Shown one piece after another: positions 1 to 64,000 of a stretch of 64,000 nucleotides of DNA. The stretch's first letter is position 1; the number at the start of each line of letters is the position of its first letter. Made by a program: the position numbers and the translations under genes. This stretch comes from a virus. The stretch spans positions 1-64,000 of the IMG/VR virus record IMGVR_UViG_3300044712_002699. The stretch is one strand, 5' to 3'. The notes below the pieces were generated by a model. It was not told where the DNA came from. It ran no database searches and was given only the letters and a program-made list of their open reading frames with translations.

Positions 1-981
1 CTGGGTTCCCTGCGATCCCTGAGCCCCTGTTACTCCTTGAGTTCCCTGAGGTCCAGTAACACCAGCAACTCCTTGAGCACCATCCGCGCCCTGATAACCC
101 TGTGGACCTTCAACGCCTTGTGCCCCAACAGCGCCTTGTGATCCAGTAGCCCCAGCGGCCCCTGGAGTGCCCTGAGGGCCGGTAGGACCTTCAAAGCCAA
201 GCGCTCCAGTATTACCCTGAGAACCCTGGTTTCCGGTTGCCCCCTGAGGACCGGCGTCTCCTTGAGGACCAGCGCTTCCCTGAGCCCCAACAGCGCCTGT
301 TGCTCCTTGAGGACCGGCATCTCCTTGAGAACCCTGTACTCCAGTTGTTCCCTGAGAACCCTGAGCACCCTGGGGTCCGGAGGGTCCAACTGGGCCTCCG
401 CTTGGACCCTGAGGACCAGTAGCGCCAGTCAAGCCTCTAAGACCGGTGGGTCCAGGAAGTCCAATAGAACCGGTTACTCCATCGGCTCCTCTAATTCCCT
501 GCGGACCTATTGGGCCGGTTGGTCCAACAGGACCACCTGAAGGACCGACAGGACCAGTTGGACCCATAGGGCCTCCTGAAGGACCCTGTGCTCCCTGGTG
601 TCCTTGAGGGCCTGCTGAGCCCGTGGCTCCTTGAGGACCGCCAGACGGACCTTGAGGGCCAACGGGTCCGGTGGGGCCTAACAGATAATCGTCAAAGATT
701 TTATCCAAAGCACCCTTAACGTTTGTAACGCTAGGTTGATCCTCTTTCGCATACTCCACTAAAGATGCCTCAGAAGGATACCTAGAAGACGAAGAAATTC
801 CCGTCTCTCCAGTAGTACCGCCGGTAGCCCCCGTTCCAACTATTTTAACTCTACCAGAATAATTAGAAAGAACGTAGCTCTCGTGTTCGGCTGCTATCGT
901 ATCTCCAATTTGGTAAAGTATAGACACGCCACCCTGGTAAAACTTGAGAGGTGTTTCACTAATATAAACAAGCATTATCAT
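1..981 (-). CDS. Collagen-like (Gly-X-Y) virion fibre/decoration protein, runs off the left end of the window
   Basis: Not in the ORF track. ATG at 981 with SD GGAGGT just upstream. Reads [16 protein letters not shown]...DKIFDDYLL, then long GPQ/GAQ/GAT triplet runs (short interruptions) to position 1. Confidence 0.85.
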
Positions 982-1020
982 TTACCTCCGTTTAGTTTTT
1001 AGCAATTAACAAAACTACCA

Positions 1021-1695
1021 TTAAGCACCTGTCATTCCGATAAGATACTCATTTCCAGATGTATCCATTAAATAGAGGTCACCGCCCTTAACATAGAGCT
1101 GGAAATTGCCAGCGTCTGCGGTAGGACTTGATGCAGTCGGACCCATCTTAAGGATTCCGTCCACCAATGCCGGATCACCTTGAGGCCCCTGAAATCCTTG
1201 GTTTCCTTGAGAACCTTGAGCCCCGGTGTCTCCTTGAGAACCTTGAGCCCCGGTGTCTCCTTGAGAACCTTGAGCCCCGGTGTCTCCTTGTGCCCCATCA
1301 TTTCCCTGTGACCCCTGCGATCCCTGCACACCTGGGGCACCCTGCGATCCCTGGTTTCCAGCAGACCCCTGAACTCCCTGTGGTCCTTGAGGACCTTGAG
1401 GGCCAGTTTCTCCTAAATCTCCCTGTGGTCCTGTAGGGCCAGGTAATGACTCACCAGTACCACCACCGGCCTCACCTTGAGGTCCTTGAGCACCCTGAGG
1501 TCCTTGAGGACCTGGGACTACACCAGATTGATAGTCACCCGCAGTTGGCCCACCCTCAATCTCTTCTATATCAGTCGGATGATTTGTTAACATATAAGGA
1601 ATATCTTCAGCTTCTAAAATATCCCCATAAGCCAAAGTTTTTGGCGCTAGATTTTCAAAATAGAGCGTGTCTGTTCCTATATATCGGTATCCCAT
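1021..1695 (-). CDS. Collagen-like protein, 224 aa
   Basis: Central GPQ/GSQ/GDT triplets; SD AAGGAG; short C-terminal beta-rich domain (QLYVKGGDLYLMD). Confidence 0.9.
   Translation of the reverse strand: MGYRYIGTDTLYFENLAPKTLAYGDILEAEDIPYMLTNHPTDIEEIEGGPTAGDYQSGVVPGPQGPQGAQGPQGEAGGGTGESLPGPTGPQGDLGETGPQGPQGPQGVQGSAGNQGSQGAPGVQGSQGSQGNDGAQGDTGAQGSQGDTGAQGSQGDTGAQGSQGNQGFQGPQGDPALVDGILKMGPTASSPTADAGNFQLYVKGGDLYLMDTSGNEYLIGMTGA
1205..1291. repeat. 27-bp tandem repeat, about 3 copies, encoding GDTGAQGSQ
   Basis: ccttgagaaccttgagccccggtgtct repeated directly inside the collagen gene. Confidence 0.9.
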
Positions 1696-1742
1696 GTTTC
1701 ATCTCCTTGACATTCCACAGTTAGAATGAAGAGTCTTTTTGA

Positions 1743-1750
1743 GAAAGACA
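1743..1750 (-). promoter_or_regulatory. YGTCTTTC motif (candidate late promoter) upstream of the collagen genes
   Basis: GAAAGACA on +; one of nine copies placed upstream of minus-strand genes. Confidence 0.6.
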
Positions 1751-1814
1751 CGAACAAGAGACATTTTATTGAGAGGAAAACAACTAGGGCAGGTTCAAAA
1801 TGAAAAGTCAGAGC

Positions 1815-2900
1815 CTAAACAGAGGTAGGATTTAAAATATTCCATTTTCGTTCCAACTTAGGAATATCCAAAGTAGACAAGTCTTGAAGAACCGCTTCAG
1901 CCCTTCTACCCTTGATTCGATACTCCCAAGACTTCTTCCGTTTATAGGGACGAATATTTGCTAGTTTCTCGGAGGGATACCATGCATCGAACAGATTCTT
2001 GATCCAAGACAGGAGCATTTCAGTTCCAGTAATAGAGACATAGAAATAGCCCCTCTTGTCTCTTGAAATAGAACCGTCGCCGTCAATGATACCACAAATA
2101 TAGGCTTTGATAAGAACGTCACCTGAAAGATTTGGAGGTTCTAAGATATGAGACTTCTGAGGAACAACATTAAAATGGGCTTTAAGATCTTCACACCACT
2201 GAGGAACTCCATTGATTTTCAAAGTAGCATAACTTCGTATAATCCCCTTTGTTTTCCGCTGCCGTGAATTAATAGGACCTGTATAGCCTATATCTGTCTT
2301 AAATCTCTCCAAAAGGCATCTATCTTTTTCTTGCAACGTTACTGAGATACACGGTCTGTCCTTGACCACACATCCGTCTGCTGCCAAGAATCCACCCCAA
2401 TAGCAATTAAGGGCATTCAAGTCTCGAAAAAAGAGTTTATTAACTGAATAGCGAGTTCCTGCCGGTAGATATCTCTCAACATTATTTCTTCTGAAATAGT
2501 GCTTTACGCTAGAAGCCGACAGCCCCAGTAGCTTCGCTAAATCCTTGTTGTTTTTATTATCTTTATGCTTCTCTATCAACAAGATATCTTTTTTATTGAT
2601 TCTAGGATACTTAATCTGACAGTTTCTATACACATGAGATGCCACAGTACTTGCCTTACATTCTAAAGACTTTGCCATCTGTTCATAGGTCATGCTCTGA
2701 TAGTGAGTTCTTATGAACTCCCTTTGTTCCTCAGTTAAATCTACAGATGTTCTCTTCTTCAAACCCATCCTAAAAGATTGCTGTTTGACGACAGACGCGC
2801 TTCGCGCTAGAATAACTCCTATTTCTTTAGCAGTCATAATTTGATAATTGTCTTTTATAAACTGCTTCTCTATTTCTGTGAAAAGTCTTACCTTACCCAA
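1815..2900 (-). CDS. Free-standing double-motif LAGLIDADG homing endonuclease with N-terminal HTH-like repeats
   Basis: Motifs YWGGFLAADGCV and YICGIIDGDGSI; three N-terminal repeats of type E.EFI..NY..MT..EIA..L; TTG start. Confidence 0.88.
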   Translation of the reverse strand: MGKVRLFTEIEKQFIKDNYQIMTAKEIGVILARSASVVKQQSFRMGLKKRTSVDLTEEQREFIRTHYQSMTYEQMAKSLECKASTVASHVYRNCQIKYPRINKKDILLIEKHKDNKNNKDLAKLLGLSASSVKHYFRRNNVERYLPAGTRYSVNKLFFRDLNALNCYWGGFLAADGCVVKDRPCISVTLQEKDRCLLERFKTDIGYTGPINSRQRKTKGIIRSYATLKINGVPQWCEDLKAHFNVVPQKSHILEPPNLSGDVLIKAYICGIIDGDGSISRDKRGYFYVSITGTEMLLSWIKNLFDAWYPSEKLANIRPYKRKKSWEYRIKGRRAEAVLQDLSTLDIPKLERKWNILNPTSV

Positions 2901-3074
2901 TTTAAAACAAGCCTCTCATCAAAGTGTTATACCTATAATATACATCATCGCTTAAACTTTGCAACTAAGAACTGAAAAAGCCTACTATTCGATGTTACTT
3001 TACTAACAAACATCTCCTAATAGGCTTTTAATTTAAGGTCTAGGTCGATCTGTAGTAATTGACCCTATACCAAT

Positions 3075-3100
3075 TTTGGCTAGGCCGAAGCCTAGCCAAA
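3075..3100 (-). terminator. C(UUCG)G hairpin downstream of the major capsid gene
   Basis: Minus strand TTTGGCTAGGC-TTCG-GCCTAGCCAAA, an 11-bp stem 11 nt after the capsid stop; no clear U-tract follows. Confidence 0.7.
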
Positions 3101-3111
3101 TTGAAAGTCAA

Positions 3112-4563
3112 TTACGTGATATTGATAGCCGTTGTGAACACAGGGGCAACTACCTTGATACCTGCCGCATGTGCAACACCTCTCGCTCGACGCAGCGCAC
3201 TGTCGATAGCGACGGTGTCTGTGATGAACAGAGGAAGATAAGGAGAATAGACCACAGCGGCCTCAAACCAATTTGTTCCACGATATCCAGCATATATCTT
3301 GTCTGCGGGAATTATGTCCGTGCCCGGGACCTTGACAACGGTAATGGTATCATTCAGGATTCCGTAGACCTGAGGACCCATAGCATTACCAGTGGCAACT
3401 TTCTTGAAACCAGGCTGAGTTGCGATGTGAACCAGACCGGAACCGGCTGCGAGCATATAGTTAACAGTTCCACGACCGGCTGTATCAGCGATCTTCGTAG
3501 AAGCCGCTTCAATAGCATCGATGAAGGACAGTTTGTGCTCGTATGCGGAAGTTCCAGCAGGAGGAGTGTCATTCCAGTCAACTGAAGTCGGGCAGGCAGC
3601 AACGATACTCTTGATCGCGGCAGTTGCTACTTCAGCGTTGATTTCTGACACGAGGTCGGTTGCGACTTCTTCGTCCATCGCACGCCCAAACCTTTTCTGC
3701 AACGCAAACTCGGTAACCATACCCCAGTTACCTTCCAGCATGAATGTACGGGCACGAATTGTGTCGTCCACTGTCTGCCAAGAGACCTTGGGGATGTTGG
3801 TTGCGATTTCGATGTCAGTCTGATAGCTGATGACAACCTTGTCAGTTGTGGCAAGACCGGTGTTGTCAGTAATAGTGATAGCAAGCTCACCGGTATTGTA
3901 GTTAACAGTACCAATCAGGTTGGGGCCATAGATATTGCCCTTACCATCATCGATAGCGGCAATCTTAACAGCGCCTGTGGTAGCGTTGACAACGCTAAGT
4001 TCGAGGGTTCTCATAAGAACCGGCTTGTAGGCAGCGTCAGTAAGCGTCGGGGCGATAGGAACAGTTGTGCTCGCCAAAGTACCCTTCTGCTCTGCTGTAA
4101 TCTGGTTAGAAGCGTAATCCGCACGGTTAGCCCAGTCCCTCTGACCAAACTCAGAAAGAAGAACATCACCAGCATTCACGCCTTGGCGCGCCTGAGCAGC
4201 AACCATCTTCTTATAGAAAATAACGCCAACGAGTTCGTCAATCGGCTGAGTAGAAGCGATAACACTCATAATGCTGGTTGAATAGGCAGCAGAAATGAGG
4301 TCCAATGCAACAGGAAGAACGCGACCCAAGTTGTCCATAACGACGGACTCAGGCATCATCCTGCGCCAGGTCTCGAAATTCTCCAAGCATTTGCCAAGCG
4401 CGTAGGCATCAAACTTGTTGAACTTACGAATGTGCTTGCTGTTGAAAACGGGAACCGCTTCGTCAATCTTCTCGCGGTATACTTCATAAAGTCTCTCGGA
4501 CTGAATAGCAATCCTAGACTCATGAACATCAGGCATATCGAGTTTTGCTACATCTTTACCCAT
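3112..4563 (-). CDS. Major capsid protein, T4 gp23-like
   Basis: Motifs ASTQPIDELVGVIFY, DLVSEINAEV, GRGTVNYM and AAVVYSPYLPL match gp23-family signatures; lies downstream of the prohead protease; SD AAGGAG. Confidence 0.92.
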   Translation of the reverse strand: MGKDVAKLDMPDVHESRIAIQSERLYEVYREKIDEAVPVFNSKHIRKFNKFDAYALGKCLENFETWRRMMPESVVMDNLGRVLPVALDLISAAYSTSIMSVIASTQPIDELVGVIFYKKMVAAQARQGVNAGDVLLSEFGQRDWANRADYASNQITAEQKGTLASTTVPIAPTLTDAAYKPVLMRTLELSVVNATTGAVKIAAIDDGKGNIYGPNLIGTVNYNTGELAITITDNTGLATTDKVVISYQTDIEIATNIPKVSWQTVDDTIRARTFMLEGNWGMVTEFALQKRFGRAMDEEVATDLVSEINAEVATAAIKSIVAACPTSVDWNDTPPAGTSAYEHKLSFIDAIEAASTKIADTAGRGTVNYMLAAGSGLVHIATQPGFKKVATGNAMGPQVYGILNDTITVVKVPGTDIIPADKIYAGYRGTNWFEAAVVYSPYLPLFITDTVAIDSALRRARGVAHAAGIKVVAPVFTTAINIT

Positions 4564-4724
4564 AATATCTTACTCCTTCTAAGGTTTTTTTCAGTCATCA
4601 CCGGCCCCGCCAACCTTGGAAGTGCAAGAGTTATGGGCCTCTTGTCGGATTATCGCATTAGATGCGATTTAGAATTTCGTTTCAGTCAATGCTCTTGCAG
4701 TGAAGAGCAGTAAATTGCTTTACA

Positions 4725-4732
4725 GAAAGACA
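4725..4732 (-). promoter_or_regulatory. YGTCTTTC motif upstream of the major capsid gene
   Basis: GAAAGACA on +, about 160 nt before the capsid start. Confidence 0.6.
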
Positions 4733-4814
4733 GTTTGTTGTGAAGAAATACTCAGTATTTACGGGTATAAGAAAATTCCTTAATAATACCTAGTAATTAC
4801 TGAGTATCTCCGGT

Positions 4815-5345
4815 TTATCCAATGTACCCGTTGTCGATTATGCGAACGGTTCCATCTTCGTTTTTGATTACTTGGACCTTCTCTTCGGCCCGATAAAGTC
4901 CCTTAAGATTCTCCGGCTCTACGACGAATCCTATAGTGTGATCCTCGAACAACACTCTGGGATACTTTCTGTCTTCTGTAGGCACTGCCTCCAGAATAGT
5001 TGCCACTCTAGGCTCTGTCCTTCCATTGATCTCAATCTTTTGGAAGTCGAAAGTTTCCAGAAGAACACGCTTGTTCTGGATTCTTTTAGCTCTAGTCGGG
5101 TTGCCTTTAACAGCAACCCATACTTCAGAGAGTGGGCGACCAAAAGAGCCGGAATCTTTAACTCCGTTACTCTCGTGGACCCTCAGGACGAGTTTCCCGT
5201 CGTCCAGAGACAGAACGTTGAGGCTATTATCCTCTTCCCATCGAGTAAGTTCGCCGGACAGTACAGGAATCGCATGAGGACCATTGGAATCCAGGTCAAG
5301 TGACTTATCCATTATTTCCAGTAAATCAACTGCGGATTTCCTCAT
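4815..5345 (-). CDS. Hypothetical head-associated protein
   Basis: ATG at 5345 with SD GGAGGT (MRKSAVDLLE); lies between protease and capsid; several [ILV]-x-E sites. Confidence 0.7.
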   Translation of the reverse strand: MRKSAVDLLEIMDKSLDLDSNGPHAIPVLSGELTRWEEDNSLNVLSLDDGKLVLRVHESNGVKDSGSFGRPLSEVWVAVKGNPTRAKRIQNKRVLLETFDFQKIEINGRTEPRVATILEAVPTEDRKYPRVLFEDHTIGFVVEPENLKGLYRAEEKVQVIKNEDGTVRIIDNGYIG

Positions 5346-5375
5346 GTCTTTACCTCCGGTTCCGAAAGTCACGGC

Positions 5376-6260
5376 TTAGCCCAAGCTTTCAGCGATTCTC
5401 TGAACGGTGTTCTTGGGGAGAACTTCGCGATCCTTGGTTGACTCCTCGGTCGGGAACAGGTTAACTTTGTTACGGCTTGCCTCTCTCAGCTTGCTAAGGG
5501 AAGCGCGGAGTTTGTCTTCATCGTCACCAATGGTTTCAACCATGATGCGAACGGTAGACTCAGGAAGACCGAACTCAACTGCCAGGTTGGGGATATCGTT
5601 CTGAAGCTGCTGAGTCTTGTGATACTTCACGAAGTCAACAACTCGGTCAAACGTTTCCTTGATGCTGGTCGGAGTGCCGAGGTCTTTGTAAGCCTTAAGC
5701 TCTTCGATAACTTCCAGTGTCCTCTCATAGGATTCCTGGATCTCATCAACCGTGCCGATCTCTTTGTAGGTCTGGATAATCTTGAAACCGTTTTCGGCTT
5801 TAGCGAACGCCTCAGAAATCTTCTCAGGGGTTCCAAGAGCCTTGTACGCGTTAAGAATATCACTCATCTTAGAAGCCTTAACATAGACTTCCTTGATTTC
5901 CTGAGGGGTTCCCATCTTCTTGTAATCAGCCAATTGCTTCAAAGCCTTCTGAGACTGATCGAAAACGGAGTTAATTTCATCAGGGGTTCCAAGCTCTTCA
6001 TACTGAGCCAACTTAGACTGCGCTGCTGCAATATCTTTCTCAAGATCGCCCAGGTCGTCCACTGATCCCTTTTCCATATATGCCTTCAGCATCACATTCT
6101 GCTCTTTCGCTATATCAAGGGCCTTTGTCAGTTCTTCGGGAGTACCGAGACTAGCATATGCCTCATTAGCGGCCAGGGCTTCTTGCAAAGACTGCTCAAG
6201 ACCTTTCTTTTCTTTGTAAAGGGCTTCCACCATTGCCTTGGTCGTGTCCTTATCTGCCAT
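5376..6260 (-). CDS. Putative nested in-frame scaffolding protein (294 aa, from Met216)
   Basis: GGAGGT (6273-6268) 7 nt before the in-frame ATG at 6260 (MADKDTTK), at the protease/scaffold boundary. Confidence 0.65.
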   Translation of the reverse strand: MADKDTTKAMVEALYKEKKGLEQSLQEALAANEAYASLGTPEELTKALDIAKEQNVMLKAYMEKGSVDDLGDLEKDIAAAQSKLAQYEELGTPDEINSVFDQSQKALKQLADYKKMGTPQEIKEVYVKASKMSDILNAYKALGTPEKISEAFAKAENGFKIIQTYKEIGTVDEIQESYERTLEVIEELKAYKDLGTPTSIKETFDRVVDFVKYHKTQQLQNDIPNLAVEFGLPESTVRIMVETIGDDEDKLRASLSKLREASRNKVNLFPTEESTKDREVLPKNTVQRIAESLG

Positions 6261-6905
6261 TGGATTTACCTCCAGTCGTTCATTAGGTGTTTTTATAGAA
6301 GGTTTCTTATGTAGAACCTCATTCAGACTTCTCACATCTAACGTATGAGTCGGTTGTAGCAACGATTCCACTAGTTGAGGATGGGCATCAACAAATCCGG
6401 GGTCAGGGGTGAAGTCAAAGGTTTGAAGCTGATAGGTTTCAGGATCAACAATTGGAAGACCTGATTCATTAGTTTTCCCTGGGAGAAACCTGCCAGTTGC
6501 GCGGCTAGAAACACACCACTTACTGCCTAGCCTGAGCAATTTGTTCAATATTTGACCTTTAGGGGTGTTAAGAATTAATGCTTCCCCCATACCAACCTTA
6601 GGGTTTTGAGGATCGATCCATAACTTAGTGACAACGTGGCTGTATTCCTCAATCGGCGGCTCTTGCTGCGGGTGAAATACGGTGCCGTACATCGTAAGGT
6701 CACTTAACCTCTGCTGTACTGGCTCGTGGCCCAATGCCTTTTCCCACAACTCCGGCGGATAATACCTTTGATTTCGGCTCGTGCCTCCTGGGAAAAAGAA
6801 TGGGCCTCTCACTTTAGCGAGAACCACATCATTATCCACAGCAGGTCCGGCTTCCTCAAGGCTTAGAGCCATTGGTCCGCCAGTGTCATAAAGTTTTTCA
6901 GCCAT
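5376..6905 (-). CDS. Prohead maturation protease (T4 gp21-like) fused to a C-terminal coiled-coil/repeat scaffold
   Basis: SRNQRYYP, MYGTVFHP, SHVVTKLW, ILNTPKGQIL, VSSRATG and TFDFTPDPGF are gp21-type motifs; C-terminal half is helical with Y.xLGTPxEI repeats. Confidence 0.88.
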   Translation of the reverse strand: MAEKLYDTGGPMALSLEEAGPAVDNDVVLAKVRGPFFFPGGTSRNQRYYPPELWEKALGHEPVQQRLSDLTMYGTVFHPQQEPPIEEYSHVVTKLWIDPQNPKVGMGEALILNTPKGQILNKLLRLGSKWCVSSRATGRFLPGKTNESGLPIVDPETYQLQTFDFTPDPGFVDAHPQLVESLLQPTHTLDVRSLNEVLHKKPSIKTPNERLEVNPMADKDTTKAMVEALYKEKKGLEQSLQEALAANEAYASLGTPEELTKALDIAKEQNVMLKAYMEKGSVDDLGDLEKDIAAAQSKLAQYEELGTPDEINSVFDQSQKALKQLADYKKMGTPQEIKEVYVKASKMSDILNAYKALGTPEKISEAFAKAENGFKIIQTYKEIGTVDEIQESYERTLEVIEELKAYKDLGTPTSIKETFDRVVDFVKYHKTQQLQNDIPNLAVEFGLPESTVRIMVETIGDDEDKLRASLSKLREASRNKVNLFPTEESTKDREVLPKNTVQRIAESLG

Positions 6906-6944
6906 TGCCTATCTCCTGTTACGTCAGCCCAAAACTCCTGGGGA

Positions 6945-7250
6945 CTAGACGCGATCAGTATCTACCAACGAAAGTCGGTAGCCGTACTTTTCGAAAATCT
7001 TGTCTTCCAGTTTCTCGAGTATTTTGGAGCTGCCGACCAGATCAACGAGGCCAGAAACTTCAGACTTAGCGCGCAAACCCTTAATCTTAACGTCGAAAGC
7101 CCGCTGGTCTGTCTCGTTAATGTCTAGGCCGTCCCACCTGGCATAAGGTCCTAAGAATTCCTCCACAAACTGCTCAACAAAAGTCAGTTCATGGTCATCA
7201 AAGGCTTTTATGCTCTCGTTGACAGCTCTTAGTACGGTGCTTGCCTTCAT
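6945..7250 (-). CDS. Hypothetical (putative prohead core/internal) protein
   Basis: SD GAGGAG then ATG (MKASTVLRAVNES); directly upstream of the protease. Confidence 0.7.
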   Translation of the reverse strand: MKASTVLRAVNESIKAFDDHELTFVEQFVEEFLGPYARWDGLDINETDQRAFDVKIKGLRAKSEVSGLVDLVGSSKILEKLEDKIFEKYGYRLSLVDTDRV

Positions 7251-7311
7251 TGACAACTCCTCTGTTTTCCTAACGGAAATACTTTCAGATATTGTTCCGC
7301 CTACTTGATAA

Positions 7312-7319
7312 GAAAGACG
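7312..7319 (-). promoter_or_regulatory. YGTCTTTC motif upstream of the protease operon
   Basis: GAAAGACG on +, intergenic. Confidence 0.55.
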
Positions 7320-7405
7320 GATTATCGCTTGTAAATATGTCTTCCAATTATTCCTAAGTTAGGATTATAAGAGATAAGAAGAAAACTAGCAGGGATTCTA
7401 GTGGG

Positions 7406-8116
7406 TTAGTAGTCTGTATCTTCTATGTCTGATGCAGATGCGAGAACCGCATAATCATACTTATCATCTAGCAATGAATCTATCAAATAAACATCTTCTT
7501 CTCTTAATTGGAAGTCTTCGTAGTCAATTATTGCCTGTTCAACCCTTTGACACAGGTCCGATAATTCTGGTAATACAGTCTCTAGCATCACAAGGTAATC
7601 AGCCTCTTCTGAAGGCTGAAGATAGTATTGTGTCTCCAAAACTAACCTATTTGTAAGGGCCGTTAATAGGACCAGAAACTGCGATGAGTCAAACCTACTT
7701 AGAGTAGTATTACCTATTTCAAGATAATTCTGGTCTTCTCTTAACCGAGAACTTGTACCGTACTCCGCCTTCTTGGCCGGAGACTGGCTCAGAACTCCTC
7801 TCGATACCATAAAACGGGCAAGATTCCTGTGAAATCTTTTTCCCTCAACCGAACGAGAGAATTGACGAATACCTTTGAGGTATTTATACCTTCCAGCTCG
7901 CCAATTATGCTTTTGAATCTGTGACTTCCGAAAATCCTTAAGTCTCTTTAGCAGGTTTTTTCTTCGGCCAACAATATACTTCTTAACATCAGTTCTTTGG
8001 ATAAATGCTTCAAATTGCTTCTCATCTATTGGGTCAATATTTGAAATATCTATCCCAGAGTCCTCTCGCAGCTCTTGCAATAACAGTTCCTTATCTGTAC
8101 CATCACGAAACTTCAT
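7406..8116 (-). CDS. Hypothetical protein in the head cluster (basic central segment)
   Basis: 236-aa ORF with SD GGAGG. Confidence 0.75.
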   Translation of the reverse strand: MKFRDGTDKELLLQELREDSGIDISNIDPIDEKQFEAFIQRTDVKKYIVGRRKNLLKRLKDFRKSQIQKHNWRAGRYKYLKGIRQFSRSVEGKRFHRNLARFMVSRGVLSQSPAKKAEYGTSSRLREDQNYLEIGNTTLSRFDSSQFLVLLTALTNRLVLETQYYLQPSEEADYLVMLETVLPELSDLCQRVEQAIIDYEDFQLREEDVYLIDSLLDDKYDYAVLASASDIEDTDY

Positions 8117-8155
8117 TCATTGCCTCCAGAGCTTCCTTACGACATCCTTAACTGA

Positions 8156-8776
8156 TTAGGGCTCGTTGCTAACTACTCGAGTCGCGTCAGTCTTCCTGTC
8201 AATAGCAGCACCCTGAGCAATCTTAGTCAGGTACTCGGAAGACTCATCATGTCCAATCTGCTTAAGGTACTTAGCGGTTGCCATAATCGCACCAACAACA
8301 TCTGTGGGAACAGGATTGTTGGAACTTTGTACCACGTCTGCTGCTCTGGAAGCGGCTTGATCATTCGTAATGACTGTTTCCTTCGGGGGCAGAAGCGGAG
8401 AATGACCATCAGGATCAGGAGTCTGCATGAACTGTTTCGGCATAGCAGGGCGAGCCGAAAGATTTCTCTGCTGATCGATAGTTGTTTGGTCCTTAGGGTT
8501 AACATAAGGCGTCGAGTAAACTTCCGAAAGCAGCCGAGCGACCCTATTGGCAATTTTGTTAATCGTAGCCTCGCTAAGATCGACACTTTCTGTTACAGGA
8601 ATTGGGCTAGTTGTGTCGTTCATTTGCTCGGTAATGGCTTCCTCACCCCAAAGGTCAAAACCTTCAGAAATGAGCCTCTTGTAATCTCTGTCGGTAAATA
8701 CAGGATCGGGTGCCATTCCCAGAGTTTTCAAAGACTCGTTGAATTCCTCAACTATGTTTTTCTTCAAAGCACTCAT
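8156..8776 (-). CDS. Putative prohead core protein
   Basis: SD GGAGG before MSALKK (8776); many gp21-type x-x-E sites (FNES, LISE, ITEQ, VTES, LSEA, LLSE). Confidence 0.65.
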   Translation of the reverse strand: MSALKKNIVEEFNESLKTLGMAPDPVFTDRDYKRLISEGFDLWGEEAITEQMNDTTSPIPVTESVDLSEATINKIANRVARLLSEVYSTPYVNPKDQTTIDQQRNLSARPAMPKQFMQTPDPDGHSPLLPPKETVITNDQAASRAADVVQSSNNPVPTDVVGAIMATAKYLKQIGHDESSEYLTKIAQGAAIDRKTDATRVVSNEP

Positions 8777-8792
8777 TTTTAATCCTCCATCG

Positions 8793-9059
8793 TCAAGATT
8801 CGGTGGCTTCTGTGTCCGTATCTCCCTCAATATTTTGGCTCACGAGAGCCCTCTTGAGGGCCTTATTCAGAAAAAGAGCAAATGCCTCTGTTTCCCTTCG
8901 TTCTCTAATATCCATATTATCGAGTGGAGTAACGGCCAAATAAACCGTCAACTGCGTTTGCATTATTTGAAGAGCGACAACATCATTAATCGAACACTCA
9001 CTCTTCTCAACTATACTCCAGATCTTTCTCCTTAACGTTTGAAAGAAATTCATAAGCAT
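8793..9059 (-). CDS. Hypothetical protein
   Basis: Fills the gap in the operon; likely start MLMNFF at 9059 (or 9053); YGTCTTTC motif at 9099-9106. Confidence 0.55.
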   Translation of the reverse strand: MLMNFFQTLRRKIWSIVEKSECSINDVVALQIMQTQLTVYLAVTPLDNMDIRERRETEAFALFLNKALKRALVSQNIEGDTDTEATES

Positions 9060-9098
9060 TCCTTTTATAGGTTGTGGGTTAAAGAGATACCTTACTTG

Positions 9099-9106
9099 GA
9101 AAGACA
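9099..9106 (-). promoter_or_regulatory. YGTCTTTC motif
   Basis: GAAAGACA on +, upstream of the 9059 start. Confidence 0.55.
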
Positions 9107-9151
9107 ATACCGGCCAAAAAAATCAACCTACTCTCTTGATGTTATAGAGAC

Positions 9152-9640
9152 TTACTCGCTAACGTAAATAACTTCATCATCAGAGGAAGCCATCCCCCTC
9201 TTTTTTAATCCTCGTTCGTCTATAACATCATAAGTTCGATAACTGTCGTGGGTTTCCACAACATAGAATTGCTTCCCAGTACAAGCAGACAGAGCATCCG
9301 CCTGAGATATACACTCCTCCTCGGCTCTCTGTTCATATTCAGCCTGTTCCTTAAGGAAGCATTCTTTTATCTTAGAAATATCTGCCAGAACTTTTTTGTC
9401 TTTAACTGGGCAAGTTGTGTCGGTCGAAATTTCATCCGCGACAAGCGTAGGAGACACATGTGAACCCTTCCACTCCGACGCTTTAGAAGAAATATGCTGT
9501 AAGTTTTTTGTAGCCCCTCTTGCCCAAAGCTTTATCATCTGATCGACGGACTTCTTCCTCGATCGTTCCAAATCTTTGTACGGTTCGGGAGCACTTAGAG
9601 CTTCATTAATGGCATCTAAGACGTCTCTCGATTTTCTCAT
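9152..9640 (-). CDS. Hypothetical (putative internal head) protein
   Basis: SD GAGGTG before MRKSRDVLDAINE at 9640. Confidence 0.7.
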   Translation of the reverse strand: MRKSRDVLDAINEALSAPEPYKDLERSRKKSVDQMIKLWARGATKNLQHISSKASEWKGSHVSPTLVADEISTDTTCPVKDKKVLADISKIKECFLKEQAEYEQRAEEECISQADALSACTGKQFYVVETHDSYRTYDVIDERGLKKRGMASSDDEVIYVSE

Positions 9641-9679
9641 TCGACACCTCAACAGAAAAACTTCGCGTAGACTCTATTA

Positions 9680-9687
9680 GAAAGACA
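9680..9687 (-). promoter_or_regulatory. YGTCTTTC motif
   Basis: GAAAGACA on +, 40 nt upstream of the 9640 start. Confidence 0.6.
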
Positions 9688-9728
9688 CGAGATTTGAATA
9701 AGAAGATAGAAATTTAAATCTAGGAATG

Positions 9729-10478
9729 CTATTTGAGGGGGGTTCTGAGGTAAGAAAAATTACAAGAGTCGTCTTTAGAACAATGCAAAATACCGAACAG
9801 GGCCTCCTGTTGCTGCACAAAACATGAATTATCGGCTGAGCAGGGAACAGTCGTCATAGGATAAACTTGAGTTGAGCCTATAATATACGGCTCTGCTAAA
9901 ACATCATAGTGTCCATAGAATAAAAATGACGGACTCAGATTGGATGTTAGTCTACTGACATAGGGAGAGCCGTACCGTCGAGTATCTTTAAACACGTGAC
10001 AGTACGGAGAGTCGTGACATAATAACACATCAACGGTCTCGTCTCCAGTAATCAGAGCCATCTCATCAGGCTGCGTATACTTAGCGAGCCTTCTCTTCTC
10101 AGAATTGTGACCCCAGTAGTATATCCCTCCCAACGATGCAACCCTGAGACCTATAACCGAGTGGATACCACTAGAGAGCAAGAAAAAATTATGTGGGAAA
10201 GGAGGAACCTCATCTCCTAGGAGAGAGTAATCGTCGTGATTGCCGCGAACAAAAAATAACGGAACCGGGAACTTTTTTCGTCCATCTATGAAAGAAAAAA
10301 TTTCAGACTGCCCTGAATCATTTCTAAAGTGTCTCTTAGATGTAATATCAAGAGAATCATAATTAGGGTAAAACCCGAGGTCGCCCACCTGAAAAACGGC
10401 GTCGGCATTGGTCTGGAAAACTAAATTTTCCAGGAAGTTTATTCTTCCGTGAATATCACCTGCGACGAGAATTTTCAT
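9729..10478 (-). CDS. Calcineurin-like metallophosphoesterase
   Basis: Metal-binding motifs GDIHG, VGDLG, RGNHD, CHDSP, YGHY. Confidence 0.92.
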   Translation of the reverse strand: MKILVAGDIHGRINFLENLVFQTNADAVFQVGDLGFYPNYDSLDITSKRHFRNDSGQSEIFSFIDGRKKFPVPLFFVRGNHDDYSLLGDEVPPFPHNFFLLSSGIHSVIGLRVASLGGIYYWGHNSEKRRLAKYTQPDEMALITGDETVDVLLCHDSPYCHVFKDTRRYGSPYVSRLTSNLSPSFLFYGHYDVLAEPYIIGSTQVYPMTTVPCSADNSCFVQQQEALFGILHCSKDDSCNFSYLRTPLK

Positions 10479-10498
10479 CTCGCTCCACCTCTACAGAT

Positions 10499-10527
10499 AC
10501 AATACTATGAAAATAAGGATTTGTCAA
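10499..10527 (-). promoter_or_regulatory. Sigma70-type promoter for the metallophosphoesterase
   Basis: TTGACA-17 nt-TATTGT on the minus strand. Confidence 0.65.
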
Positions 10528-10534
10528 ACCAATA

Positions 10535-12601
10535 CTAGGGAGAAATCACTTTATTGATTGACCTAAGAAGGGCCTTAACATTAACAGGCTTTTCCAGCAC
10601 TAAATCAACACCGCTCTCCAAAATTTTCTCTTCTTTGACCTGCCCGCCCCATCCGGTGAGAAGAATAAGAGGAGGTTTTATCCTCCCCTCTGACACACTA
10701 AGTTCTTTAATCGCTTTTCCAACCTGCCAACCGTTCATCCCCGGCATCGCCAGGTCGCACACAATAACATCAATATCATTTTGAAGAAATTTTTCTATTC
10801 CAACAGCACCGTTCTGAGCAATTAGAACATCGTGCCCGTAAAGACCGAGCCCCTCTTTTAAGGTAAGTAAAATAGGTTCTACATCATCTATTGCCAAGAT
10901 TGTATAATGCCCCCCAAGAAATTCTTCACCTAAAACCCCGGTAATTACTGTTGTATCGTCTTCACAGAAAGGAAGGGTAATCAAGAACAAGGCCCCTCCC
11001 GACGGATTGTTTTGGACTGAGGTTTGTCCGCCGTGCTTAACAACAGTACCGTACGCGCTTGCCAACCCGATTCCAGTTCCCTGTACACCCTTCGTAGTCC
11101 AGAACGGCGTAAAAACTTTACCTAAATCTTCTTCCTTTATACCCAAACCCTCATCAGAAACTGAGAGGTGTATTAAGTTACCTTTCATTGAGGAAGAAAC
11201 ATTTATATGACCACCCCTTGGCATTGCTTCAACCGCGTTCTTTATAAGATTTACAAGAACTTCAAATATTTCATTCTCGTAGCCTCGGATGGTGCATCCT
11301 GCTTCGGCATCGACTCGCATTACAACATCAACACCGGCACGCTCTGCTCCGGTTTTCCATAACGGTTTTGTCATATCAACTGCTTGCTTAATCGTGTCTG
11401 AAATGTCGAAAACATGTGTTGGGGTCTCGTCATCTTTAGACCTAAGTTTTGCGAAATCTTGCAATCTACGTACGGTTTCTGCCCCAAACTTGGAACTCTC
11501 CAGTATTTGATCGAGTCCTTCCAACGCTTTTTTAAAATTTCCCAAATCTATGTTAAGGGCCGCAAGCTGGGCTCCTCCAACGACAACTTGAAGAAGGTTG
11601 TTAAAATTATGAGCCACGCCCGATGCTAATTCAGCGACTGCTTGTAATTTTTCTGATTGCAACAAGAGGTCGGCGGCGCGTTTCCTGTCTGCTATATCCT
11701 CGATGATCCCAGTCCCGCCTATAATGTAATCGTCTAAAGAAAACATTGGGCCAAAATCACATTTTATACAGACAGCGTGATCTGTGCCTGGTATTGAAAT
11801 ATCTCCCTCAAAACTTCCCCTTCCTCCAAGAAAAGCCTCATTGATTGCGGTAACTAACCCCTCCTCATCAATATCCTTTATCAGATTTACGCCTATCACC
11901 GCTTCTCTATTCACTCCAACTATCCTCAGAAACATTTCATTACAAGCCGTTATCTCTCCTTCCAGGTCAAAATGAATAATTCCTATCGGAGAAGCGTCAA
12001 AAATCATCCGGTACTTCTCCTCCGATGCGCGTAGCGCTTCCGTAACAGCCTCTTTTTCTGAAATTTCTTTTTGTAATAATTGATTCCTAGACGATAATTC
12101 TTGCTGAAACTTTTTATTCAGAAGTTCTTGCCGCTTTTCCTGGGTCAAATCCTCTATCAAAACCAGGAGCATCCTTTCATCGCCACACCTAATGGATTGA
12201 AAACTTAGCCTACCCCATATTTTTTTATCCTCATAACTGAGAATAGATTCTTTTACAACCGCTTTTCGTGTCTTCAAAACAGTAGTCGCCACCGAGATCA
12301 CGCCTTCTCTAGCTTTCTCTACAGAAAACAAAGACGAAAGAGGCTTACCCTCTAATTCAGCATATGCTGGATTTATTTTTCCCCACGCGGAGTTTAGAAA
12401 ACGGATTGTCAACGACTTATCAAGTAAAAGTGTCAGAATAGGTAGAACTCGAAGAAGTCTCCCAAAGGGAGAAAACTTTATCCAGCTTAGGTCAAAGCTT
12501 CCTGACTGCGTTATCTCATCCGGGAGAAGAGAATTAAGATCGATAGTCTCTGTGGGACTGTACAATCCTACTGATGGAGTTTCATCGTCATAGTCAAACA
12601 T
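10535..12601 (-). CDS. Hybrid sensor histidine kinase (PAS-PAS-HisKA-HATPase-REC)
   Basis: H-box ASGVAHNFNNLL; N-box NLIKNAVEAM; G1/F/G2 boxes DEGLGI, FTPFWTTK, GTGIGL; receiver IDD...CDLAMPGMNG...LTG...KP; two PAS-like segments; no transmembrane segment seen. Confidence 0.95.
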   Translation of the reverse strand: MFDYDDETPSVGLYSPTETIDLNSLLPDEITQSGSFDLSWIKFSPFGRLLRVLPILTLLLDKSLTIRFLNSAWGKINPAYAELEGKPLSSLFSVEKAREGVISVATTVLKTRKAVVKESILSYEDKKIWGRLSFQSIRCGDERMLLVLIEDLTQEKRQELLNKKFQQELSSRNQLLQKEISEKEAVTEALRASEEKYRMIFDASPIGIIHFDLEGEITACNEMFLRIVGVNREAVIGVNLIKDIDEEGLVTAINEAFLGGRGSFEGDISIPGTDHAVCIKCDFGPMFSLDDYIIGGTGIIEDIADRKRAADLLLQSEKLQAVAELASGVAHNFNNLLQVVVGGAQLAALNIDLGNFKKALEGLDQILESSKFGAETVRRLQDFAKLRSKDDETPTHVFDISDTIKQAVDMTKPLWKTGAERAGVDVVMRVDAEAGCTIRGYENEIFEVLVNLIKNAVEAMPRGGHINVSSSMKGNLIHLSVSDEGLGIKEEDLGKVFTPFWTTKGVQGTGIGLASAYGTVVKHGGQTSVQNNPSGGALFLITLPFCEDDTTVITGVLGEEFLGGHYTILAIDDVEPILLTLKEGLGLYGHDVLIAQNGAVGIEKFLQNDIDVIVCDLAMPGMNGWQVGKAIKELSVSEGRIKPPLILLTGWGGQVKEEKILESGVDLVLEKPVNVKALLRSINKVISP

Positions 12602-12612
12602 AGGACGGTCTC

Positions 12613-13200
12613 TTAGCCAAGAACTTTAGCTTGTCTAAGGGCAACAAAAACGTTAAGCAAGTGTTTACAAGCCCCAGGTATTCCGCCGGGGTTTACTGGA
12701 GGTCTATTTGTCTTCTTTCTGTAGGGCGGAGGCTTCACCCCGTATAAAGCATCTCCCTTAGAATCATTGTAATAAGCAAACCTCCACCTGTAATCCTGAC
12801 AGTCACAGCGAAACTTTGCAGGAGCACTTGAGGGAGAAATTTTTTGAAGAAATATACCGAATGGAGTCTCTACCGTAAACTCTTTACTCTTTTTCATAGA
12901 ACCTTTGATGCCAGTAAAAAGGACGAAAGTTCTGTAATAGCCCCGAAGAGAAGAGAAACCGCCCTCGGCGCTACCAACCCATTTCTTATCGACGTCTCCT
13001 GGTCCTCGCTCGCTCTGAGTAACCAATCGTACTAAAACCCGGTAGTCTTGTATCCCAGACCCCTTAAGGGGAGCGGGGCTTATCAAGCCCTCTTGGAAAG
13101 GAGTAATAAGTAGAGAAACGACGTTAATATCAGGAGGATTTCTTCTCTTTGACTGAAATTTAACGGTCGAGGCAACGATTTCCTTGATGGTCATAGGCAT
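12613..13200 (-). CDS. SWIM-type zinc-finger protein
   Basis: RCDCQDY...GACKHL (CxC...CxH); SD AAGGAG; start at 13200 or TTG 13206. Confidence 0.7.
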   Translation of the reverse strand: MPMTIKEIVASTVKFQSKRRNPPDINVVSLLITPFQEGLISPAPLKGSGIQDYRVLVRLVTQSERGPGDVDKKWVGSAEGGFSSLRGYYRTFVLFTGIKGSMKKSKEFTVETPFGIFLQKISPSSAPAKFRCDCQDYRWRFAYYNDSKGDALYGVKPPPYRKKTNRPPVNPGGIPGACKHLLNVFVALRQAKVLG

Positions 13201-13272
13201 AGTCAATCATCTCCTTCGAGACCTTACACGATTGACTGAAAAACTCTTTGGGCTCAATTTTTGATCCAGTAA

Positions 13273-14382
13273 CTAGGAAGCTGCGGTTTGAAGACTCCCC
13301 GCGCCAGGTTTTCCCGAGCGCGCTCTCATCTCAAGATAGTCCCTGAACTCATCCATGTGACGAGGATCATCATAAAATTTCTCGTATTCTCTATTCTTCG
13401 TGGCACGAGACTTGAGTCTATAGTGTCTCTCCGCAATGAATTCATCCTTTCCCCATCGTGTTCTCCAATGACTCGCCAAGTCTTTCTTCTTCTGTATCAC
13501 AGCGGGGTGACTAAACGACTCCGCGTTCATATTCAAATAATGCACCATTCGACAAAAGATTCCAGCAGTTTGCTCAACATCAGCCCGCCCACTATGAGCC
13601 GCTGTATTGGGAACACTAAAAGCTATACCGAGTTTATTAAGCTTACAGCAAGTTATCATTCCCTTACCAATAGGCCAACCGTTAGGTTCGTCCTTCCGTC
13701 GTAGAATGAGAGACATAAAATGACTTGGATCATATCTATAATCAGGATACTCTTGAAAATACCACGAACCGGGCGCACATGTTTTAATGTACTTCTTATC
13801 GGCGGCATCAATCAGCGGAATGAGATAATGCCAAGCAATATCCATTGTGTCTAAGGTTGTAGTGTGCCTAATCGGACCGACGACACGACAAATTTGGTTG
13901 AGATCAAACCTAAGGTTATGCCCACAAAGAGTAACATTACTGTAACCCTCAATAAAATCTTTAAGCCCCATCAACCCCTCGATCAACGGCACAACCTCCA
14001 CCTGTGGGGTAGTGAGGTATCTATTCATAACCAGAACCTCTCCCATAGTCATCTCTTTAGTCTTATTAGGTTTTTCCTCTCTAACAGTTACCTTTCCTGT
14101 ATCTTCAAGAAACTGCCAAAAATAAGCAGGCTCATTTAAATCAATGTAAGTATGATACAATCCTATTGATTTAAGATCCAAGTCGGTCATTTCCTCAATC
14201 CCATCTTTTAGGTTATACGCAGCCGCAGCAACTTCAACTATCTGAACCCCCGGTCTTAATGGGTCGAGTCCTGTGGTCTCGACATCTGCTACAATTAAAG
14301 TCGAGCTTTCAGCAATCTCCTTAAAATCCTCTACCGTGTGAGAAAAATTCCAGTATTTTCGTCCACTGTCAGTGTCAGACAT
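13273..14382 (-). CDS. DEDDh (DnaQ-like) 3'-5' exonuclease
   Basis: ExoI DVETTGLD, ExoII GHNLRFD, ExoIII AHSGRAD. Confidence 0.9.
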   Translation of the reverse strand: MSDTDSGRKYWNFSHTVEDFKEIAESSTLIVADVETTGLDPLRPGVQIVEVAAAAYNLKDGIEEMTDLDLKSIGLYHTYIDLNEPAYFWQFLEDTGKVTVREEKPNKTKEMTMGEVLVMNRYLTTPQVEVVPLIEGLMGLKDFIEGYSNVTLCGHNLRFDLNQICRVVGPIRHTTTLDTMDIAWHYLIPLIDAADKKYIKTCAPGSWYFQEYPDYRYDPSHFMSLILRRKDEPNGWPIGKGMITCCKLNKLGIAFSVPNTAAHSGRADVEQTAGIFCRMVHYLNMNAESFSHPAVIQKKKDLASHWRTRWGKDEFIAERHYRLKSRATKNREYEKFYDDPRHMDEFRDYLEMRARSGKPGAGSLQTAAS

Positions 14383-14395
14383 TCTTTTATCCTTT

Positions 14396-17300
14396 CTAGG
14401 CTTTGTAGTAAGCCTTATACATAAGACTCACTTTCTTAATAAAAAAGTCATATCTAGCAATAGAGTTCGATTGCTCTTCGAAGAGACTATCATCTAAGAA
14501 TCGAATCTTAGTTACCAGTGTATCGCCCGGAGCTATCTGAAGACCTCCGACACAGCCTATCTCATCGCTCACTCGAAACGCTTTCGTTATATTTGTAGTC
14601 TTGGGGTCTGAATCCGAAAAGAGGTGGTATTCGTATGTGGAGTAAAACTCCGAAGATACAGGAGGTACCTCCACGACTCCAGAACTTATTGTTTGAGCAA
14701 AATCAACCTCTGAACCGAGGATCCAAGACTCAAAACGAACTCTCATAGTAGACCCAAACGGAGACTGCGTAAAACAATCGAGACTGATGCTGAATGGATA
14801 CCCGAAAGCTACTGCATCAGGGACTGTAAAAGCGACTACAAGGGTTCCACCAACCGGAAGCTTGGTAACGGTTCCCAGATTCTTCATCTCATAATAAAGC
14901 GGGGGTGGATCACCGTCCAGTGCCTTCAATGGAGTTGTTACCCAATCGACTATCATTCCCGTATAAGAAGTAGAGTGATCCTTAAGGTTTATCTTCCCAA
15001 GGTATAGGGCCTCAACGGTTTCATTGTTAACACTAACTGAAAGAACTCCGTTTTCCGGCCTAAGTTGAGATACAAATAGGTCAGCATTGAGGTCTAACGT
15101 TCCCCACGCGGGCTTGGCACTACAAAGATACAGCGACCAATCCCCTTCAAAGAGAGGGGTCTTCATCAAATTCCCGTCGAGTCCTTTCTTAAGACCGAAA
15201 TTACTCGTCTCTGACGATGGATCATATGACAAAGATAGAGTAGGCACCTGTTCTCCGTCCACAAAACGAACTTCCTCGACATCCCTGAATACGATACCAC
15301 CAAACTTAGAAAGTGTCAAGCCAGCAATGTCGGTGTCAATACTGGTGGCTATAAAATAGTAAGGGTGAAGATAGAGATAAGGGCTAGGACGAACATTTAC
15401 TCTACCTAAACAATAAGCATAATGAGTTTTAACAACCTCATCCGTCTCTTGAGACCAAAAAACCTGGTTGGTAGTTAGGGGAGCATCTGGACACAGGAAC
15501 ATCTCCATCATATACTCCTCCCATTCACGATCGATGGAAGCCACATACACGTAATAAGTTCCAGGTTCCCACGACAGGTACCGGGGGCGCGTAGCAGTCC
15601 CGCTCACGACCTTGAGAGGTTGTCGATAAACCCCAAAACCGAGATCAAGTGAGGACTTCCACTTATATCCAAGCCGTATACACCCCTCAGCAGTTGGAAT
15701 AAATGGTATAGAAGTGGTTGCATCATATGCCAACACCCCGTCCTCTAAGACGAGACGCTCAGACAGAGGAAATTGATCATCAAGTTCGATCACCGGCTTC
15801 GTTGTCATGGGGTAAGGGATAACCTCCCAAGTTACCGTAACCTCCCCAAGTTTTATAGCCCATGTTTCAAGACCGGGAATTTGCAGCACTTCTTTTCCAT
15901 CAATAATGACAGAGTCCAGATTAGAAAGAAAGAGTTTTCCAGCGTAGTTTTTCCACTCAGAGGAGGCAGGAGCAAGATAAACTCCATAATCTCCGGTATC
16001 TATATTATGAATAGAAGAAAAAAGGTCTACCGAATCCTTAACTAGAGGGCTACGAAACTTCCCGGCTCCCTCTCGAAGAGTTAAATACGAAGCGTTAACG
16101 TAAGTACCGCAAACAATCAGTTTTGATGAAGAACGAAAAATCAAATCTCCATCTTCAGTCACAGAAAGCTTAAGGTGATGAGGGTCTTTAAGTGTTATCG
16201 AATACTTCAACCAAGTTGTAACAATTCCAAGATCATAGTTAGACCTCCACTCAACATTAACTCGGCCTACCTTCAAAGCCTGAACATACTCTCCCCCATA
16301 ACTAATTAGCACATTTAGTAGATTAGAAGAAGGATCGGGCTCGGCCCTACTGAGGAATAACTGACTACGGTATCCCATTCCAGCAAGAACCCACTTAGGA
16401 TTGTTGTCGGCGATATAAACATTATACTCTCCAAATATCCCCTGTACTCTAGATGCTACACTATCTTCACCCCCAGGGTCCAGAGGCAACCGATACCTAC
16501 CTCCGGATGTTAGGAGGCTGAGATCCGACACATCTACGAGATAGCCCCCCACTTCAATTGTAGGATCAATAGTATCAACATAGTTGAGCCGATCAGATGA
16601 TTCCCCGGTCAGGAGATGATAGTTTGGATGAGTTGTCTCCTCTTCCAATGACAACGAAACTTTACCGATACACTTACTAGTGATAGAACCAGTCTCCAAA
16701 GGAATCGTGAGGAAATTATCAGTTGCAGGGATATCCTTGCTTAGGTATAAATTGGCTCGATAATCAGGATTTACCGAGTCCCACGTATCTTCATCAGAAC
16801 CAATATAGACATAATAGTCTCCAGGCTCAAAGTTTTGAACATCTAGGGCACCGCCCAGGATTTTCAGACTCATAATATCCTTATAGTTAAAGAGCGGGAG
16901 CCGAATCTCTAAATAAGAAACATCCACGTCTTTGAGATTAATTGATCTAGTCGTATCAACCGAATCGGAAAAATATAGTATGTTATCTGGAGTAATTCCT
17001 AGATGATCATCGGAGCCCTCTTCAATAGAAATTTTGACGCACCGATGACCGAAGGCTTGGGTAAAATCATCTATAACTTGCTGAAACGTAGCTGTTATCT
17101 TTCCTACATTGATACAATAAGCAGGCTTTTTATCAAGATTAAGAACTAAGTAAGACCCCTCTGGATCAATTATAGAATTGATTAGGAACAGTTGCCCCTT
17201 ATAGTAATGGTTTAACTCATCCCAGCAATCTTCAATCCCGGCAATATACACTTGATATGACTGCTCAGTTCCTAAGTCAAATTTAGTTTCCGGCATCCAA

Positions 17301-20300
17301 TCCAATGTGAAGCTTTGAGGAATAAGTGGAGACCACCTATACGCTTTATGTTTTCTCTCCAAGTCATAGCTTTGAGCCGACTCAGCCTCATTAACGATCA
17401 AAGTATCTCTCAATAACTTGATATCTGAAACGTACGCGCCGCTAAGAGAGGGTGCCGGTTCACAAAAGTTAAATGGCACATCGGGTGCGGCACAAAAGAA
17501 GAATTCAGAAACCCACTCACACTTTTCACCAGTAGCATCTAAGATATCGGCTCCGTCCATTCTCCACCTGTAGACGTTGCCACTGTCTCGACGGATTTCT
17601 ATCTTAAACCATTTCCCTGCCGGTATGGTTGTGTCAAACAAATCGAAGGTTTGAGTTATAAGAGGATTGCCTGTTGGTATATCTAGTAATGTATATTCCA
17701 ACACTCGCCCCTCCCGTATGGCGGCTTGAACCTGACCTAAGTTTACCCTGAGATCGAACAGCACAATTTCTCTATCCACTAATTCAGATAATTCAGGAAA
17801 CCTCAAATAACAAGAAAATGAGAAACGGAGCCCAAGCTGCCAGTCATATGACTCGTAATCAAAAACCGGAAAACCAGACGTAGTCATAATACTGGTAGGG
17901 TTACCGTAAGGATCAACTATGTTTTCTACTGAAGACCCTAAGCCCGGGCTTACCTGATGTTGAAATGGTTCACAGGAGAAAAAATGACCCACAGCGGGAA
18001 TAGTGGTTTCTGTAAGGGGAACACTCAACATTACAGTCGAACCCTCTTGTGCAGACGGGGCTTCTCCAAAATATCGAATCGATTTGTTAAAAATATTTAT
18101 TTTCAAGTACGCGCTATGATCTTCAAACCAAGACTCTTGAATAGAATACCCCTCCCATGACTCAAAATTATTTGTCAGAGGTTTCAAAATTACGTGCCAT
18201 GTTCCTATATAAGTAGCCCGGTAATCGCCTGTCAAGAACATAGTCTGATCTAAGTCATGCTTAGCGGGCGTAACAAAAATCTGGTTTCGGTACTCTGGAT
18301 CGAATAGGCTCCACTTGTGGTCTCTGCTGGAAATATAAACGTGATAGGCCCCCGACTCATAACGATCCATTGTGTAGGGAAGACCGTTCTCAAAATACAG
18401 AGGTGGTCTTAAATCAAGGATCCCAAGACTCAACCTGCGTTCACGAATATATGTGAGATAACCGCTTATAGTACTGTAATATGTATCCGGGCTTCGGTAA
18501 ACAAGATCGTTTTGACCCGCGTCCCAATGAAGAGCCGGGCCAACTTTACATCGATACGCTCCCAAGAAAGTATCAGAACTCTGAATGTCCAGCACTGTCC
18601 ACTCAGAACCGTCCCACTTGATAACAACCCCATCTCCTGCGGCATAGACGTTGTCCGGGTTTGTTCCATGTACAGAGAAGAGATTAGAGACAGTTGGAGA
18701 GTCCATCTCGCCCCACACGGTTCCGTTAAAATAGAGAATTTTACCTCCGTCCCCGACAACAAATACGTCCCATCTAGAATGAGCCCAAGCGCCGTTGAGC
18801 CGTTCTGTAACAAATTGAGGGGCCTGTAAGAATGGGCCGCTTATTATATTACCCGAGAACAAAAACCCAATATACCCGTCATCCCCCACAACAACCGTGA
18901 AGGGATATTCTCCAGCAACAGTTGACACTCCATTGAGACGAGTTCCTGTGTACGCACATCTATTCCAAACAACATTTGCGCTTCCCACGCCTCTATTGAG
19001 AACCCTTCCATTCTCTCCCACAGCAATTACCATCTCGTGAGATGCTGAGACTGCTCTCATACCATCCGTAATTGGAGGAATATACTTCTCCCACACCTCT
19101 CCAACAATAAACATCAAAAACTTAGCATAACATCGAAACCTGAAATATCTAGATGGAGGTTCTGGCAAAACATAGTTGTTGTAAAGAATAGTTATTGGCT
19201 GCCAATAATCTGTCCAATCTTTCTGCCAAGTCTTACCGCTATCTTCAGAAACCAATATGGTAGTAGCAAGTCTAACATCCGGTAATAAAGAGGGCTGGTC
19301 TACCGGATCACCGACGCAGTAGATATAACCGTGTTCTGACGTAATCCCCTGGAGATGAGAGGGCTGGAAATCGAGTTGCTCCTGAGTAGGGGACACATCG
19401 CTCCAGTTATTCCCGTCCGCCGATTCGTTGTAATAACCAACATAACAATCCTCGCCACAAAAAAGAAGATTGTTCTTGTCGAATGTCGTATCGAAAGTAA
19501 CACCAAGCCAAGTATTGATACCAACCGGCTCAGACACCTGAGTAAACTCTGGGTCTCCTGAAACCGTCTTGTGGTATCGGTAACATTGCGACCCAGCGAG
19601 ATATAAGTCTTCTACAAGAGTCCCAGCGTTGGTCGGATCAAGGGTACACTTACTGATGTACCCGTCTTCAACAATTAGGTCTACTTCACCAACATATTTT
19701 GCTCCAATCTTATGGATCGGCTCCTGATAAATGGGGAAAGTGAGGTGAAATTCATCCGTTGATGCATCTATAAGAAACAACTGGTTTCGATAACCAGGAC
19801 ATAAAATATCCCATCTCTGAGTATTGGCTCCGACATAAACGTGATACTTACCAGTCTTGATGGCTTCAGTTCTCAGGTAATTGTACAGAATTCGACCATG
19901 TCCTAATGGGTACCGAAAGTTAGTAGCAGATGAGGAAACTGTTAAGTATCTGGTATCTACATTTGTCCCAGCTATCAGTTCAACTTCGTAGCCGATATAC
20001 ACCAAGTGACCGTGGACAAGATGAAGCCGAGTCGTTGGATTGTCAAGGATAGTTATTGTGGCTATCCTGGCTTTCTCCCTTGTAAAAGGGCTTACCACTT
20101 CTTCTAGATCAACATCAACATTCCCTACATACGCAGCCCCAACCCCTCTGTCTTGACCTATATTTAGTGAGAATAAACTATGATGACCCGGTCGATGACA
20201 AAAATCACTGCTGGATTCTACGAGAAAAAGATCACCCCGATAACCTACTCTTACAGCATCCCACTCTTCCTGGTTGGAGGCTATATACACATTACAGTTT

Positions 20301-21007
20301 ATCGTAGAAGTCGAAGATAATGGGTCGTAAACTTTTCTGGCATTGATCTGTAAAGGTTTTCGGAAGTCTCGTTTATCCGCCTTCAACGTTACGTACGCGG
20401 TAGAAACTTCTGTATCACCAACAAGTCTGGTGGGGGATACTCCAGGATCGTCCAGAACCAATCCACCAGGAATCTCAGAAAGATAAGGGTCGCTACCTTC
20501 CAACACGATTACGTTGAACCTAAAACCGCTTCCGTCAATTATCCTCGCGTTTATCCTAGCAGACCCTAAATGGAGTCCATAAACTCTTCGTTTTACCTGA
20601 CCATCTCGTATGATAACAGGTAAATTCAGAAGGTTTCCGTCGTTAGGAGTAGAGAGAGAAAGGAAAACCTGTCCTCGATAAACTTCGGGCCAATAGACGG
20701 TCGTGCTCGCAAGATAAACCTGATAAGTGCCGGGAACAAACTCTTCCCAATCGAGACGCGCCGATCCAGTAGTCCTCCACGTAACCTTTAAGATAGGTCT
20801 ATACTTACCCATACCCTGTCTTAGGGTTAAAAAAGAGGCAGGAACATCAGTACCACCTATCGGGAGAATAAAATTAGGGTCTGATGACTCATACTTTAGA
20901 CCCTCATACTCATCCAGGTTCAAGCCAGGATCGTAGGCTATCAAGTTCGTAATTTTAGGAGACGGTAAAGTATCTCCAAGCACAGTTATAGTAGGGTAGT
21001 AAGGCAC
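14396..21007 (-). CDS. Giant modular putative virion fibre/appendage protein, paralog C (2203 aa)
   Basis: About 10 copies of a G.Y.VY[IL]AS..W...Y.G.LFL...A..[VI]G.V module; inserted beta-propeller-like repeats (VVGDGGKILYFNG..W) and a LamG-like domain; C-terminal domain shared with paralogs. Confidence 0.8.
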   Translation of the reverse strand: MPYYPTITVLGDTLPSPKITNLIAYDPGLNLDEYEGLKYESSDPNFILPIGGTDVPASFLTLRQGMGKYRPILKVTWRTTGSARLDWEEFVPGTYQVYLASTTVYWPEVYRGQVFLSLSTPNDGNLLNLPVIIRDGQVKRRVYGLHLGSARINARIIDGSGFRFNVIVLEGSDPYLSEIPGGLVLDDPGVSPTRLVGDTEVSTAYVTLKADKRDFRKPLQINARKVYDPLSSTSTINCNVYIASNQEEWDAVRVGYRGDLFLVESSSDFCHRPGHHSLFSLNIGQDRGVGAAYVGNVDVDLEEVVSPFTREKARIATITILDNPTTRLHLVHGHLVYIGYEVELIAGTNVDTRYLTVSSSATNFRYPLGHGRILYNYLRTEAIKTGKYHVYVGANTQRWDILCPGYRNQLFLIDASTDEFHLTFPIYQEPIHKIGAKYVGEVDLIVEDGYISKCTLDPTNAGTLVEDLYLAGSQCYRYHKTVSGDPEFTQVSEPVGINTWLGVTFDTTFDKNNLLFCGEDCYVGYYNESADGNNWSDVSPTQEQLDFQPSHLQGITSEHGYIYCVGDPVDQPSLLPDVRLATTILVSEDSGKTWQKDWTDYWQPITILYNNYVLPEPPSRYFRFRCYAKFLMFIVGEVWEKYIPPITDGMRAVSASHEMVIAVGENGRVLNRGVGSANVVWNRCAYTGTRLNGVSTVAGEYPFTVVVGDDGYIGFLFSGNIISGPFLQAPQFVTERLNGAWAHSRWDVFVVGDGGKILYFNGTVWGEMDSPTVSNLFSVHGTNPDNVYAAGDGVVIKWDGSEWTVLDIQSSDTFLGAYRCKVGPALHWDAGQNDLVYRSPDTYYSTISGYLTYIRERRLSLGILDLRPPLYFENGLPYTMDRYESGAYHVYISSRDHKWSLFDPEYRNQIFVTPAKHDLDQTMFLTGDYRATYIGTWHVILKPLTNNFESWEGYSIQESWFEDHSAYLKINIFNKSIRYFGEAPSAQEGSTVMLSVPLTETTIPAVGHFFSCEPFQHQVSPGLGSSVENIVDPYGNPTSIMTTSGFPVFDYESYDWQLGLRFSFSCYLRFPELSELVDREIVLFDLRVNLGQVQAAIREGRVLEYTLLDIPTGNPLITQTFDLFDTTIPAGKWFKIEIRRDSGNVYRWRMDGADILDATGEKCEWVSEFFFCAAPDVPFNFCEPAPSLSGAYVSDIKLLRDTLIVNEAESAQSYDLERKHKAYRWSPLIPQSFTLDWMPETKFDLGTEQSYQVYIAGIEDCWDELNHYYKGQLFLINSIIDPEGSYLVLNLDKKPAYCINVGKITATFQQVIDDFTQAFGHRCVKISIEEGSDDHLGITPDNILYFSDSVDTTRSINLKDVDVSYLEIRLPLFNYKDIMSLKILGGALDVQNFEPGDYYVYIGSDEDTWDSVNPDYRANLYLSKDIPATDNFLTIPLETGSITSKCIGKVSLSLEEETTHPNYHLLTGESSDRLNYVDTIDPTIEVGGYLVDVSDLSLLTSGGRYRLPLDPGGEDSVASRVQGIFGEYNVYIADNNPKWVLAGMGYRSQLFLSRAEPDPSSNLLNVLISYGGEYVQALKVGRVNVEWRSNYDLGIVTTWLKYSITLKDPHHLKLSVTEDGDLIFRSSSKLIVCGTYVNASYLTLREGAGKFRSPLVKDSVDLFSSIHNIDTGDYGVYLAPASSEWKNYAGKLFLSNLDSVIIDGKEVLQIPGLETWAIKLGEVTVTWEVIPYPMTTKPVIELDDQFPLSERLVLEDGVLAYDATTSIPFIPTAEGCIRLGYKWKSSLDLGFGVYRQPLKVVSGTATRPRYLSWEPGTYYVYVASIDREWEEYMMEMFLCPDAPLTTNQVFWSQETDEVVKTHYAYCLGRVNVRPSPYLYLHPYYFIATSIDTDIAGLTLSKFGGIVFRDVEEVRFVDGEQVPTLSLSYDPSSETSNFGLKKGLDGNLMKTPLFEGDWSLYLCSAKPAWGTLDLNADLFVSQLRPENGVLSVSVNNETVEALYLGKINLKDHSTSYTGMIVDWVTTPLKALDGDPPPLYYEMKNLGTVTKLPVGGTLVVAFTVPDAVAFGYPFSISLDCFTQSPFGSTMRVRFESWILGSEVDFAQTISSGVVEVPPVSSEFYSTYEYHLFSDSDPKTTNITKAFRVSDEIGCVGGLQIAPGDTLVTKIRFLDDSLFEEQSNSIARYDFFIKKVSLMYKAYYKA

Positions 21008-21018
21008 ATCAAATCCTT

Positions 21019-23742
21019 TTACTCGTCTATAGACAAGTAATGGCTAATCCTAAAATTGGAAAAGAAAAGTCGATGGACAGGGAATCGGTAAAAATACGAC
21101 TCTCCATACTGAGAAATTATACCCCAGCTATTTTCTGACTCCCTAAATGACATAATATAGTACTCTCGATTCGGAGAATCAGTTTCAAATAACGTTCTCG
21201 AGTATTGATACTCACACAAATCCCCATTTACGTCCCGAAGAATCTTCCAGTCTTCGTTTGAAGGTTTGATGTAAATCCTGATAATGGAGCTTGCTTTTTC
21301 TCTCTCGAACCGAAATCCCGTCACATAACCTTCGGGCGGAAAAATAAAATCAGGCCCCATATCAAATGGCATCCCCTCCACCGTGATACGCCCATACGAT
21401 CCACCGACTTCGTTACCGTTATAATAGGCTAGAGTAATCTCCCACGGAACAATGTTATCCTCAGTATCTTCAACCGCGTAACCAGACAAGATTGTTGATG
21501 TAAATTGAACCTGGGGAAATTTCATAAATAGCTCGACTCGGTATCCCTGAGACATTCTCATAGGATCTCTTCCAAGACTCAAGTCAGGGTGTACTATTAT
21601 CTTCACTTCTTTAAATTCGTACCCGCCGCCGTCTTCTGTTAAGGCATAAGAACTAACTCCAAGACACATACCCCCATCTTGCTGAGGCAAGTAACCCATA
21701 GACCCCCCACAATACACAAGAGAGGGAGACCATCCATACTCCCAATGCACGTCACCATACTCAGAAGTACCGGGGATCAACTCTGTAACTACAGTAGAAG
21801 CACATCGATATGTTACACAGAGTTCTCGAAAAAATTGCTCGGTCGTTAAAAAACCAGGACTCCCAGACTCAGATTCACAAGGAATACTGGTATCTTCGTA
21901 CCGGGTAAACGCATTTGCTAAATAATAGAACCCTGTAATCCAGTCATACTCTTCTACCGGGGCTGTACTCATAGCACCGGCACAGTCAGAGATATAGAGA
22001 GGAGAAACCTTTGTTGGGAGAGAGGTTCCTTTCTGTATCTTTATGTTTTTATAGTAGACCTTACCGTTATTACAAGAAAGCAAAGACGATTCAACCCCAT
22101 AACTCTGTGAACCAGTAAAGAAAGAGTCCGTGTCCCAATAAACGTCACTCTCCCAACCACAATATCTAGATCGCCTATCAAGAAGCACCTCATCGTTAAG
22201 GTACCACGTATAGGCATTCGTATCCTTATTTCTTGTAAGAGTTAACTTGAACCAAGAGTCGATAGGAATTGCTGAGAGATTTAATGCAAACTTGGCACAA
22301 AAACTCCCCCAGTTAATCTGAGACGCCTCGCTGTGAAAGACCCAAAATTTTCCAACTCTACTAAAACGAGCAAAAAACCAAGTTTCCATAGAAGGCATAA
22401 AAGGTTGAGGAGGCTGTTCCGAGGTAGAAAAGCTAAATAATGAAACACTCAGAGTAGTATATGTTACGTGAGAATCGATAAACAAATCAACATCAAATAT
22501 AAAGTTGGGGCCAGTAATAAAGGTATCTACGTTTCCTCCGTCAACAGTATTCAGATCTAAAATTACAAATCCCTGCCCGGCTCCTGTCATATATGCAGTA
22601 TAAGGCAAGCCCGTCCGGTCATCACTAGCTGCGGTAATAGTAATTGATCTATCAAAAACTTCGTCCTTAATAGTTCTCGTACCAACAGAGGGTATCTCAG
22701 TAAGAGGCAACTCAAAACTTGTCATTGGGTAAGGTATATAAGCAAAATCTTTCTTCCACAGGTCACTGGGAGTTGCTTCAGGTGGAGGCGGAGTAGTGGT
22801 CAGGGGCTCTGAGATATAAAAGATATCTACGGCGTACTCTTCATTAGATGACTCTCCTCCAAGATAATATATCTTATTTTGATACCCCACACCAACATGA
22901 GCCTCTCGATGAGTCCCCCCGTCAAGAATCGAACTCCAGTGTCCTATAGAAGGGTCGTACATCTCGTTATATGATGGGATAATACCTACGTCAAACGAGC
23001 CAGACCATACAAAGATACGATTCGCAATAACAGCACCAGCAGTATCACTTCGACCTGTAATGAGACCTGGACCCAGGGACCACGTAGAAGTCGAAAAGTT
23101 GAATATTTCTACTAAATTTTCTCTGTATTTAGCAAGAGAATTTCCGCCTATAGTAAAAAACTGGTTATTCAGAACAAGCCCTAAACCGAAAACTCTCCCA
23201 GTACCTCCGCTGACGCCCGATGTCCACTGACCTGTTGTGAAATCGAAAATATCCATAGAAGTAAAAACGCGCTGGTCATTACCCCAAAATCGCCTATCTG
23301 TCCCTCCCCACGCGTACATCTTTGTTCCGTAAACACCGCAACAATGTCCGAAGCGAGGTTGTCCTCCTGTAAGAGCACCTGTCCAGGTGTAATTACTAAA
23401 ATTGAATATATCCATTGTGTTCAAAACAACTTCACTGTAATAGTCTGAAACACCTCCCCATACATACATGTTATCATTGTAAACAACCGCGGAATGGTAT
23501 CTACGCGGAGTCGGGGCCTCTGGGCCTAGTGTCCAGACTCCATCGGCAATATCCAAAATATAGAGATTATTCGAGATGTGGTCGGTATCATTTGGATCGG
23601 TTCCCCATCCACCGAAATAGAATATCTTACCGCCATACTGAACAGCGGATCCCCACCCTGTCGGGTACATCTCTAGAGACATAGCAGGTCCGACAGACCA
23701 ACCATAAGATAGCGGAGATATTGTACGGGTTGTTTGAGTCAT
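21019..23742 (-). CDS. Kelch-repeat beta-propeller protein with LamG-like C-terminal domains (907 aa)
   Basis: About six Kelch blades (IFYFGG, MYVWGG, MYAWGG, FFTIGG, IFVWSG, IYYLGG with downstream W), then a TTTPPPP linker. Confidence 0.85.
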   Translation of the reverse strand: MTQTTRTISPLSYGWSVGPAMSLEMYPTGWGSAVQYGGKIFYFGGWGTDPNDTDHISNNLYILDIADGVWTLGPEAPTPRRYHSAVVYNDNMYVWGGVSDYYSEVVLNTMDIFNFSNYTWTGALTGGQPRFGHCCGVYGTKMYAWGGTDRRFWGNDQRVFTSMDIFDFTTGQWTSGVSGGTGRVFGLGLVLNNQFFTIGGNSLAKYRENLVEIFNFSTSTWSLGPGLITGRSDTAGAVIANRIFVWSGSFDVGIIPSYNEMYDPSIGHWSSILDGGTHREAHVGVGYQNKIYYLGGESSNEEYAVDIFYISEPLTTTPPPPEATPSDLWKKDFAYIPYPMTSFELPLTEIPSVGTRTIKDEVFDRSITITAASDDRTGLPYTAYMTGAGQGFVILDLNTVDGGNVDTFITGPNFIFDVDLFIDSHVTYTTLSVSLFSFSTSEQPPQPFMPSMETWFFARFSRVGKFWVFHSEASQINWGSFCAKFALNLSAIPIDSWFKLTLTRNKDTNAYTWYLNDEVLLDRRSRYCGWESDVYWDTDSFFTGSQSYGVESSLLSCNNGKVYYKNIKIQKGTSLPTKVSPLYISDCAGAMSTAPVEEYDWITGFYYLANAFTRYEDTSIPCESESGSPGFLTTEQFFRELCVTYRCASTVVTELIPGTSEYGDVHWEYGWSPSLVYCGGSMGYLPQQDGGMCLGVSSYALTEDGGGYEFKEVKIIVHPDLSLGRDPMRMSQGYRVELFMKFPQVQFTSTILSGYAVEDTEDNIVPWEITLAYYNGNEVGGSYGRITVEGMPFDMGPDFIFPPEGYVTGFRFEREKASSIIRIYIKPSNEDWKILRDVNGDLCEYQYSRTLFETDSPNREYYIMSFRESENSWGIISQYGESYFYRFPVHRLFFSNFRISHYLSIDE

Positions 23743-23757
23743 TGCTAATAAACCACT

Positions 23758-25035
23758 TTACGGGCCGGGGTTTTCTGTTGTCGAAGTAAGAATAGTGCCC
23801 GTCGTAGTAGTGGAAAACGTAGTTGTCGTTGTGGTAGAAGAGGACTTTTCCATAGCCGTCTCAGTAGAGTCCAACTCAACGAGGAGTGAAGGACCTCCTG
23901 AGGGCCGCTTAACGATTGCTGCCGCTCTCCGAATACTAATAGGAACCTTGCCAAGAGAAGCCATTTCATCAGGTATCAATTTGTTAAGAGGATTAGATTC
24001 TAAAGAAACAAAAATGTTATCGCCCACAGACGGCATAATCCCTCCGATAACACCGTTTTCAGTTGATATCTGAAATATCCTGTTGAGTCCAAAACCCGTC
24101 AACTCTCCTGATGGCAAAACGCCTATCATACTGCCTTCTGCGGTATAAAAATACCTATCCGGCCAAATGGGGATATCTACTCGACCCGACTGAACCATCT
24201 TGTTAATGTCTACACTTTTGGAAACAACCCAAGACTTCAAAACAATCTGGTCATAATAATCCATTACGTCTCGGTCAGTTTCAAACTCAATACCGAAATA
24301 TATCGGGTTACAGTTCAAAAAATCCGGTTGCCAAACAAAACCGCAGATAAGGGATCCTCCAGAATACCTTGATTCCGTTGTCACGCCTGATACAATTATC
24401 CTCTTCGAGCCGCCCGACGTATTGAGAATAGTAACAGGTTGCTCGACATAACTTAGAGGTCTATTCAGCTCGAAACTCCTGGTACTCTTAATCTTAACTT
24501 CTGCGAGATAAAGAGCCGTAACCGGAACCCCTCCTATCCTCCCTTTCAAGAGAGGAAGATCGTCATCATTGATTGGCTCCTTAGAAGCAATTATTGCCCC
24601 GCAATAGTGACGACCCAAAACTTTCCACTTCTCGTGAGCCGAGGTGAGGTAAAGATAGTAAAGAGAGGAACCGTAACCTTCATAATCTATTGTAAATTCC
24701 TCATTTTTAAGATAGAGAGGGGGGTTCAAGGCACTAACCGGGGAAAATGATAGACGAACGGTATCGAGAACAGTATCGTCAAGCATCAAAAACCTAGTGT
24801 CTCCCTCATTCCGGTAAATAAACTCTCCGGTATGGAGAAAGGCTTCTGTTGGCCCATCAATAATCCTAGCCACAAACGATCGGACGTCTCCTTCCGAGGG
24901 TACTAAATGATATTTACTATACCTAACCCTAACCATTCCAACCTTGGCGGATCGAATATCAAGATCCGCCCCGCCTGTATCAGATGGATTGGCGACCCAC
25001 CACCACCCGCAATCATCACTTGACCAAATACTCAT
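23758..25035 (-). CDS. C-terminal portion of giant paralog B (425 aa) with a Thr-rich tail
   Basis: Contains the end of one module (SAKVGMV), one full module (YYLYLTSAHEKW) and the family C-terminal domain (SGG...SW...G.IGG...GD); ends SSSTTTTTTFSTTTTGT. Confidence 0.8.
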   Translation of the reverse strand: MSIWSSDDCGWWWVANPSDTGGADLDIRSAKVGMVRVRYSKYHLVPSEGDVRSFVARIIDGPTEAFLHTGEFIYRNEGDTRFLMLDDTVLDTVRLSFSPVSALNPPLYLKNEEFTIDYEGYGSSLYYLYLTSAHEKWKVLGRHYCGAIIASKEPINDDDLPLLKGRIGGVPVTALYLAEVKIKSTRSFELNRPLSYVEQPVTILNTSGGSKRIIVSGVTTESRYSGGSLICGFVWQPDFLNCNPIYFGIEFETDRDVMDYYDQIVLKSWVVSKSVDINKMVQSGRVDIPIWPDRYFYTAEGSMIGVLPSGELTGFGLNRIFQISTENGVIGGIMPSVGDNIFVSLESNPLNKLIPDEMASLGKVPISIRRAAAIVKRPSGGPSLLVELDSTETAMEKSSSTTTTTTFSTTTTGTILTSTTENPGP

Positions 25036-25044
25036 ACTAGTCTC

Positions 25045-25257
25045 TTATCCACCAATGCCGCCGCTGAATGTTATGTTAGACTGGGCCAAGAAGATTTTTC
25101 CTGCATAGTCTCCCCACTCTTCTCGTAACGGCCCTACACAGACACACCAGTATCCAGGAACTAGGGGAACTCTTTTTATAGACCACGTAAAAGTCGGTTC
25201 TGTGTCTTCTCTTGGTATCGATCCAGCAGGATCTCTCTGTTTTAGATCACTGTCCAT
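25045..25257 (-). CDS. 70-aa fragment carrying the middle of a giant-protein module
   Basis: SD AAGGAG and ATG at 25257 overlapping the GT2 end; PGYWCVCVG...EEWGDYAGKIFL matches the module core. Confidence 0.7.
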   Translation of the reverse strand: MDSDLKQRDPAGSIPREDTEPTFTWSIKRVPLVPGYWCVCVGPLREEWGDYAGKIFLAQSNITFSGGIGG

Positions 25258-26017
25258 TACTTTTCTCCTTAGATATAAGAATAAATTGAGGCATAATATT
25301 AACATCAAGGAAAAACTTATCTTGAAGACCTCTCCTAACGATAGCCCGCTCGATTGCTTCTTGGGAACACTTAATTTGCTCCATTCTATGCTCCTTCGTA
25401 ATAGAATTTCTATGAACTCGATGATAATGGAGGAACCTTTTTAATTGATAGACACGTGTAATTTCACATATCCGTAGACAGAGGTCATAGTCAAAACTAT
25501 AACGTATCGACTCATCAATTCCGCCAACACTGTCATAAATTGATTTACGTAGGAGGCGAAAGTGAAACGTAAGAAATTCTGTCAACATTCCTAAATCTGT
25601 ATAGGGTAAAAGCGAACTCCTTGATTTACCTACAATCCTACCGCACTCATCAATTAGTTTACAGTGGGTATAAACTAAACCTACATCAGGAAAAGCGTCC
25701 AAAACTGCAACTGTTTCTGTAAGCGTCTCTCTATCTATCCTGTCATCACTATCAACCCACCCCAAATACTCGCCCCTCGCTTCTCTAGCAGCTAACAGCA
25801 GCGGATAAGGCGTGCCTAAGTGGTGATGATAGATAACTCTCATTCGGTCATCCATAGCCTCATAGTCTCTCAGAATATCTATTGACTTGTCAGTTGAGCC
25901 GTCATCCCACACAATAAACTCGAAGTCTTCAAAATCTTGACATAAAACACTCTCTAAAGACCTCGCAAGATACTTCTCTCTATTATAAACCGACATTAAA
26001 ATTGATACTTTAGGCAT
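25247..26017 (-). CDS. Family 2 glycosyltransferase
   Basis: VSILMSVYN, WDDGSTD, GEYLGWVDSDD (DxD), FDYDLCLR; TAATG overlap with the upstream stop. Confidence 0.95.
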   Translation of the reverse strand: MPKVSILMSVYNREKYLARSLESVLCQDFEDFEFIVWDDGSTDKSIDILRDYEAMDDRMRVIYHHHLGTPYPLLLAAREARGEYLGWVDSDDRIDRETLTETVAVLDAFPDVGLVYTHCKLIDECGRIVGKSRSSLLPYTDLGMLTEFLTFHFRLLRKSIYDSVGGIDESIRYSFDYDLCLRICEITRVYQLKRFLHYHRVHRNSITKEHRMEQIKCSQEAIERAIVRRGLQDKFFLDVNIMPQFILISKEKSNGQ

Positions 26018-29000
26018 TAAGCTTCTGGCCCCGGTCCTGACCCTACCGCGGTGATAAAAAGCGGAGGTCGGTACGACACCGGCCCTAATCTAATATGGTC
26101 ATAGACAGAGGGCGAGTCAAGAATTTGAGTCTCCCAAACACCGGGGAGCCAAGTTGGGTCCGGGCCATTCCACCTGTATTCAATATCATACTTGTCATCC
26201 GTAACATTCAACATCTCGGAATGCGGGCCAAACATATCGAATACAAAGAGAGGTCTAAGAGTAGAATACTCCTCATATGTTACCTCAACACCAACCTTCC
26301 CTAATACAGAGAGCGTAAAACCCTCAATCATATTTACTATTAGATTCGGGTCGAGTTTTGTGAAAAAAACAACACTATCGGTTCCCGTAGAACTCTGTGT
26401 GACGAGACGATTATAATCCCCGAACAACACACTGTAGACGCCATCCATCCACAAATCTTCGGAAAATACAAGAGCATCAAGTACTAAATAGTCACCGCTA
26501 TATGCACCTGCATTTCTGAACCTGACCACTGTGAGTGGCTCATATCCAACTTCTTTACAAGGAATTCCTACGCGACCGAAAGCGTAGAAATACAGCGACC
26601 GATCTGGATCAAGGTATTTAGTTACTCCCTCGAAATGCCCCCGGTTAACATTATCCCACTCCCAGGAACGAATTAACCCCCGCCTGTTTTCAATATCTAC
26701 CTGGTTCTCGGAGGAGATAGTGATTGAACGAGAAACAGGTTCTTGTTCTCTTGTAATGGCATTAACTGTTATGCCTCGTACAGACGGCTGAGATTCTCCA
26801 TCTGAAACAAGTCCGAAAACAACGTCTGCTCTCTCAAGACTTACATCTATTCTTTGCCATGCATCCTTAGCAAGATCGGTAAAGTAAAGACTCGGACTTT
26901 GATTGAAGGATATTTCCATAGCCTGTCTGAGACAGGAGAGTAAATTGTTCTCGCTGGCAGCCTCCCAGGCATTATCCTTGTTCTTAAATTGCCAAATATG
27001 CACATCCGTATACTGTGCTATATCTTTCCACGCGCCTGAAATAAAAATTTTCCACGTCTTCTTGCGATCGAAAGAAAAGGCATAAAAAATAGAACATTGA
27101 GGAGGCACGTGTTCAAGAAAAGAAACAGATCGAATCTGAGCAATATTGGTAAGATCGATATAATGGGATGATGCAGTAACCGCGGTGGAAACCTGCTTCG
27201 GACTCTTTAAATTCCCACCCAAGTCGTAAGATACCATCGTCAAACCATTCACAGGAGAAACCATAAGGTGTGTTACGCTCCTCACATTTCCATCTAAATG
27301 ATCTACGGAGGAGGAAACATCGCCACTACCTGATCCGTCCCCGGTTATACCTAGAACAAAAAACTCCTGACCGTCTTCCAACCCTATGAGAGAATATTCT
27401 TCAACTAAGGTATTATCTACACCAATTCTAATAATCTGTTTAACAGTAGAGTCTTCCGTTATGGCGTCTTCAGCCCACTCTTCCCTGATAATTATTTCAT
27501 TTTCTCGAGCAGCCGACACTGCTGTCAGCGGAGGCCGGGGACGCCCAGGACCAAGTCTCGTACACCAAAGTTGAGGATACCGCTCCTGCTCACCAGGTAC
27601 CTGGGACCCGGGGCTCTCCCTAATCCATTCATCGTCAGGTGTTACAGTACTATACTTATCCATTATCTCAATAGGATCCATTTTGATAACACGATACTTG
27701 TACATCTGCTTTTGACAATTCCACTCAAAATCAACTGACCCAACCTTAATGGCTTTCAATGAAATCCCACTATCCGTAGTATAGTACCTTATGCCGTTCA
27801 CGGGGTCACAGTCATCGGTTGATAAAAACATTGAGGCTCGGTAACCATACTGGAAATCAGACCAGTCGGATTTATCGGGAGTAAGGAATACATTATAAGT
27901 CCCGCCCAACTCTTGAACTACACCTACTGTCCCGTTGTTTGTATCCTCTAAAAGAGGGAGCCTATACCGACCAGGAGCATCCAAAAGAGAGATACCGGAT
28001 ACATCAACCTCAGTAGCGTCAATCTCTAAAACAGGATCAATTACATCAGCATATATTAAATCCCCCTTCAGGGCATCGTAACTTAATTGATAAGAGGCTT
28101 TCACTGAATATTTTGAGAGATGAATATCAACCGAACCCATAAACTCCGCTTCCAAATAAACATTACTACCGGTGTCGGGATCTGCATAAGGTATGCGGAG
28201 TAAATCATTCCCGTCAGGTTCTTCCGCAGCCAAAAACATCTTACCTTTATAGTTTCTTCCGTTACTTACCTGGTACAACCAATCCCGTTGGTTAGACCCC
28301 AAAAAGATGTTATATTTCCGTTCCTCGAAAACCCCCTCTCCCAATGCTTCTATCAAATCTGTGGGCCTTAAAAAATGGTGTTGGTAATGAAAAACCGGCA
28401 AATGAAGATACTGGGGATTATCCCACTCACCTCCGCTCTGACTCAACCAATCGGCTTCTACATAATAGGTATCATCGAGTTCTTTGTCATAAAAAGCATT
28501 TCCGTAGTGATCGATAAAGAAACCTCTGGGAGCAGAGTCAGGATTCCCTAATGGTATATTTTGTTTGTAAAAATCATTCGTCTTAACCGACTCGATCCTA
28601 TGTCCCTTGGTTCCTGTATAAGGGTCTTCAGAGGTTTTAAATACCCAAGAGAATGACCCTAAGGAATAAAGAGCTACGGGAAACTCTGTCCTCGGGTTTG
28701 TAGAGCCGGGAGAGGGATCCATACCTGAATTATTGTAGTAGGATAGCGCAGCCCACGTTGGTCTTAAAAACATCTTACCGGGATAGTCTGCATGAACGAG
28801 AGACCACTCTGACTTTAGAGTAGCAATAGCCGTATCATATCGCGTAGTGTAGGCATCAAAGTATTCGTAACCTAATGACAATCCCCTAAGATACTTAAAA
28901 TCAAAAAGAATAACAGGTCTATACGAATCTTGAGGAAGTTTGAGCCTTAATAACTCTACAGAGATTGGCTCAAAACCAATATCCTCGGTTGCTCCGGTGC

Positions 29001-31002
29001 CTCCAGTAAATATGATGTCATTATCTTGTCCTAGACTTAATCGTGGATCACTTCCCTCTAGTATCTTTGCTGACGTTATTCGGTATGTAGTATCTCCTGT
29101 GTAGGAGTTAACAACTGTTTCTACTGAGAGAGTCGCCTGCCCAACATACTTGGCATTGATTGCACTTTGACCGGCCTGTATGTGCGGGAACCAGTCCTTA
29201 TCCGGATCCTCTGTCGCGTCTACAAGAAAAAGAACTCCTTCATAGTTTGTCTCCAAACCAAGTTCCGACCAATTTCTAATCCCTGAAATATATATGTTGT
29301 AAGTACTGGACTCAAAAATGGAACTCTGGATTAATCCTGTGAGATCCTTCGTGAGCGGGACTCGAAAATAGAATGACGTTCTTTTAAGGGTCAAACCCTT
29401 TGCCACAACTCGATAGCCGTCAACCTCAGTCCAAGGAGCCTCATCATTAAAGACAATTTCATTGTTGTCATCAACAGTTAACCGGGGATCTCCTGAATAC
29501 TTATTATTGAAGATTACTCGGGCAATACCAGTGCCATCCTCAGACATAATGATACGAGCACTTGTCAAATAGATGGCATGTAAGGATTGATCGATTCCAT
29601 ACTTAAGAGGGAAAACCTCTTTAAGCTTAACCGTAGAAGTTACCGGGACTCCCTCCTCGGTCTTATAAGGATCTATTTGACTCGAGTACCAAAAACCCGA
29701 CCTCTCCTTGAAGAACTCCGTATTCATTACAAAATCAGTTTTTGGATCGGTTAAGAAAAGGTTTCCCTTAATACCCTCTCCAAAGAGCTGATCCCACGCC
29801 TTTTGATCCGACGCCAAGTAAATATTGTAATCCCCCGTCACTAAAGTTTCATAGGAAAACCTTGGAGTAGTGTAGCGCGCAGCGTGTAGGCAGGGTCTAT
29901 AATGAAACACTGAAAGTAGGTTCGATAAACCGTCAACATTAACGACAGTGCCCCCTATAACTCGAGTGGGTTGTTTGTTGTCTACAAAAATTAACTCCCC
30001 GTATGAATGCGGGTCATCGGGTGCGGCCCAATTAAGACGATCTCCCTCCACGTCTCTCACAATTTTACAGTAATTACAGAGATGCCCTGTAACCGTACTG
30101 TCATAAGGAGATACGACAGTTCGGAAAGCCATTGAAACCTCTCCAATATAAAGAGCATCGAGGTAAATGCCGCTTCCTATGTAGCGAGGGAATAAGAGAG
30201 GATCCCCCGTGTCGTAATCCTTATCAATAAACAACATTTGACCCTTATACAGGGGGTTTACGAGATCCCACTCAGACTGATTTGATGCTATATATACTCG
30301 ATAGTTATGAGGAGCCGCTGGCAAAGATTGCACCTCAAACGTTTTTGTGGGATCATAAAAAAGCGGTTTTCTAAATCTAGAAAAACTAACATTCAGATAC
30401 AAGTATTCAGAAGGAGTAGGAATTCCGGCCACGGGAATAGTAGCGCCTGGGTTAAGATCCTCATAAATAATGGTATCATTGTCAACTCTAATATTCGTTA
30501 AGTAAGGATCAGTTATAACCACTGAATAAGACATCTCCGTCTGACCTAAGTAACGGGCATTTATTGTAACATTTGCCATTCTCAATGCAAAGAGAATCCT
30601 ACTTTCCGACACAGGTATTCTCAACATATTTGTCGGATAGTTGGGAAACATCTTCGACAAAAACATCTGTCCACTTAGATAACCCCACCCCTGTTGGTCA
30701 GCCGCCAGATAAAGGTACCACTCCCCCGGTTCCGACGCCTTTATCTCCTTGATCGTCCAAAGGCTTGTGTACTCGTTCTCTTCGAACTCAAGGGGATAGC
30801 TGACCTCACCAATACCAAGCTTCAGAGTTAAGCGATGAAAATACACCGCAGTATTTCCTATAGTCTTAGGAGGTCTAGTCTCATCATCAAAATATAAAAC
30901 GTGATCTCCGTCAACAACTATTGGATAAATTGCCTCCAGATTCTTCGCTTCCGGCTTCTGTATTGTGTTATCTAAGATCGTTATTGTGGGTGTTACAGGC
31001 AT
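26017..31002 (-). CDS. Giant modular protein, paralog B N-terminal portion (1661 aa)
   Basis: N-terminus MPVTPTITILD resembles MPYYPTITVLG of paralog C; about 7 modules; ends at a module start (RLGPVSYRPPLF) and lacks the family C-terminal domain. Confidence 0.8.
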   Translation of the reverse strand: MPVTPTITILDNTIQKPEAKNLEAIYPIVVDGDHVLYFDDETRPPKTIGNTAVYFHRLTLKLGIGEVSYPLEFEENEYTSLWTIKEIKASEPGEWYLYLAADQQGWGYLSGQMFLSKMFPNYPTNMLRIPVSESRILFALRMANVTINARYLGQTEMSYSVVITDPYLTNIRVDNDTIIYEDLNPGATIPVAGIPTPSEYLYLNVSFSRFRKPLFYDPTKTFEVQSLPAAPHNYRVYIASNQSEWDLVNPLYKGQMLFIDKDYDTGDPLLFPRYIGSGIYLDALYIGEVSMAFRTVVSPYDSTVTGHLCNYCKIVRDVEGDRLNWAAPDDPHSYGELIFVDNKQPTRVIGGTVVNVDGLSNLLSVFHYRPCLHAARYTTPRFSYETLVTGDYNIYLASDQKAWDQLFGEGIKGNLFLTDPKTDFVMNTEFFKERSGFWYSSQIDPYKTEEGVPVTSTVKLKEVFPLKYGIDQSLHAIYLTSARIIMSEDGTGIARVIFNNKYSGDPRLTVDDNNEIVFNDEAPWTEVDGYRVVAKGLTLKRTSFYFRVPLTKDLTGLIQSSIFESSTYNIYISGIRNWSELGLETNYEGVLFLVDATEDPDKDWFPHIQAGQSAINAKYVGQATLSVETVVNSYTGDTTYRITSAKILEGSDPRLSLGQDNDIIFTGGTGATEDIGFEPISVELLRLKLPQDSYRPVILFDFKYLRGLSLGYEYFDAYTTRYDTAIATLKSEWSLVHADYPGKMFLRPTWAALSYYNNSGMDPSPGSTNPRTEFPVALYSLGSFSWVFKTSEDPYTGTKGHRIESVKTNDFYKQNIPLGNPDSAPRGFFIDHYGNAFYDKELDDTYYVEADWLSQSGGEWDNPQYLHLPVFHYQHHFLRPTDLIEALGEGVFEERKYNIFLGSNQRDWLYQVSNGRNYKGKMFLAAEEPDGNDLLRIPYADPDTGSNVYLEAEFMGSVDIHLSKYSVKASYQLSYDALKGDLIYADVIDPVLEIDATEVDVSGISLLDAPGRYRLPLLEDTNNGTVGVVQELGGTYNVFLTPDKSDWSDFQYGYRASMFLSTDDCDPVNGIRYYTTDSGISLKAIKVGSVDFEWNCQKQMYKYRVIKMDPIEIMDKYSTVTPDDEWIRESPGSQVPGEQERYPQLWCTRLGPGRPRPPLTAVSAARENEIIIREEWAEDAITEDSTVKQIIRIGVDNTLVEEYSLIGLEDGQEFFVLGITGDGSGSGDVSSSVDHLDGNVRSVTHLMVSPVNGLTMVSYDLGGNLKSPKQVSTAVTASSHYIDLTNIAQIRSVSFLEHVPPQCSIFYAFSFDRKKTWKIFISGAWKDIAQYTDVHIWQFKNKDNAWEAASENNLLSCLRQAMEISFNQSPSLYFTDLAKDAWQRIDVSLERADVVFGLVSDGESQPSVRGITVNAITREQEPVSRSITISSENQVDIENRRGLIRSWEWDNVNRGHFEGVTKYLDPDRSLYFYAFGRVGIPCKEVGYEPLTVVRFRNAGAYSGDYLVLDALVFSEDLWMDGVYSVLFGDYNRLVTQSSTGTDSVVFFTKLDPNLIVNMIEGFTLSVLGKVGVEVTYEEYSTLRPLFVFDMFGPHSEMLNVTDDKYDIEYRWNGPDPTWLPGVWETQILDSPSVYDHIRLGPVSYRPPLFITAVGSGPGPEA

Positions 31003-31003
31003 A

Positions 31004-34000
31004 TTACCCCTGCTCTTCGCTCTCTACCGGATGAAAAAGAAACGTTAGAGAACTAATAACTGGCTCCGGAACTATCTGGAGTGTTTTATTCGAGACCACA
31101 GCATTGCTCTTAACTACAACCTTCGCAATAATACTATCTCCAAGATTAACTTGCCGCTGCCCAATTCTACCGCTGTTGTCGGTGACTTTGAACATTTTGA
31201 TCCGACTATTCATAAGATCATCTAAACCAATTTCCTGTGTCAGTAAAAAGGAAGCATTATCTATCACAGGAGGAGGCTGACCCGAAACAAAATACTCATC
31301 CAAATCAATAGTATAGTCTAGACACCAACTGGTTATCTGTATGACACAATCCTTATTATTCAGATCAGGCGGAAGAATGAACTGCAGTTCGAGATAAATC
31401 GGCTTCCCTTCCGCGTAAATAGGCAACATTACAGCCCCGATATAAACCTCCCCTCCCGAGAAGAAGGAACGGATTCCCGAGTCTGGAACGACTGTTTCAG
31501 TGGCTATTGGGTTGGTTCCAGATACCACAGTACTCCCAAATCCAGAAAATTTACTCTCCGGCTGAGATTCGCTTGCTCTAAAATAAGTCACCTGGACTCG
31601 GCCTACTTTCCATGCCTGAACTTGCTCGCTACCTATGTAAGAGGTGAGAATATCCCCAACAGTGTTAGGCTCGGCTTGACATAAAAAGAGAGAGCCAATA
31701 TAGTCCAAACTTAGATCTTCCCATCCAAGTTCCATAGAAGAAACATACACATTATAAATCCCCTCCAAGAACTCATCAACTACGCTGATCTGACTTGTTA
31801 ATGGATCAAAGAATAGGGGTTTTCCGTTTCCATCCGAATAAGACCACGACATACCCAAAAGAACGACCTCTGTGGCCCGTATCGTCTTTTTCCAATTGTC
31901 CTCATCAACATATCTAAGGCTATTATCAGAAACAATCCTTAGATAGTCCGAGCCCTCAAGTATCTGCGCTGCCCCTGGATATACTTGTTCTAGGCTTTGA
32001 GAAGGCCCATACCTCAGTATAACTTTTCCAACACACCACGACCTAACCTCAGTAGTCTCAAAGAAACCGCTCCAACTCTTCTCACCAGATTTGTCGGGTG
32101 GTGACATGCTGAGAAATGCAGCATCCGAAAAACTCATCCAACGAACGTCTGGTACCGTTCTATAGATATAATATATACCAGCGTCAACCCTTTCGGCAGC
32201 AGGAAAGTGAGTTTCGTAACCGGGTAACGAAAGGGCTAGTGGCTTATCCTCAAATAATAACAAAACTTTACCTACTAATAATGGATTCACGCGATCCCCG
32301 TACTCATTGTACGGACTGCTACCACTATATACTGCAGCCCCGTCACTAAGGCAGTGATGTTCAAACTGTGGTAATCTCTCTTCCCAATACAAATCTTCCG
32401 AACTTTCTCCCACCTTGAGTTGAATATCGCTCCCAGGAAAAACATCAAAAATATAATTACCGTAGTTGCTAGTTAAGGTAAGTTCCTTCGTAGTCGAGAC
32501 GCGTCCTATACACAGAGCCTTTGCAAGAGTTATGGAAGAATCAAGAACATATTCCCCCTCAAAGAGAGACGGACTTTCTGAAGACAAAAATAGTTGGCCT
32601 GAAAAATCCTGCCAAGATGGATCACTAGGCGCTAAATAGAGATAGTAAGCCAACCCAGGGTCTATCTTAGTAACTTCTGGGTATCCACCTATAAGCCTTA
32701 GAGGATTTCTAAACTTACCAACGCCTGATCTAAGAGACTTAATACTGGAGTCAACGCACGTCCCTGATACCTCTTTAGGCCCCGGTCCTCTCAACAACAA
32801 GTCCCCGTCTTCTGTGACAAAAATGATATAAAACGTAAAATTATCAACTAAATAAAACTCTTTACTCAATCCCTCAACAACAACGGGAGATGTCCAACTG
32901 TGGGTTGGTACATCCGAAAGGGTAAGAAAAGAGAAGCCAAACTGCTCCATCTTTTGTCTCCGAAGACTTGACAGTTGACCGACATACCCGAGAACAATCC
33001 TGTGCTTCGTTAGGTTACGGACCACAATCTCCCAATCCCTAATATCCGACAATGAATAGTGACCCCCAGGAACGGTTCTATCGAGATCAGGATATATCCC
33101 TATTGTAGCATCCTCGTCCTGGCTAACCGTTGGGTCAATAAAAATTTCAGGCATCAACTCTGCCTTACTTGTTATCCAACTAGCAGCAACAGATTCCCCC
33201 ACCTTACAAGTCCCAATCTTGAAGGCTGAACAAAGTTGAGGATAATTCCACCAGGAAAAAGACGTAGCCTCTGGTGCCGTCAAATAGATATAACCATATT
33301 GATCCGGCTCTGCCTGTGATAAAAATATTCGCCCATCATAGCCCACAATGTTGGTAGCATCATACTCTGACCCAGCATCGCTGGTTTCTGTAGTAATGTT
33401 ATAAAAAAAGTTCTCATCCGCCATTTGGTAGATATAGTAAACCCCATCTTTCATGTCTACTTGCTTGGCAAAAGCAGCCTTATTCCACCTATCAAATTCA
33501 ACGACTTGGAGTGGATTAAATGTATCAGACGAATACTGGGTCTCTTCTACAGAGTCTGTTAAATATTGAGGAAGACAGAAAGGAACACCCTCAGAGGTCA
33601 CCAGTGTACCTAAGGATGTGTCTTCCGGGCTCCCCACCACTATTGAATTAGCGGTTTCAGTTCGTTGGACATTTATCAAAGGACTCTTACCAAGATTTAC
33701 CTCTTTCATCTGAACCTCAACAACTCCTACTAATTTAGAGGTAACCTCCCTCTCATAATACTCTATTCCCTTTATATCAAATTCAGTGATATCAATAATA
33801 TTGGCTCTATTTACTCCTCCAATACGAGCACTAGGCACCGCAGTAAGATAACCCACGGCACTCCCATCCCATGTCAGTAAGTACTTATGACCTTGTAAAA
33901 TATCATACCGCATCCAATCAGACCAAACATCAATTTCAGTTCCACTCATAGTGAACCCGCTAACTCCTCCAAAAGTAACTCTTATTTTGGGAGGGCTTGT

Positions 34001-37000
34001 TAGGAACCCATAAGTGTCTTGGTCTCTATATCCAAAGTGTGCTTGATTAAGAGAAAAGTCCTGATCCTGATAAGGTCGAGAAAACCGAAATCGTATATAG
34101 TTTCCGCTTGTAGTAAAATCCACAAACCTTCGAAATGTTCCTGAAACAGAGTCCCATCCATTTATACTGTCTGCGGATGTAAGGGTTGATTCCTCTTCCT
34201 CGAGAATATCTTTAACTTCGATACGAGTTATATCAGCAGACGCTGATGGAGAATAGAGCCCGTAACCGGAGACTGAATCCAGATGGGCCTCGCTGGCACC
34301 TCCTTTATAATACGTAGCCTCCTTAGACCCCCGGTTACCTATAGACAGACCCTCAGTATACAGTTGTAACCTCGACATCGCCTCTTCAGTAGGAATTGTT
34401 ACCCAATCTGACCACACTGACTCTGATCCTAAATCTAAGAATAGAGACGTATCTTGCCCCTCGTTGAAAGTGATCTGAGCCACAACTGGGTCTTCAATAG
34501 GTGGAGTATTAAATGCCCCCCATTCACCCACCCACACTTCAGAAATTAAAAGAGGCTCTTGTGCCAGGGGAGGGATAGTAAACTTAAATCTCACAACCTT
34601 AAACTCTTCTCTTGTGAAAATGTTTTGTACACAAGAAATAGTCTTATTTGTGGAGGGCGTATAGATTTGACGTGAAAACTCAGTAACGACAGAACCACCC
34701 TTCTTAGATTCAATACTAACGACATCACCATAAGTGTAAGTATCAAAAGACTCAGAGGGCTCATCAGTAGCAGCATTAGCAGCCGATCCAAAATAAAAAA
34801 CTCTTGGTTCGGGACAGAAATTTCCTATTCCGTACCCGTCCCACGAAAGAAGATAAGTCTTATAAGCCCAACCAGTGTCTGGCCCAGGAAAAGCATACGA
34901 AATCCAGTCTGACCAAACGGTTGTTGTAGTTCGCGGATCAATTACCACGGACGATTGTCCGCTAAACGTTACCCTTCTGACCAGTCCGGGAGTAGAAGTA
35001 AAGTTATGGCTCCAACTATACTCTGCGACACCAAAGAAACAGTTATAAATATTTGCTGGAACTATTGATCCGGGAGGGACGGAGAATTGAAAGCGTATAC
35101 GGGAAAAACTCGAGTACATGTTTAGGGCTCGTCTTATTAGAACCGGCTCAGATGAATTAAATTCGCTGTTAACAATGTTCGCTCTGAAGACTGTTCTTGC
35201 CTGACTGCTTTCTTCTACCTGAATCTCCGAGACGTCAAGTTTTTTAGTCGTATTCCCTGAACTGTTCCGGTATGCTTCTCCCACATCATCTTTGTTAAGG
35301 AGCCCGTATCCATCCCAAGAGATGAGGTAGTCATAAGAGGTATTAACAGAATAGTCTAACCAATCGGTCCACACCTCTGTTTTGCCGACTGACGCGTCTA
35401 ACACATACTGTGATCCCCCCGAAAAAGTTAGGGGTAATTTTCCTGTATAGAAGACGTAATTATAGTTTCGTTGCCCAAAATAAGCCTGGTTAATAATCGC
35501 GTAGCCCTTAGTGGACCCGCAGGGCAAGGAAAACTTGAATCTAACTCGATCAGAATCCTTAACAAAGGACACAACTTGTCTTACATGACACGCCGAGGCC
35601 GAGGACGCCGTCAGAGTATCGTAGTGACAAGACGCCGTGTCAGTCCCATCAAATGCCTCGACTTCAGAGAACGTACTGTACGTATAAGACGATTCAGAGA
35701 GTCTCGGTACGTCTTCTGAGGCTTGATTTGAATTTGATTCAAAAAACGTAGTCAAGAAATCTGAACTAAACCCGAAATCTACAGCCGATCCATCAAAGGC
35801 TAATAAATACTCAATATCCTCTGATATATCAAAATCTACCCAATCCGACCACACCGATGATCCTGGACTAATCTGTAATCCCTCGTTTGAGGAAAACGTC
35901 ACTTGGGATTTTAGGGGATCAGGAGCAAAAGCGTAAGACCCGCTCAGCTGTCCAAAGTAACACTGAGACAGAGAAAAATCGGTCACAGAACTAGTGGGAC
36001 AAGAAAACAAGAATCTGATTCGAGAAGCCGCTTCTCTGGGTCTAATCACGATACGAAACTCGGTATTCCTTGATACAATGTCTTTAGAAATAAACAGTGT
36101 ACTCAATCGATCAGGAAGTGTGGACGAACTAGTTTCAAAAAGTTGAAATTCATTGAATGATATAGAATACGAATACCACCGGGCACTAGCATAGAAGCGG
36201 TAGTATCTGTAAGCCGTAGTATTATTAAAAGTCAGAACGGCAAACTCAGGATAGTTACCCAGAGATGGATTAAAATACGTAGTGCTGTACAGGTTAACCC
36301 AGTTCGAATTATCATTTGATCCCTGTATTGCAAAGTCTCTTGGGGCGTAGTAGGAGCCACCAATCATATATCTAATCTTAGTGACAACTCTTGCATTGCC
36401 TGACCCGAGATCTATCTTCGTCCAATAAGGCGCTGAACCACTTATTGGATTTGATGTCGTAGTATTATCATCATAGACTCGATAAGCATAATTAGAACCA
36501 TCAGACTGAGAAACAACGGCAGGAGATGGAGATGAGTTAGCGTACATGCCCACATTGATTCTCCCCACTAAGTCCTGATTATCACTATACTCAAACCCAC
36601 CCACTACCGGTAAATTATAGAAGTTATCATAATCACCGCCAGGAAATTCTGCTGAATCAACCCCCCACACACCCGATTTTTTGAAAGCATACCTGTAAAC
36701 ACCTCCGGCTATACTACTTCTGTGCCCAAGATATCCTCCCTCATAAGAAACCATATAGGTCTTACCTTTTTGAATGCTAAATGTCCCCCAATCTGTCCAA
36801 GATGAACGAAGGTCTCCTATTAACTGTTTTCCACTACTACCCGAAAATGTGAGTTGGATTTTTGAAGGGGTCGAAGCAAAATGGTAATTAGTCCCAGGGG
36901 CCACTTCTCCAAAATAACAAGAAGTGAGGAGCATAGGCGACGCCGAATCCTTTCCAAACCTTACCCTTACCCCCATCGCGTCTCTAGGCGCTACCCAAGG

Positions 37001-40000
37001 AGCCCTAAAATTATAGGAATAAGTCGGAAATCCAGATGATAAATCGTTGTTTACCTGATAAATAGTTTCTACAGTTCCGGATCCTCCTGCTGACGAGGAC
37101 AAATCTATACCTATTATATCCATCCACGCTGTGTCACTTCCATAAGAAAAGGAAGGAACATCTACGTTTGCATAACCAGAACCACTAGTATAATATACAT
37201 AGGGGGTAGCCACACCGTGCAACGGTTCATACGTATCAATAGCAATTAGAAGATACGGGTCTCCGTAATCACTAGAAAGTTCTGTTATTGATACCCAGTC
37301 CGACCACAAAGATTCACCCGGAGACAGGGTAACGCCCGCGGACCCGGAGTTAAAGGTTACCGGGATTATACTACCAGCAAAAATCGTTGATAGGTTACCG
37401 TTAGTTATTCCAACAGTCATAGCCTGTATAGTTAAATCATCAGTGGCATCCTCCGGGTTAACCAACTTCAATCTAATATGACCATTTCCCATATATTTAT
37501 CAGTTATTACAAAACGAACATGATACTTTTTTCGTTCCGAAGCACCTTCTCCGGTAGTTATCGGGAATGTATGGAGACGTTTTATCCCCGATCCATCATA
37601 ATCAACCTCGACACTGGAAAGAGGAGCTGACCAATCTATTCCTAGTGACGTAAAATCAGTCGGAGGTTCCTCCATATGAGAATTAGAAGAAGAGACACTT
37701 TTATAGCCAGACCCCACAGAAGCAGTTTCAACATTCGTATAAGCATCTCCGGAAGACTCATCCCAAGACAAGACATAGTTACCGGAACTAATGTCAAAGT
37801 TAATCCAGTCAGACCAGATTTCTGTATCTTGATCACTTAAAAAAATAAGTCTTTGAGAACTATTAAACGTTACAGGCTGCTTTTGCGGACTCGACGCGAA
37901 ACAATATGGGTCTGAAGCCAGTGAGTCTTGCTTTCCAAAATAGACCTCACTAATACAGATGAGCGAAACTATGTCGGGCGGAGCAGACACCTTAAACCTA
38001 ACTCTGCTAAATGAACCATCGAAGTATAAGACTCGACGGCGGGTCGCTGCGGCTTGGCCTGTTCCAGTCACTGGTCTGGCAAAATTATTCGTTACCTCTC
38101 CATCGAGGCTAGTTTCTATTTGTGACACATCAAGTGCAGTTGTAGAAGATACTAGGTTCCACGAGTAATCTTCTTCAGCATCCAATGCCTCTCTGCCGTA
38201 AGCAATCTCCAAGTCCGACCCGAAATTGTTATTAAGAGACCCATCCCACCATAAGAGATAAATGCTGTCAGGGGGCTGCTCAGAAAAATCAAAATCAATC
38301 CAATCGCTCCAAAACTCTTGCATATATGTATCGATATCTATTGACGGATAGCCCGCAAAAGTTAACGGGATAGGATCAAGGCTTGGGTCAAAAACAAATG
38401 CTATATTACTTTGAAGTCCAAACTTTGCCGACTTTATCCTAACAGATTGAACGTCAGTTATATTCGTCGAGAACCTAAATCGAATCTTTGTGGCTGAATT
38501 TGATGCCGTCTTGAAAGCTTTAATACATATATCTCCATAAGCCTCTCTCGAAATAATCACCTGTTCCCGGACGTCTACTACTCCGGAGCTGGGCGTTACT
38601 TCGATCTGAGAAACGTCACAGAGATCATAAATATAATCGAATCCGTAAGTATAATCGGCTGCTCCGAGCTGATTTTTCTTATATGAATCATTAAGAACAA
38701 CAGTATTTCCAGCAGTAGGACCGCCCCACGAGATAATATAACGTACTCCCTTTGTCATCGAGAACGAAACCCAGTCAGACCAAATCGTAGAGAGGGGAGG
38801 TAGATTTAGGTAGGGTTGACCGTTATTGAAGGTAACAGGAACTTTCGATGGAGGATTGACAAAATGAGGGCCGATGTCATCATATTCATCAAGAACTCCC
38901 TGATTAGCCATTCCGAAATATGCCCGCGTGATAACCAACGGCTCTGATGTATTAAGTGACTTAAACTTGAACCTTATCTGGTCACAGTCTTGACTCGGGG
39001 TGACCCATAACCTAAAACTGTTCCCGGTTATCTTACTGTATGTAAGATCATTATCTAACTTTACAGCGGGGATAGAGGATATCCTCGATCCTATAACGGT
39101 AGCCGTGATAACATCAGTACCCGGATCCGGTTCTATAGAACTTAGAATGAGAGAATTTTGACTGCCAATTAGAACTTGATCTTCCCATTCAGGCTCATTA
39201 CCAGTCAAATAAACATTATAAGTCCCACTTTTCGGTTCGGCAGGAAGAGATAGAGAAAGCGTATCACCTCTATAAGAAATAATCGGAGGTAACTGATACG
39301 TCTTCGGAACGTTTAGTGTTAGATAAGAAACATCAATAACAGACCCCCCAATCTCCATAATTCCGAGATCGGGGTCTGAAAAATACAGTTCATTCGTCAC
39401 GGGGTGTGTTGCTAAACCCTTCGTGTAGGGCTCAAGAATCTCTATCTCAGAGATTTGATACGTCGGCATAGCATAGTTTATCGTATCCTGGATTCTAGAA
39501 AACTTAATCCAGGCTTGCCCGAGCTTAATAGCATCGACAGAATTTTCGGAATCTACTGAGATAGGAAATGAAAAATTTTCCGACGCCCTAGTTAAAAACA
39601 GCCCACCACTAGAAGATAGATTGTAGTAAGACTCAGCCTGCTCCCACCCATAAAGAGAAGGAGTGACCCAAATATCCCACAGTTCTCTCTGTCCTCGGTC
39701 GAACAGACTCACCCCGAGAAGAGTGTTCTTATAATAACGAATAGTCTTCTTAACATTTGTGTAAAACCGCCGAGAACTAATCAGATCGAGATTAGCAACT
39801 TTCGTTCGGTAAGGCCCGATAAATTTGTAGGGATTCTGACTGTTAACGTAGGCTGGATTACTGCCGCCTCCGTAATAATCCATTCCAGCGTCTACTCGGT
39901 CTATGATAACTCCCTCTGTTGGATAGTATCGGTATCTTTGCTCTTCTTCATCGAAGAAACTATTAATAGTGTAACTCATCGCCCCGAGATAGTAAGCATA

Positions 40001-43000
40001 ATAATGTTCGCCTGTATCAGGAGTGTGGGGGTCGAAAACCAGTCCATCGCTTGCCCTTGTGAGAAACATCTTACCGCGATGGTCTACACTTAAATTTTCC
40101 CACTCCTGCTGATCAGCAGATATCCATACAGGATAACTAGAATCAGAATACGATTGATAGGAATCTTGGGGAACTGTTAGAGTCCGTTCGTCTCGGTTCA
40201 AAAGAATACTTGAGCCACCAGCAGTTAAGGTCAGGTCAAGCCCAGGTGTTCCTGAGACCGAAAAGGACTGGGCAGTTTCGATAATATCACATGAAATAGC
40301 GCGCCCGAGTGAATTTGTGGTAATCTCTACTACGCCATAGTACGTGGCGGTAAAGAGATTATTGGTAGCATAATGCTGGAGAGGAAAATAGTTCTGAAGA
40401 ACTTCTCCAGTCAGATCGTCTCGATGCTTAACAAGGAAGGCTTTTCCACTGTACCTCGTCAATTCCGTATAGCCAAAAGCCCCCGAAGTCGAAGCCTTAA
40501 AAACTTTGTACTGAACAGTCTCCGAGGCTGTGAGAGAAAACATTGATGGGTGCATATACCCAGGAGCCAGAGCAAGCCCGCCCAGAACGATCCCTGTCAA
40601 AAAATCGTGAAACAACTCTGTAAGATTATTTGTTATACTTCCTAGGAGGATTCCGTCTCTATCTAAGGCATAAGAAATAGTCCCCAAAAAATCACCCTTT
40701 ATAACCCGTTCCTCGTCAACAATTTGAAAATGTCGTCTCCAATTAGACTCTCCGTACTGAACAGGTATGCCTGACCGGTACTCTTTAAAGGTCATAGCGC
40801 CGGGGTCATCAGCGGGACGTATCATAAAAGGAGGCCCGTCAATAGAAACGCTCTCAAGTATGTACTGATTACCCACATAGCCCAAGTCGAGTTCGTACCT
40901 TCCTCCAGGTCTTCCACAGTACTTCGCTGCTATAGTCTCAGTGAAGTTCATTTGTGTAAGTATTCGTATATCAAATACTCCACCTTCAATTTCTTTATAA
41001 TGATAACCCACGGGGGCATAAACATTGAAAGTGATCGATCCCTGCTCGAAAATTCTCTTATCTGATACAAGATCGTAGTATCTTGGCCCGGGAAATAGTC
41101 TTCTATCTCTGCAATGTAATGCCATCCCCTGCAAAATAAGGGAAGTGGTTCTAAGAGTGACGTGAATATCCCACTCAGTTGGGGATACTTGAGTCGCAGT
41201 CATAACCGGATTGTTATCCCACGTTCTCGAGTCCTTGAGACCTGAAAACTTATAGAGCCAATCGTTTATTGTTTTTGGTTCAATAAAAGGAGTTCCAGCT
41301 ACTTGACCCTTCCATTTCAGAAATTCATTAACTTTATCGACGGCTTCGTAGAGTTTTAGACTCAGGGGATATTCGGTAAAACGAAGTATCTTTACTTCTG
41401 CTTTCAATAAAAAAGCAACGTCGGTAAGTTCTAATGGATTGGTGCATACAGCGTAAATCTCATAGTAATCACCTGGCTCTAAATAGACGACGTTGGGGGG
41501 AACTTTAAGTTCATACTTCTCAAGGTATCCGGAAACAGGGAAATGAAGAGAAGGTAAACCTCCAGGTGGATCTGGTTCTCCATTGAGTCTCAACCCCACG
41601 GTACCTGTAAAAGGTCTATCCGCATAAAGGCTATAATATATCTCATAGTATCCGGCCTGCTTGATACGCATCTTCGAACCATCAAGCTCACAGTAGGCCG
41701 AGTTTTCGGTAACAGGTAAATCGAGGTCTAACACTACTCCTGGGAACACCCTCAAATTTAGAGACGTATCTCTACAAATAGCATCCCCTACTACGGGATT
41801 AACCAGCGTCGTCTGTCCGCCCTGTGTAAAAGAGGTAATCCTATTATTCTTTAAGTGAACGTCAACATTGAAAATATCCTTAGAAATAGCAGGCGATTCA
41901 ATGCTTACGCGCTCGCTGCCCCAAAGGTCTACCCAACCATCAGGACCAGGTGATCCCCCAGGACCTCCTGGTGGAGATTGGTAAGAGTTGTAAGGCACTT
42001 CGGCCCAAAAATCTTCCCACGCTCCAGCCCCATCATTGGGGCGATCAAAAACGGTTGATCGATGCGTCTGAAGACATTGGTAGACCGTAGTAACCCTTAA
42101 TACGTACTCGTCCTGTTCGTAGAAAAAGTCATCCTCCCACGGGTCCGGATCTTCTTTAAGATGTGGCCCCCAGTATCCTTGGTTAGCCTCCATCGAATAG
42201 GTAATTTTCCCCATATAGTAGGCCCTAAGTATCCCGTACACGCTATCGTACGGAAATTCTCTCGGCGGGTCTACAGTATCGGGGGTACCTTCATAGGGCA
42301 TCAGAAAAATCTGTCCGCGGTAAACCGGGTCGAAGTGTTCCCATGTAGGATCATCTAAGGCCATCCAAACTCGATAAACCGGATACTGAGTCGTAGCAAA
42401 AGTCAGTTTTTCTAATGTTCCGTTTGCTAAATTTTTCTGGATCGGAGGTCTCCAAGAACCTGATGGGGACATTCTAGCGAGTCGTTTAACCGGATATTTA
42501 AATCCTATCGACTTACGCTTGACCATCTTCAGTGGATTCTTGAAACTCTCGTTGTCATTCTCAACAACAACTAAATCTCGATAGACCCATTTATGTAACT
42601 GCAGGGTATACTTATCCGTCCCTTCAGTGTATTGAGGTTCATTGTTTGCATTAACGGTTAGGTTGACATCAGACCCATCCGCAATTTCCGTCTCCATAAT
42701 GTACTCATTACCATCTGTAAGTGTTATAGATGCAATCCCCAGGAATTTATCGGTAACTAGGGCGTGAGTAGGATCGGTTTCAAAGTCTGTCGCTTGGAGA
42801 CACTTACGCCCAACCAGAGGTATTGCTTCTGGATCAATGACCTCTACCAGCGAAAGATTATAAATTCCAGAAGTCAGAGTACGGTATTCACTCCGGAGTT
42901 GTATTGTTTTATCCAGAGTAATTACTGGCCTAAATAGGTGAGAATTAAAATGAAGAGGAATATACCGGCACTGTACTTGCTCACCCCCAATCAATCGAGA

Positions 43001-43993
43001 GGGAACATCTTCATTAGCATAAAACAAAACATATTCATCTCCTATCATTCTAGATTGGAGATAAGGTTCACCTTCTATGATAGTCAGACCATAAATATAA
43101 AGCCCGGTATTTGGATAACTGTGATTCGTATCTACATCGATAGTAACCTTTCCTACATAAAAAGCGTCCAGCGTCCTACCGTCTCTCAAATTAATTGGGA
43201 ACGGATTTCCGCTGCCTGTACTCGACGTCATAAGAATTAAATGACCCGACAGACCAGGCCATACCTCTTCCCACTCCGGTTGGCCGGAAGCTATAAAAAC
43301 ATTACAAGTCCCACTGGACGCCGGAGAAACCCCAAAGAAATCCTTCACCGAGGGCACTAGCGGTAAATTCAGAAGAGGATATCCGAAACGACAAAAGAGA
43401 TACTCATATGGTATTGAATCTTCTCCAACTTCTACCTGTTCACCTTCTTCTCCAATATAGTAGATTCGGTTTCTCGAACAAGCTAGTTTTCCATTGGTTC
43501 GGTCACTGTCTATATAAGAGGTATAGTCGTAACGAGAACCAACTAAATAACCAATAGTTGAAATAGAACCTAAATAACGACAAGAAATAGTTTTACCACT
43601 AACTAAAGGGATCTCCTTAATAACTTCTACCTGCTCTGAATCAGGCTCCATATTATCACTAAGAAAAAGGTTTAGCCGATAATAGCCCCACGCCTGATCC
43701 CCCGATGCAACGTAGACGTGATAGGTTCCTTGTTTATATTCAACAGGTACTAAGGCAAATTTAGACCCCACAGCAGTAAGATGAAGGATGGGTTTTCCTG
43801 AGTCACGGTTAGTGACATAACCCGCAGCCATCGGACTAGTTCCCAAATAAACGTTAGGATCGCTCTGATCACTAAGTATAAGTCCCTGAGGATCTTTTTG
43901 ATCCATATTAATTCGCGGGTCTCTAGTGTCTAGGAGCTGGATGTCCGGTACGTGCGTATATTCGTCAAGGATTTCGAATTCAGTTTTAGCCAT
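31004..43993 (-). CDS. Giant modular protein, paralog A (4329 aa), with glycan-binding-type inserts
   Basis: About 10-11 core modules, about 10 [VL]TF...W[ST]DW domains, a discoidin/F5-8-like domain (IDLGSG...IQGSND..W...AYRYYR) and a CBM5/12-like motif (W....Y....V.....YQCLQTH); SD GAGGAG. Confidence 0.82.
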   Translation of the reverse strand: MAKTEFEILDEYTHVPDIQLLDTRDPRINMDQKDPQGLILSDQSDPNVYLGTSPMAAGYVTNRDSGKPILHLTAVGSKFALVPVEYKQGTYHVYVASGDQAWGYYRLNLFLSDNMEPDSEQVEVIKEIPLVSGKTISCRYLGSISTIGYLVGSRYDYTSYIDSDRTNGKLACSRNRIYYIGEEGEQVEVGEDSIPYEYLFCRFGYPLLNLPLVPSVKDFFGVSPASSGTCNVFIASGQPEWEEVWPGLSGHLILMTSSTGSGNPFPINLRDGRTLDAFYVGKVTIDVDTNHSYPNTGLYIYGLTIIEGEPYLQSRMIGDEYVLFYANEDVPSRLIGGEQVQCRYIPLHFNSHLFRPVITLDKTIQLRSEYRTLTSGIYNLSLVEVIDPEAIPLVGRKCLQATDFETDPTHALVTDKFLGIASITLTDGNEYIMETEIADGSDVNLTVNANNEPQYTEGTDKYTLQLHKWVYRDLVVVENDNESFKNPLKMVKRKSIGFKYPVKRLARMSPSGSWRPPIQKNLANGTLEKLTFATTQYPVYRVWMALDDPTWEHFDPVYRGQIFLMPYEGTPDTVDPPREFPYDSVYGILRAYYMGKITYSMEANQGYWGPHLKEDPDPWEDDFFYEQDEYVLRVTTVYQCLQTHRSTVFDRPNDGAGAWEDFWAEVPYNSYQSPPGGPGGSPGPDGWVDLWGSERVSIESPAISKDIFNVDVHLKNNRITSFTQGGQTTLVNPVVGDAICRDTSLNLRVFPGVVLDLDLPVTENSAYCELDGSKMRIKQAGYYEIYYSLYADRPFTGTVGLRLNGEPDPPGGLPSLHFPVSGYLEKYELKVPPNVVYLEPGDYYEIYAVCTNPLELTDVAFLLKAEVKILRFTEYPLSLKLYEAVDKVNEFLKWKGQVAGTPFIEPKTINDWLYKFSGLKDSRTWDNNPVMTATQVSPTEWDIHVTLRTTSLILQGMALHCRDRRLFPGPRYYDLVSDKRIFEQGSITFNVYAPVGYHYKEIEGGVFDIRILTQMNFTETIAAKYCGRPGGRYELDLGYVGNQYILESVSIDGPPFMIRPADDPGAMTFKEYRSGIPVQYGESNWRRHFQIVDEERVIKGDFLGTISYALDRDGILLGSITNNLTELFHDFLTGIVLGGLALAPGYMHPSMFSLTASETVQYKVFKASTSGAFGYTELTRYSGKAFLVKHRDDLTGEVLQNYFPLQHYATNNLFTATYYGVVEITTNSLGRAISCDIIETAQSFSVSGTPGLDLTLTAGGSSILLNRDERTLTVPQDSYQSYSDSSYPVWISADQQEWENLSVDHRGKMFLTRASDGLVFDPHTPDTGEHYYAYYLGAMSYTINSFFDEEEQRYRYYPTEGVIIDRVDAGMDYYGGGSNPAYVNSQNPYKFIGPYRTKVANLDLISSRRFYTNVKKTIRYYKNTLLGVSLFDRGQRELWDIWVTPSLYGWEQAESYYNLSSSGGLFLTRASENFSFPISVDSENSVDAIKLGQAWIKFSRIQDTINYAMPTYQISEIEILEPYTKGLATHPVTNELYFSDPDLGIMEIGGSVIDVSYLTLNVPKTYQLPPIISYRGDTLSLSLPAEPKSGTYNVYLTGNEPEWEDQVLIGSQNSLILSSIEPDPGTDVITATVIGSRISSIPAVKLDNDLTYSKITGNSFRLWVTPSQDCDQIRFKFKSLNTSEPLVITRAYFGMANQGVLDEYDDIGPHFVNPPSKVPVTFNNGQPYLNLPPLSTIWSDWVSFSMTKGVRYIISWGGPTAGNTVVLNDSYKKNQLGAADYTYGFDYIYDLCDVSQIEVTPSSGVVDVREQVIISREAYGDICIKAFKTASNSATKIRFRFSTNITDVQSVRIKSAKFGLQSNIAFVFDPSLDPIPLTFAGYPSIDIDTYMQEFWSDWIDFDFSEQPPDSIYLLWWDGSLNNNFGSDLEIAYGREALDAEEDYSWNLVSSTTALDVSQIETSLDGEVTNNFARPVTGTGQAAATRRRVLYFDGSFSRVRFKVSAPPDIVSLICISEVYFGKQDSLASDPYCFASSPQKQPVTFNSSQRLIFLSDQDTEIWSDWINFDISSGNYVLSWDESSGDAYTNVETASVGSGYKSVSSSNSHMEEPPTDFTSLGIDWSAPLSSVEVDYDGSGIKRLHTFPITTGEGASERKKYHVRFVITDKYMGNGHIRLKLVNPEDATDDLTIQAMTVGITNGNLSTIFAGSIIPVTFNSGSAGVTLSPGESLWSDWVSITELSSDYGDPYLLIAIDTYEPLHGVATPYVYYTSGSGYANVDVPSFSYGSDTAWMDIIGIDLSSSAGGSGTVETIYQVNNDLSSGFPTYSYNFRAPWVAPRDAMGVRVRFGKDSASPMLLTSCYFGEVAPGTNYHFASTPSKIQLTFSGSSGKQLIGDLRSSWTDWGTFSIQKGKTYMVSYEGGYLGHRSSIAGGVYRYAFKKSGVWGVDSAEFPGGDYDNFYNLPVVGGFEYSDNQDLVGRINVGMYANSSPSPAVVSQSDGSNYAYRVYDDNTTTSNPISGSAPYWTKIDLGSGNARVVTKIRYMIGGSYYAPRDFAIQGSNDNSNWVNLYSTTYFNPSLGNYPEFAVLTFNNTTAYRYYRFYASARWYSYSISFNEFQLFETSSSTLPDRLSTLFISKDIVSRNTEFRIVIRPREAASRIRFLFSCPTSSVTDFSLSQCYFGQLSGSYAFAPDPLKSQVTFSSNEGLQISPGSSVWSDWVDFDISEDIEYLLAFDGSAVDFGFSSDFLTTFFESNSNQASEDVPRLSESSYTYSTFSEVEAFDGTDTASCHYDTLTASSASACHVRQVVSFVKDSDRVRFKFSLPCGSTKGYAIINQAYFGQRNYNYVFYTGKLPLTFSGGSQYVLDASVGKTEVWTDWLDYSVNTSYDYLISWDGYGLLNKDDVGEAYRNSSGNTTKKLDVSEIQVEESSQARTVFRANIVNSEFNSSEPVLIRRALNMYSSFSRIRFQFSVPPGSIVPANIYNCFFGVAEYSWSHNFTSTPGLVRRVTFSGQSSVVIDPRTTTTVWSDWISYAFPGPDTGWAYKTYLLSWDGYGIGNFCPEPRVFYFGSAANAATDEPSESFDTYTYGDVVSIESKKGGSVVTEFSRQIYTPSTNKTISCVQNIFTREEFKVVRFKFTIPPLAQEPLLISEVWVGEWGAFNTPPIEDPVVAQITFNEGQDTSLFLDLGSESVWSDWVTIPTEEAMSRLQLYTEGLSIGNRGSKEATYYKGGASEAHLDSVSGYGLYSPSASADITRIEVKDILEEEESTLTSADSINGWDSVSGTFRRFVDFTTSGNYIRFRFSRPYQDQDFSLNQAHFGYRDQDTYGFLTSPPKIRVTFGGVSGFTMSGTEIDVWSDWMRYDILQGHKYLLTWDGSAVGYLTAVPSARIGGVNRANIIDITEFDIKGIEYYEREVTSKLVGVVEVQMKEVNLGKSPLINVQRTETANSIVVGSPEDTSLGTLVTSEGVPFCLPQYLTDSVEETQYSSDTFNPLQVVEFDRWNKAAFAKQVDMKDGVYYIYQMADENFFYNITTETSDAGSEYDATNIVGYDGRIFLSQAEPDQYGYIYLTAPEATSFSWWNYPQLCSAFKIGTCKVGESVAASWITSKAELMPEIFIDPTVSQDEDATIGIYPDLDRTVPGGHYSLSDIRDWEIVVRNLTKHRIVLGYVGQLSSLRRQKMEQFGFSFLTLSDVPTHSWTSPVVVEGLSKEFYLVDNFTFYIIFVTEDGDLLLRGPGPKEVSGTCVDSSIKSLRSGVGKFRNPLRLIGGYPEVTKIDPGLAYYLYLAPSDPSWQDFSGQLFLSSESPSLFEGEYVLDSSITLAKALCIGRVSTTKELTLTSNYGNYIFDVFPGSDIQLKVGESSEDLYWEERLPQFEHHCLSDGAAVYSGSSPYNEYGDRVNPLLVGKVLLLFEDKPLALSLPGYETHFPAAERVDAGIYYIYRTVPDVRWMSFSDAAFLSMSPPDKSGEKSWSGFFETTEVRSWCVGKVILRYGPSQSLEQVYPGAAQILEGSDYLRIVSDNSLRYVDEDNWKKTIRATEVVLLGMSWSYSDGNGKPLFFDPLTSQISVVDEFLEGIYNVYVSSMELGWEDLSLDYIGSLFLCQAEPNTVGDILTSYIGSEQVQAWKVGRVQVTYFRASESQPESKFSGFGSTVVSGTNPIATETVVPDSGIRSFFSGGEVYIGAVMLPIYAEGKPIYLELQFILPPDLNNKDCVIQITSWCLDYTIDLDEYFVSGQPPPVIDNASFLLTQEIGLDDLMNSRIKMFKVTDNSGRIGQRQVNLGDSIIAKVVVKSNAVVSNKTLQIVPEPVISSLTFLFHPVESEEQG

Positions 43994-44016
43994 ATCTCCT
44001 CACTAATGCAATGAGG

Positions 44017-44517
44017 TTATTTAGAGGTATCTCGGACTTGAATAAGGCTCTTCTTATTTTTAGGCTGGAGTTTTGAGAGACCGGGTCTCATCGACCTCAT
44101 CTGGTTAATCTTGTCTCGCGGAGTTTTGGCACCTGCAACTCCTAAATCTATATCACCACTGAACCAATTTCGGTTATGATAATCTTGAGATTCCTTTCCG
44201 CCCACCTGGGTCGCTTGACCGGTACCTGTTGAGGAACCAATGGCATAGGCTTCTATCTCCTCTTTTTTGTAAGGCGTCTCCATGTCAACTATGGCCGTCT
44301 TTTCAATGGGAAAGTTATACCTCTTCGACGGATCATCGGGATCACGGCAAAGAATCGTTTTCTGCCCCACACTTAAAATTTCATAATATTTAGGATCATC
44401 TTGTAGAATATCACAAGTAATATATCTACCTTGGACGTAACCGCTCATGTCCATCGGGTTATCCACTATTCCGATAACGGTTTCACACAACTCTATAACA
44501 TCTTTGGCTCTGAGCAT
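44017..44517 (-). CDS. Hypothetical (putative internal head) protein
   Basis: MLRAKDVIELCE N-terminus; SD GAGG; YGTCTTTC motif at 44551. Confidence 0.7.
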   Translation of the reverse strand: MLRAKDVIELCETVIGIVDNPMDMSGYVQGRYITCDILQDDPKYYEILSVGQKTILCRDPDDPSKRYNFPIEKTAIVDMETPYKKEEIEAYAIGSSTGTGQATQVGGKESQDYHNRNWFSGDIDLGVAGAKTPRDKINQMRSMRPGLSKLQPKNKKSLIQVRDTSK

Positions 44518-44538
44518 TTTCGCCTCGAGAAGTTAAAA

Positions 44539-45624
44539 CTACCTGTAGAGGAAAGACGCGGACTGAATGATTTTTTCTTCGCTGCTGCGTCTGCCTGGTA
44601 CCAATATGAGATCATCATATCTACCATAATGAACCGATGCGTGACAGTTCCTACAAAGGAGTGCGCACTTATCAAGTTCAGGCTGTATGATGGTTTCCCA
44701 GTCTTTACCCCTAAGTTTTCCAATATTATATGTCTTGGAGAAAGAGTCTATGTGGTGAAAATCATACTTAGCGAAATCATTGGTTACAAGACCACAAATT
44801 TGACAACCATTTCCTATGTATTCGACACAGAGTCTTTTGTACATATTTGCTCTATCATCATATCTTTGTTTCCATTGGCGGTCTTCGGTAGGTTTTAATC
44901 GAGCAATTTGGCTGGTCAAAGAACTGTGACAGGAGGCGCAGACAAGAATGCACTTTCGAAGTTCTGGAACGATTATTGTGTCCCAATCTTTATAACGCAT
45001 TCCGGCAATGCCGTATTCTTTTTCTTCTGGATTTAAGTGGTGACAGTCATAAACTTCATACCACTCTGTTTTTAAGCCACAAACTTCACACTTGCCTCCT
45101 TTATGCAGAACTACTTTCTTCTTAAATTCGGCTATTGCGAGTTTGGTACCTGCGCCGTAACATGTTTTACATGTATTAGTTCTGCCGTCTTTGTGCCCGA
45201 CGTGTTTGCGAAACTCCTCTACGGGTTTTTCCAATCCACACTTTTTACACCTTTTCTTCCCATTAACTATCTTTGCCAAACAGTTTCGCCTAGCCGGATC
45301 CGGATGTCTTCCTTTAATACTGACACAGACTTTACATCTATTTTTCCGTTCGCCAGTTCCCGTTGTACTCCTGTGAAATTCCTCTAGTGGTTTTTCCAAC
45401 CCGCAATCCTTACACTTCTTCTTTCCATTTATTACCTCTGCCCGGTAATTTCTCCTAGATGGATGAGAAATCTCATAATACCTAGATATCGACTTATTAC
45501 GGCGACATGCTTTACACTCGTTTACCCATCCATCCTTACACCCTAATTGTTTATAGAACTCACCCAAGACTTTTTCTTTACCACAGTTACAACAAACTTT
45601 ACTGTTTAAGTGTTCCATATCCAT
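44539..45624 (-). CDS. HNH homing endonuclease with three zinc-ribbon repeats and two HNH-like domains
   Basis: CxxC..EK..EF...CKxC three times; two units of CxxCG...[CF]HH...C.L.CxxCH. Confidence 0.82.
   Translation of the reverse strand: MDMEHLNSKVCCNCGKEKVLGEFYKQLGCKDGWVNECKACRRNKSISRYYEISHPSRRNYRAEVINGKKKCKDCGLEKPLEEFHRSTTGTGERKNRCKVCVSIKGRHPDPARRNCLAKIVNGKKRCKKCGLEKPVEEFRKHVGHKDGRTNTCKTCYGAGTKLAIAEFKKKVVLHKGGKCEVCGLKTEWYEVYDCHHLNPEEKEYGIAGMRYKDWDTIIVPELRKCILVCASCHSSLTSQIARLKPTEDRQWKQRYDDRANMYKRLCVEYIGNGCQICGLVTNDFAKYDFHHIDSFSKTYNIGKLRGKDWETIIQPELDKCALLCRNCHASVHYGRYDDLILVPGRRSSEEKIIQSASFLYR
44551..44558 (-). promoter_or_regulatory. YGTCTTTC motif upstream of the 44517 gene and the giant-protein operon
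   Basis: GAAAGACG on +, inside the last codons of the HNH gene. Confidence 0.5.
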
Positions 45625-45647
45625 GACCTTATCTTAAAGAATTTAAT

Positions 45648-45655
45648 GAAAGACA
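45648..45655 (-). promoter_or_regulatory. YGTCTTTC motif upstream of the HNH gene
   Basis: GAAAGACA on +, intergenic. Confidence 0.55.
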
Positions 45656-45686
45656 CTTTCTATCTTAAACTTTCAAAAAATTTTTC

Positions 45687-45715
45687 TTGACAAGCGTTAT
45701 ATCTTGTGATATTAT
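45687..45715 (+). promoter_or_regulatory. Sigma70-type promoter for the ligase
   Basis: TTGACA-17 nt-TATTAT. Confidence 0.7.
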
Positions 45716-45744
45716 ATAATACAGATAATACTGAGGAGATTGCA

Positions 45745-47538
45745 ATGCTGACTAAAGAACAGCTCGATAAAGCAAGTCCAGTACAGTTGGATACCTTCAT
45801 CCGAAAGTGCTCAAAATCTTACTATGAGGGGAACCCGATTGTCCCAGACGATATCTTCGACTACGCGCTCGATCTCATAAAGGTAAAAGATCCCTCATCA
45901 CCTCTTCCGTACTCTATTGGACATGGTTATGTAGTAGACGGAACTCTAACCTTGCCTCACAAAGTTGCTACAAGCAGTCTTCCAAAAATACACAGTCTCG
46001 GAAAGGTTTCTAGTGATGCTTATGCTACCCCAAAGTTCGACGGCATGTCTTTTGTGGCTTATTACAATAAAGGCGAAATAGAGAACATTCTAACAAGAGG
46101 AGGTGACGAGGCAGCAGGTGAACCTATTTACAACCTTGCATACTTCTTCAAACAAAATGGACTGGACAAGATGCCCCCTGAAGTCTTTGCAATCTCAGGT
46201 GAAGTTGTGGTCAGGGTCAGCATCTTCCTCAAGAAAATGGACCAAGAAGTCGGCGGACCTTACGCCAACCCAAGAAGCGCAGCAACTGGTATAGCGCGCT
46301 CCAAGTTCCTTCATGAGTTCTATCAAGACTTGGAAGCCAAACCGTTTCGTATTCACTTCACTGACGGAACTCATGTCAGTATCAAAGATTCGACTTCAAA
46401 AGACCTTTTCTTCAAATACTGCAAGATTGATGTTCCATATATCCCCCTCGAAGGTGAAACCCTGCAAACTCTCCACGATTGGGTTCGCAAATTCGATTAC
46501 TACACCGACGGTGTCGTCCTAGAAGACCGGGAAGCCTTAAAGTTCCCTACCGAGTACAAGAAAACGACGATCAAACGGATCGTTTGGAATACCCCCAAGT
46601 CAGGTAACCTCATCCCCGTGGCCCACTTTGAAACGGTTCACCTTTATGGAACCAAAGTTTCTAAATGTACGCTCACTGCGGGTTCCTGGGTTATAGAACA
46701 TAAACTGGGGGCCGGTGCGATTATCACAGTCACTAAGGCAAATGAAATAATCCCCGAGTTCGGCGAGGCTATCGAACCGCTAGAGCGCGGTGAGATTCCA
46801 ACTGAGTGTCCGGCATGCGGGGGGCCTGTAAGGTGGGGCGTAAATGATTGGGACAAACTCCACCTTACCTGCAAAAACAGGTGTATGGTCGAGAAATTCC
46901 GAATTTTCACATTCGTCTTCTGCCATGCCGAACTCAAGGGTTATAGAAACTCAACACTCGTAAAAATCCTGGACGAGAACGACATCAAGACCTTTGATGA
47001 TTTCTTGGAAAAAGCCGGAAGTCTAGTCTCTGTCAATCTGACAGACCACGAAAAAAAATTTCTCGATTACATCAATACCCAGTTTCAGGGAACACTATCT
47101 CTTGAAAAGTTCCTGGACTCCCTCAACATCCAAGGTATAGGGCCAGAGTGGTCGGCGAAGCTGGCTCCATTTATAATTCCCTACCTCCACGGCGGCGGAT
47201 TATTTCCCTTCAATGTATCATCAAACGTCCAACAGGTTATAGACGAAAATAGAGATCTCATCTTGAAAACCTATAATCTCTTTAAGTGGGTTGTTGATGA
47301 CGGCAACGGTAAGAAAAAGACCCCAGTAACGATTACAGGGGCGTTAACCCTTCCAAAGGCTGAGTTCTGTCAGAAATATGACCTCGTCCAAGTAAGTATT
47401 GGTAAAGCAGAACTCCTCATTACTGCTGACAAATCCAGCACTTCAAACAAGACAAAGGATGCTATCAAGCGCGGTATCCAGATTATGACTGAAAGGGAGT
47501 TTTTGGCTTCTAGGAATGTAAAAATAGATAATCCCTAA
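45745..47538 (+). CDS. ligA: NAD-dependent DNA ligase
   Basis: KxDG motif (PKFDG); YYEG.P.V.D..FD domain Ia; LTRG; ANPRSAATG; OB domain (KANEIIP); Cys4 zinc finger; C-terminal BRCT-like domain; SD GAGGAG before 45745. Confidence 0.93.
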   Translation: MLTKEQLDKASPVQLDTFIRKCSKSYYEGNPIVPDDIFDYALDLIKVKDPSSPLPYSIGHGYVVDGTLTLPHKVATSSLPKIHSLGKVSSDAYATPKFDGMSFVAYYNKGEIENILTRGGDEAAGEPIYNLAYFFKQNGLDKMPPEVFAISGEVVVRVSIFLKKMDQEVGGPYANPRSAATGIARSKFLHEFYQDLEAKPFRIHFTDGTHVSIKDSTSKDLFFKYCKIDVPYIPLEGETLQTLHDWVRKFDYYTDGVVLEDREALKFPTEYKKTTIKRIVWNTPKSGNLIPVAHFETVHLYGTKVSKCTLTAGSWVIEHKLGAGAIITVTKANEIIPEFGEAIEPLERGEIPTECPACGGPVRWGVNDWDKLHLTCKNRCMVEKFRIFTFVFCHAELKGYRNSTLVKILDENDIKTFDDFLEKAGSLVSVNLTDHEKKFLDYINTQFQGTLSLEKFLDSLNIQGIGPEWSAKLAPFIIPYLHGGGLFPFNVSSNVQQVIDENRDLILKTYNLFKWVVDDGNGKKKTPVTITGALTLPKAEFCQKYDLVQVSIGKAELLITADKSSTSNKTKDAIKRGIQIMTEREFLASRNVKIDNP

Positions 47539-47591
47539 TGACTTTTTGACACGGATGCCTATATTAGTAATAAACTGCAATGGAGGCATCC

Positions 47592-47783
47592 GTGTCAAAG
47601 AAGTACAAACCTGACCCCGCTCAAAAAGAACTCTACAATACCGTTGAAGCCTGCTACGAGATGCTGACTTCACACGATACTCAAAGACTAGCAAACCACA
47701 AACTAAATGAACTTGTTGAAGAACATGGAAAAGAAACGATTGTAGCCCTAATGGAGAGGGTAAGAGATAAGAAGAAGAGATGA
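47592..47783 (+). CDS. Small hypothetical protein
   Basis: SD GGAGG then GTG at 47592; TTGACA at 47546. Confidence 0.6.
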   Translation: MSKKYKPDPAQKELYNTVEACYEMLTSHDTQRLANHKLNELVEEHGKETIVALMERVRDKKKR

Positions 47784-47808
47784 GAGAAGGCAAATCGCCT
47801 TCTCTCAT
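47780..47808. terminator. Hairpin between convergent genes (possible bidirectional terminator)
   Basis: ATGAGAGAAGGC-AAATC-GCCTTCTCTCAT, perfect 12-bp stem. Confidence 0.7.
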
Positions 47809-47813
47809 TATTG

Positions 47814-48395
47814 TCACAACACCGCTGAAGAATAGCGTGTTTCTTGAAAGGCATCGTCGAGATCGAATGGTAAACCGCAATCCTCTTGAGGCTCCTCTAA
47901 TTGAACTCTTGAGGGTAGCGGTTTTTGTTTTGGCTTTTTCCGCTTAACCCACGAACTGAGCGCTGTATCAAGAGCGTCTACGAGTGAAATGTCCTCTGAC
48001 GCGGATCGCCGTTTAACACTCTCCAAGAGACCCTTATCAACTGATACGAAAATTAAAGTATCGGATTTACCTCGCCTCAAGGATTCAGCCATCTTTTCAA
48101 TGAATCCGCGGATAATTGCTTCTTCCGTGTAAAGATTCTGCTTCGGTCTGTTTTGATCCGATACATCCATGAGCCAGCCCCGGTTGCTTGATATATACTT
48201 ACCGAGGCTTTTTGCCGTCCACTCTTTTCCCTTCGGGGCTGTCACTTTTCTCTCATTGAGACGATTTGCTGCTTCAAGAATAGGGAATCTTGAACTTGAA
48301 CACTCAATTAGGGCTTCCCTAATAAATGAAATCAGTCGCTCCTTTTCTTCGGAAAGTGAAACAGTTAAGGGAATGCTTTTTTCTACTGCATTCAT
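47814..48395 (-). CDS. Putative DNA-binding protein (recombinase-domain-like helix motif plus RHH-like segment)
   Basis: EAANRLNERKV.APKGKEWT; SD GAGGA before MNAVEK at 48395. Confidence 0.55.
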   Translation of the reverse strand: MNAVEKSIPLTVSLSEEKERLISFIREALIECSSSRFPILEAANRLNERKVTAPKGKEWTAKSLGKYISSNRGWLMDVSDQNRPKQNLYTEEAIIRGFIEKMAESLRRGKSDTLIFVSVDKGLLESVKRRSASEDISLVDALDTALSSWVKRKKPKQKPLPSRVQLEEPQEDCGLPFDLDDAFQETRYSSAVL

Positions 48396-48428
48396 TGGTT
48401 TCCTCTCGACAAGATTCATGATGAATAC

Positions 48429-48457
48429 ATAATACCAACCCACATAAACCTTGTCAA
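48429..48457 (-). promoter_or_regulatory. Sigma70-type promoter
   Basis: TTGACA-17 nt-TATTAT on the minus strand. Confidence 0.7.
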
Positions 48458-48467
48458 GAGAAAATTT

Positions 48468-49613
48468 TCAAGCCACTTTCAGATAATCCTTGTCGTGATA
48501 AAAACGAAGATGAATCTCCTCCATTGTTCTTCCAATCAAAACGCGGTCTGGATCGTTCCGCAGCTTAGATGCTTTCATCAACTGAGTCAACTCTTTATCC
48601 TCTTTTTCAGCAAACTCTACAAGTTCCGAATACGTCCACGTCCCGAAATAACGAATAGCCTTGAGTTCTTCAGCATCAGGTCGCTTAACCTGAACTTTAC
48701 CGGTAGTTAGAATCTCTCTCGCCATTCTCATCAACTGAACAAGGCGGGCGGCGTGTTTGGTGTCGTACCCAAACTTAGCTTCGAGTTCTTTTCTCTTTGC
48801 GTTCCTCTCTTTAAGCCACCTCCGGTAACCTTCCCACATCTTCACTGCCGCCCGATACGCCTTCTCTTTAGCGAGATACTCCATAAAATTCGTATCAAAA
48901 TTCATGACTCGAAAGGCGGCTCGCTCCAGAATTGATTTGAGTTCCTTTATCTCAAGATCAACACCAATCTGATTCAAGACGATATTGGTCATGTCAATAA
49001 TCTCAGGATAAAGCTTGATCTTCAAATCTTCAGGTAACTCGGTTTGATCGATAAGCCACTCCTCAACTATGAGTTCAAGAATCTTGTCCACCGCGTTGAG
49101 TTGGTCTTCAGGGAACTTATAGAGATGAAGTCCGTACTCCTCCCTGCTTGGCTCGTGGCTAGGCGGGTTTACAAGATATTGATAAGACGATTCAATACGT
49201 TTCAACTGCTGAACCGCGTAACCCGAAAACCGGTGCTTTAGAACCTTACTCAAGAAAGATTCTCTAATATCAACGAGTTGTTTCCAATATGGAGTGGACA
49301 AAATCCAATCCGACTCCTCTGTAAAGAGAAGTTCAATAACATTCGGGTTTCCGTGAGCAGCAAGTTCAACAAACCGTTGCAGAGAATACACCTCCACGTC
49401 ATCACTATCAACAGTGATAATTCCCTTATAGTACGTAGAGGTCTGCTTAGACTGCGCGTGTTGGAACCTATCGAGTCCAAAAATGTAGTTGAGTGGAGGG
49501 ATCGCTACTCCCCTTAGGTCCGTATCACTCGTTTCGATGTTAGTGCCGTACGACTCGGAGCCAGCCCTAGTCATGTAGATAGTATTTTTAGCAATCCAAT
49601 CCTTGATCTGCAT
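48468..49613 (-). CDS. Pol-beta-superfamily nucleotidyltransferase (YcgL/RlaP-like)
   Basis: GSESYGTN...SDTDLRG, GNPNVIELLF, GYDTKHAARL..L..M..EIL..G; likely start MQIKDW at 49613. Confidence 0.88.
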   Translation of the reverse strand: MQIKDWIAKNTIYMTRAGSESYGTNIETSDTDLRGVAIPPLNYIFGLDRFQHAQSKQTSTYYKGIITVDSDDVEVYSLQRFVELAAHGNPNVIELLFTEESDWILSTPYWKQLVDIRESFLSKVLKHRFSGYAVQQLKRIESSYQYLVNPPSHEPSREEYGLHLYKFPEDQLNAVDKILELIVEEWLIDQTELPEDLKIKLYPEIIDMTNIVLNQIGVDLEIKELKSILERAAFRVMNFDTNFMEYLAKEKAYRAAVKMWEGYRRWLKERNAKRKELEAKFGYDTKHAARLVQLMRMAREILTTGKVQVKRPDAEELKAIRYFGTWTYSELVEFAEKEDKELTQLMKASKLRNDPDRVLIGRTMEEIHLRFYHDKDYLKVA

Positions 49614-49617
49614 CGTC

Positions 49618-50088
49618 TCAATCCTTAAAAACAACTCCCTCTTTTCGGGGAGGTAACGGTACCACCGACCGCACATAGTCTTTTGCATCATCGAGGGAAA
49701 TCCCCTCATCTTCTTTCAGCACATCATATTCCCATCCAATGCCCTTCTCGTGTCTAAGTCTATACGTCAGGTCTAACTCAGTCAGAATCCCCACTGCTTC
49801 ATCGCTATTGGGATAGTAAAATTCTATCTCGATCCCCCCGTCTGTCAACGGATAGGCATCAGTCTTTAGGCCGAGGCTTACCCCAAATTCATGGAGCGCA
49901 ATCGCTGAGTCTACGACGTGTTGAGGCGACGGATCACCATCTCCAAAATCCCACCCCTTTGGGTGGTTCTTGAATTCTTCTATCTTCTCGAGAGTCGATA
50001 GGCTAAAGTAGGGGTCACTTGTTATAATCTTATGAGCCTCGTCCCAGGTGATATCTTCACCGACCCTCAAACATTTCCATTTTGTCAT
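49618..50088 (-). CDS. Hypothetical protein
   Basis: 156-aa ORF with SD GAGG; in operon. Confidence 0.7.
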   Translation of the reverse strand: MTKWKCLRVGEDITWDEAHKIITSDPYFSLSTLEKIEEFKNHPKGWDFGDGDPSPQHVVDSAIALHEFGVSLGLKTDAYPLTDGGIEIEFYYPNSDEAVGILTELDLTYRLRHEKGIGWEYDVLKEDEGISLDDAKDYVRSVVPLPPRKEGVVFKD

Positions 50089-50097
50089 AACAACCTC

Positions 50098-50301
50098 TCA
50101 GCCCTGAGGCCCCATCGCCCCCGGGGGACGCTTCCAACGGTACCGCTCACATTCGACATACCCCTTCTTTCCGTTGGTATATTCACAAGATGGCTCATAG
50201 TTTAAACAAGAATCGACCGATTCACACGGAGATTTAGCCACACCAATATCTACACGCTGAGAACGGTCTCTCTGTTTATGAATGTCCCTTAAACTTCCCA
50301 T
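50098..50301 (-). CDS. Small Cys-containing protein (MGSLRDI family)
   Basis: TAATG coupling to the upstream gene; ends PPGAMGPQG. Confidence 0.6.
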   Translation of the reverse strand: MGSLRDIHKQRDRSQRVDIGVAKSPCESVDSCLNYEPSCEYTNGKKGYVECERYRWKRPPGAMGPQG

Positions 50302-50960
50302 TATTCGCCAACGGCTCGCCTATCAATCTTTCCTCCCCAAGACGTCTCCAGAAAATCTAGAGAATCGGAAAGGGAACCGTAGGCGTAATCGAGAACTTTA
50401 TCAAGAATCCCATCTCGTGTCAAGTCAATTCCGAGCAGATCAAATTTTTCCAGAGTGCCAGAACTAATCCTAAAAGGATCGGGCTGTTCCTGAGCAGCCT
50501 CCTCTGCGCGCATCCCTGCTTGCAGATCATACTTTTTAGACAAAGCCCGTGCTATCTGAGGGTCACAGATAAATGAGAGAGATGACTTGTCAGGAGAGTA
50601 CGCCTCGACTGGGAAATAGTGTGGATAAGAACTATCCAGTCCCATCTCCCTCATCTGAGCGACGAATGATGTATGGACGTAACCGTACTTCGAGGCAGCG
50701 TTGCTGAACCGATAGAGTTTGGCACGATCTTTCCGGCTGATATCCCCAAATTTGAGTGTGACTCGGTAAGACTCCGGAGAACAGAATATCTTAGCAACCG
50801 TAGCCTCATCGCTGACGAGGCCGACCCTCTCAAGATTGTGAGCAAAAACCACAAGTTTGATAGAGTCTGTCTCTGTGTTTCCATAGACCGCGACACAGTC
50901 CAATTTCTGTTCGATGATTCTAGCGATTCCAGGATAAAGATCTACTAGCGTCTTAGCCAT
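50301..50960 (-). CDS. Hypothetical protein
   Basis: SD GGAGG before MAKTLVD at 50960 (TGATG overlap). Confidence 0.7.
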   Translation of the reverse strand: MAKTLVDLYPGIARIIEQKLDCVAVYGNTETDSIKLVVFAHNLERVGLVSDEATVAKIFCSPESYRVTLKFGDISRKDRAKLYRFSNAASKYGYVHTSFVAQMREMGLDSSYPHYFPVEAYSPDKSSLSFICDPQIARALSKKYDLQAGMRAEEAAQEQPDPFRISSGTLEKFDLLGIDLTRDGILDKVLDYAYGSLSDSLDFLETSWGGKIDRRAVGE

Positions 50961-51445
50961 CACTTCCTCCAAGGTATTAAGACTTGCCCCAACTTGAACG
51001 CGTTCTTCAGATACTCATACGCATCATTAAGAAGACCTTGTTTGGGAACAGGGCGGTTTCGATAGTTCCAACTAGGTTCGCACTCTTTTTTATTCTGAGG
51101 ACACTCAGGCCCGCACGTCCCTGTTCCGGGGTGACACTGCCAAGGCTGCGGTAGGTTCGGTTGGGATACTACATTGTGAGTATGATTTGCCCTCGCGGCT
51201 GACGGGGCTGAGCCCTGCCAACCAGGCCCAGACACTACAGGCCCACTACCTTTAGCGCCGCGAGGACCTGTTGGCGTAGCGGGAGGTCCCACGTAAGGCT
51301 TACCTGCAGGTCCGGTGGGGCCGAAGACGACATTGACTGGGCCTGTCATACCCCAAGGAGTATGGACTGCTTCTTCAGGCTCAGGGACATACTTAGGAAC
51401 GAACGAACTATGCGCTTCTCTACGAATATCTCTTAGACTGCCCAT
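50960..51445 (-). CDS. Pro/Gly-rich protein (MGSLRDI family) with collagen-like triplets
   Basis: GPTGPAG, GPRG, ARANHTH and a Cys cluster; first gene after a sigma70-type promoter. Confidence 0.65.
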   Translation of the reverse strand: MGSLRDIRREAHSSFVPKYVPEPEEAVHTPWGMTGPVNVVFGPTGPAGKPYVGPPATPTGPRGAKGSGPVVSGPGWQGSAPSAARANHTHNVVSQPNLPQPWQCHPGTGTCGPECPQNKKECEPSWNYRNRPVPKQGLLNDAYEYLKNAFKLGQVLIPWRK

Positions 51446-51483
51446 ACTATTCCTATGCTTGAATTATATAGATGTGTAGAGAT

Positions 51484-51512
51484 ACATTACACCACGAGAG
51501 GAAAAATGTCAA
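51484..51512 (-). promoter_or_regulatory. Sigma70-type promoter
   Basis: TTGACA-17 nt-TAATGT on the minus strand. Confidence 0.65.
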
Positions 51513-51524
51513 GCCTAACAGCGG

Positions 51525-54500
51525 TTAGTGCGCTCCCGCTTTCTGGAGGAGGGAAAGGAGACGCGGCGCGCCTATATTCTGAGCAAGTTCTAGGAGAGAA
51601 GCACCAGATTTCATTTTCGGGTTGGGGTTTGCTCCTTTATCAAGGAGATACTGAGCAACTTTGAACTTACCAAGACTCACAGCATACCAAAGAGGTGTTC
51701 TACCGTCATCGTCCGAGGCTTCTATATCAGATCCATTCGAGAGGAACAAATCTATTACTTGAAGGGCCTCGGGTTTCTTACTCTCTATTGCTCTCATAAG
51801 GGCTGTCTTACCAGTGGAAGTCCTCTCCTGAACATCTCCGCTTGCTCCGTGCTTGGCAAGGTACATAACAAGTTCGAGGTCTTTCCTGGCATCAAAAGCA
51901 GCAATAAGGAGAGGATCGCCATCCTTGGTGTACGCATAGTCTGCGCTTGCTCCGTATTGGAAAAGGAGATCGGCTAATTTGTAATCAGATACGGTAACCT
52001 GCCCTCTTCTATACTGCCACTGGCTTACAAGAAGAGCAGGAATAAGGGCAGTCTCTTTAGAATCGTTCTGATCGTTAGGATCTTCCCCTTCCTTCAAGAT
52101 ATACTTGATTGTGGCAAGAACCTTGTTCTTATCAATCTTTTCTCTCTCAGCATACCACTGATCTCGGTGAAACTGCCGGATAAGATGCATTAACAAGGTA
52201 TCACCATAATCGCCTATCCTGTTTTCAAGGTGCGCTCCGTTGTTTAACAATTCATCTGCGATATCGAGGTCACCCTGAAGAAGTGCATGAACAATCAGAG
52301 TATTCCCGTCGTCTAGTTCGATATCAGGATCAATACCATCATCCATAGCCTTCTTCACAGTCGTAAGATCGTGATTAATAACCGCATCCACAAGCATTAC
52401 TTCCTGAGGAAGGTTGAGGCGATGAGTCACTTCGTTATCAAACATCACGCTCTTAGCATTGAGAAGTTCCTTCTCATCGATTTCCTTGAAAACACCAGCG
52501 GTCTTCGCCTTCTTAAGAAAATCCAAGACATAGTGATGAAAATCATCGTCAACAAGACCATCGCCTCGACCGCGTATTGCAGTAATTTTCTTAGACTGCT
52601 GGTTGAGAAAAATTATAACCTGACCTCTGTCCTGTCTGTCTCTGAGACAATAGATAACAAGCTTCTTATTCGCAACATCCTCTTCATGTTTATTGAGTTG
52701 TTCATCCTCTTTCTCATCACTGCTGCTGTAATAGCTGCTATAAGATGAAGATTTTATTCTGACCTTCATCTCCTTGAGAGCAGATTTAATTTCCAATCCA
52801 CTGTTCAGGATTTCCCACTGAAACCCGTTGGGGTAGTCCTTGAGGGGGATGCGCCCGATTATCTCGGAAGAATGAATGTCCCTATCGACTCGAGTATCAC
52901 CTACCTTCATTGCATTGAGAGACTTCTCATATATACCAAAATCTTTTACGCCGAGTTTCTTAAGAAGAGCATAGAAATATCCTCTGTCTTGGGAGCGTAT
53001 CACATCCCCATATCCAGCTTCTTTTCCATCTTCGCCGATCCCGGCTATTCCATCTATTCTGTACTTGGAAACGTCACCGTAATCCGAGCCGTATGTGGAT
53101 AGACCTAACGCTCCGATAACCGATGATCCATCCTTGAGAGCATAGATAAAGTCTTTTCCCGAAGTAATATCTCTCAAATTACTCCCATTGGCTTTGAACT
53201 TATAATCATCCTTAAGGGTCTTACATATCTCGCTTAGTTGACTCACTGTATAAACAGGGTACCACGCAAGCCCACCTGAGAAAGTTAAGACCGGGTCCGG
53301 GTCTCCAACGATGTCTTCATAATTTTCATAGGAAAGATAGGAGCCTTTGAAGTAAATAGACCCAATCGCGTCGAGATAACTTCCATCGATTTGTGTGATG
53401 TGTTGGTTATTCAAAAACTCAATAACGTAAGGTTTGAAACTATCTTCAACGTCTCCGCCAAGCTCCAGACCTCGGAGATACTCTACCTTAGAGCCATTAA
53501 CTATTGCAATAACTCGAGAAGATTCTCCCGAGTCTCTCAAGCTGTAGAAATTGCCCTTACTTATCGAATTCGAAAGCGACCATGAATCTGTCTTGCCTTT
53601 ATAAGGAATTATTTCTAGGTCTATTTCGTCCTTGTTTTTAAGGTAAATCCACCTGATTCCGCTGGGCCAACTCATAACGTCCGGCACATCAAGAAGGCGA
53701 GCCCCCGCCTCTTCAGGAGTATGAAGTTCTCCATTGATCAGATAACCGCCAATATTTTCATATTCCTTGCTGCGATTATACTGGTCGGAATACGTGAGGT
53801 AACCTTCCTCTTCCTTAATACTTTTCAAAACATCATAACAATAAGACCAGTACTTCGTTTCTACCTTTCCCCCAGTATCTAAACCGCGGATAATGGTTAC
53901 TGTTCCACTATGATTTATGAGGATCACTGCGCGGGGGTTGCTTCCGGAGTCCTCAAGAACCATTAACTTCGATCCACCATTAATAAGGCTATATTCCAGA
54001 CGTAATAGGTCAACACCAAATGTCTGACGTACCTCTGAAATGTCTTCTTCGAGGAACAGATTAATCCACCTCAAACCATTACCGTATGATTTCCTAACCA
54101 AACTCTCCGCCGTAGTAATTTGCCTAAACTCATCCCGACTCATTACTCTGTCTTGATAGAGAACTGCCCCAACTGCGACAAGTAGTTCCGAATGTTCCTC
54201 AAGTCTGGATTGATAAAGTTCGTTCAATAAATCGTAACAGGGAGGCCAATATTGCTCTCTAACCATATTGCCAACATTAGACGTCACCGAGGTTTTAATA
54301 TCCTGACGAATATCTCTACCGTCACCGCCGATGTTGGTGGGATAAGTTTTATTTACTGCAATCAAGGCTCTAGTCTGGCCCGAAGAATCTTTCAAGAGGT
54401 AGGTTCTGGGTTTGTCAGGATCTCCGACTATCAGTTTACTTTCATACCGATCCATACCATATCCTGCTTCAGAAATACCTACGGCATCGAACCCTTCCTC

Positions 54501-55991
54501 AAGTTCTTCCTGAAGTACGGCGAGTGTCCACTCTAATCCCCCCGGATAGGTACGTTTTGGTTCTCTTTCCTTCATCAAATTTGAAAATTCTTCTCTCGTC
54601 AAAAGATTATTCTCGTAGTAAAGAACCCCAAGAGCCTGCAAAGTATCCGAATGGTATCCGATAGTGCCCTTCTTGCTGAGGTCGCTTAACAAATCGAAAC
54701 AGTATTTCCTCACCTCTTCCGAGAATGAAGTTTGATTGTTGTAGTACCCCCGAGTACCTAGCGTGGCCGATCCGTCACTCACAAAATCAAGTCTGTTTCC
54801 CGACACGCCAACTAGAACACGGGTCTTTTCAGAGGTGTCACGTAACACGTAGAGGCTATTGGAAGTTTTTCCACCAAGAAGGTCATCCTCGAGACGACTG
54901 TATGAATAAGGCACAGAAAGATTAATATCTGTAAAGGAAGCAGTCACATCATCCTGAACTATCACAGACCTCCACTGAAACCTATTGGGGTATTCGAGCA
55001 GAGGCTTTTGATTTCGAAGCTCGGCAAGATAATCATCTCGCTTCATAATCTCGCCATTGTAAAAGACTCCTCCTACATTACCAAGCTCCCGGACATTACT
55101 TATCCATCCCTCTTTCTTTCCTTGTCTAAGAAAACTAATTACATAGTCGTGATATCTTTCAACAACCGCTTGGTTTCCCTTACCCTTAATCTGGTTGACA
55201 TCTCTGCCCCGAACTTCTATCGTGACGTGAGGCTCATTCTTCTCGTCTCTGAGGCTATAAATGATACACTGCTTCGCCTCTACTTGAGACGCATAAGAAC
55301 CGACACAGTGACCCATCTGAGAGCCTTCTCGGTTTAGGGCATCTTCCGAAGTTACTTCAACCCACCGATAGCCATTCCCATAGACCTTTATTGTTGTAGT
55401 ACCTGGTTCGTCTACGGTTTCCGCAGCACCGCCAGCCTTCGATTGATTGATAAGCCAAGAAGTCCACTGCTCTGATTTCTTGATAGCTTCAGGAACAGAG
55501 ATTCGAGTCAAATCATTTACTTTGAGGTCACGTAAAATAGTATCTGGATGCTCCAGCATATAATTGAAGTAGTCCACAACATGAGTGACTTTCTCCGTAA
55601 AATCCTCTGATTCTACCCCGTTTACATCTACAATAAAGATTTCTTCTCCCCTCTGAAGTGCAGCATCCATCCAGGCTTGATAATCCCTCGAAGTAGGATC
55701 GGGTAACTTAGTCACTTGGTCGGCTTCGGGGTAGTCGTTGATGAGGAACTTTCTAAGATTGGATTGGAGCCACTTATTTATCTCGGGAAACTGAGCCTGT
55801 GCGGTGAACTGTTTGACATATTCATCTATCTCCCACACGTTCGCGACATTCCTCTCATTGAGAGGCATCACAACATTAAGGGCTTCCAATAAGCCAACAG
55901 CGCTAATTAAAGTTCCAGGCAGAACGGGTCTTCGAGCCACAACTCCTCCAACAGAGTCTAGCGTTTCAAAAATCTGCCTAGATTTTATCAT
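51525..55991 (-). CDS. 1488-aa protein: seven PcfJ-like repeats plus C-terminal ankyrin repeats
   Basis: LNREGSQMGHCVGSY...IYSLRD...PHVTIEV (PcfJ-like); repeated Y.NG..W...Y.LRD units; ankyrin motifs GNTLIVHA, GDTLLMHL, GKTALMRA, GRTPLWYAV. Confidence 0.85.
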   Translation of the reverse strand: MIKSRQIFETLDSVGGVVARRPVLPGTLISAVGLLEALNVVMPLNERNVANVWEIDEYVKQFTAQAQFPEINKWLQSNLRKFLINDYPEADQVTKLPDPTSRDYQAWMDAALQRGEEIFIVDVNGVESEDFTEKVTHVVDYFNYMLEHPDTILRDLKVNDLTRISVPEAIKKSEQWTSWLINQSKAGGAAETVDEPGTTTIKVYGNGYRWVEVTSEDALNREGSQMGHCVGSYASQVEAKQCIIYSLRDEKNEPHVTIEVRGRDVNQIKGKGNQAVVERYHDYVISFLRQGKKEGWISNVRELGNVGGVFYNGEIMKRDDYLAELRNQKPLLEYPNRFQWRSVIVQDDVTASFTDINLSVPYSYSRLEDDLLGGKTSNSLYVLRDTSEKTRVLVGVSGNRLDFVSDGSATLGTRGYYNNQTSFSEEVRKYCFDLLSDLSKKGTIGYHSDTLQALGVLYYENNLLTREEFSNLMKEREPKRTYPGGLEWTLAVLQEELEEGFDAVGISEAGYGMDRYESKLIVGDPDKPRTYLLKDSSGQTRALIAVNKTYPTNIGGDGRDIRQDIKTSVTSNVGNMVREQYWPPCYDLLNELYQSRLEEHSELLVAVGAVLYQDRVMSRDEFRQITTAESLVRKSYGNGLRWINLFLEEDISEVRQTFGVDLLRLEYSLINGGSKLMVLEDSGSNPRAVILINHSGTVTIIRGLDTGGKVETKYWSYCYDVLKSIKEEEGYLTYSDQYNRSKEYENIGGYLINGELHTPEEAGARLLDVPDVMSWPSGIRWIYLKNKDEIDLEIIPYKGKTDSWSLSNSISKGNFYSLRDSGESSRVIAIVNGSKVEYLRGLELGGDVEDSFKPYVIEFLNNQHITQIDGSYLDAIGSIYFKGSYLSYENYEDIVGDPDPVLTFSGGLAWYPVYTVSQLSEICKTLKDDYKFKANGSNLRDITSGKDFIYALKDGSSVIGALGLSTYGSDYGDVSKYRIDGIAGIGEDGKEAGYGDVIRSQDRGYFYALLKKLGVKDFGIYEKSLNAMKVGDTRVDRDIHSSEIIGRIPLKDYPNGFQWEILNSGLEIKSALKEMKVRIKSSSYSSYYSSSDEKEDEQLNKHEEDVANKKLVIYCLRDRQDRGQVIIFLNQQSKKITAIRGRGDGLVDDDFHHYVLDFLKKAKTAGVFKEIDEKELLNAKSVMFDNEVTHRLNLPQEVMLVDAVINHDLTTVKKAMDDGIDPDIELDDGNTLIVHALLQGDLDIADELLNNGAHLENRIGDYGDTLLMHLIRQFHRDQWYAEREKIDKNKVLATIKYILKEGEDPNDQNDSKETALIPALLVSQWQYRRGQVTVSDYKLADLLFQYGASADYAYTKDGDPLLIAAFDARKDLELVMYLAKHGASGDVQERTSTGKTALMRAIESKKPEALQVIDLFLSNGSDIEASDDDGRTPLWYAVSLGKFKVAQYLLDKGANPNPKMKSGASLLELAQNIGAPRLLSLLQKAGAH

Positions 55992-56010
55992 ATATTTCTC
56001 ACTTTGTCAA
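55982..56010 (-). promoter_or_regulatory. Sigma70-type promoter overlapping the annotated start of the 1488-aa gene
   Basis: TTGACA (56010-56005)-17 nt-TAAAAT (55987-55982) with TGn extended -10. Confidence 0.55.
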
Positions 56011-56072
56011 GTAAATTCTTGTGCAGGATGAATCAAAAGAAAAACAAAGAGGAGGATAAAAAAGTTGAAGAG

Positions 56073-56816
56073 TTAACGCGGCTTCTTTTGGAACGGTCTC
56101 TTCGGAGGGGGTTGACTCTTACCCGAGCGCGGTGATCGACCAGATGAAAAGGAGCCGCCCCTAGACATTCCCTGTTCTGGTCTCTTTTCACCTCGAAAAC
56201 TCAAACCTCGGTACATCTCTTCTGTGAGACACCTCAAAACGTTCTCCCTCCCATAGACTTGCTCGACTTGCCTTAGAAGAATCATCATCGGGATATCGTC
56301 TTGATTCCTCTCAATGAATGCCGCCGAATCGATTGAGGCATCAGGCTCGGAATAATCCCCTTCCGAAATAGAAGGAACTTTTTTATCTGATTCTTTTGCC
56401 AGTTTCCGCTCCCACAACCAGTTTTTAAGTTCAGTATCAGTCCTGCCTTTACAGGAACTCATAGCGACCGGTATATCCTCATTATCGAGCCACCCCAACT
56501 CAGCAAAAGAAGCAAGGATTTGAATCTTAGAGAACCCTATCTTAGATATATCCCTACTACTCAATCCTTGTTTTTTTATAAAATCTCCTACCTTTAGACA
56601 CGTCTCTGCCGTCTCGAATCCGCAGGAAAGGTTTCGCTCTACCATATCTCTAAGATCATTATAACCCAAGGTAGAAAGAGTCGGTTTGCCCGATCCGTTG
56701 TTAGATTGGCAGAGACGCGTAAGTATATCGGACATTACCGTCTTATACTTCGCGGCAAGCGAGTCAGCCTCCAAGAGATCCTTCAACAAGGTCTCTGTCT
56801 CATTATTGTTTGTCAT
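56073..56816 (-). CDS. Hypothetical protein
   Basis: 247-aa ORF; basic disordered C-terminus. Confidence 0.7.
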   Translation of the reverse strand: MTNNNETETLLKDLLEADSLAAKYKTVMSDILTRLCQSNNGSGKPTLSTLGYNDLRDMVERNLSCGFETAETCLKVGDFIKKQGLSSRDISKIGFSKIQILASFAELGWLDNEDIPVAMSSCKGRTDTELKNWLWERKLAKESDKKVPSISEGDYSEPDASIDSAAFIERNQDDIPMMILLRQVEQVYGRENVLRCLTEEMYRGLSFRGEKRPEQGMSRGGSFSSGRSPRSGKSQPPPKRPFQKKPR

Positions 56817-56851
56817 CTGATTCCAGTGGTTAGATATGAGGGTGCAGTCTA

Positions 56852-57184
56852 TCAGTGTCTATGCTTAATCCCAAAATCAATTTCGAGTTGTTTCAAATCA
56901 ATAGCCCAATGTTTCACGCTGTGGTGGAGATTGTCTACAGAAATACGGGTGAGCATCTCATCCCATGTCTCTTCTTCAATAGTATCTTTTGCTTCTTTTA
57001 AACCAGCGCCGGAGACTTGCCGGAGCAATTTTATAGCGAGTATTTTCCTGTTTTTACGTTTATACAACGTTTCTAAGAGCAGACTAATTCGATCCCTGAT
57101 GCTGTTCCACTCTTCGATCTCGGCCTGAAGCCTCACCTGCTCCTCTTGATATGCTTTAGTAGCCAAAGTTCGTAGCGAACCCAA
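56852..57184 (-). CDS. Protein with a ribosomal L7/L12 C-terminal-like domain
   Basis: KILAIKLLRQVSGAGLKEAKDTIE resembles bL12 KI.VIK.VR..TGLGLKEAK..VE; TTG start with SD GGAG. Confidence 0.75.
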   Translation of the reverse strand: MGSLRTLATKAYQEEQVRLQAEIEEWNSIRDRISLLLETLYKRKNRKILAIKLLRQVSGAGLKEAKDTIEEETWDEMLTRISVDNLHHSVKHWAIDLKQLEIDFGIKHRH

Positions 57185-57198
57185 AAACTCTCTCCGTT

Positions 57199-57555
57199 CT
57201 ACTTAGACGCGTGAAACTCAATGAGAGGAAAAACCTTAACAGGAATTTCAGCCTCGATACCTTTTCCTCGACCCATAATAATATCAGACTCTGATGCGTA
57301 AGTAAACGTATAATCCGGCCACTTGTCAAATTTTTTCTTTCCAAAGGGCATAGGAGGAGGGCCAACATTCGTTCCGGGTGGAAGAAAAATCTCTTCATTA
57401 TCGACACAGAAATGGACTCCTTCTTCTATACCCAGAGCAGTCAAAAACTGTATCAAATCCTCTTTTATCACGCGGGTATCGGGAATGGTTGGATCCATGT
57501 CATCTCCAGATGCTTCATATAGTAAAATTTCGATTTGTTCGCTGATACTAAACAC
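57199..57555 (-). CDS. Hypothetical protein
   Basis: 118-aa ORF in a tightly packed operon. Confidence 0.6.
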   Translation of the reverse strand: MFSISEQIEILLYEASGDDMDPTIPDTRVIKEDLIQFLTALGIEEGVHFCVDNEEIFLPPGTNVGPPPMPFGKKKFDKWPDYTFTYASESDIIMGRGKGIEAEIPVKVFPLIEFHASK

Positions 57556-57568
57556 GTCGTGGGATCTC

Positions 57569-58144
57569 TTAGTTTGAGGAAAATGTCTTTATATGATGAA
57601 GTCTACGCGCAGCAGCGAGCCCCATTTTCTGTTGCTCTCCCAATCGCCTGTTTCTTTTCTGATGAGTCACGACACTGATTTTTCTATTGCCCTTCATAGT
57701 AAAGGCTTCATCAAGCAACGATTTGGTTAAACCGCATGTCCCGCTCTCTTTCACTTCTTGGTAGTCAACCTTTCCAGCACTCATTAAGTTGGTAAGAACC
57801 GCCTTCCTTAACCACCGACCGTCTCCAAATACGACTCTATCTCTATTAATCGGCATAACACCTTCCAGATCGATCCAACCCATTTCATCGTCTGTAAGGG
57901 GGTTAAGGATAGAACACCCAGGAACTTCGTCCTGATAGGTTAATATTGCGTCAATACTATCACCTTCTTGGTCAGTTAGATTAATAAAAACGTCACCCGT
58001 AGTCTCATCACAATAAGCATAAGAATCACTAACCACAAGATTATACCTAGAGAGGAGACGCGTTAGAACATCGGAACAGTCTGTCAAGTCGTAGTTAAGA
58101 CTACAAACGCGAGCCATAGGATTGCCAAGTGCTCCAAAAGACAT
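57569..58144 (-). CDS. Hypothetical protein (basic C-terminus)
   Basis: 191-aa ORF; TGATG coupling. Confidence 0.7.
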   Translation of the reverse strand: MSFGALGNPMARVCSLNYDLTDCSDVLTRLLSRYNLVVSDSYAYCDETTGDVFINLTDQEGDSIDAILTYQDEVPGCSILNPLTDDEMGWIDLEGVMPINRDRVVFGDGRWLRKAVLTNLMSAGKVDYQEVKESGTCGLTKSLLDEAFTMKGNRKISVVTHQKRNRRLGEQQKMGLAAARRLHHIKTFSSN

Positions 58145-58500
58145 CAGGAGTTCCTCCGGTCTTCAGTATAGGATTTTCTCAACACCACTTGCTGTCGCCA
58201 CTTTTCAACTTCCTCTTCGAGACATGACGATCTATAACAACACTTGAGCTGATCACAAAAGTCTTCAGCCTTTAAGTAACAGGTAGGATAACCGTTTTGT
58301 TTTTGGCTTTTTCTTATCTTGCTGACAGCCTGTCCTCGAAGACACTCGGGACAATAGCCTGAGGAGATATCTACTTGATCACGCTCTATCATCTCCCTTA
58401 TATTCTCGGGAGTATCCTCACTCATTGTCCAGTATACCCCGCACTTGATGCAACGATAAATAAAAGCTTCGGCTTCTTTAAGAACCGCTTGAGTTGACAA
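58144..58500 (-). CDS. Cys-rich putative metal-binding protein
   Basis: CIKC, ISSGYCPEC and IRKSQKQNGYPTCY...FCDQLKCCYRSSCL. Confidence 0.7.
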   Translation of the reverse strand: MSTQAVLKEAEAFIYRCIKCGVYWTMSEDTPENIREMIERDQVDISSGYCPECLRGQAVSKIRKSQKQNGYPTCYLKAEDFCDQLKCCYRSSCLEEEVEKWRQQVVLRKSYTEDRRNS

Positions 58501-58516
58501 GGTCGTGTACCTCTGA

Positions 58517-59293
58517 TCATCCGATTAATTGCTGCTTCACCTGAAGGGTGTAACGAACCATCTTATCAAAGTCAGCGAACCTTTTGTTCCTAAGAAAAAC
58601 ACTACTATCTAACACAATCGTTAGGATTCTGTCAAGACCCCGGCAATTCACATGAAACTCTATTTGTTTCTCAATTTGTGTTTGAGCCATCCAATGCTCT
58701 ACATATAAGATATAGTTATCTACGGAGAAGTCAACTTTCAAGTAAGCAAGATCGCCGAACTCGAATCTTATCTTATTCCATAAAAGACTCGCCTCGTCTC
58801 GCATTTCCAATTCAGATACCTTTTGCGCGTTCACACCCCGAGGCTCATCTCGTCTAATATATGAAACTATGGCAGGAATATGTGTAAATCCAAACTCAAT
58901 ACTGACGTTGGCGCGGTGAATCCCGTCTGAGATTTGAAAATGACCACCGTCAGGATTTTGATGTAATCTTATAGGCGACAGAGGAATTCCAGATTCGATA
59001 TCTCTGCGAACGCGCTCAGATTTGCCGCTGCTCCACGGCTTTTCCAGTTCAACTCTATCAAGAGGAAAAATCTCTAATTTATCTCGAGTCCAGTATCCGT
59101 AATCGCGCCAAGAAAGGTAGGCTTCCGCGGGGTCTTGTTTCTTAAGGAGAGATTTGTCGTATTGAGTTAATTGGTACTTATAGTACAACTTATTGTTATT
59201 ACTACTTTCTGTACATGTACCAATTTTTCTCTTTTTTTCGCTTTGTTTCAACGCCTCTCGGCTTAATTTAATGATGGAACGCGCGGTTGTCAA
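58517..59293 (-). CDS. ParB/Srx-like domain protein
   Basis: LSPIRL...FQISDGIHR...IPAIV motif. Confidence 0.7.
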   Translation of the reverse strand: MTTARSIIKLSREALKQSEKKRKIGTCTESSNNNKLYYKYQLTQYDKSLLKKQDPAEAYLSWRDYGYWTRDKLEIFPLDRVELEKPWSSGKSERVRRDIESGIPLSPIRLHQNPDGGHFQISDGIHRANVSIEFGFTHIPAIVSYIRRDEPRGVNAQKVSELEMRDEASLLWNKIRFEFGDLAYLKVDFSVDNYILYVEHWMAQTQIEKQIEFHVNCRGLDRILTIVLDSSVFLRNKRFADFDKMVRYTLQVKQQLIG

Positions 59294-59303
59294 GGGGTTT
59301 GCC

Positions 59304-59708
59304 TCAAAAAAATGAAACTCTTTTTCCTCTCACAGAATTTTTGTAAGATTTGAGTATCTTAGAAATATCTCTAGCGTTTAGTATCATCCCTTTCCTTTTA
59401 GCCTTCTTAATTTCCTTATCAATTCTCTCGTCACTATCTTCTTTACCGTCTTGATTATCCGGTTCCGGGTATTTAGCACTAACAATTCCAATCTTCCCTT
59501 TCCGAAACGCGCCCCCGCCTACACCAGATGCAAGCGGTCGTCCTAGATTATTAAGACTAATACCGCCCCCAGGGGATACCGCGCTGGCATAGTTACTAGC
59601 GCCCATTCCACCTATACCGCCAGCCCCTATTCCGTTGCTGAGACCCCCCATACCGTCTTCAGGCAGTTCTCTCTCAAGCAACTCGAGCAATTCTTTTGCT
59701 TTCGACAT
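59304..59708 (-). CDS. Gly-rich putative internal head protein
   Basis: MSKAKELLELLE N-terminus, Gly-rich middle, basic C-terminus. Confidence 0.7.
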   Translation of the reverse strand: MSKAKELLELLERELPEDGMGGLSNGIGAGGIGGMGASNYASAVSPGGGISLNNLGRPLASGVGGGAFRKGKIGIVSAKYPEPDNQDGKEDSDERIDKEIKKAKRKGMILNARDISKILKSYKNSVRGKRVSFF

Positions 59709-59901
59709 TTTTCTGTCTCCGCTCCACCCGTTTCAAAAACTCAATCTTAATATGTCTAGTTAAAGATTCAACAACTTCTTCAAGGTTTTTACATTGTATC
59801 TTGCCTGCCCGAACCGGGAACCCGATGTTCCTCAAATACTGCTCGTAATCTTTTAAGAATGAATCAAGTATTTCACAGAATTCCTCATGAGATATTTCCA
59901 T
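59674..59901 (-). CDS. Small hypothetical protein
   Basis: Likely start MEISHEE at 59901 with AAGG upstream; follows the portal. Confidence 0.55.
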   Translation of the reverse strand: MEISHEEFCEILDSFLKDYEQYLRNIGFPVRAGKIQCKNLEEVVESLTRHIKIEFLKRVERRQKNVESKRIARVA

Positions 59902-59923
59902 TGTGCTACCTTTCTGTGTTTGT

Positions 59924-61573
59924 TCAGGGTTTGCCCCACTTCCTGGGAACCTGTGAAGATGATCTTCGTTTTGATGCACCCTCGTTCAATTCATCCCAAG
60001 CACTTTCTATGAGGTTCATAGCCTCTTCTCTTGCCCCCTTCGGGAGCGATTCTACTAGGTCTCGGATATGTGAATCTACGTCTTTCTTTTTCCTTTGCTC
60101 TTCAAAATCAGTAACTTTGAGAGGAGCCTCTGCTCCAGGAAAGTGTTTCAATTTACCGTAAACAAATTGGATCATCGCCAACGTATCGATATACTCTCCC
60201 GCGCCCTCCATCTCTTTCAGGGTTCCTATAAAGTTTGTGTAGTTTCCGAGGAGTGACACGAGAATGTCAAGAAACTCCAACCTCTCAATATTAGCAATAG
60301 AGACTATATTGGAGAAGGTTACGTCAATGTCACTTTTGACGGCATCATTGTACCCGTGGAGGTAAAGTTCTATTAGGCCCAGATGTTTCAGTCCCTCCTT
60401 GAGACACGTCTGTACCGACTCAAGTTTCCTCAAATACCTCACGTAAGATTTCAACGACTCCATTGAAGTAGCACCAGTTTCTCCAAACACGTAGGACGGA
60501 GGAAGCCCGACACTCGTAACAATCTGGTTCCTCATATCAACGATGTCATTGAGATCACCCATTTCAGGTGGATTGACCGGCATTTCCTCAACAGTTCCCT
60601 TATCACCTAAGATAGGGAGTACTTTATACTTACCGATATTGTTAACGACTTGATTTATATCGAGAGATGCTGTTGAGGTGACGCGTGTGTTAAGAAACCT
60701 TTCATATTCTCGACAAGCCGAAAGGGCTTGTTTGAGTTGCATTTGTTGGCCTAACCTTACACCAAGAACGGTATTCCTGTCAAGTTGTAAGAGGCGGCTC
60801 AGGGGGATCAAGCTCTCCATAAGAGCAAGGGCTTTTATCTTTTCAAGAGTTTGGAGAGGAAAAATAGACCTTCCCACCTTCATAGTTCCTCGAGTCAGAT
60901 AGGAATGGTACTCAGATGGTATCACCCTCATCTTTTTTGGGTTCCTGAGGAACATAATAAAATCGCCTGGTGAAACCTGTCGGACTCCACCTCCAAATTG
61001 TCCCCACGATCCTCCCGTCTTTACGAGATATTTCACAATCTCTAAGTTCTGATACATTGGAACAATAGACCAAGGATTCATAAGTTCTTCTAGGGATTCA
61101 ATCTGTTCAAGATTCGAGAAGATTTTAAGGGGGTATTCTCCAAATAGAAGAAGGTCGGCGCATATTTCATTGATGAGTTGGTCTAAACAAAGCCGCGATT
61201 CCATACCCTTCAAAACCGCGTCGTATTTTTTATCATCTGAACTTATCTGAAAAATTTCTCCCGTTGCCTCGTTCGGGCTTAACACGTCATCTTTCATAAT
61301 TTCAATGATCATGGTTGGAAGTGTATATTCTTCCAAGTCCATTAAGGCTCGGTATATCTGTTCCTTGTAGTTTCCTATCTGTACAAAACTAGTGTAAAGT
61401 CTTGCTATACCATCTCCGGAATCGCCTGATGCTAGAGACTGAGGGATAGTAGAACCAGCATCAGAGAATCCTGGCATTACAGTCCGGCCACTGGCTTTAT
61501 TCTGCATTTGGGCGGCTCTATAATATTTTCCGCCTAAAAGTCTGGCACTTATATTCCATTCATAACTTGGCAC
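59924..61573 (-). CDS. Portal protein, T4 gp20-like
   Basis: 549 aa; YRALMDLE, GRSIF..LE.I.AL..MESL...RL, GDLNDI..M...I..SVGLPPSY and YVRYLRKL..VQ follow the gp20-like pattern. Confidence 0.78.
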   Translation of the reverse strand: MPSYEWNISARLLGGKYYRAAQMQNKASGRTVMPGFSDAGSTIPQSLASGDSGDGIARLYTSFVQIGNYKEQIYRALMDLEEYTLPTMIIEIMKDDVLSPNEATGEIFQISSDDKKYDAVLKGMESRLCLDQLINEICADLLLFGEYPLKIFSNLEQIESLEELMNPWSIVPMYQNLEIVKYLVKTGGSWGQFGGGVRQVSPGDFIMFLRNPKKMRVIPSEYHSYLTRGTMKVGRSIFPLQTLEKIKALALMESLIPLSRLLQLDRNTVLGVRLGQQMQLKQALSACREYERFLNTRVTSTASLDINQVVNNIGKYKVLPILGDKGTVEEMPVNPPEMGDLNDIVDMRNQIVTSVGLPPSYVFGETGATSMESLKSYVRYLRKLESVQTCLKEGLKHLGLIELYLHGYNDAVKSDIDVTFSNIVSIANIERLEFLDILVSLLGNYTNFIGTLKEMEGAGEYIDTLAMIQFVYGKLKHFPGAEAPLKVTDFEEQRKKKDVDSHIRDLVESLPKGAREEAMNLIESAWDELNEGASKRRSSSQVPRKWGKP

Positions 61574-61662
61574 TTTATATTCCTTTTCTATTTCTTTGTA
61601 ATAACTTTATTACTTAACCAAAATAAGTGTTGAGTTAGTGTTTTTTAGGCACTATTCCTTAT

Positions 61663-61670
61663 GAAAGACA
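61663..61670 (-). promoter_or_regulatory. YGTCTTTC motif upstream of the portal
   Basis: GAAAGACA on +, intergenic. Confidence 0.6.
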
Positions 61671-61685
61671 AGTATTAGGCTGAGT

Positions 61686-62528
61686 TTATAGTGCGAGAGA
61701 GATAAGTCTATCCTTGTTAAGGCTTCTTGCGCCAGGAACGAAAACTAAATCCGGGTATCTCCCAAAGGTATAGGATCTATGACAGTTACCACACAAAACT
61801 ACACACTTATTTAATTCCGGAATAAGGTTCTCGAATGAGAGGCTTCGGCGGTTGGTGATAGTAAAACTTTTTGTAGATGGATCGACGTGATGAAATTCGT
61901 ACCTCGGGAGGTCTACGTGAACCCGCCCACAAATTTCACATTTTCCGCCTAGGTATTCCACGCATTTCCACTTTCGGGCATCTAACCTCTTATCTCTTAC
62001 TAAGTTATCGTGGTGTTTATTAGGTTTTGACCTCATAGTTTGTTGGGTCAAGACATTATGACATTCAGTACATAGAAGAATACACTTCCTCATTTCAGGA
62101 ATAGCTTCAGTCTCCCAATTCTTATGCATCATATTAGTTATCTGACTGTCTTTTTCCTCCGGGTTTCTGTGATGACAATGGTATACCTCGTACCAATCTG
62201 TTTCTAGTCCGCACAGTTCACACTTTGCTCCCATATACAAGACTACTTTCCTAGCAAATTCCCAATAGATTTCCCTTTTCCCGGCTGCTATCCGATCCCT
62301 ATTTTCGACCCGATACTGCTTTTTCTGTCGGTGTATCTGGTCATAGTTATCTTGGCGGTATTGTACACTGTATATCCTTGCTTCCTCTTTATGCTTATCC
62401 CGATATACCTTATCGCAAGATTTACATTTGTTCTGGTAACCGTCGGGTGACCTTCGCAAGATAGCATATTCACTTAGCGGCTTAACTTGTTTACAAATAT
62501 TACATCTCTTCGAGTTTACTTCTGTCAT
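61686..62528 (-). CDS. HNH homing endonuclease with two HNH-like domains, paralog of 44539..45624
   Basis: CELCGLETDWYEVYHCHHRNPEEK versus CEVCGLKTEWYEVYDCHHLNPEEK; shared C-terminus GRY.DL..VPG.RS. Confidence 0.82.
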   Translation of the reverse strand: MTEVNSKRCNICKQVKPLSEYAILRRSPDGYQNKCKSCDKVYRDKHKEEARIYSVQYRQDNYDQIHRQKKQYRVENRDRIAAGKREIYWEFARKVVLYMGAKCELCGLETDWYEVYHCHHRNPEEKDSQITNMMHKNWETEAIPEMRKCILLCTECHNVLTQQTMRSKPNKHHDNLVRDKRLDARKWKCVEYLGGKCEICGRVHVDLPRYEFHHVDPSTKSFTITNRRSLSFENLIPELNKCVVLCGNCHRSYTFGRYPDLVFVPGARSLNKDRLISLAL

Positions 62529-62719
62529 TCCACCTCTCCTACAATCATACCTCTAATCCTCTCTACTTCATCCCTAGAAATCATATACTTTCCTCGTTTA
62601 CTGAGAGTTCTGCCCGCCTTAATCTTACCCTCCGTGATCCAACGACGGATCGTAGATTCATGCAGACTTAATTCCTCTGCTACTTCTTTTGTAGTCAAGA
62701 ACTTCTTCTCTCCGCTCAT
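62525..62719 (-). CDS. Excisionase/MerR-like helix-turn-helix protein
   Basis: FLTTKEVAEELSLHESTIRRWITEGKIKA; ATGA overlap with the HNH start. Confidence 0.85.
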   Translation of the reverse strand: MSGEKKFLTTKEVAEELSLHESTIRRWITEGKIKAGRTLSKRGKYMISRDEVERIRGMIVGEVE

Positions 62720-62751
62720 TGCACTTCCTTCCAGAAACTCATTTCTTAGAA

Positions 62752-62759
62752 GAAAGACG
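62752..62759 (-). promoter_or_regulatory. YGTCTTTC motif upstream of the HTH-HNH pair
   Basis: GAAAGACG on +, intergenic. Confidence 0.55.
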
Positions 62760-62817
62760 ACTTTTGGTTGACAAATTTTTGATGTGTACCATCTTATCTT
62801 CAAACAGAGGAGTAGAG

Positions 62818-63222
62818 ATGACACTACAAGAAACCCTACAAAATGATATGAGGTCGGCTGAGGCAGGAAGAAGAAAAGAAGCCCTTAAGTTGGCCGTATC
62901 AGAGATGCAACGAGAGCCTCAAAAAATTGTTACGGACGAGCGAGTCGTTAAAATTCTCAACAAACTCATTGTGAGTGAACGTGAAATGTTAAAGGCACTG
63001 GCAGAAAGAAACGGCACAGTTTTTGTGGACAGTACCTTCATTACTACCCTAGAGTCTTATTTGCCAAAGGAAGTGAGCGAAGAAGAAGTTCGGGCATGGG
63101 TTCAAGCCAATATAGACCTCTCAACGTTCAAGAATCGTATGCAGGCTATGAAACCTGTGATGGCACAATTTACGGGTCGGATCGATGGGAACAAAGTCAA
63201 AGCAATCTTAGAGAATTTGTAA
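62818..63222 (+). CDS. GatB/YqeY-domain protein
   Basis: LESYLPK.VSEEEV, MK.VMAQF.GR.DG..VK; SD GAGGAG; TTGACA at 62768. Confidence 0.88.
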   Translation: MTLQETLQNDMRSAEAGRRKEALKLAVSEMQREPQKIVTDERVVKILNKLIVSEREMLKALAERNGTVFVDSTFITTLESYLPKEVSEEEVRAWVQANIDLSTFKNRMQAMKPVMAQFTGRIDGNKVKAILENL

Positions 63223-63225
63223 TAA

Positions 63226-63759
63226 CTACCGCGGCAGCATTTTAGAAGATGATCTAATTGTAGTCTCTCCTAAAATTCTTTCCATTTCTCTCGGTGATAA
63301 CCAACTCTTAAATGCTCCGGGATGTTTTTCCCATCTATCAGGAAAATCAAGTCCTCGCCACGATTTATGCGATTTTACGCGTTGGATTAGCTTATGAATT
63401 ACTTCAGCAGGATTAGAAGTATAGGAGGATTCGTCAATTTTAATTGAATAGTGTCCTTCTAGTTGGTGTTGAGTCATACTAAAAGCAGCAATTTTGAGAC
63501 TAGGTAACAACATATAAGTATCTCTGTCAGGCGCATGTGTTGATTCGCCATACAGGTGAAGGTCAAAGACGTGTCCAGGATACTCTTGCCAACCAAGGTG
63601 GGGTCCTCCAAACACACTCTTTCCCTCTGCTACAATATGAAAGGGGTGTTCTGACGTTACATAGAGTTTGAACCCCCACGCATCCCACTCTTTCTCTTGA
63701 TCTGATCGCTTTCTAAATATGTCGAGAACTGACTCAATGACTTTATTCGCGGTTATCAT
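63226..63759 (-). CDS. Hypothetical (putative internal head) protein
   Basis: MITANKVIES N-terminus; 177 aa. Confidence 0.7.
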   Translation of the reverse strand: MITANKVIESVLDIFRKRSDQEKEWDAWGFKLYVTSEHPFHIVAEGKSVFGGPHLGWQEYPGHVFDLHLYGESTHAPDRDTYMLLPSLKIAAFSMTQHQLEGHYSIKIDESSYTSNPAEVIHKLIQRVKSHKSWRGLDFPDRWEKHPGAFKSWLSPREMERILGETTIRSSSKMLPR

Positions 63760-64000
63760 AAGAGAAACCTTCCTTAAGTGAGGTGACGTCCCTTGCCTGA
63801 AGTATCTTTCTCGACACGTCCGAGAAAAGATTAGCCTTATCCACGTCTCCTTGAGTCATATAAGCCCAGGCTTTCATAACATAGCGAGAATATTCTTTTT
63901 GGAGAATTGAGATTGCTTTGTTTTTGTTCCCATCAGCAGCATCAAGTGCCCATTCAGTGATTTGCTCAGGAGAGGCAGCAACCCAATCAGGGGTTTCTTC
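63743..64000 (-). CDS. 3' end of a hypothetical gene entering from beyond the window
   Basis: Open frame EETPDWVAASPEQITEW...KEGFSYDNRE*, overlapping the next start. Confidence 0.65.
   Translation of the reverse strand, partial: EETPDWVAASPEQITEWALDAADGNKNKAISILQKEYSRYVMKAWAYMTQGDVDKANLFSDVSRKILQARDVTSLKEGFSYDNRE

Follow-up and report, generated by a model that had tools for sequence, protein, structure and literature searches.

A fibre-like phage gene in pieces around a glycosyltransferase gene: an old split within one repeat unit that may be bridged by reassembly

Introduction

In phage genes-in-pieces, the coding region has been split by an inserted gene into cistrons which are kept and whose products reassemble into a working protein. 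Examples are nrdA of Aeh1, split by mobE, the topoisomerase genes 39/60 of T4, split by mobA, and gene 43A/43B of Aeromonas phage 25 (PMC2988022). The 'fractured genes', which are mostly phage-borne, combine split inteins with a free-standing endonuclease (Dassa et al. 2009, PMC2677866).

The locus analysed here resembles genes-in-pieces in that a phage coding region is split into kept cistrons by an inserted free-standing gene: a region which is contiguous in paralogs is divided into ORFs by an intervening gene for a GT2 family glycosyltransferase. However, no homing endonuclease is found among the intervening genes, which code for GT2 and, in relatives, also for a GNAT-like protein. Moreover, the affected gene codes for a repeat-built structural protein rather than for an enzyme, and two breaks lead to three pieces of what appears to be one small beta domain, the reassembly of which is putative. 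With fractured genes, the locus has in common that one gene is interrupted and a second gene lies between its two parts. In contrast to these, neither intein halves flanking the breaks nor an endonuclease between them were found, and thus a mechanism for covalent rejoining is lacking.

Completion of a domain by a foreign chain is a feature of chaperone-usher pili, where a donor strand from the next subunit completes an incomplete beta-sandwich and thereby links the subunits into a fibre. The reassembly proposed below would be similar, as a strand from another chain would complete a beta-sandwich. There is, however, no relation in sequence or fold to these pili, three chains would share one domain, and the arrangement would result from gene fission rather than being a built-in polymerisation device. 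In the literature, we found no fibre gene described as being interrupted within a domain and joined again through strand complementation.

Results and Discussion

Layout of the locus

The window is the whole stretch of DNA that was analysed, 64,000 nucleotides of the IMG/VR virus record IMGVR_UViG_3300044712_002699 (positions 1 to 64,000). Every gene of the locus is encoded on the minus strand.

14396..21007, minus strand: p2203 (P0005), unsplit giant paralog ending in the shared C-terminal domain
21019..23742, minus strand: p907 (P0007), Kelch propeller (Pfam Kelch families) followed by a distal domain
23758..25035, minus strand: p425 (P0003), 425-aa ORF, collinear with the ends of the intact paralogs
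24910..25035, minus strand: first 42 residues of p425, conserved N-terminal piece assigned as holding the last strand of the unit
25045..25257, minus strand: p70 (P0002), 70-aa ORF, assigned as free-standing middle piece of the unit with motif 2, PGYWCVCVGPLREEWGDYAGKIFLA
25247..26017, minus strand: GT2 family glycosyltransferase (P0004, 256 aa), PF00535
26017..31002, minus strand: p1661 (P0001), 1661-aa ORF, fibre-like protein with 7 repeat modules
26020..26103, minus strand: last 28 residues of p1661 (YDHIRLGPVSYRPPLFITAVGSGPGPEA), assigned as first-half strand and motif 1 of the repeat unit, followed by the stop
31004..43993, minus strand: p4329 (P0006), unsplit giant paralog ending in the shared C-terminal domain

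The start of the GT2 gene and the stop of p1661 overlap as TAATG. GT2 belongs to PF00535, as its GT-A domain scores above the curated cut-off (94.9 vs 23.3 bits, E 6.7e-27, Pfam) and a DXD-type motif (DSDD, within WVDSDD) is visible in the sequence. The p70 ORF has its own ATG, with its own AAGGAG 7 nt upstream, and its start region overlaps the end of the GT2 gene by 11 nt. Between p70 and p425, the sequence reads TAA GAG ACT AGT ATG. The 1661-, 70- and 425-aa ORFs share one frame (start coordinates 0 mod 3), which is also that of the next gene, p907, while the frame of the GT2 gene differs. The odds that two more ORFs fall into the frame of the first by chance are 1 in 9. These elements of the layout (ORFs, shared frame, TAATG, AAGGAG and spacer) had been pointed out in a first-pass annotation of the sequence, and all of them could be reproduced from the coordinates and the sequence. 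Each piece forms a cistron of its own with its own start, and all of them are arranged in one tight operon. No convincing terminators or promoters were found between the pieces, nor did direct or inverted repeats, which might represent a transposon-like scar, flank the GT2 gene.

Tiling of one repeat unit by three pieces

A C-terminal domain had been described as common to the 4329-, 2203- and 425-aa proteins and missing from their 1661-aa paralog, and this was borne out by the comparison (E 4e-7 to 5e-5 among the three). The 425-aa ORF is collinear with the last ~330 aa of each intact giant paralog, with E 2e-12 for the 2203-aa and E 7e-12 for the 4329-aa protein, and its residues 32-376 represent the stretch that aligns with these ends. 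It starts with WSSDDCGWWW and the apparent last strand of the split unit (SAKVGMVRVRY), after which come one complete module at residues 99-182, then the C-terminal domain common to the paralogs and finally a tail rich in Thr.

With a profile of the ~150-aa repeat unit, the tail of p1661 was placed at positions 57-71, p70 at positions 81-117 (E 2.5e-6) and the N-terminus of p425 at positions 135-152. The matches of the p1661 tail and of the p425 N-terminus are short and individually weak (E 0.02-0.03, in a single comparison). Shuffled sequences reached the real score in 11 of 3000 cases for the p1661 tail and in 33 of 3000 cases for the p425 N-terminus, but in none of 3000 for p70. As judged from the ordered profile matches and from the alignment of p425 with the ends of both paralogs, one ~150-aa repeat unit is covered by the three pieces, in order and without overlap. 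The collinearity with an intact module that had been anticipated was thus recovered.

For structure prediction, the intact repeat unit was represented by residues 1444-1591 of p2203. AlphaFold2 confidently predicts a single all-beta domain (pLDDT 86.5, pTM 0.83). On this model, one break occurs after the motif-1 segment and the other before the last long strand (residues 130-146), which places both breaks in predicted loops of the unit. A 22-residue insert (WSSDDCGWWW...) between the end of p70 and the last strand has no counterpart in the intact units. The giant paralog p4329 suggests that the same loop can take a very large insertion in cis: its segment 3416-3432 is compatible with being the last strand of a unit that has its first parts near residue 1630, and the joined sequence scores 111.9 bits compared to 108.9 bits for the native one. 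The WSSDDCGWWW sequence was also considered as a degenerate motif 2, but this was dropped, as the region of P0009 that contains its copy (GGYTIWSSDD) matches the profile only insignificantly (score -1.3). For p425, a 5-row alignment resulted in a poor AlphaFold2 model (pLDDT 43.7), and the complex prediction for p1661 residues 1480-1661, p425 residues 1-200 and p70 is uninformative either way (score 0.00, mark 0.32).

The repeat unit has no sequence matches in Pfam, PHROGs or 50,697 GenBank phage records, and at E<=0.001, Foldseek retrieved no similar structure from PDB or BFVD. The best structural neighbours obtained with VIA-align are beta-sandwich domains of phage receptor-binding or fibre proteins, with matches that are weak and below the usual noise level (Z 4.4 for 1yu0, 4.0 for 2wzp and 3.4 for 8kec). 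These structures are Mtd of Bordetella phage, a protein of lactococcal phage p2 and a fibre of cyanophage A-1(L), respectively, and a likeness of the unit to receptor-binding-protein shoulder domains is tentative.

Conservation of the break points

A metagenomic relative was found that has about 74% aa identity, with synonymous sites being saturated. Its orthologue of p1661, P0014 (1980 aa), shows 73% identity across the first 1237 aa and has the same end point. It stops after the same YRPPL motif, its sequence ending with YDHIRLGPISYRPPLLLTASGGGKEHE, and 14 of the 15 residues of the p1661 tail core are identical. On the related DNA L005, the end of a GT2 gene is followed by a 230-aa ORF which ends in the p70 motif, a 13-nt gap and the start of P0008 (MADYETVWSSDDCGWWW). 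The GT2 fragment on L005 shows 61% aa identity to P0004. Both P0008 and P0010 begin at the same residue as p425 (WSSDDCGWWW), and in P0008 the p425-like part is joined without a break to a distal domain of the p907 type (residues 326-906 of p907 are 60% identical to residues 428-1005 of P0008). Within the N-terminus of p425, 13 residues between positions 7 and 39 are invariant in 5 relatives, down to 32% identity. P0014, P0015 and P0008 are carried on a 34-kb contig; the gene order upstream of GT2 in that relative is one that we infer.

As the same break points are found in a relative with saturated synonymous sites, this sequence comparison indicates that the split is old and stably inherited. 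A search for an uninterrupted orthologue in related phages had been suggested, but no unsplit orthologue was found, and the probable ancestral unsplit state is deduced from the paralogs, which are only about 21% identical. The collections viral_contigs, genome_contigs and GenBank phages contained no further relatives, and a scan of metagenomes for relatives yielded a single 2.4-kb contig.

The middle piece and its GNAT-like partner

The 70-aa ORF had initially been interpreted as the middle of a module. While this fits the present locus, it has to be corrected for two relatives, where the p70 equivalent forms the C-terminal end of a GNAT-like protein of ~230 aa. The match of P0015 to PF13508 is weak (E 0.15), and its neighbours in the ESM Atlas are all GNAT (score 0.96). 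P0016 has precomputed matches to PF13508/PF00583. The GNAT part is absent from the window and from the record to which it belongs. Upstream of 25191, a close variant from wastewater departs towards GNAT-type sequence and because of this, the GNAT loss in the present virus may be recent.

Among p70, P0015 and P0016, motif 2 shows an identity of 92-96%, while the GNAT parts of P0015 and P0016 are only 42% identical. Inside intact units, motif 2 is 69-79% identical between orthologues. The greater conservation of the free middle piece would fit a joint that is assembled in trans.

A candidate three-chain joint

We favour, with moderate confidence, the interpretation that the locus represents a gene in pieces of long standing and stable inheritance and that its three polypeptides reassemble without a covalent link into one beta-sandwich. 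In this reading, the gene of a long fibre-like phage protein, which is made of ~150-aa all-beta repeat units, was interrupted at two places within a single unit, both of them in surface loops. The insert is a sugar-modifying cassette of GT2 and, in relatives, a GNAT-like acetyltransferase as well. One beta-sandwich would be completed by three contributions, namely the strands at the C-terminus of p1661, those of p70 in its middle and the strand at the N-terminus of p425. Through this joint, p1661 as the proximal part would be connected to p425 and, further out, p907 as the distal part. If the middle piece comes with a GNAT domain, the enzyme would be held on the fibre in the same way. The putative targets of GT2 are these proteins themselves (e.g. 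their Thr-rich linkers) or a host glycan.

It is quite conceivable, if not what we would expect, that the pieces are independent proteins which never rebuild one domain, so that the break is what an ancient cassette insertion left behind. The p1661 protein would then end in a partial unit, and p425-like proteins would be self-sufficient distal fibres whose N-terminus docks elsewhere. The motif-2 tail would be a fibre-binding tag or a chaperone-like peptide for the GNAT enzyme, left here after in-frame loss of the GNAT part. This agrees with the GNAT-like context of motif 2 in the two relatives, with the lack of a GNAT part in the record and with the possibly recent loss indicated by the wastewater variant. 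In addition, P0009 and P0011 have unrelated N-terminal domains in front of the p425-like unit, the first strand and DDCxWWW of which are present, and neither motif 1 nor motif 2 occurs in the same protein; the first strand of p425 may therefore be part of the domain that follows and do without a partner. However, such independence does not account well for the ordered tiling of one unit by three pieces or for all three junction pieces being more conserved than their surroundings, nor does it sit easily with p70 having kept its start, Shine-Dalgarno sequence and intact frame after the loss of the enzyme part.

If the pieces reassemble, as we favour, they would represent a natural three-way split of a small beta-sandwich, which could be useful to protein engineering, and a new means of connecting fibre segments and of attaching enzymes to the virion. 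This would also show how giant fibre genes can tolerate breakage and re-shuffling at loops and stay functional. A more far-reaching possibility, which we consider doubtful, is a three-chain 'plug-in joint'. Here, the p1661 tail and the N-terminal strand of the distal protein would make up a beta-sandwich that stays incomplete until the small middle piece is inserted. This piece would be an exchangeable adaptor able to carry an enzyme (GNAT in the relatives), which would place a sugar- or protein-modifying activity on the virion fibre. The distal forms P0008, P0009 and P0011 could dock on the same socket.

To our knowledge, the phage genes-in-pieces known so far are enzymes split by homing endonucleases. 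New here is what appears to be a structural repeat domain cut into three cistrons by sugar-chemistry cargo genes, in an arrangement that outlasted saturating synonymous divergence.

Recoding, splicing and inteins

The common frame of the 1661-, 70- and 425-aa ORFs (and p907) and the distance of just 4 codons between p70 and p425 would be in line with the pieces being rejoined, be it by readthrough of the TAA between p70 and p425, by bypassing or RNA splicing across GT2, or by protein trans-splicing. Readthrough, bypassing and splicing had been brought up in the first-pass annotation and did not survive closer analysis; we consider any such rejoining highly improbable. On L005, the ORF at 302-1006 terminates at a TAG, and the next ORF, which begins at 1020 after the 13-nt gap, uses another frame. 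The frame relation is thus not conserved, as would be required for recoding of the T4 gene 60 type, and consequently the pieces do not seem to be rejoined at the RNA or translation level. A TAA followed by G is an efficient stop, and the region to be crossed is a conserved and selected 771-nt gene, GT2. In an Rfam E-value scan of 23000-32000 for group I/II introns, only a chance miRNA-like match was obtained. Pfam gave no match to a Hint/intein domain in P0001, P0002 or P0003, p1661 has no more than 12 residues after motif 1, and the N-terminal part of the middle protein in relatives is GNAT-like. Since the frames differ in L005 and neither intron nor intein was found, recoding and splicing are unsupported and the shared frame looks coincidental.

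Selection and the question of an artefact

In comparison to L005, pS values are 0.82-0.86 and thus saturated. For p70, pN is 0.17 and pS is 0.86; the pN of p425 is 0.16, and the GT2 gene, compared with the fragment on L005, has pN 0.26 and pS 0.85. For every piece for which DNA of a relative is available (p70, p425 and GT2), pN/pS is about 0.2-0.3, which indicates that these three are under purifying selection. This calls for caution in annotation: the 70-aa ORF is a selected gene, and a same-frame layout that hints at recoding is probably coincidence.

That the split results from recent decay or from an assembly or sequencing error, with the small ORFs being meaningless, is the least credible reading, with nothing beyond the oddity of the 70-aa ORF in its favour; it is refuted by metagenomic proteins and contigs of independent origin that are broken at identical points (the layout of L005 and the end of P0014), by pN/pS of about 0.2 at saturated synonymous sites and by a contig from another study which bridges the p70/p425 junction. 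The initial argument against simple decay is upheld by these findings. The bridging contig, from a wastewater run, covers 24974-25191 with 2 substitutions and no indel; the wastewater runs are labelled RNA-Seq and probably represent DNA.

Layout of the split gene

In this phage, the parts of a single beta domain are spread over three separately translated cistrons, an arrangement that has persisted for a long time; purifying selection is seen in the two downstream ones, p70 and p425. They lie in a tightly packed minus-strand operon with the order p4329, p1661, GT2, p70, p425, p907, p2203, where p1661, p70 and p425 are the pieces of a split fibre-like gene, p4329 and p2203 are unsplit giant paralogs and p907 is a Kelch protein. 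All features of the layout described in the first-pass annotation were found in the sequence. The stop codon of p1661 overlaps the start of GT2 (TAATG), which matches PF00535 (Pfam, E 6.7e-27). The start of p70 is located inside the end of GT2 (11-nt overlap), with AAGGAG 7 nt upstream of its ATG, and the spacer between p70 and p425 is TAA GAG ACT AGT. The starts of p1661, p70, p425 and p907 share one frame, while GT2 is in another. The C-terminal domain, described as common to p425, p2203 and p4329 and missing from p1661, could also be confirmed, with p425 residues 32-376 aligning to p2203 residues 1867-2198 (E 2e-12) and to p4329 residues 3982-4314 (E 7e-12).

For about 60 codons upstream of the p70 ATG, across the end of GT2, no stop interrupts the p70 frame (window 25247-25441; 131 aa of open frame in all). 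Fusion of GT2 and p70 by a frameshift is conceivable, although no slippery site is evident.

The repeat unit and its breaks

With an iterated profile, 29 copies of a 98-position module were detected in the three giant proteins, and this was extended to a profile of the full unit (about 150 aa) from 22 copies. AlphaFold2 confidently models the unit as one all-beta domain (pLDDT 86.5, pTM 0.83). In order, it has several short strands up to the YRxPL segment, a variable loop, the GxYxVYxAS strand, a short helix near the Trp, the xLFL strand, another strand, a loop and the long last strand AxxVGxV. Fold searches with the unit gave no significant match; its nearest structural neighbours, all weak (Z <= 4.4), are beta-sandwich domains from receptor-binding proteins of phages.

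On the unit profile, the p1661 tail matches positions 57-71 (32-71 for the tail of its orthologue), p70 positions 81-117 and the p425 N-terminus positions 135-152. The real scores were reached by 11, 0 and 33 of 3000 shuffles, respectively. Because the matches are ordered and rarely equalled by shuffles, the pieces tile one unit in order, as had been proposed. Both breaks are in loops, the first in the variable loop after YRxPL and the second in the one that precedes the final strand.

Residues 3416-3432 of p4329 fit the last strand of the unit, the joined sequence scoring 111.9 bits versus 108.9 bits for the native continuation. This protein carries a long array of WSDW-type domains and an F5/8 type C domain (window 33700-39100), which may have been inserted in the unit loop equivalent to the p70/p425 break.

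Relatives, selection and rejoining

The family has few members, with 6 proteins in a set of 1.84 billion representatives. In two relatives, P0008 (74% identical) and P0010 (57%), the first residue matches the p425 start. On L005, a 2.4 kb metagenome contig of a relative, the end of a GT2 gene is followed by a 230-aa ORF, the last 50 residues of which correspond to p70, then by TAG, 13 nt and the start of P0008. The 230-aa ORF and P0008 are in different frames. The p1661 orthologue P0014 ends in ...YDHIRLGPISYRPPLLLTASGGGKEHE, a break point identical to that of p1661; the contig reported for it equals in length the one given for P0008 and for P0015, a protein with a p70-like tail.

Against an assembly error, a wastewater contig from a different study spans the p70/p425 junction with two substitutions and zero indels. 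Rejoining by readthrough, by bypassing or by splicing of RNA or protein is unsupported, since the frame relation is not kept in L005, no intron was found by Rfam and no intein by Pfam, and GT2 is itself selected; the first-pass annotation had named readthrough, bypassing and splicing as alternatives to fragment complementation. That the pieces have a common frame in the window is most simply put down to chance.

Comparison of the window with L005 gives saturated synonymous sites (pS 0.82-0.86) and a pN of 0.17 for p70, 0.16 for p425 and 0.26 for GT2, which shows purifying selection on these three genes. The free motif-2 piece (p70 in the window) is 92-96% identical over three lineages, whereas the GNAT-like parts of P0015 and P0016, two proteins ending in a p70-like tail, share only 42%. 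Inside intact units, motif 2 has 69-79% identity in comparisons of orthologues that are equally or less diverged. Among the best conserved regions of their proteins are also the core of the p1661 tail and the N-terminus of p425.

The N-terminal part of P0015 and P0016 looks GNAT-like (ESM Atlas score 0.96; Pfam only E 0.15 for P0015; precomputed GNAT hits for P0016). It is absent from the record of the window, which has the tail only. A wastewater variant matches the window over 24974-25191 and then diverges, reading DVLSRGSDDT like the GNAT-tail proteins (p70 N-terminus, window 25191-25257). This suggests a mosaic boundary, and that this phage has lost the GNAT part in frame, possibly not long ago.

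P0008 (1005 aa) joins a p425-like part and the p907 distal domain in one protein, with 60% identity to residues 326-906 of p907. In the window (21019-25035) the Thr-rich linker between them is interrupted by a stop codon and 15 nt, after which a Kelch propeller begins from a start of its own. The Kelch domain is found elsewhere in relatives, within P0014 and N-terminally in P0011. The p425/p907 arrangement is a second fission/fusion event of this operon.

Proposed reassembly

In the proposed reading, the three polypeptides would reassemble without covalent link into one beta domain, which would join the proximal and distal parts of the fibre. With a GNAT-bearing middle piece, an enzyme would be tethered at the joint. 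Against reassembly, P0009 and P0011 have the p425-like unit after unrelated domains, and the WSSDDCGWWW insert of p425 is without counterpart in intact units.

Near the GT2 gene, p425 has a Thr-rich, mucin-like tail, SSSTTTTTTFSTTTTGTILTSTT (window 23758-23850), and p907 has the linker TTTPPPPEATP (window 22750-22800). Both are possible O-glycosylation sites.

Among known systems, the nearest are phage genes-in-pieces, such as nrdA/mobE of Aeh1, T4 genes 39/60 and gene 43A/B (PMC2988022), followed by "fractured genes" with split inteins (PMC2677866). The present case departs from these in four respects: none of the inserted genes is an endonuclease, inteins are absent, it is a structural repeat domain that is broken, and the pieces number three. 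Functionally, the proposed joint would resemble donor-strand complementation of pili.

The phage and its other genes

The source record (IMG/VR, 80.7 kb, class provirus, estimated completeness 36%), of which the window is a part, comes from a large tailed phage that also encodes a major head protein, a head maturation protease, a collagen-like tail fibre, HNH endonucleases and an NAD-dependent ligase.

Window 3112-4563: major capsid protein (GenBank phage comparison)

The best GenBank phage matches of the capsid protein are those of Rhizobium phages of about 200 kb (36% identity), and the giant fibre proteins had zero matches in the GenBank phage search. By these comparisons, the low capsid identity and the unmatched fibre proteins point to an uncultured lineage.

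Just upstream of the giant-gene block lies the gene of a 361-aa protein (window 44539-45624) in which PHROGs matches place Lar-like, endonuclease VII-like and HNH segments side by side in one chain. A 688-aa protein (window 10535-12601) matches PHROG families annotated as kinase.
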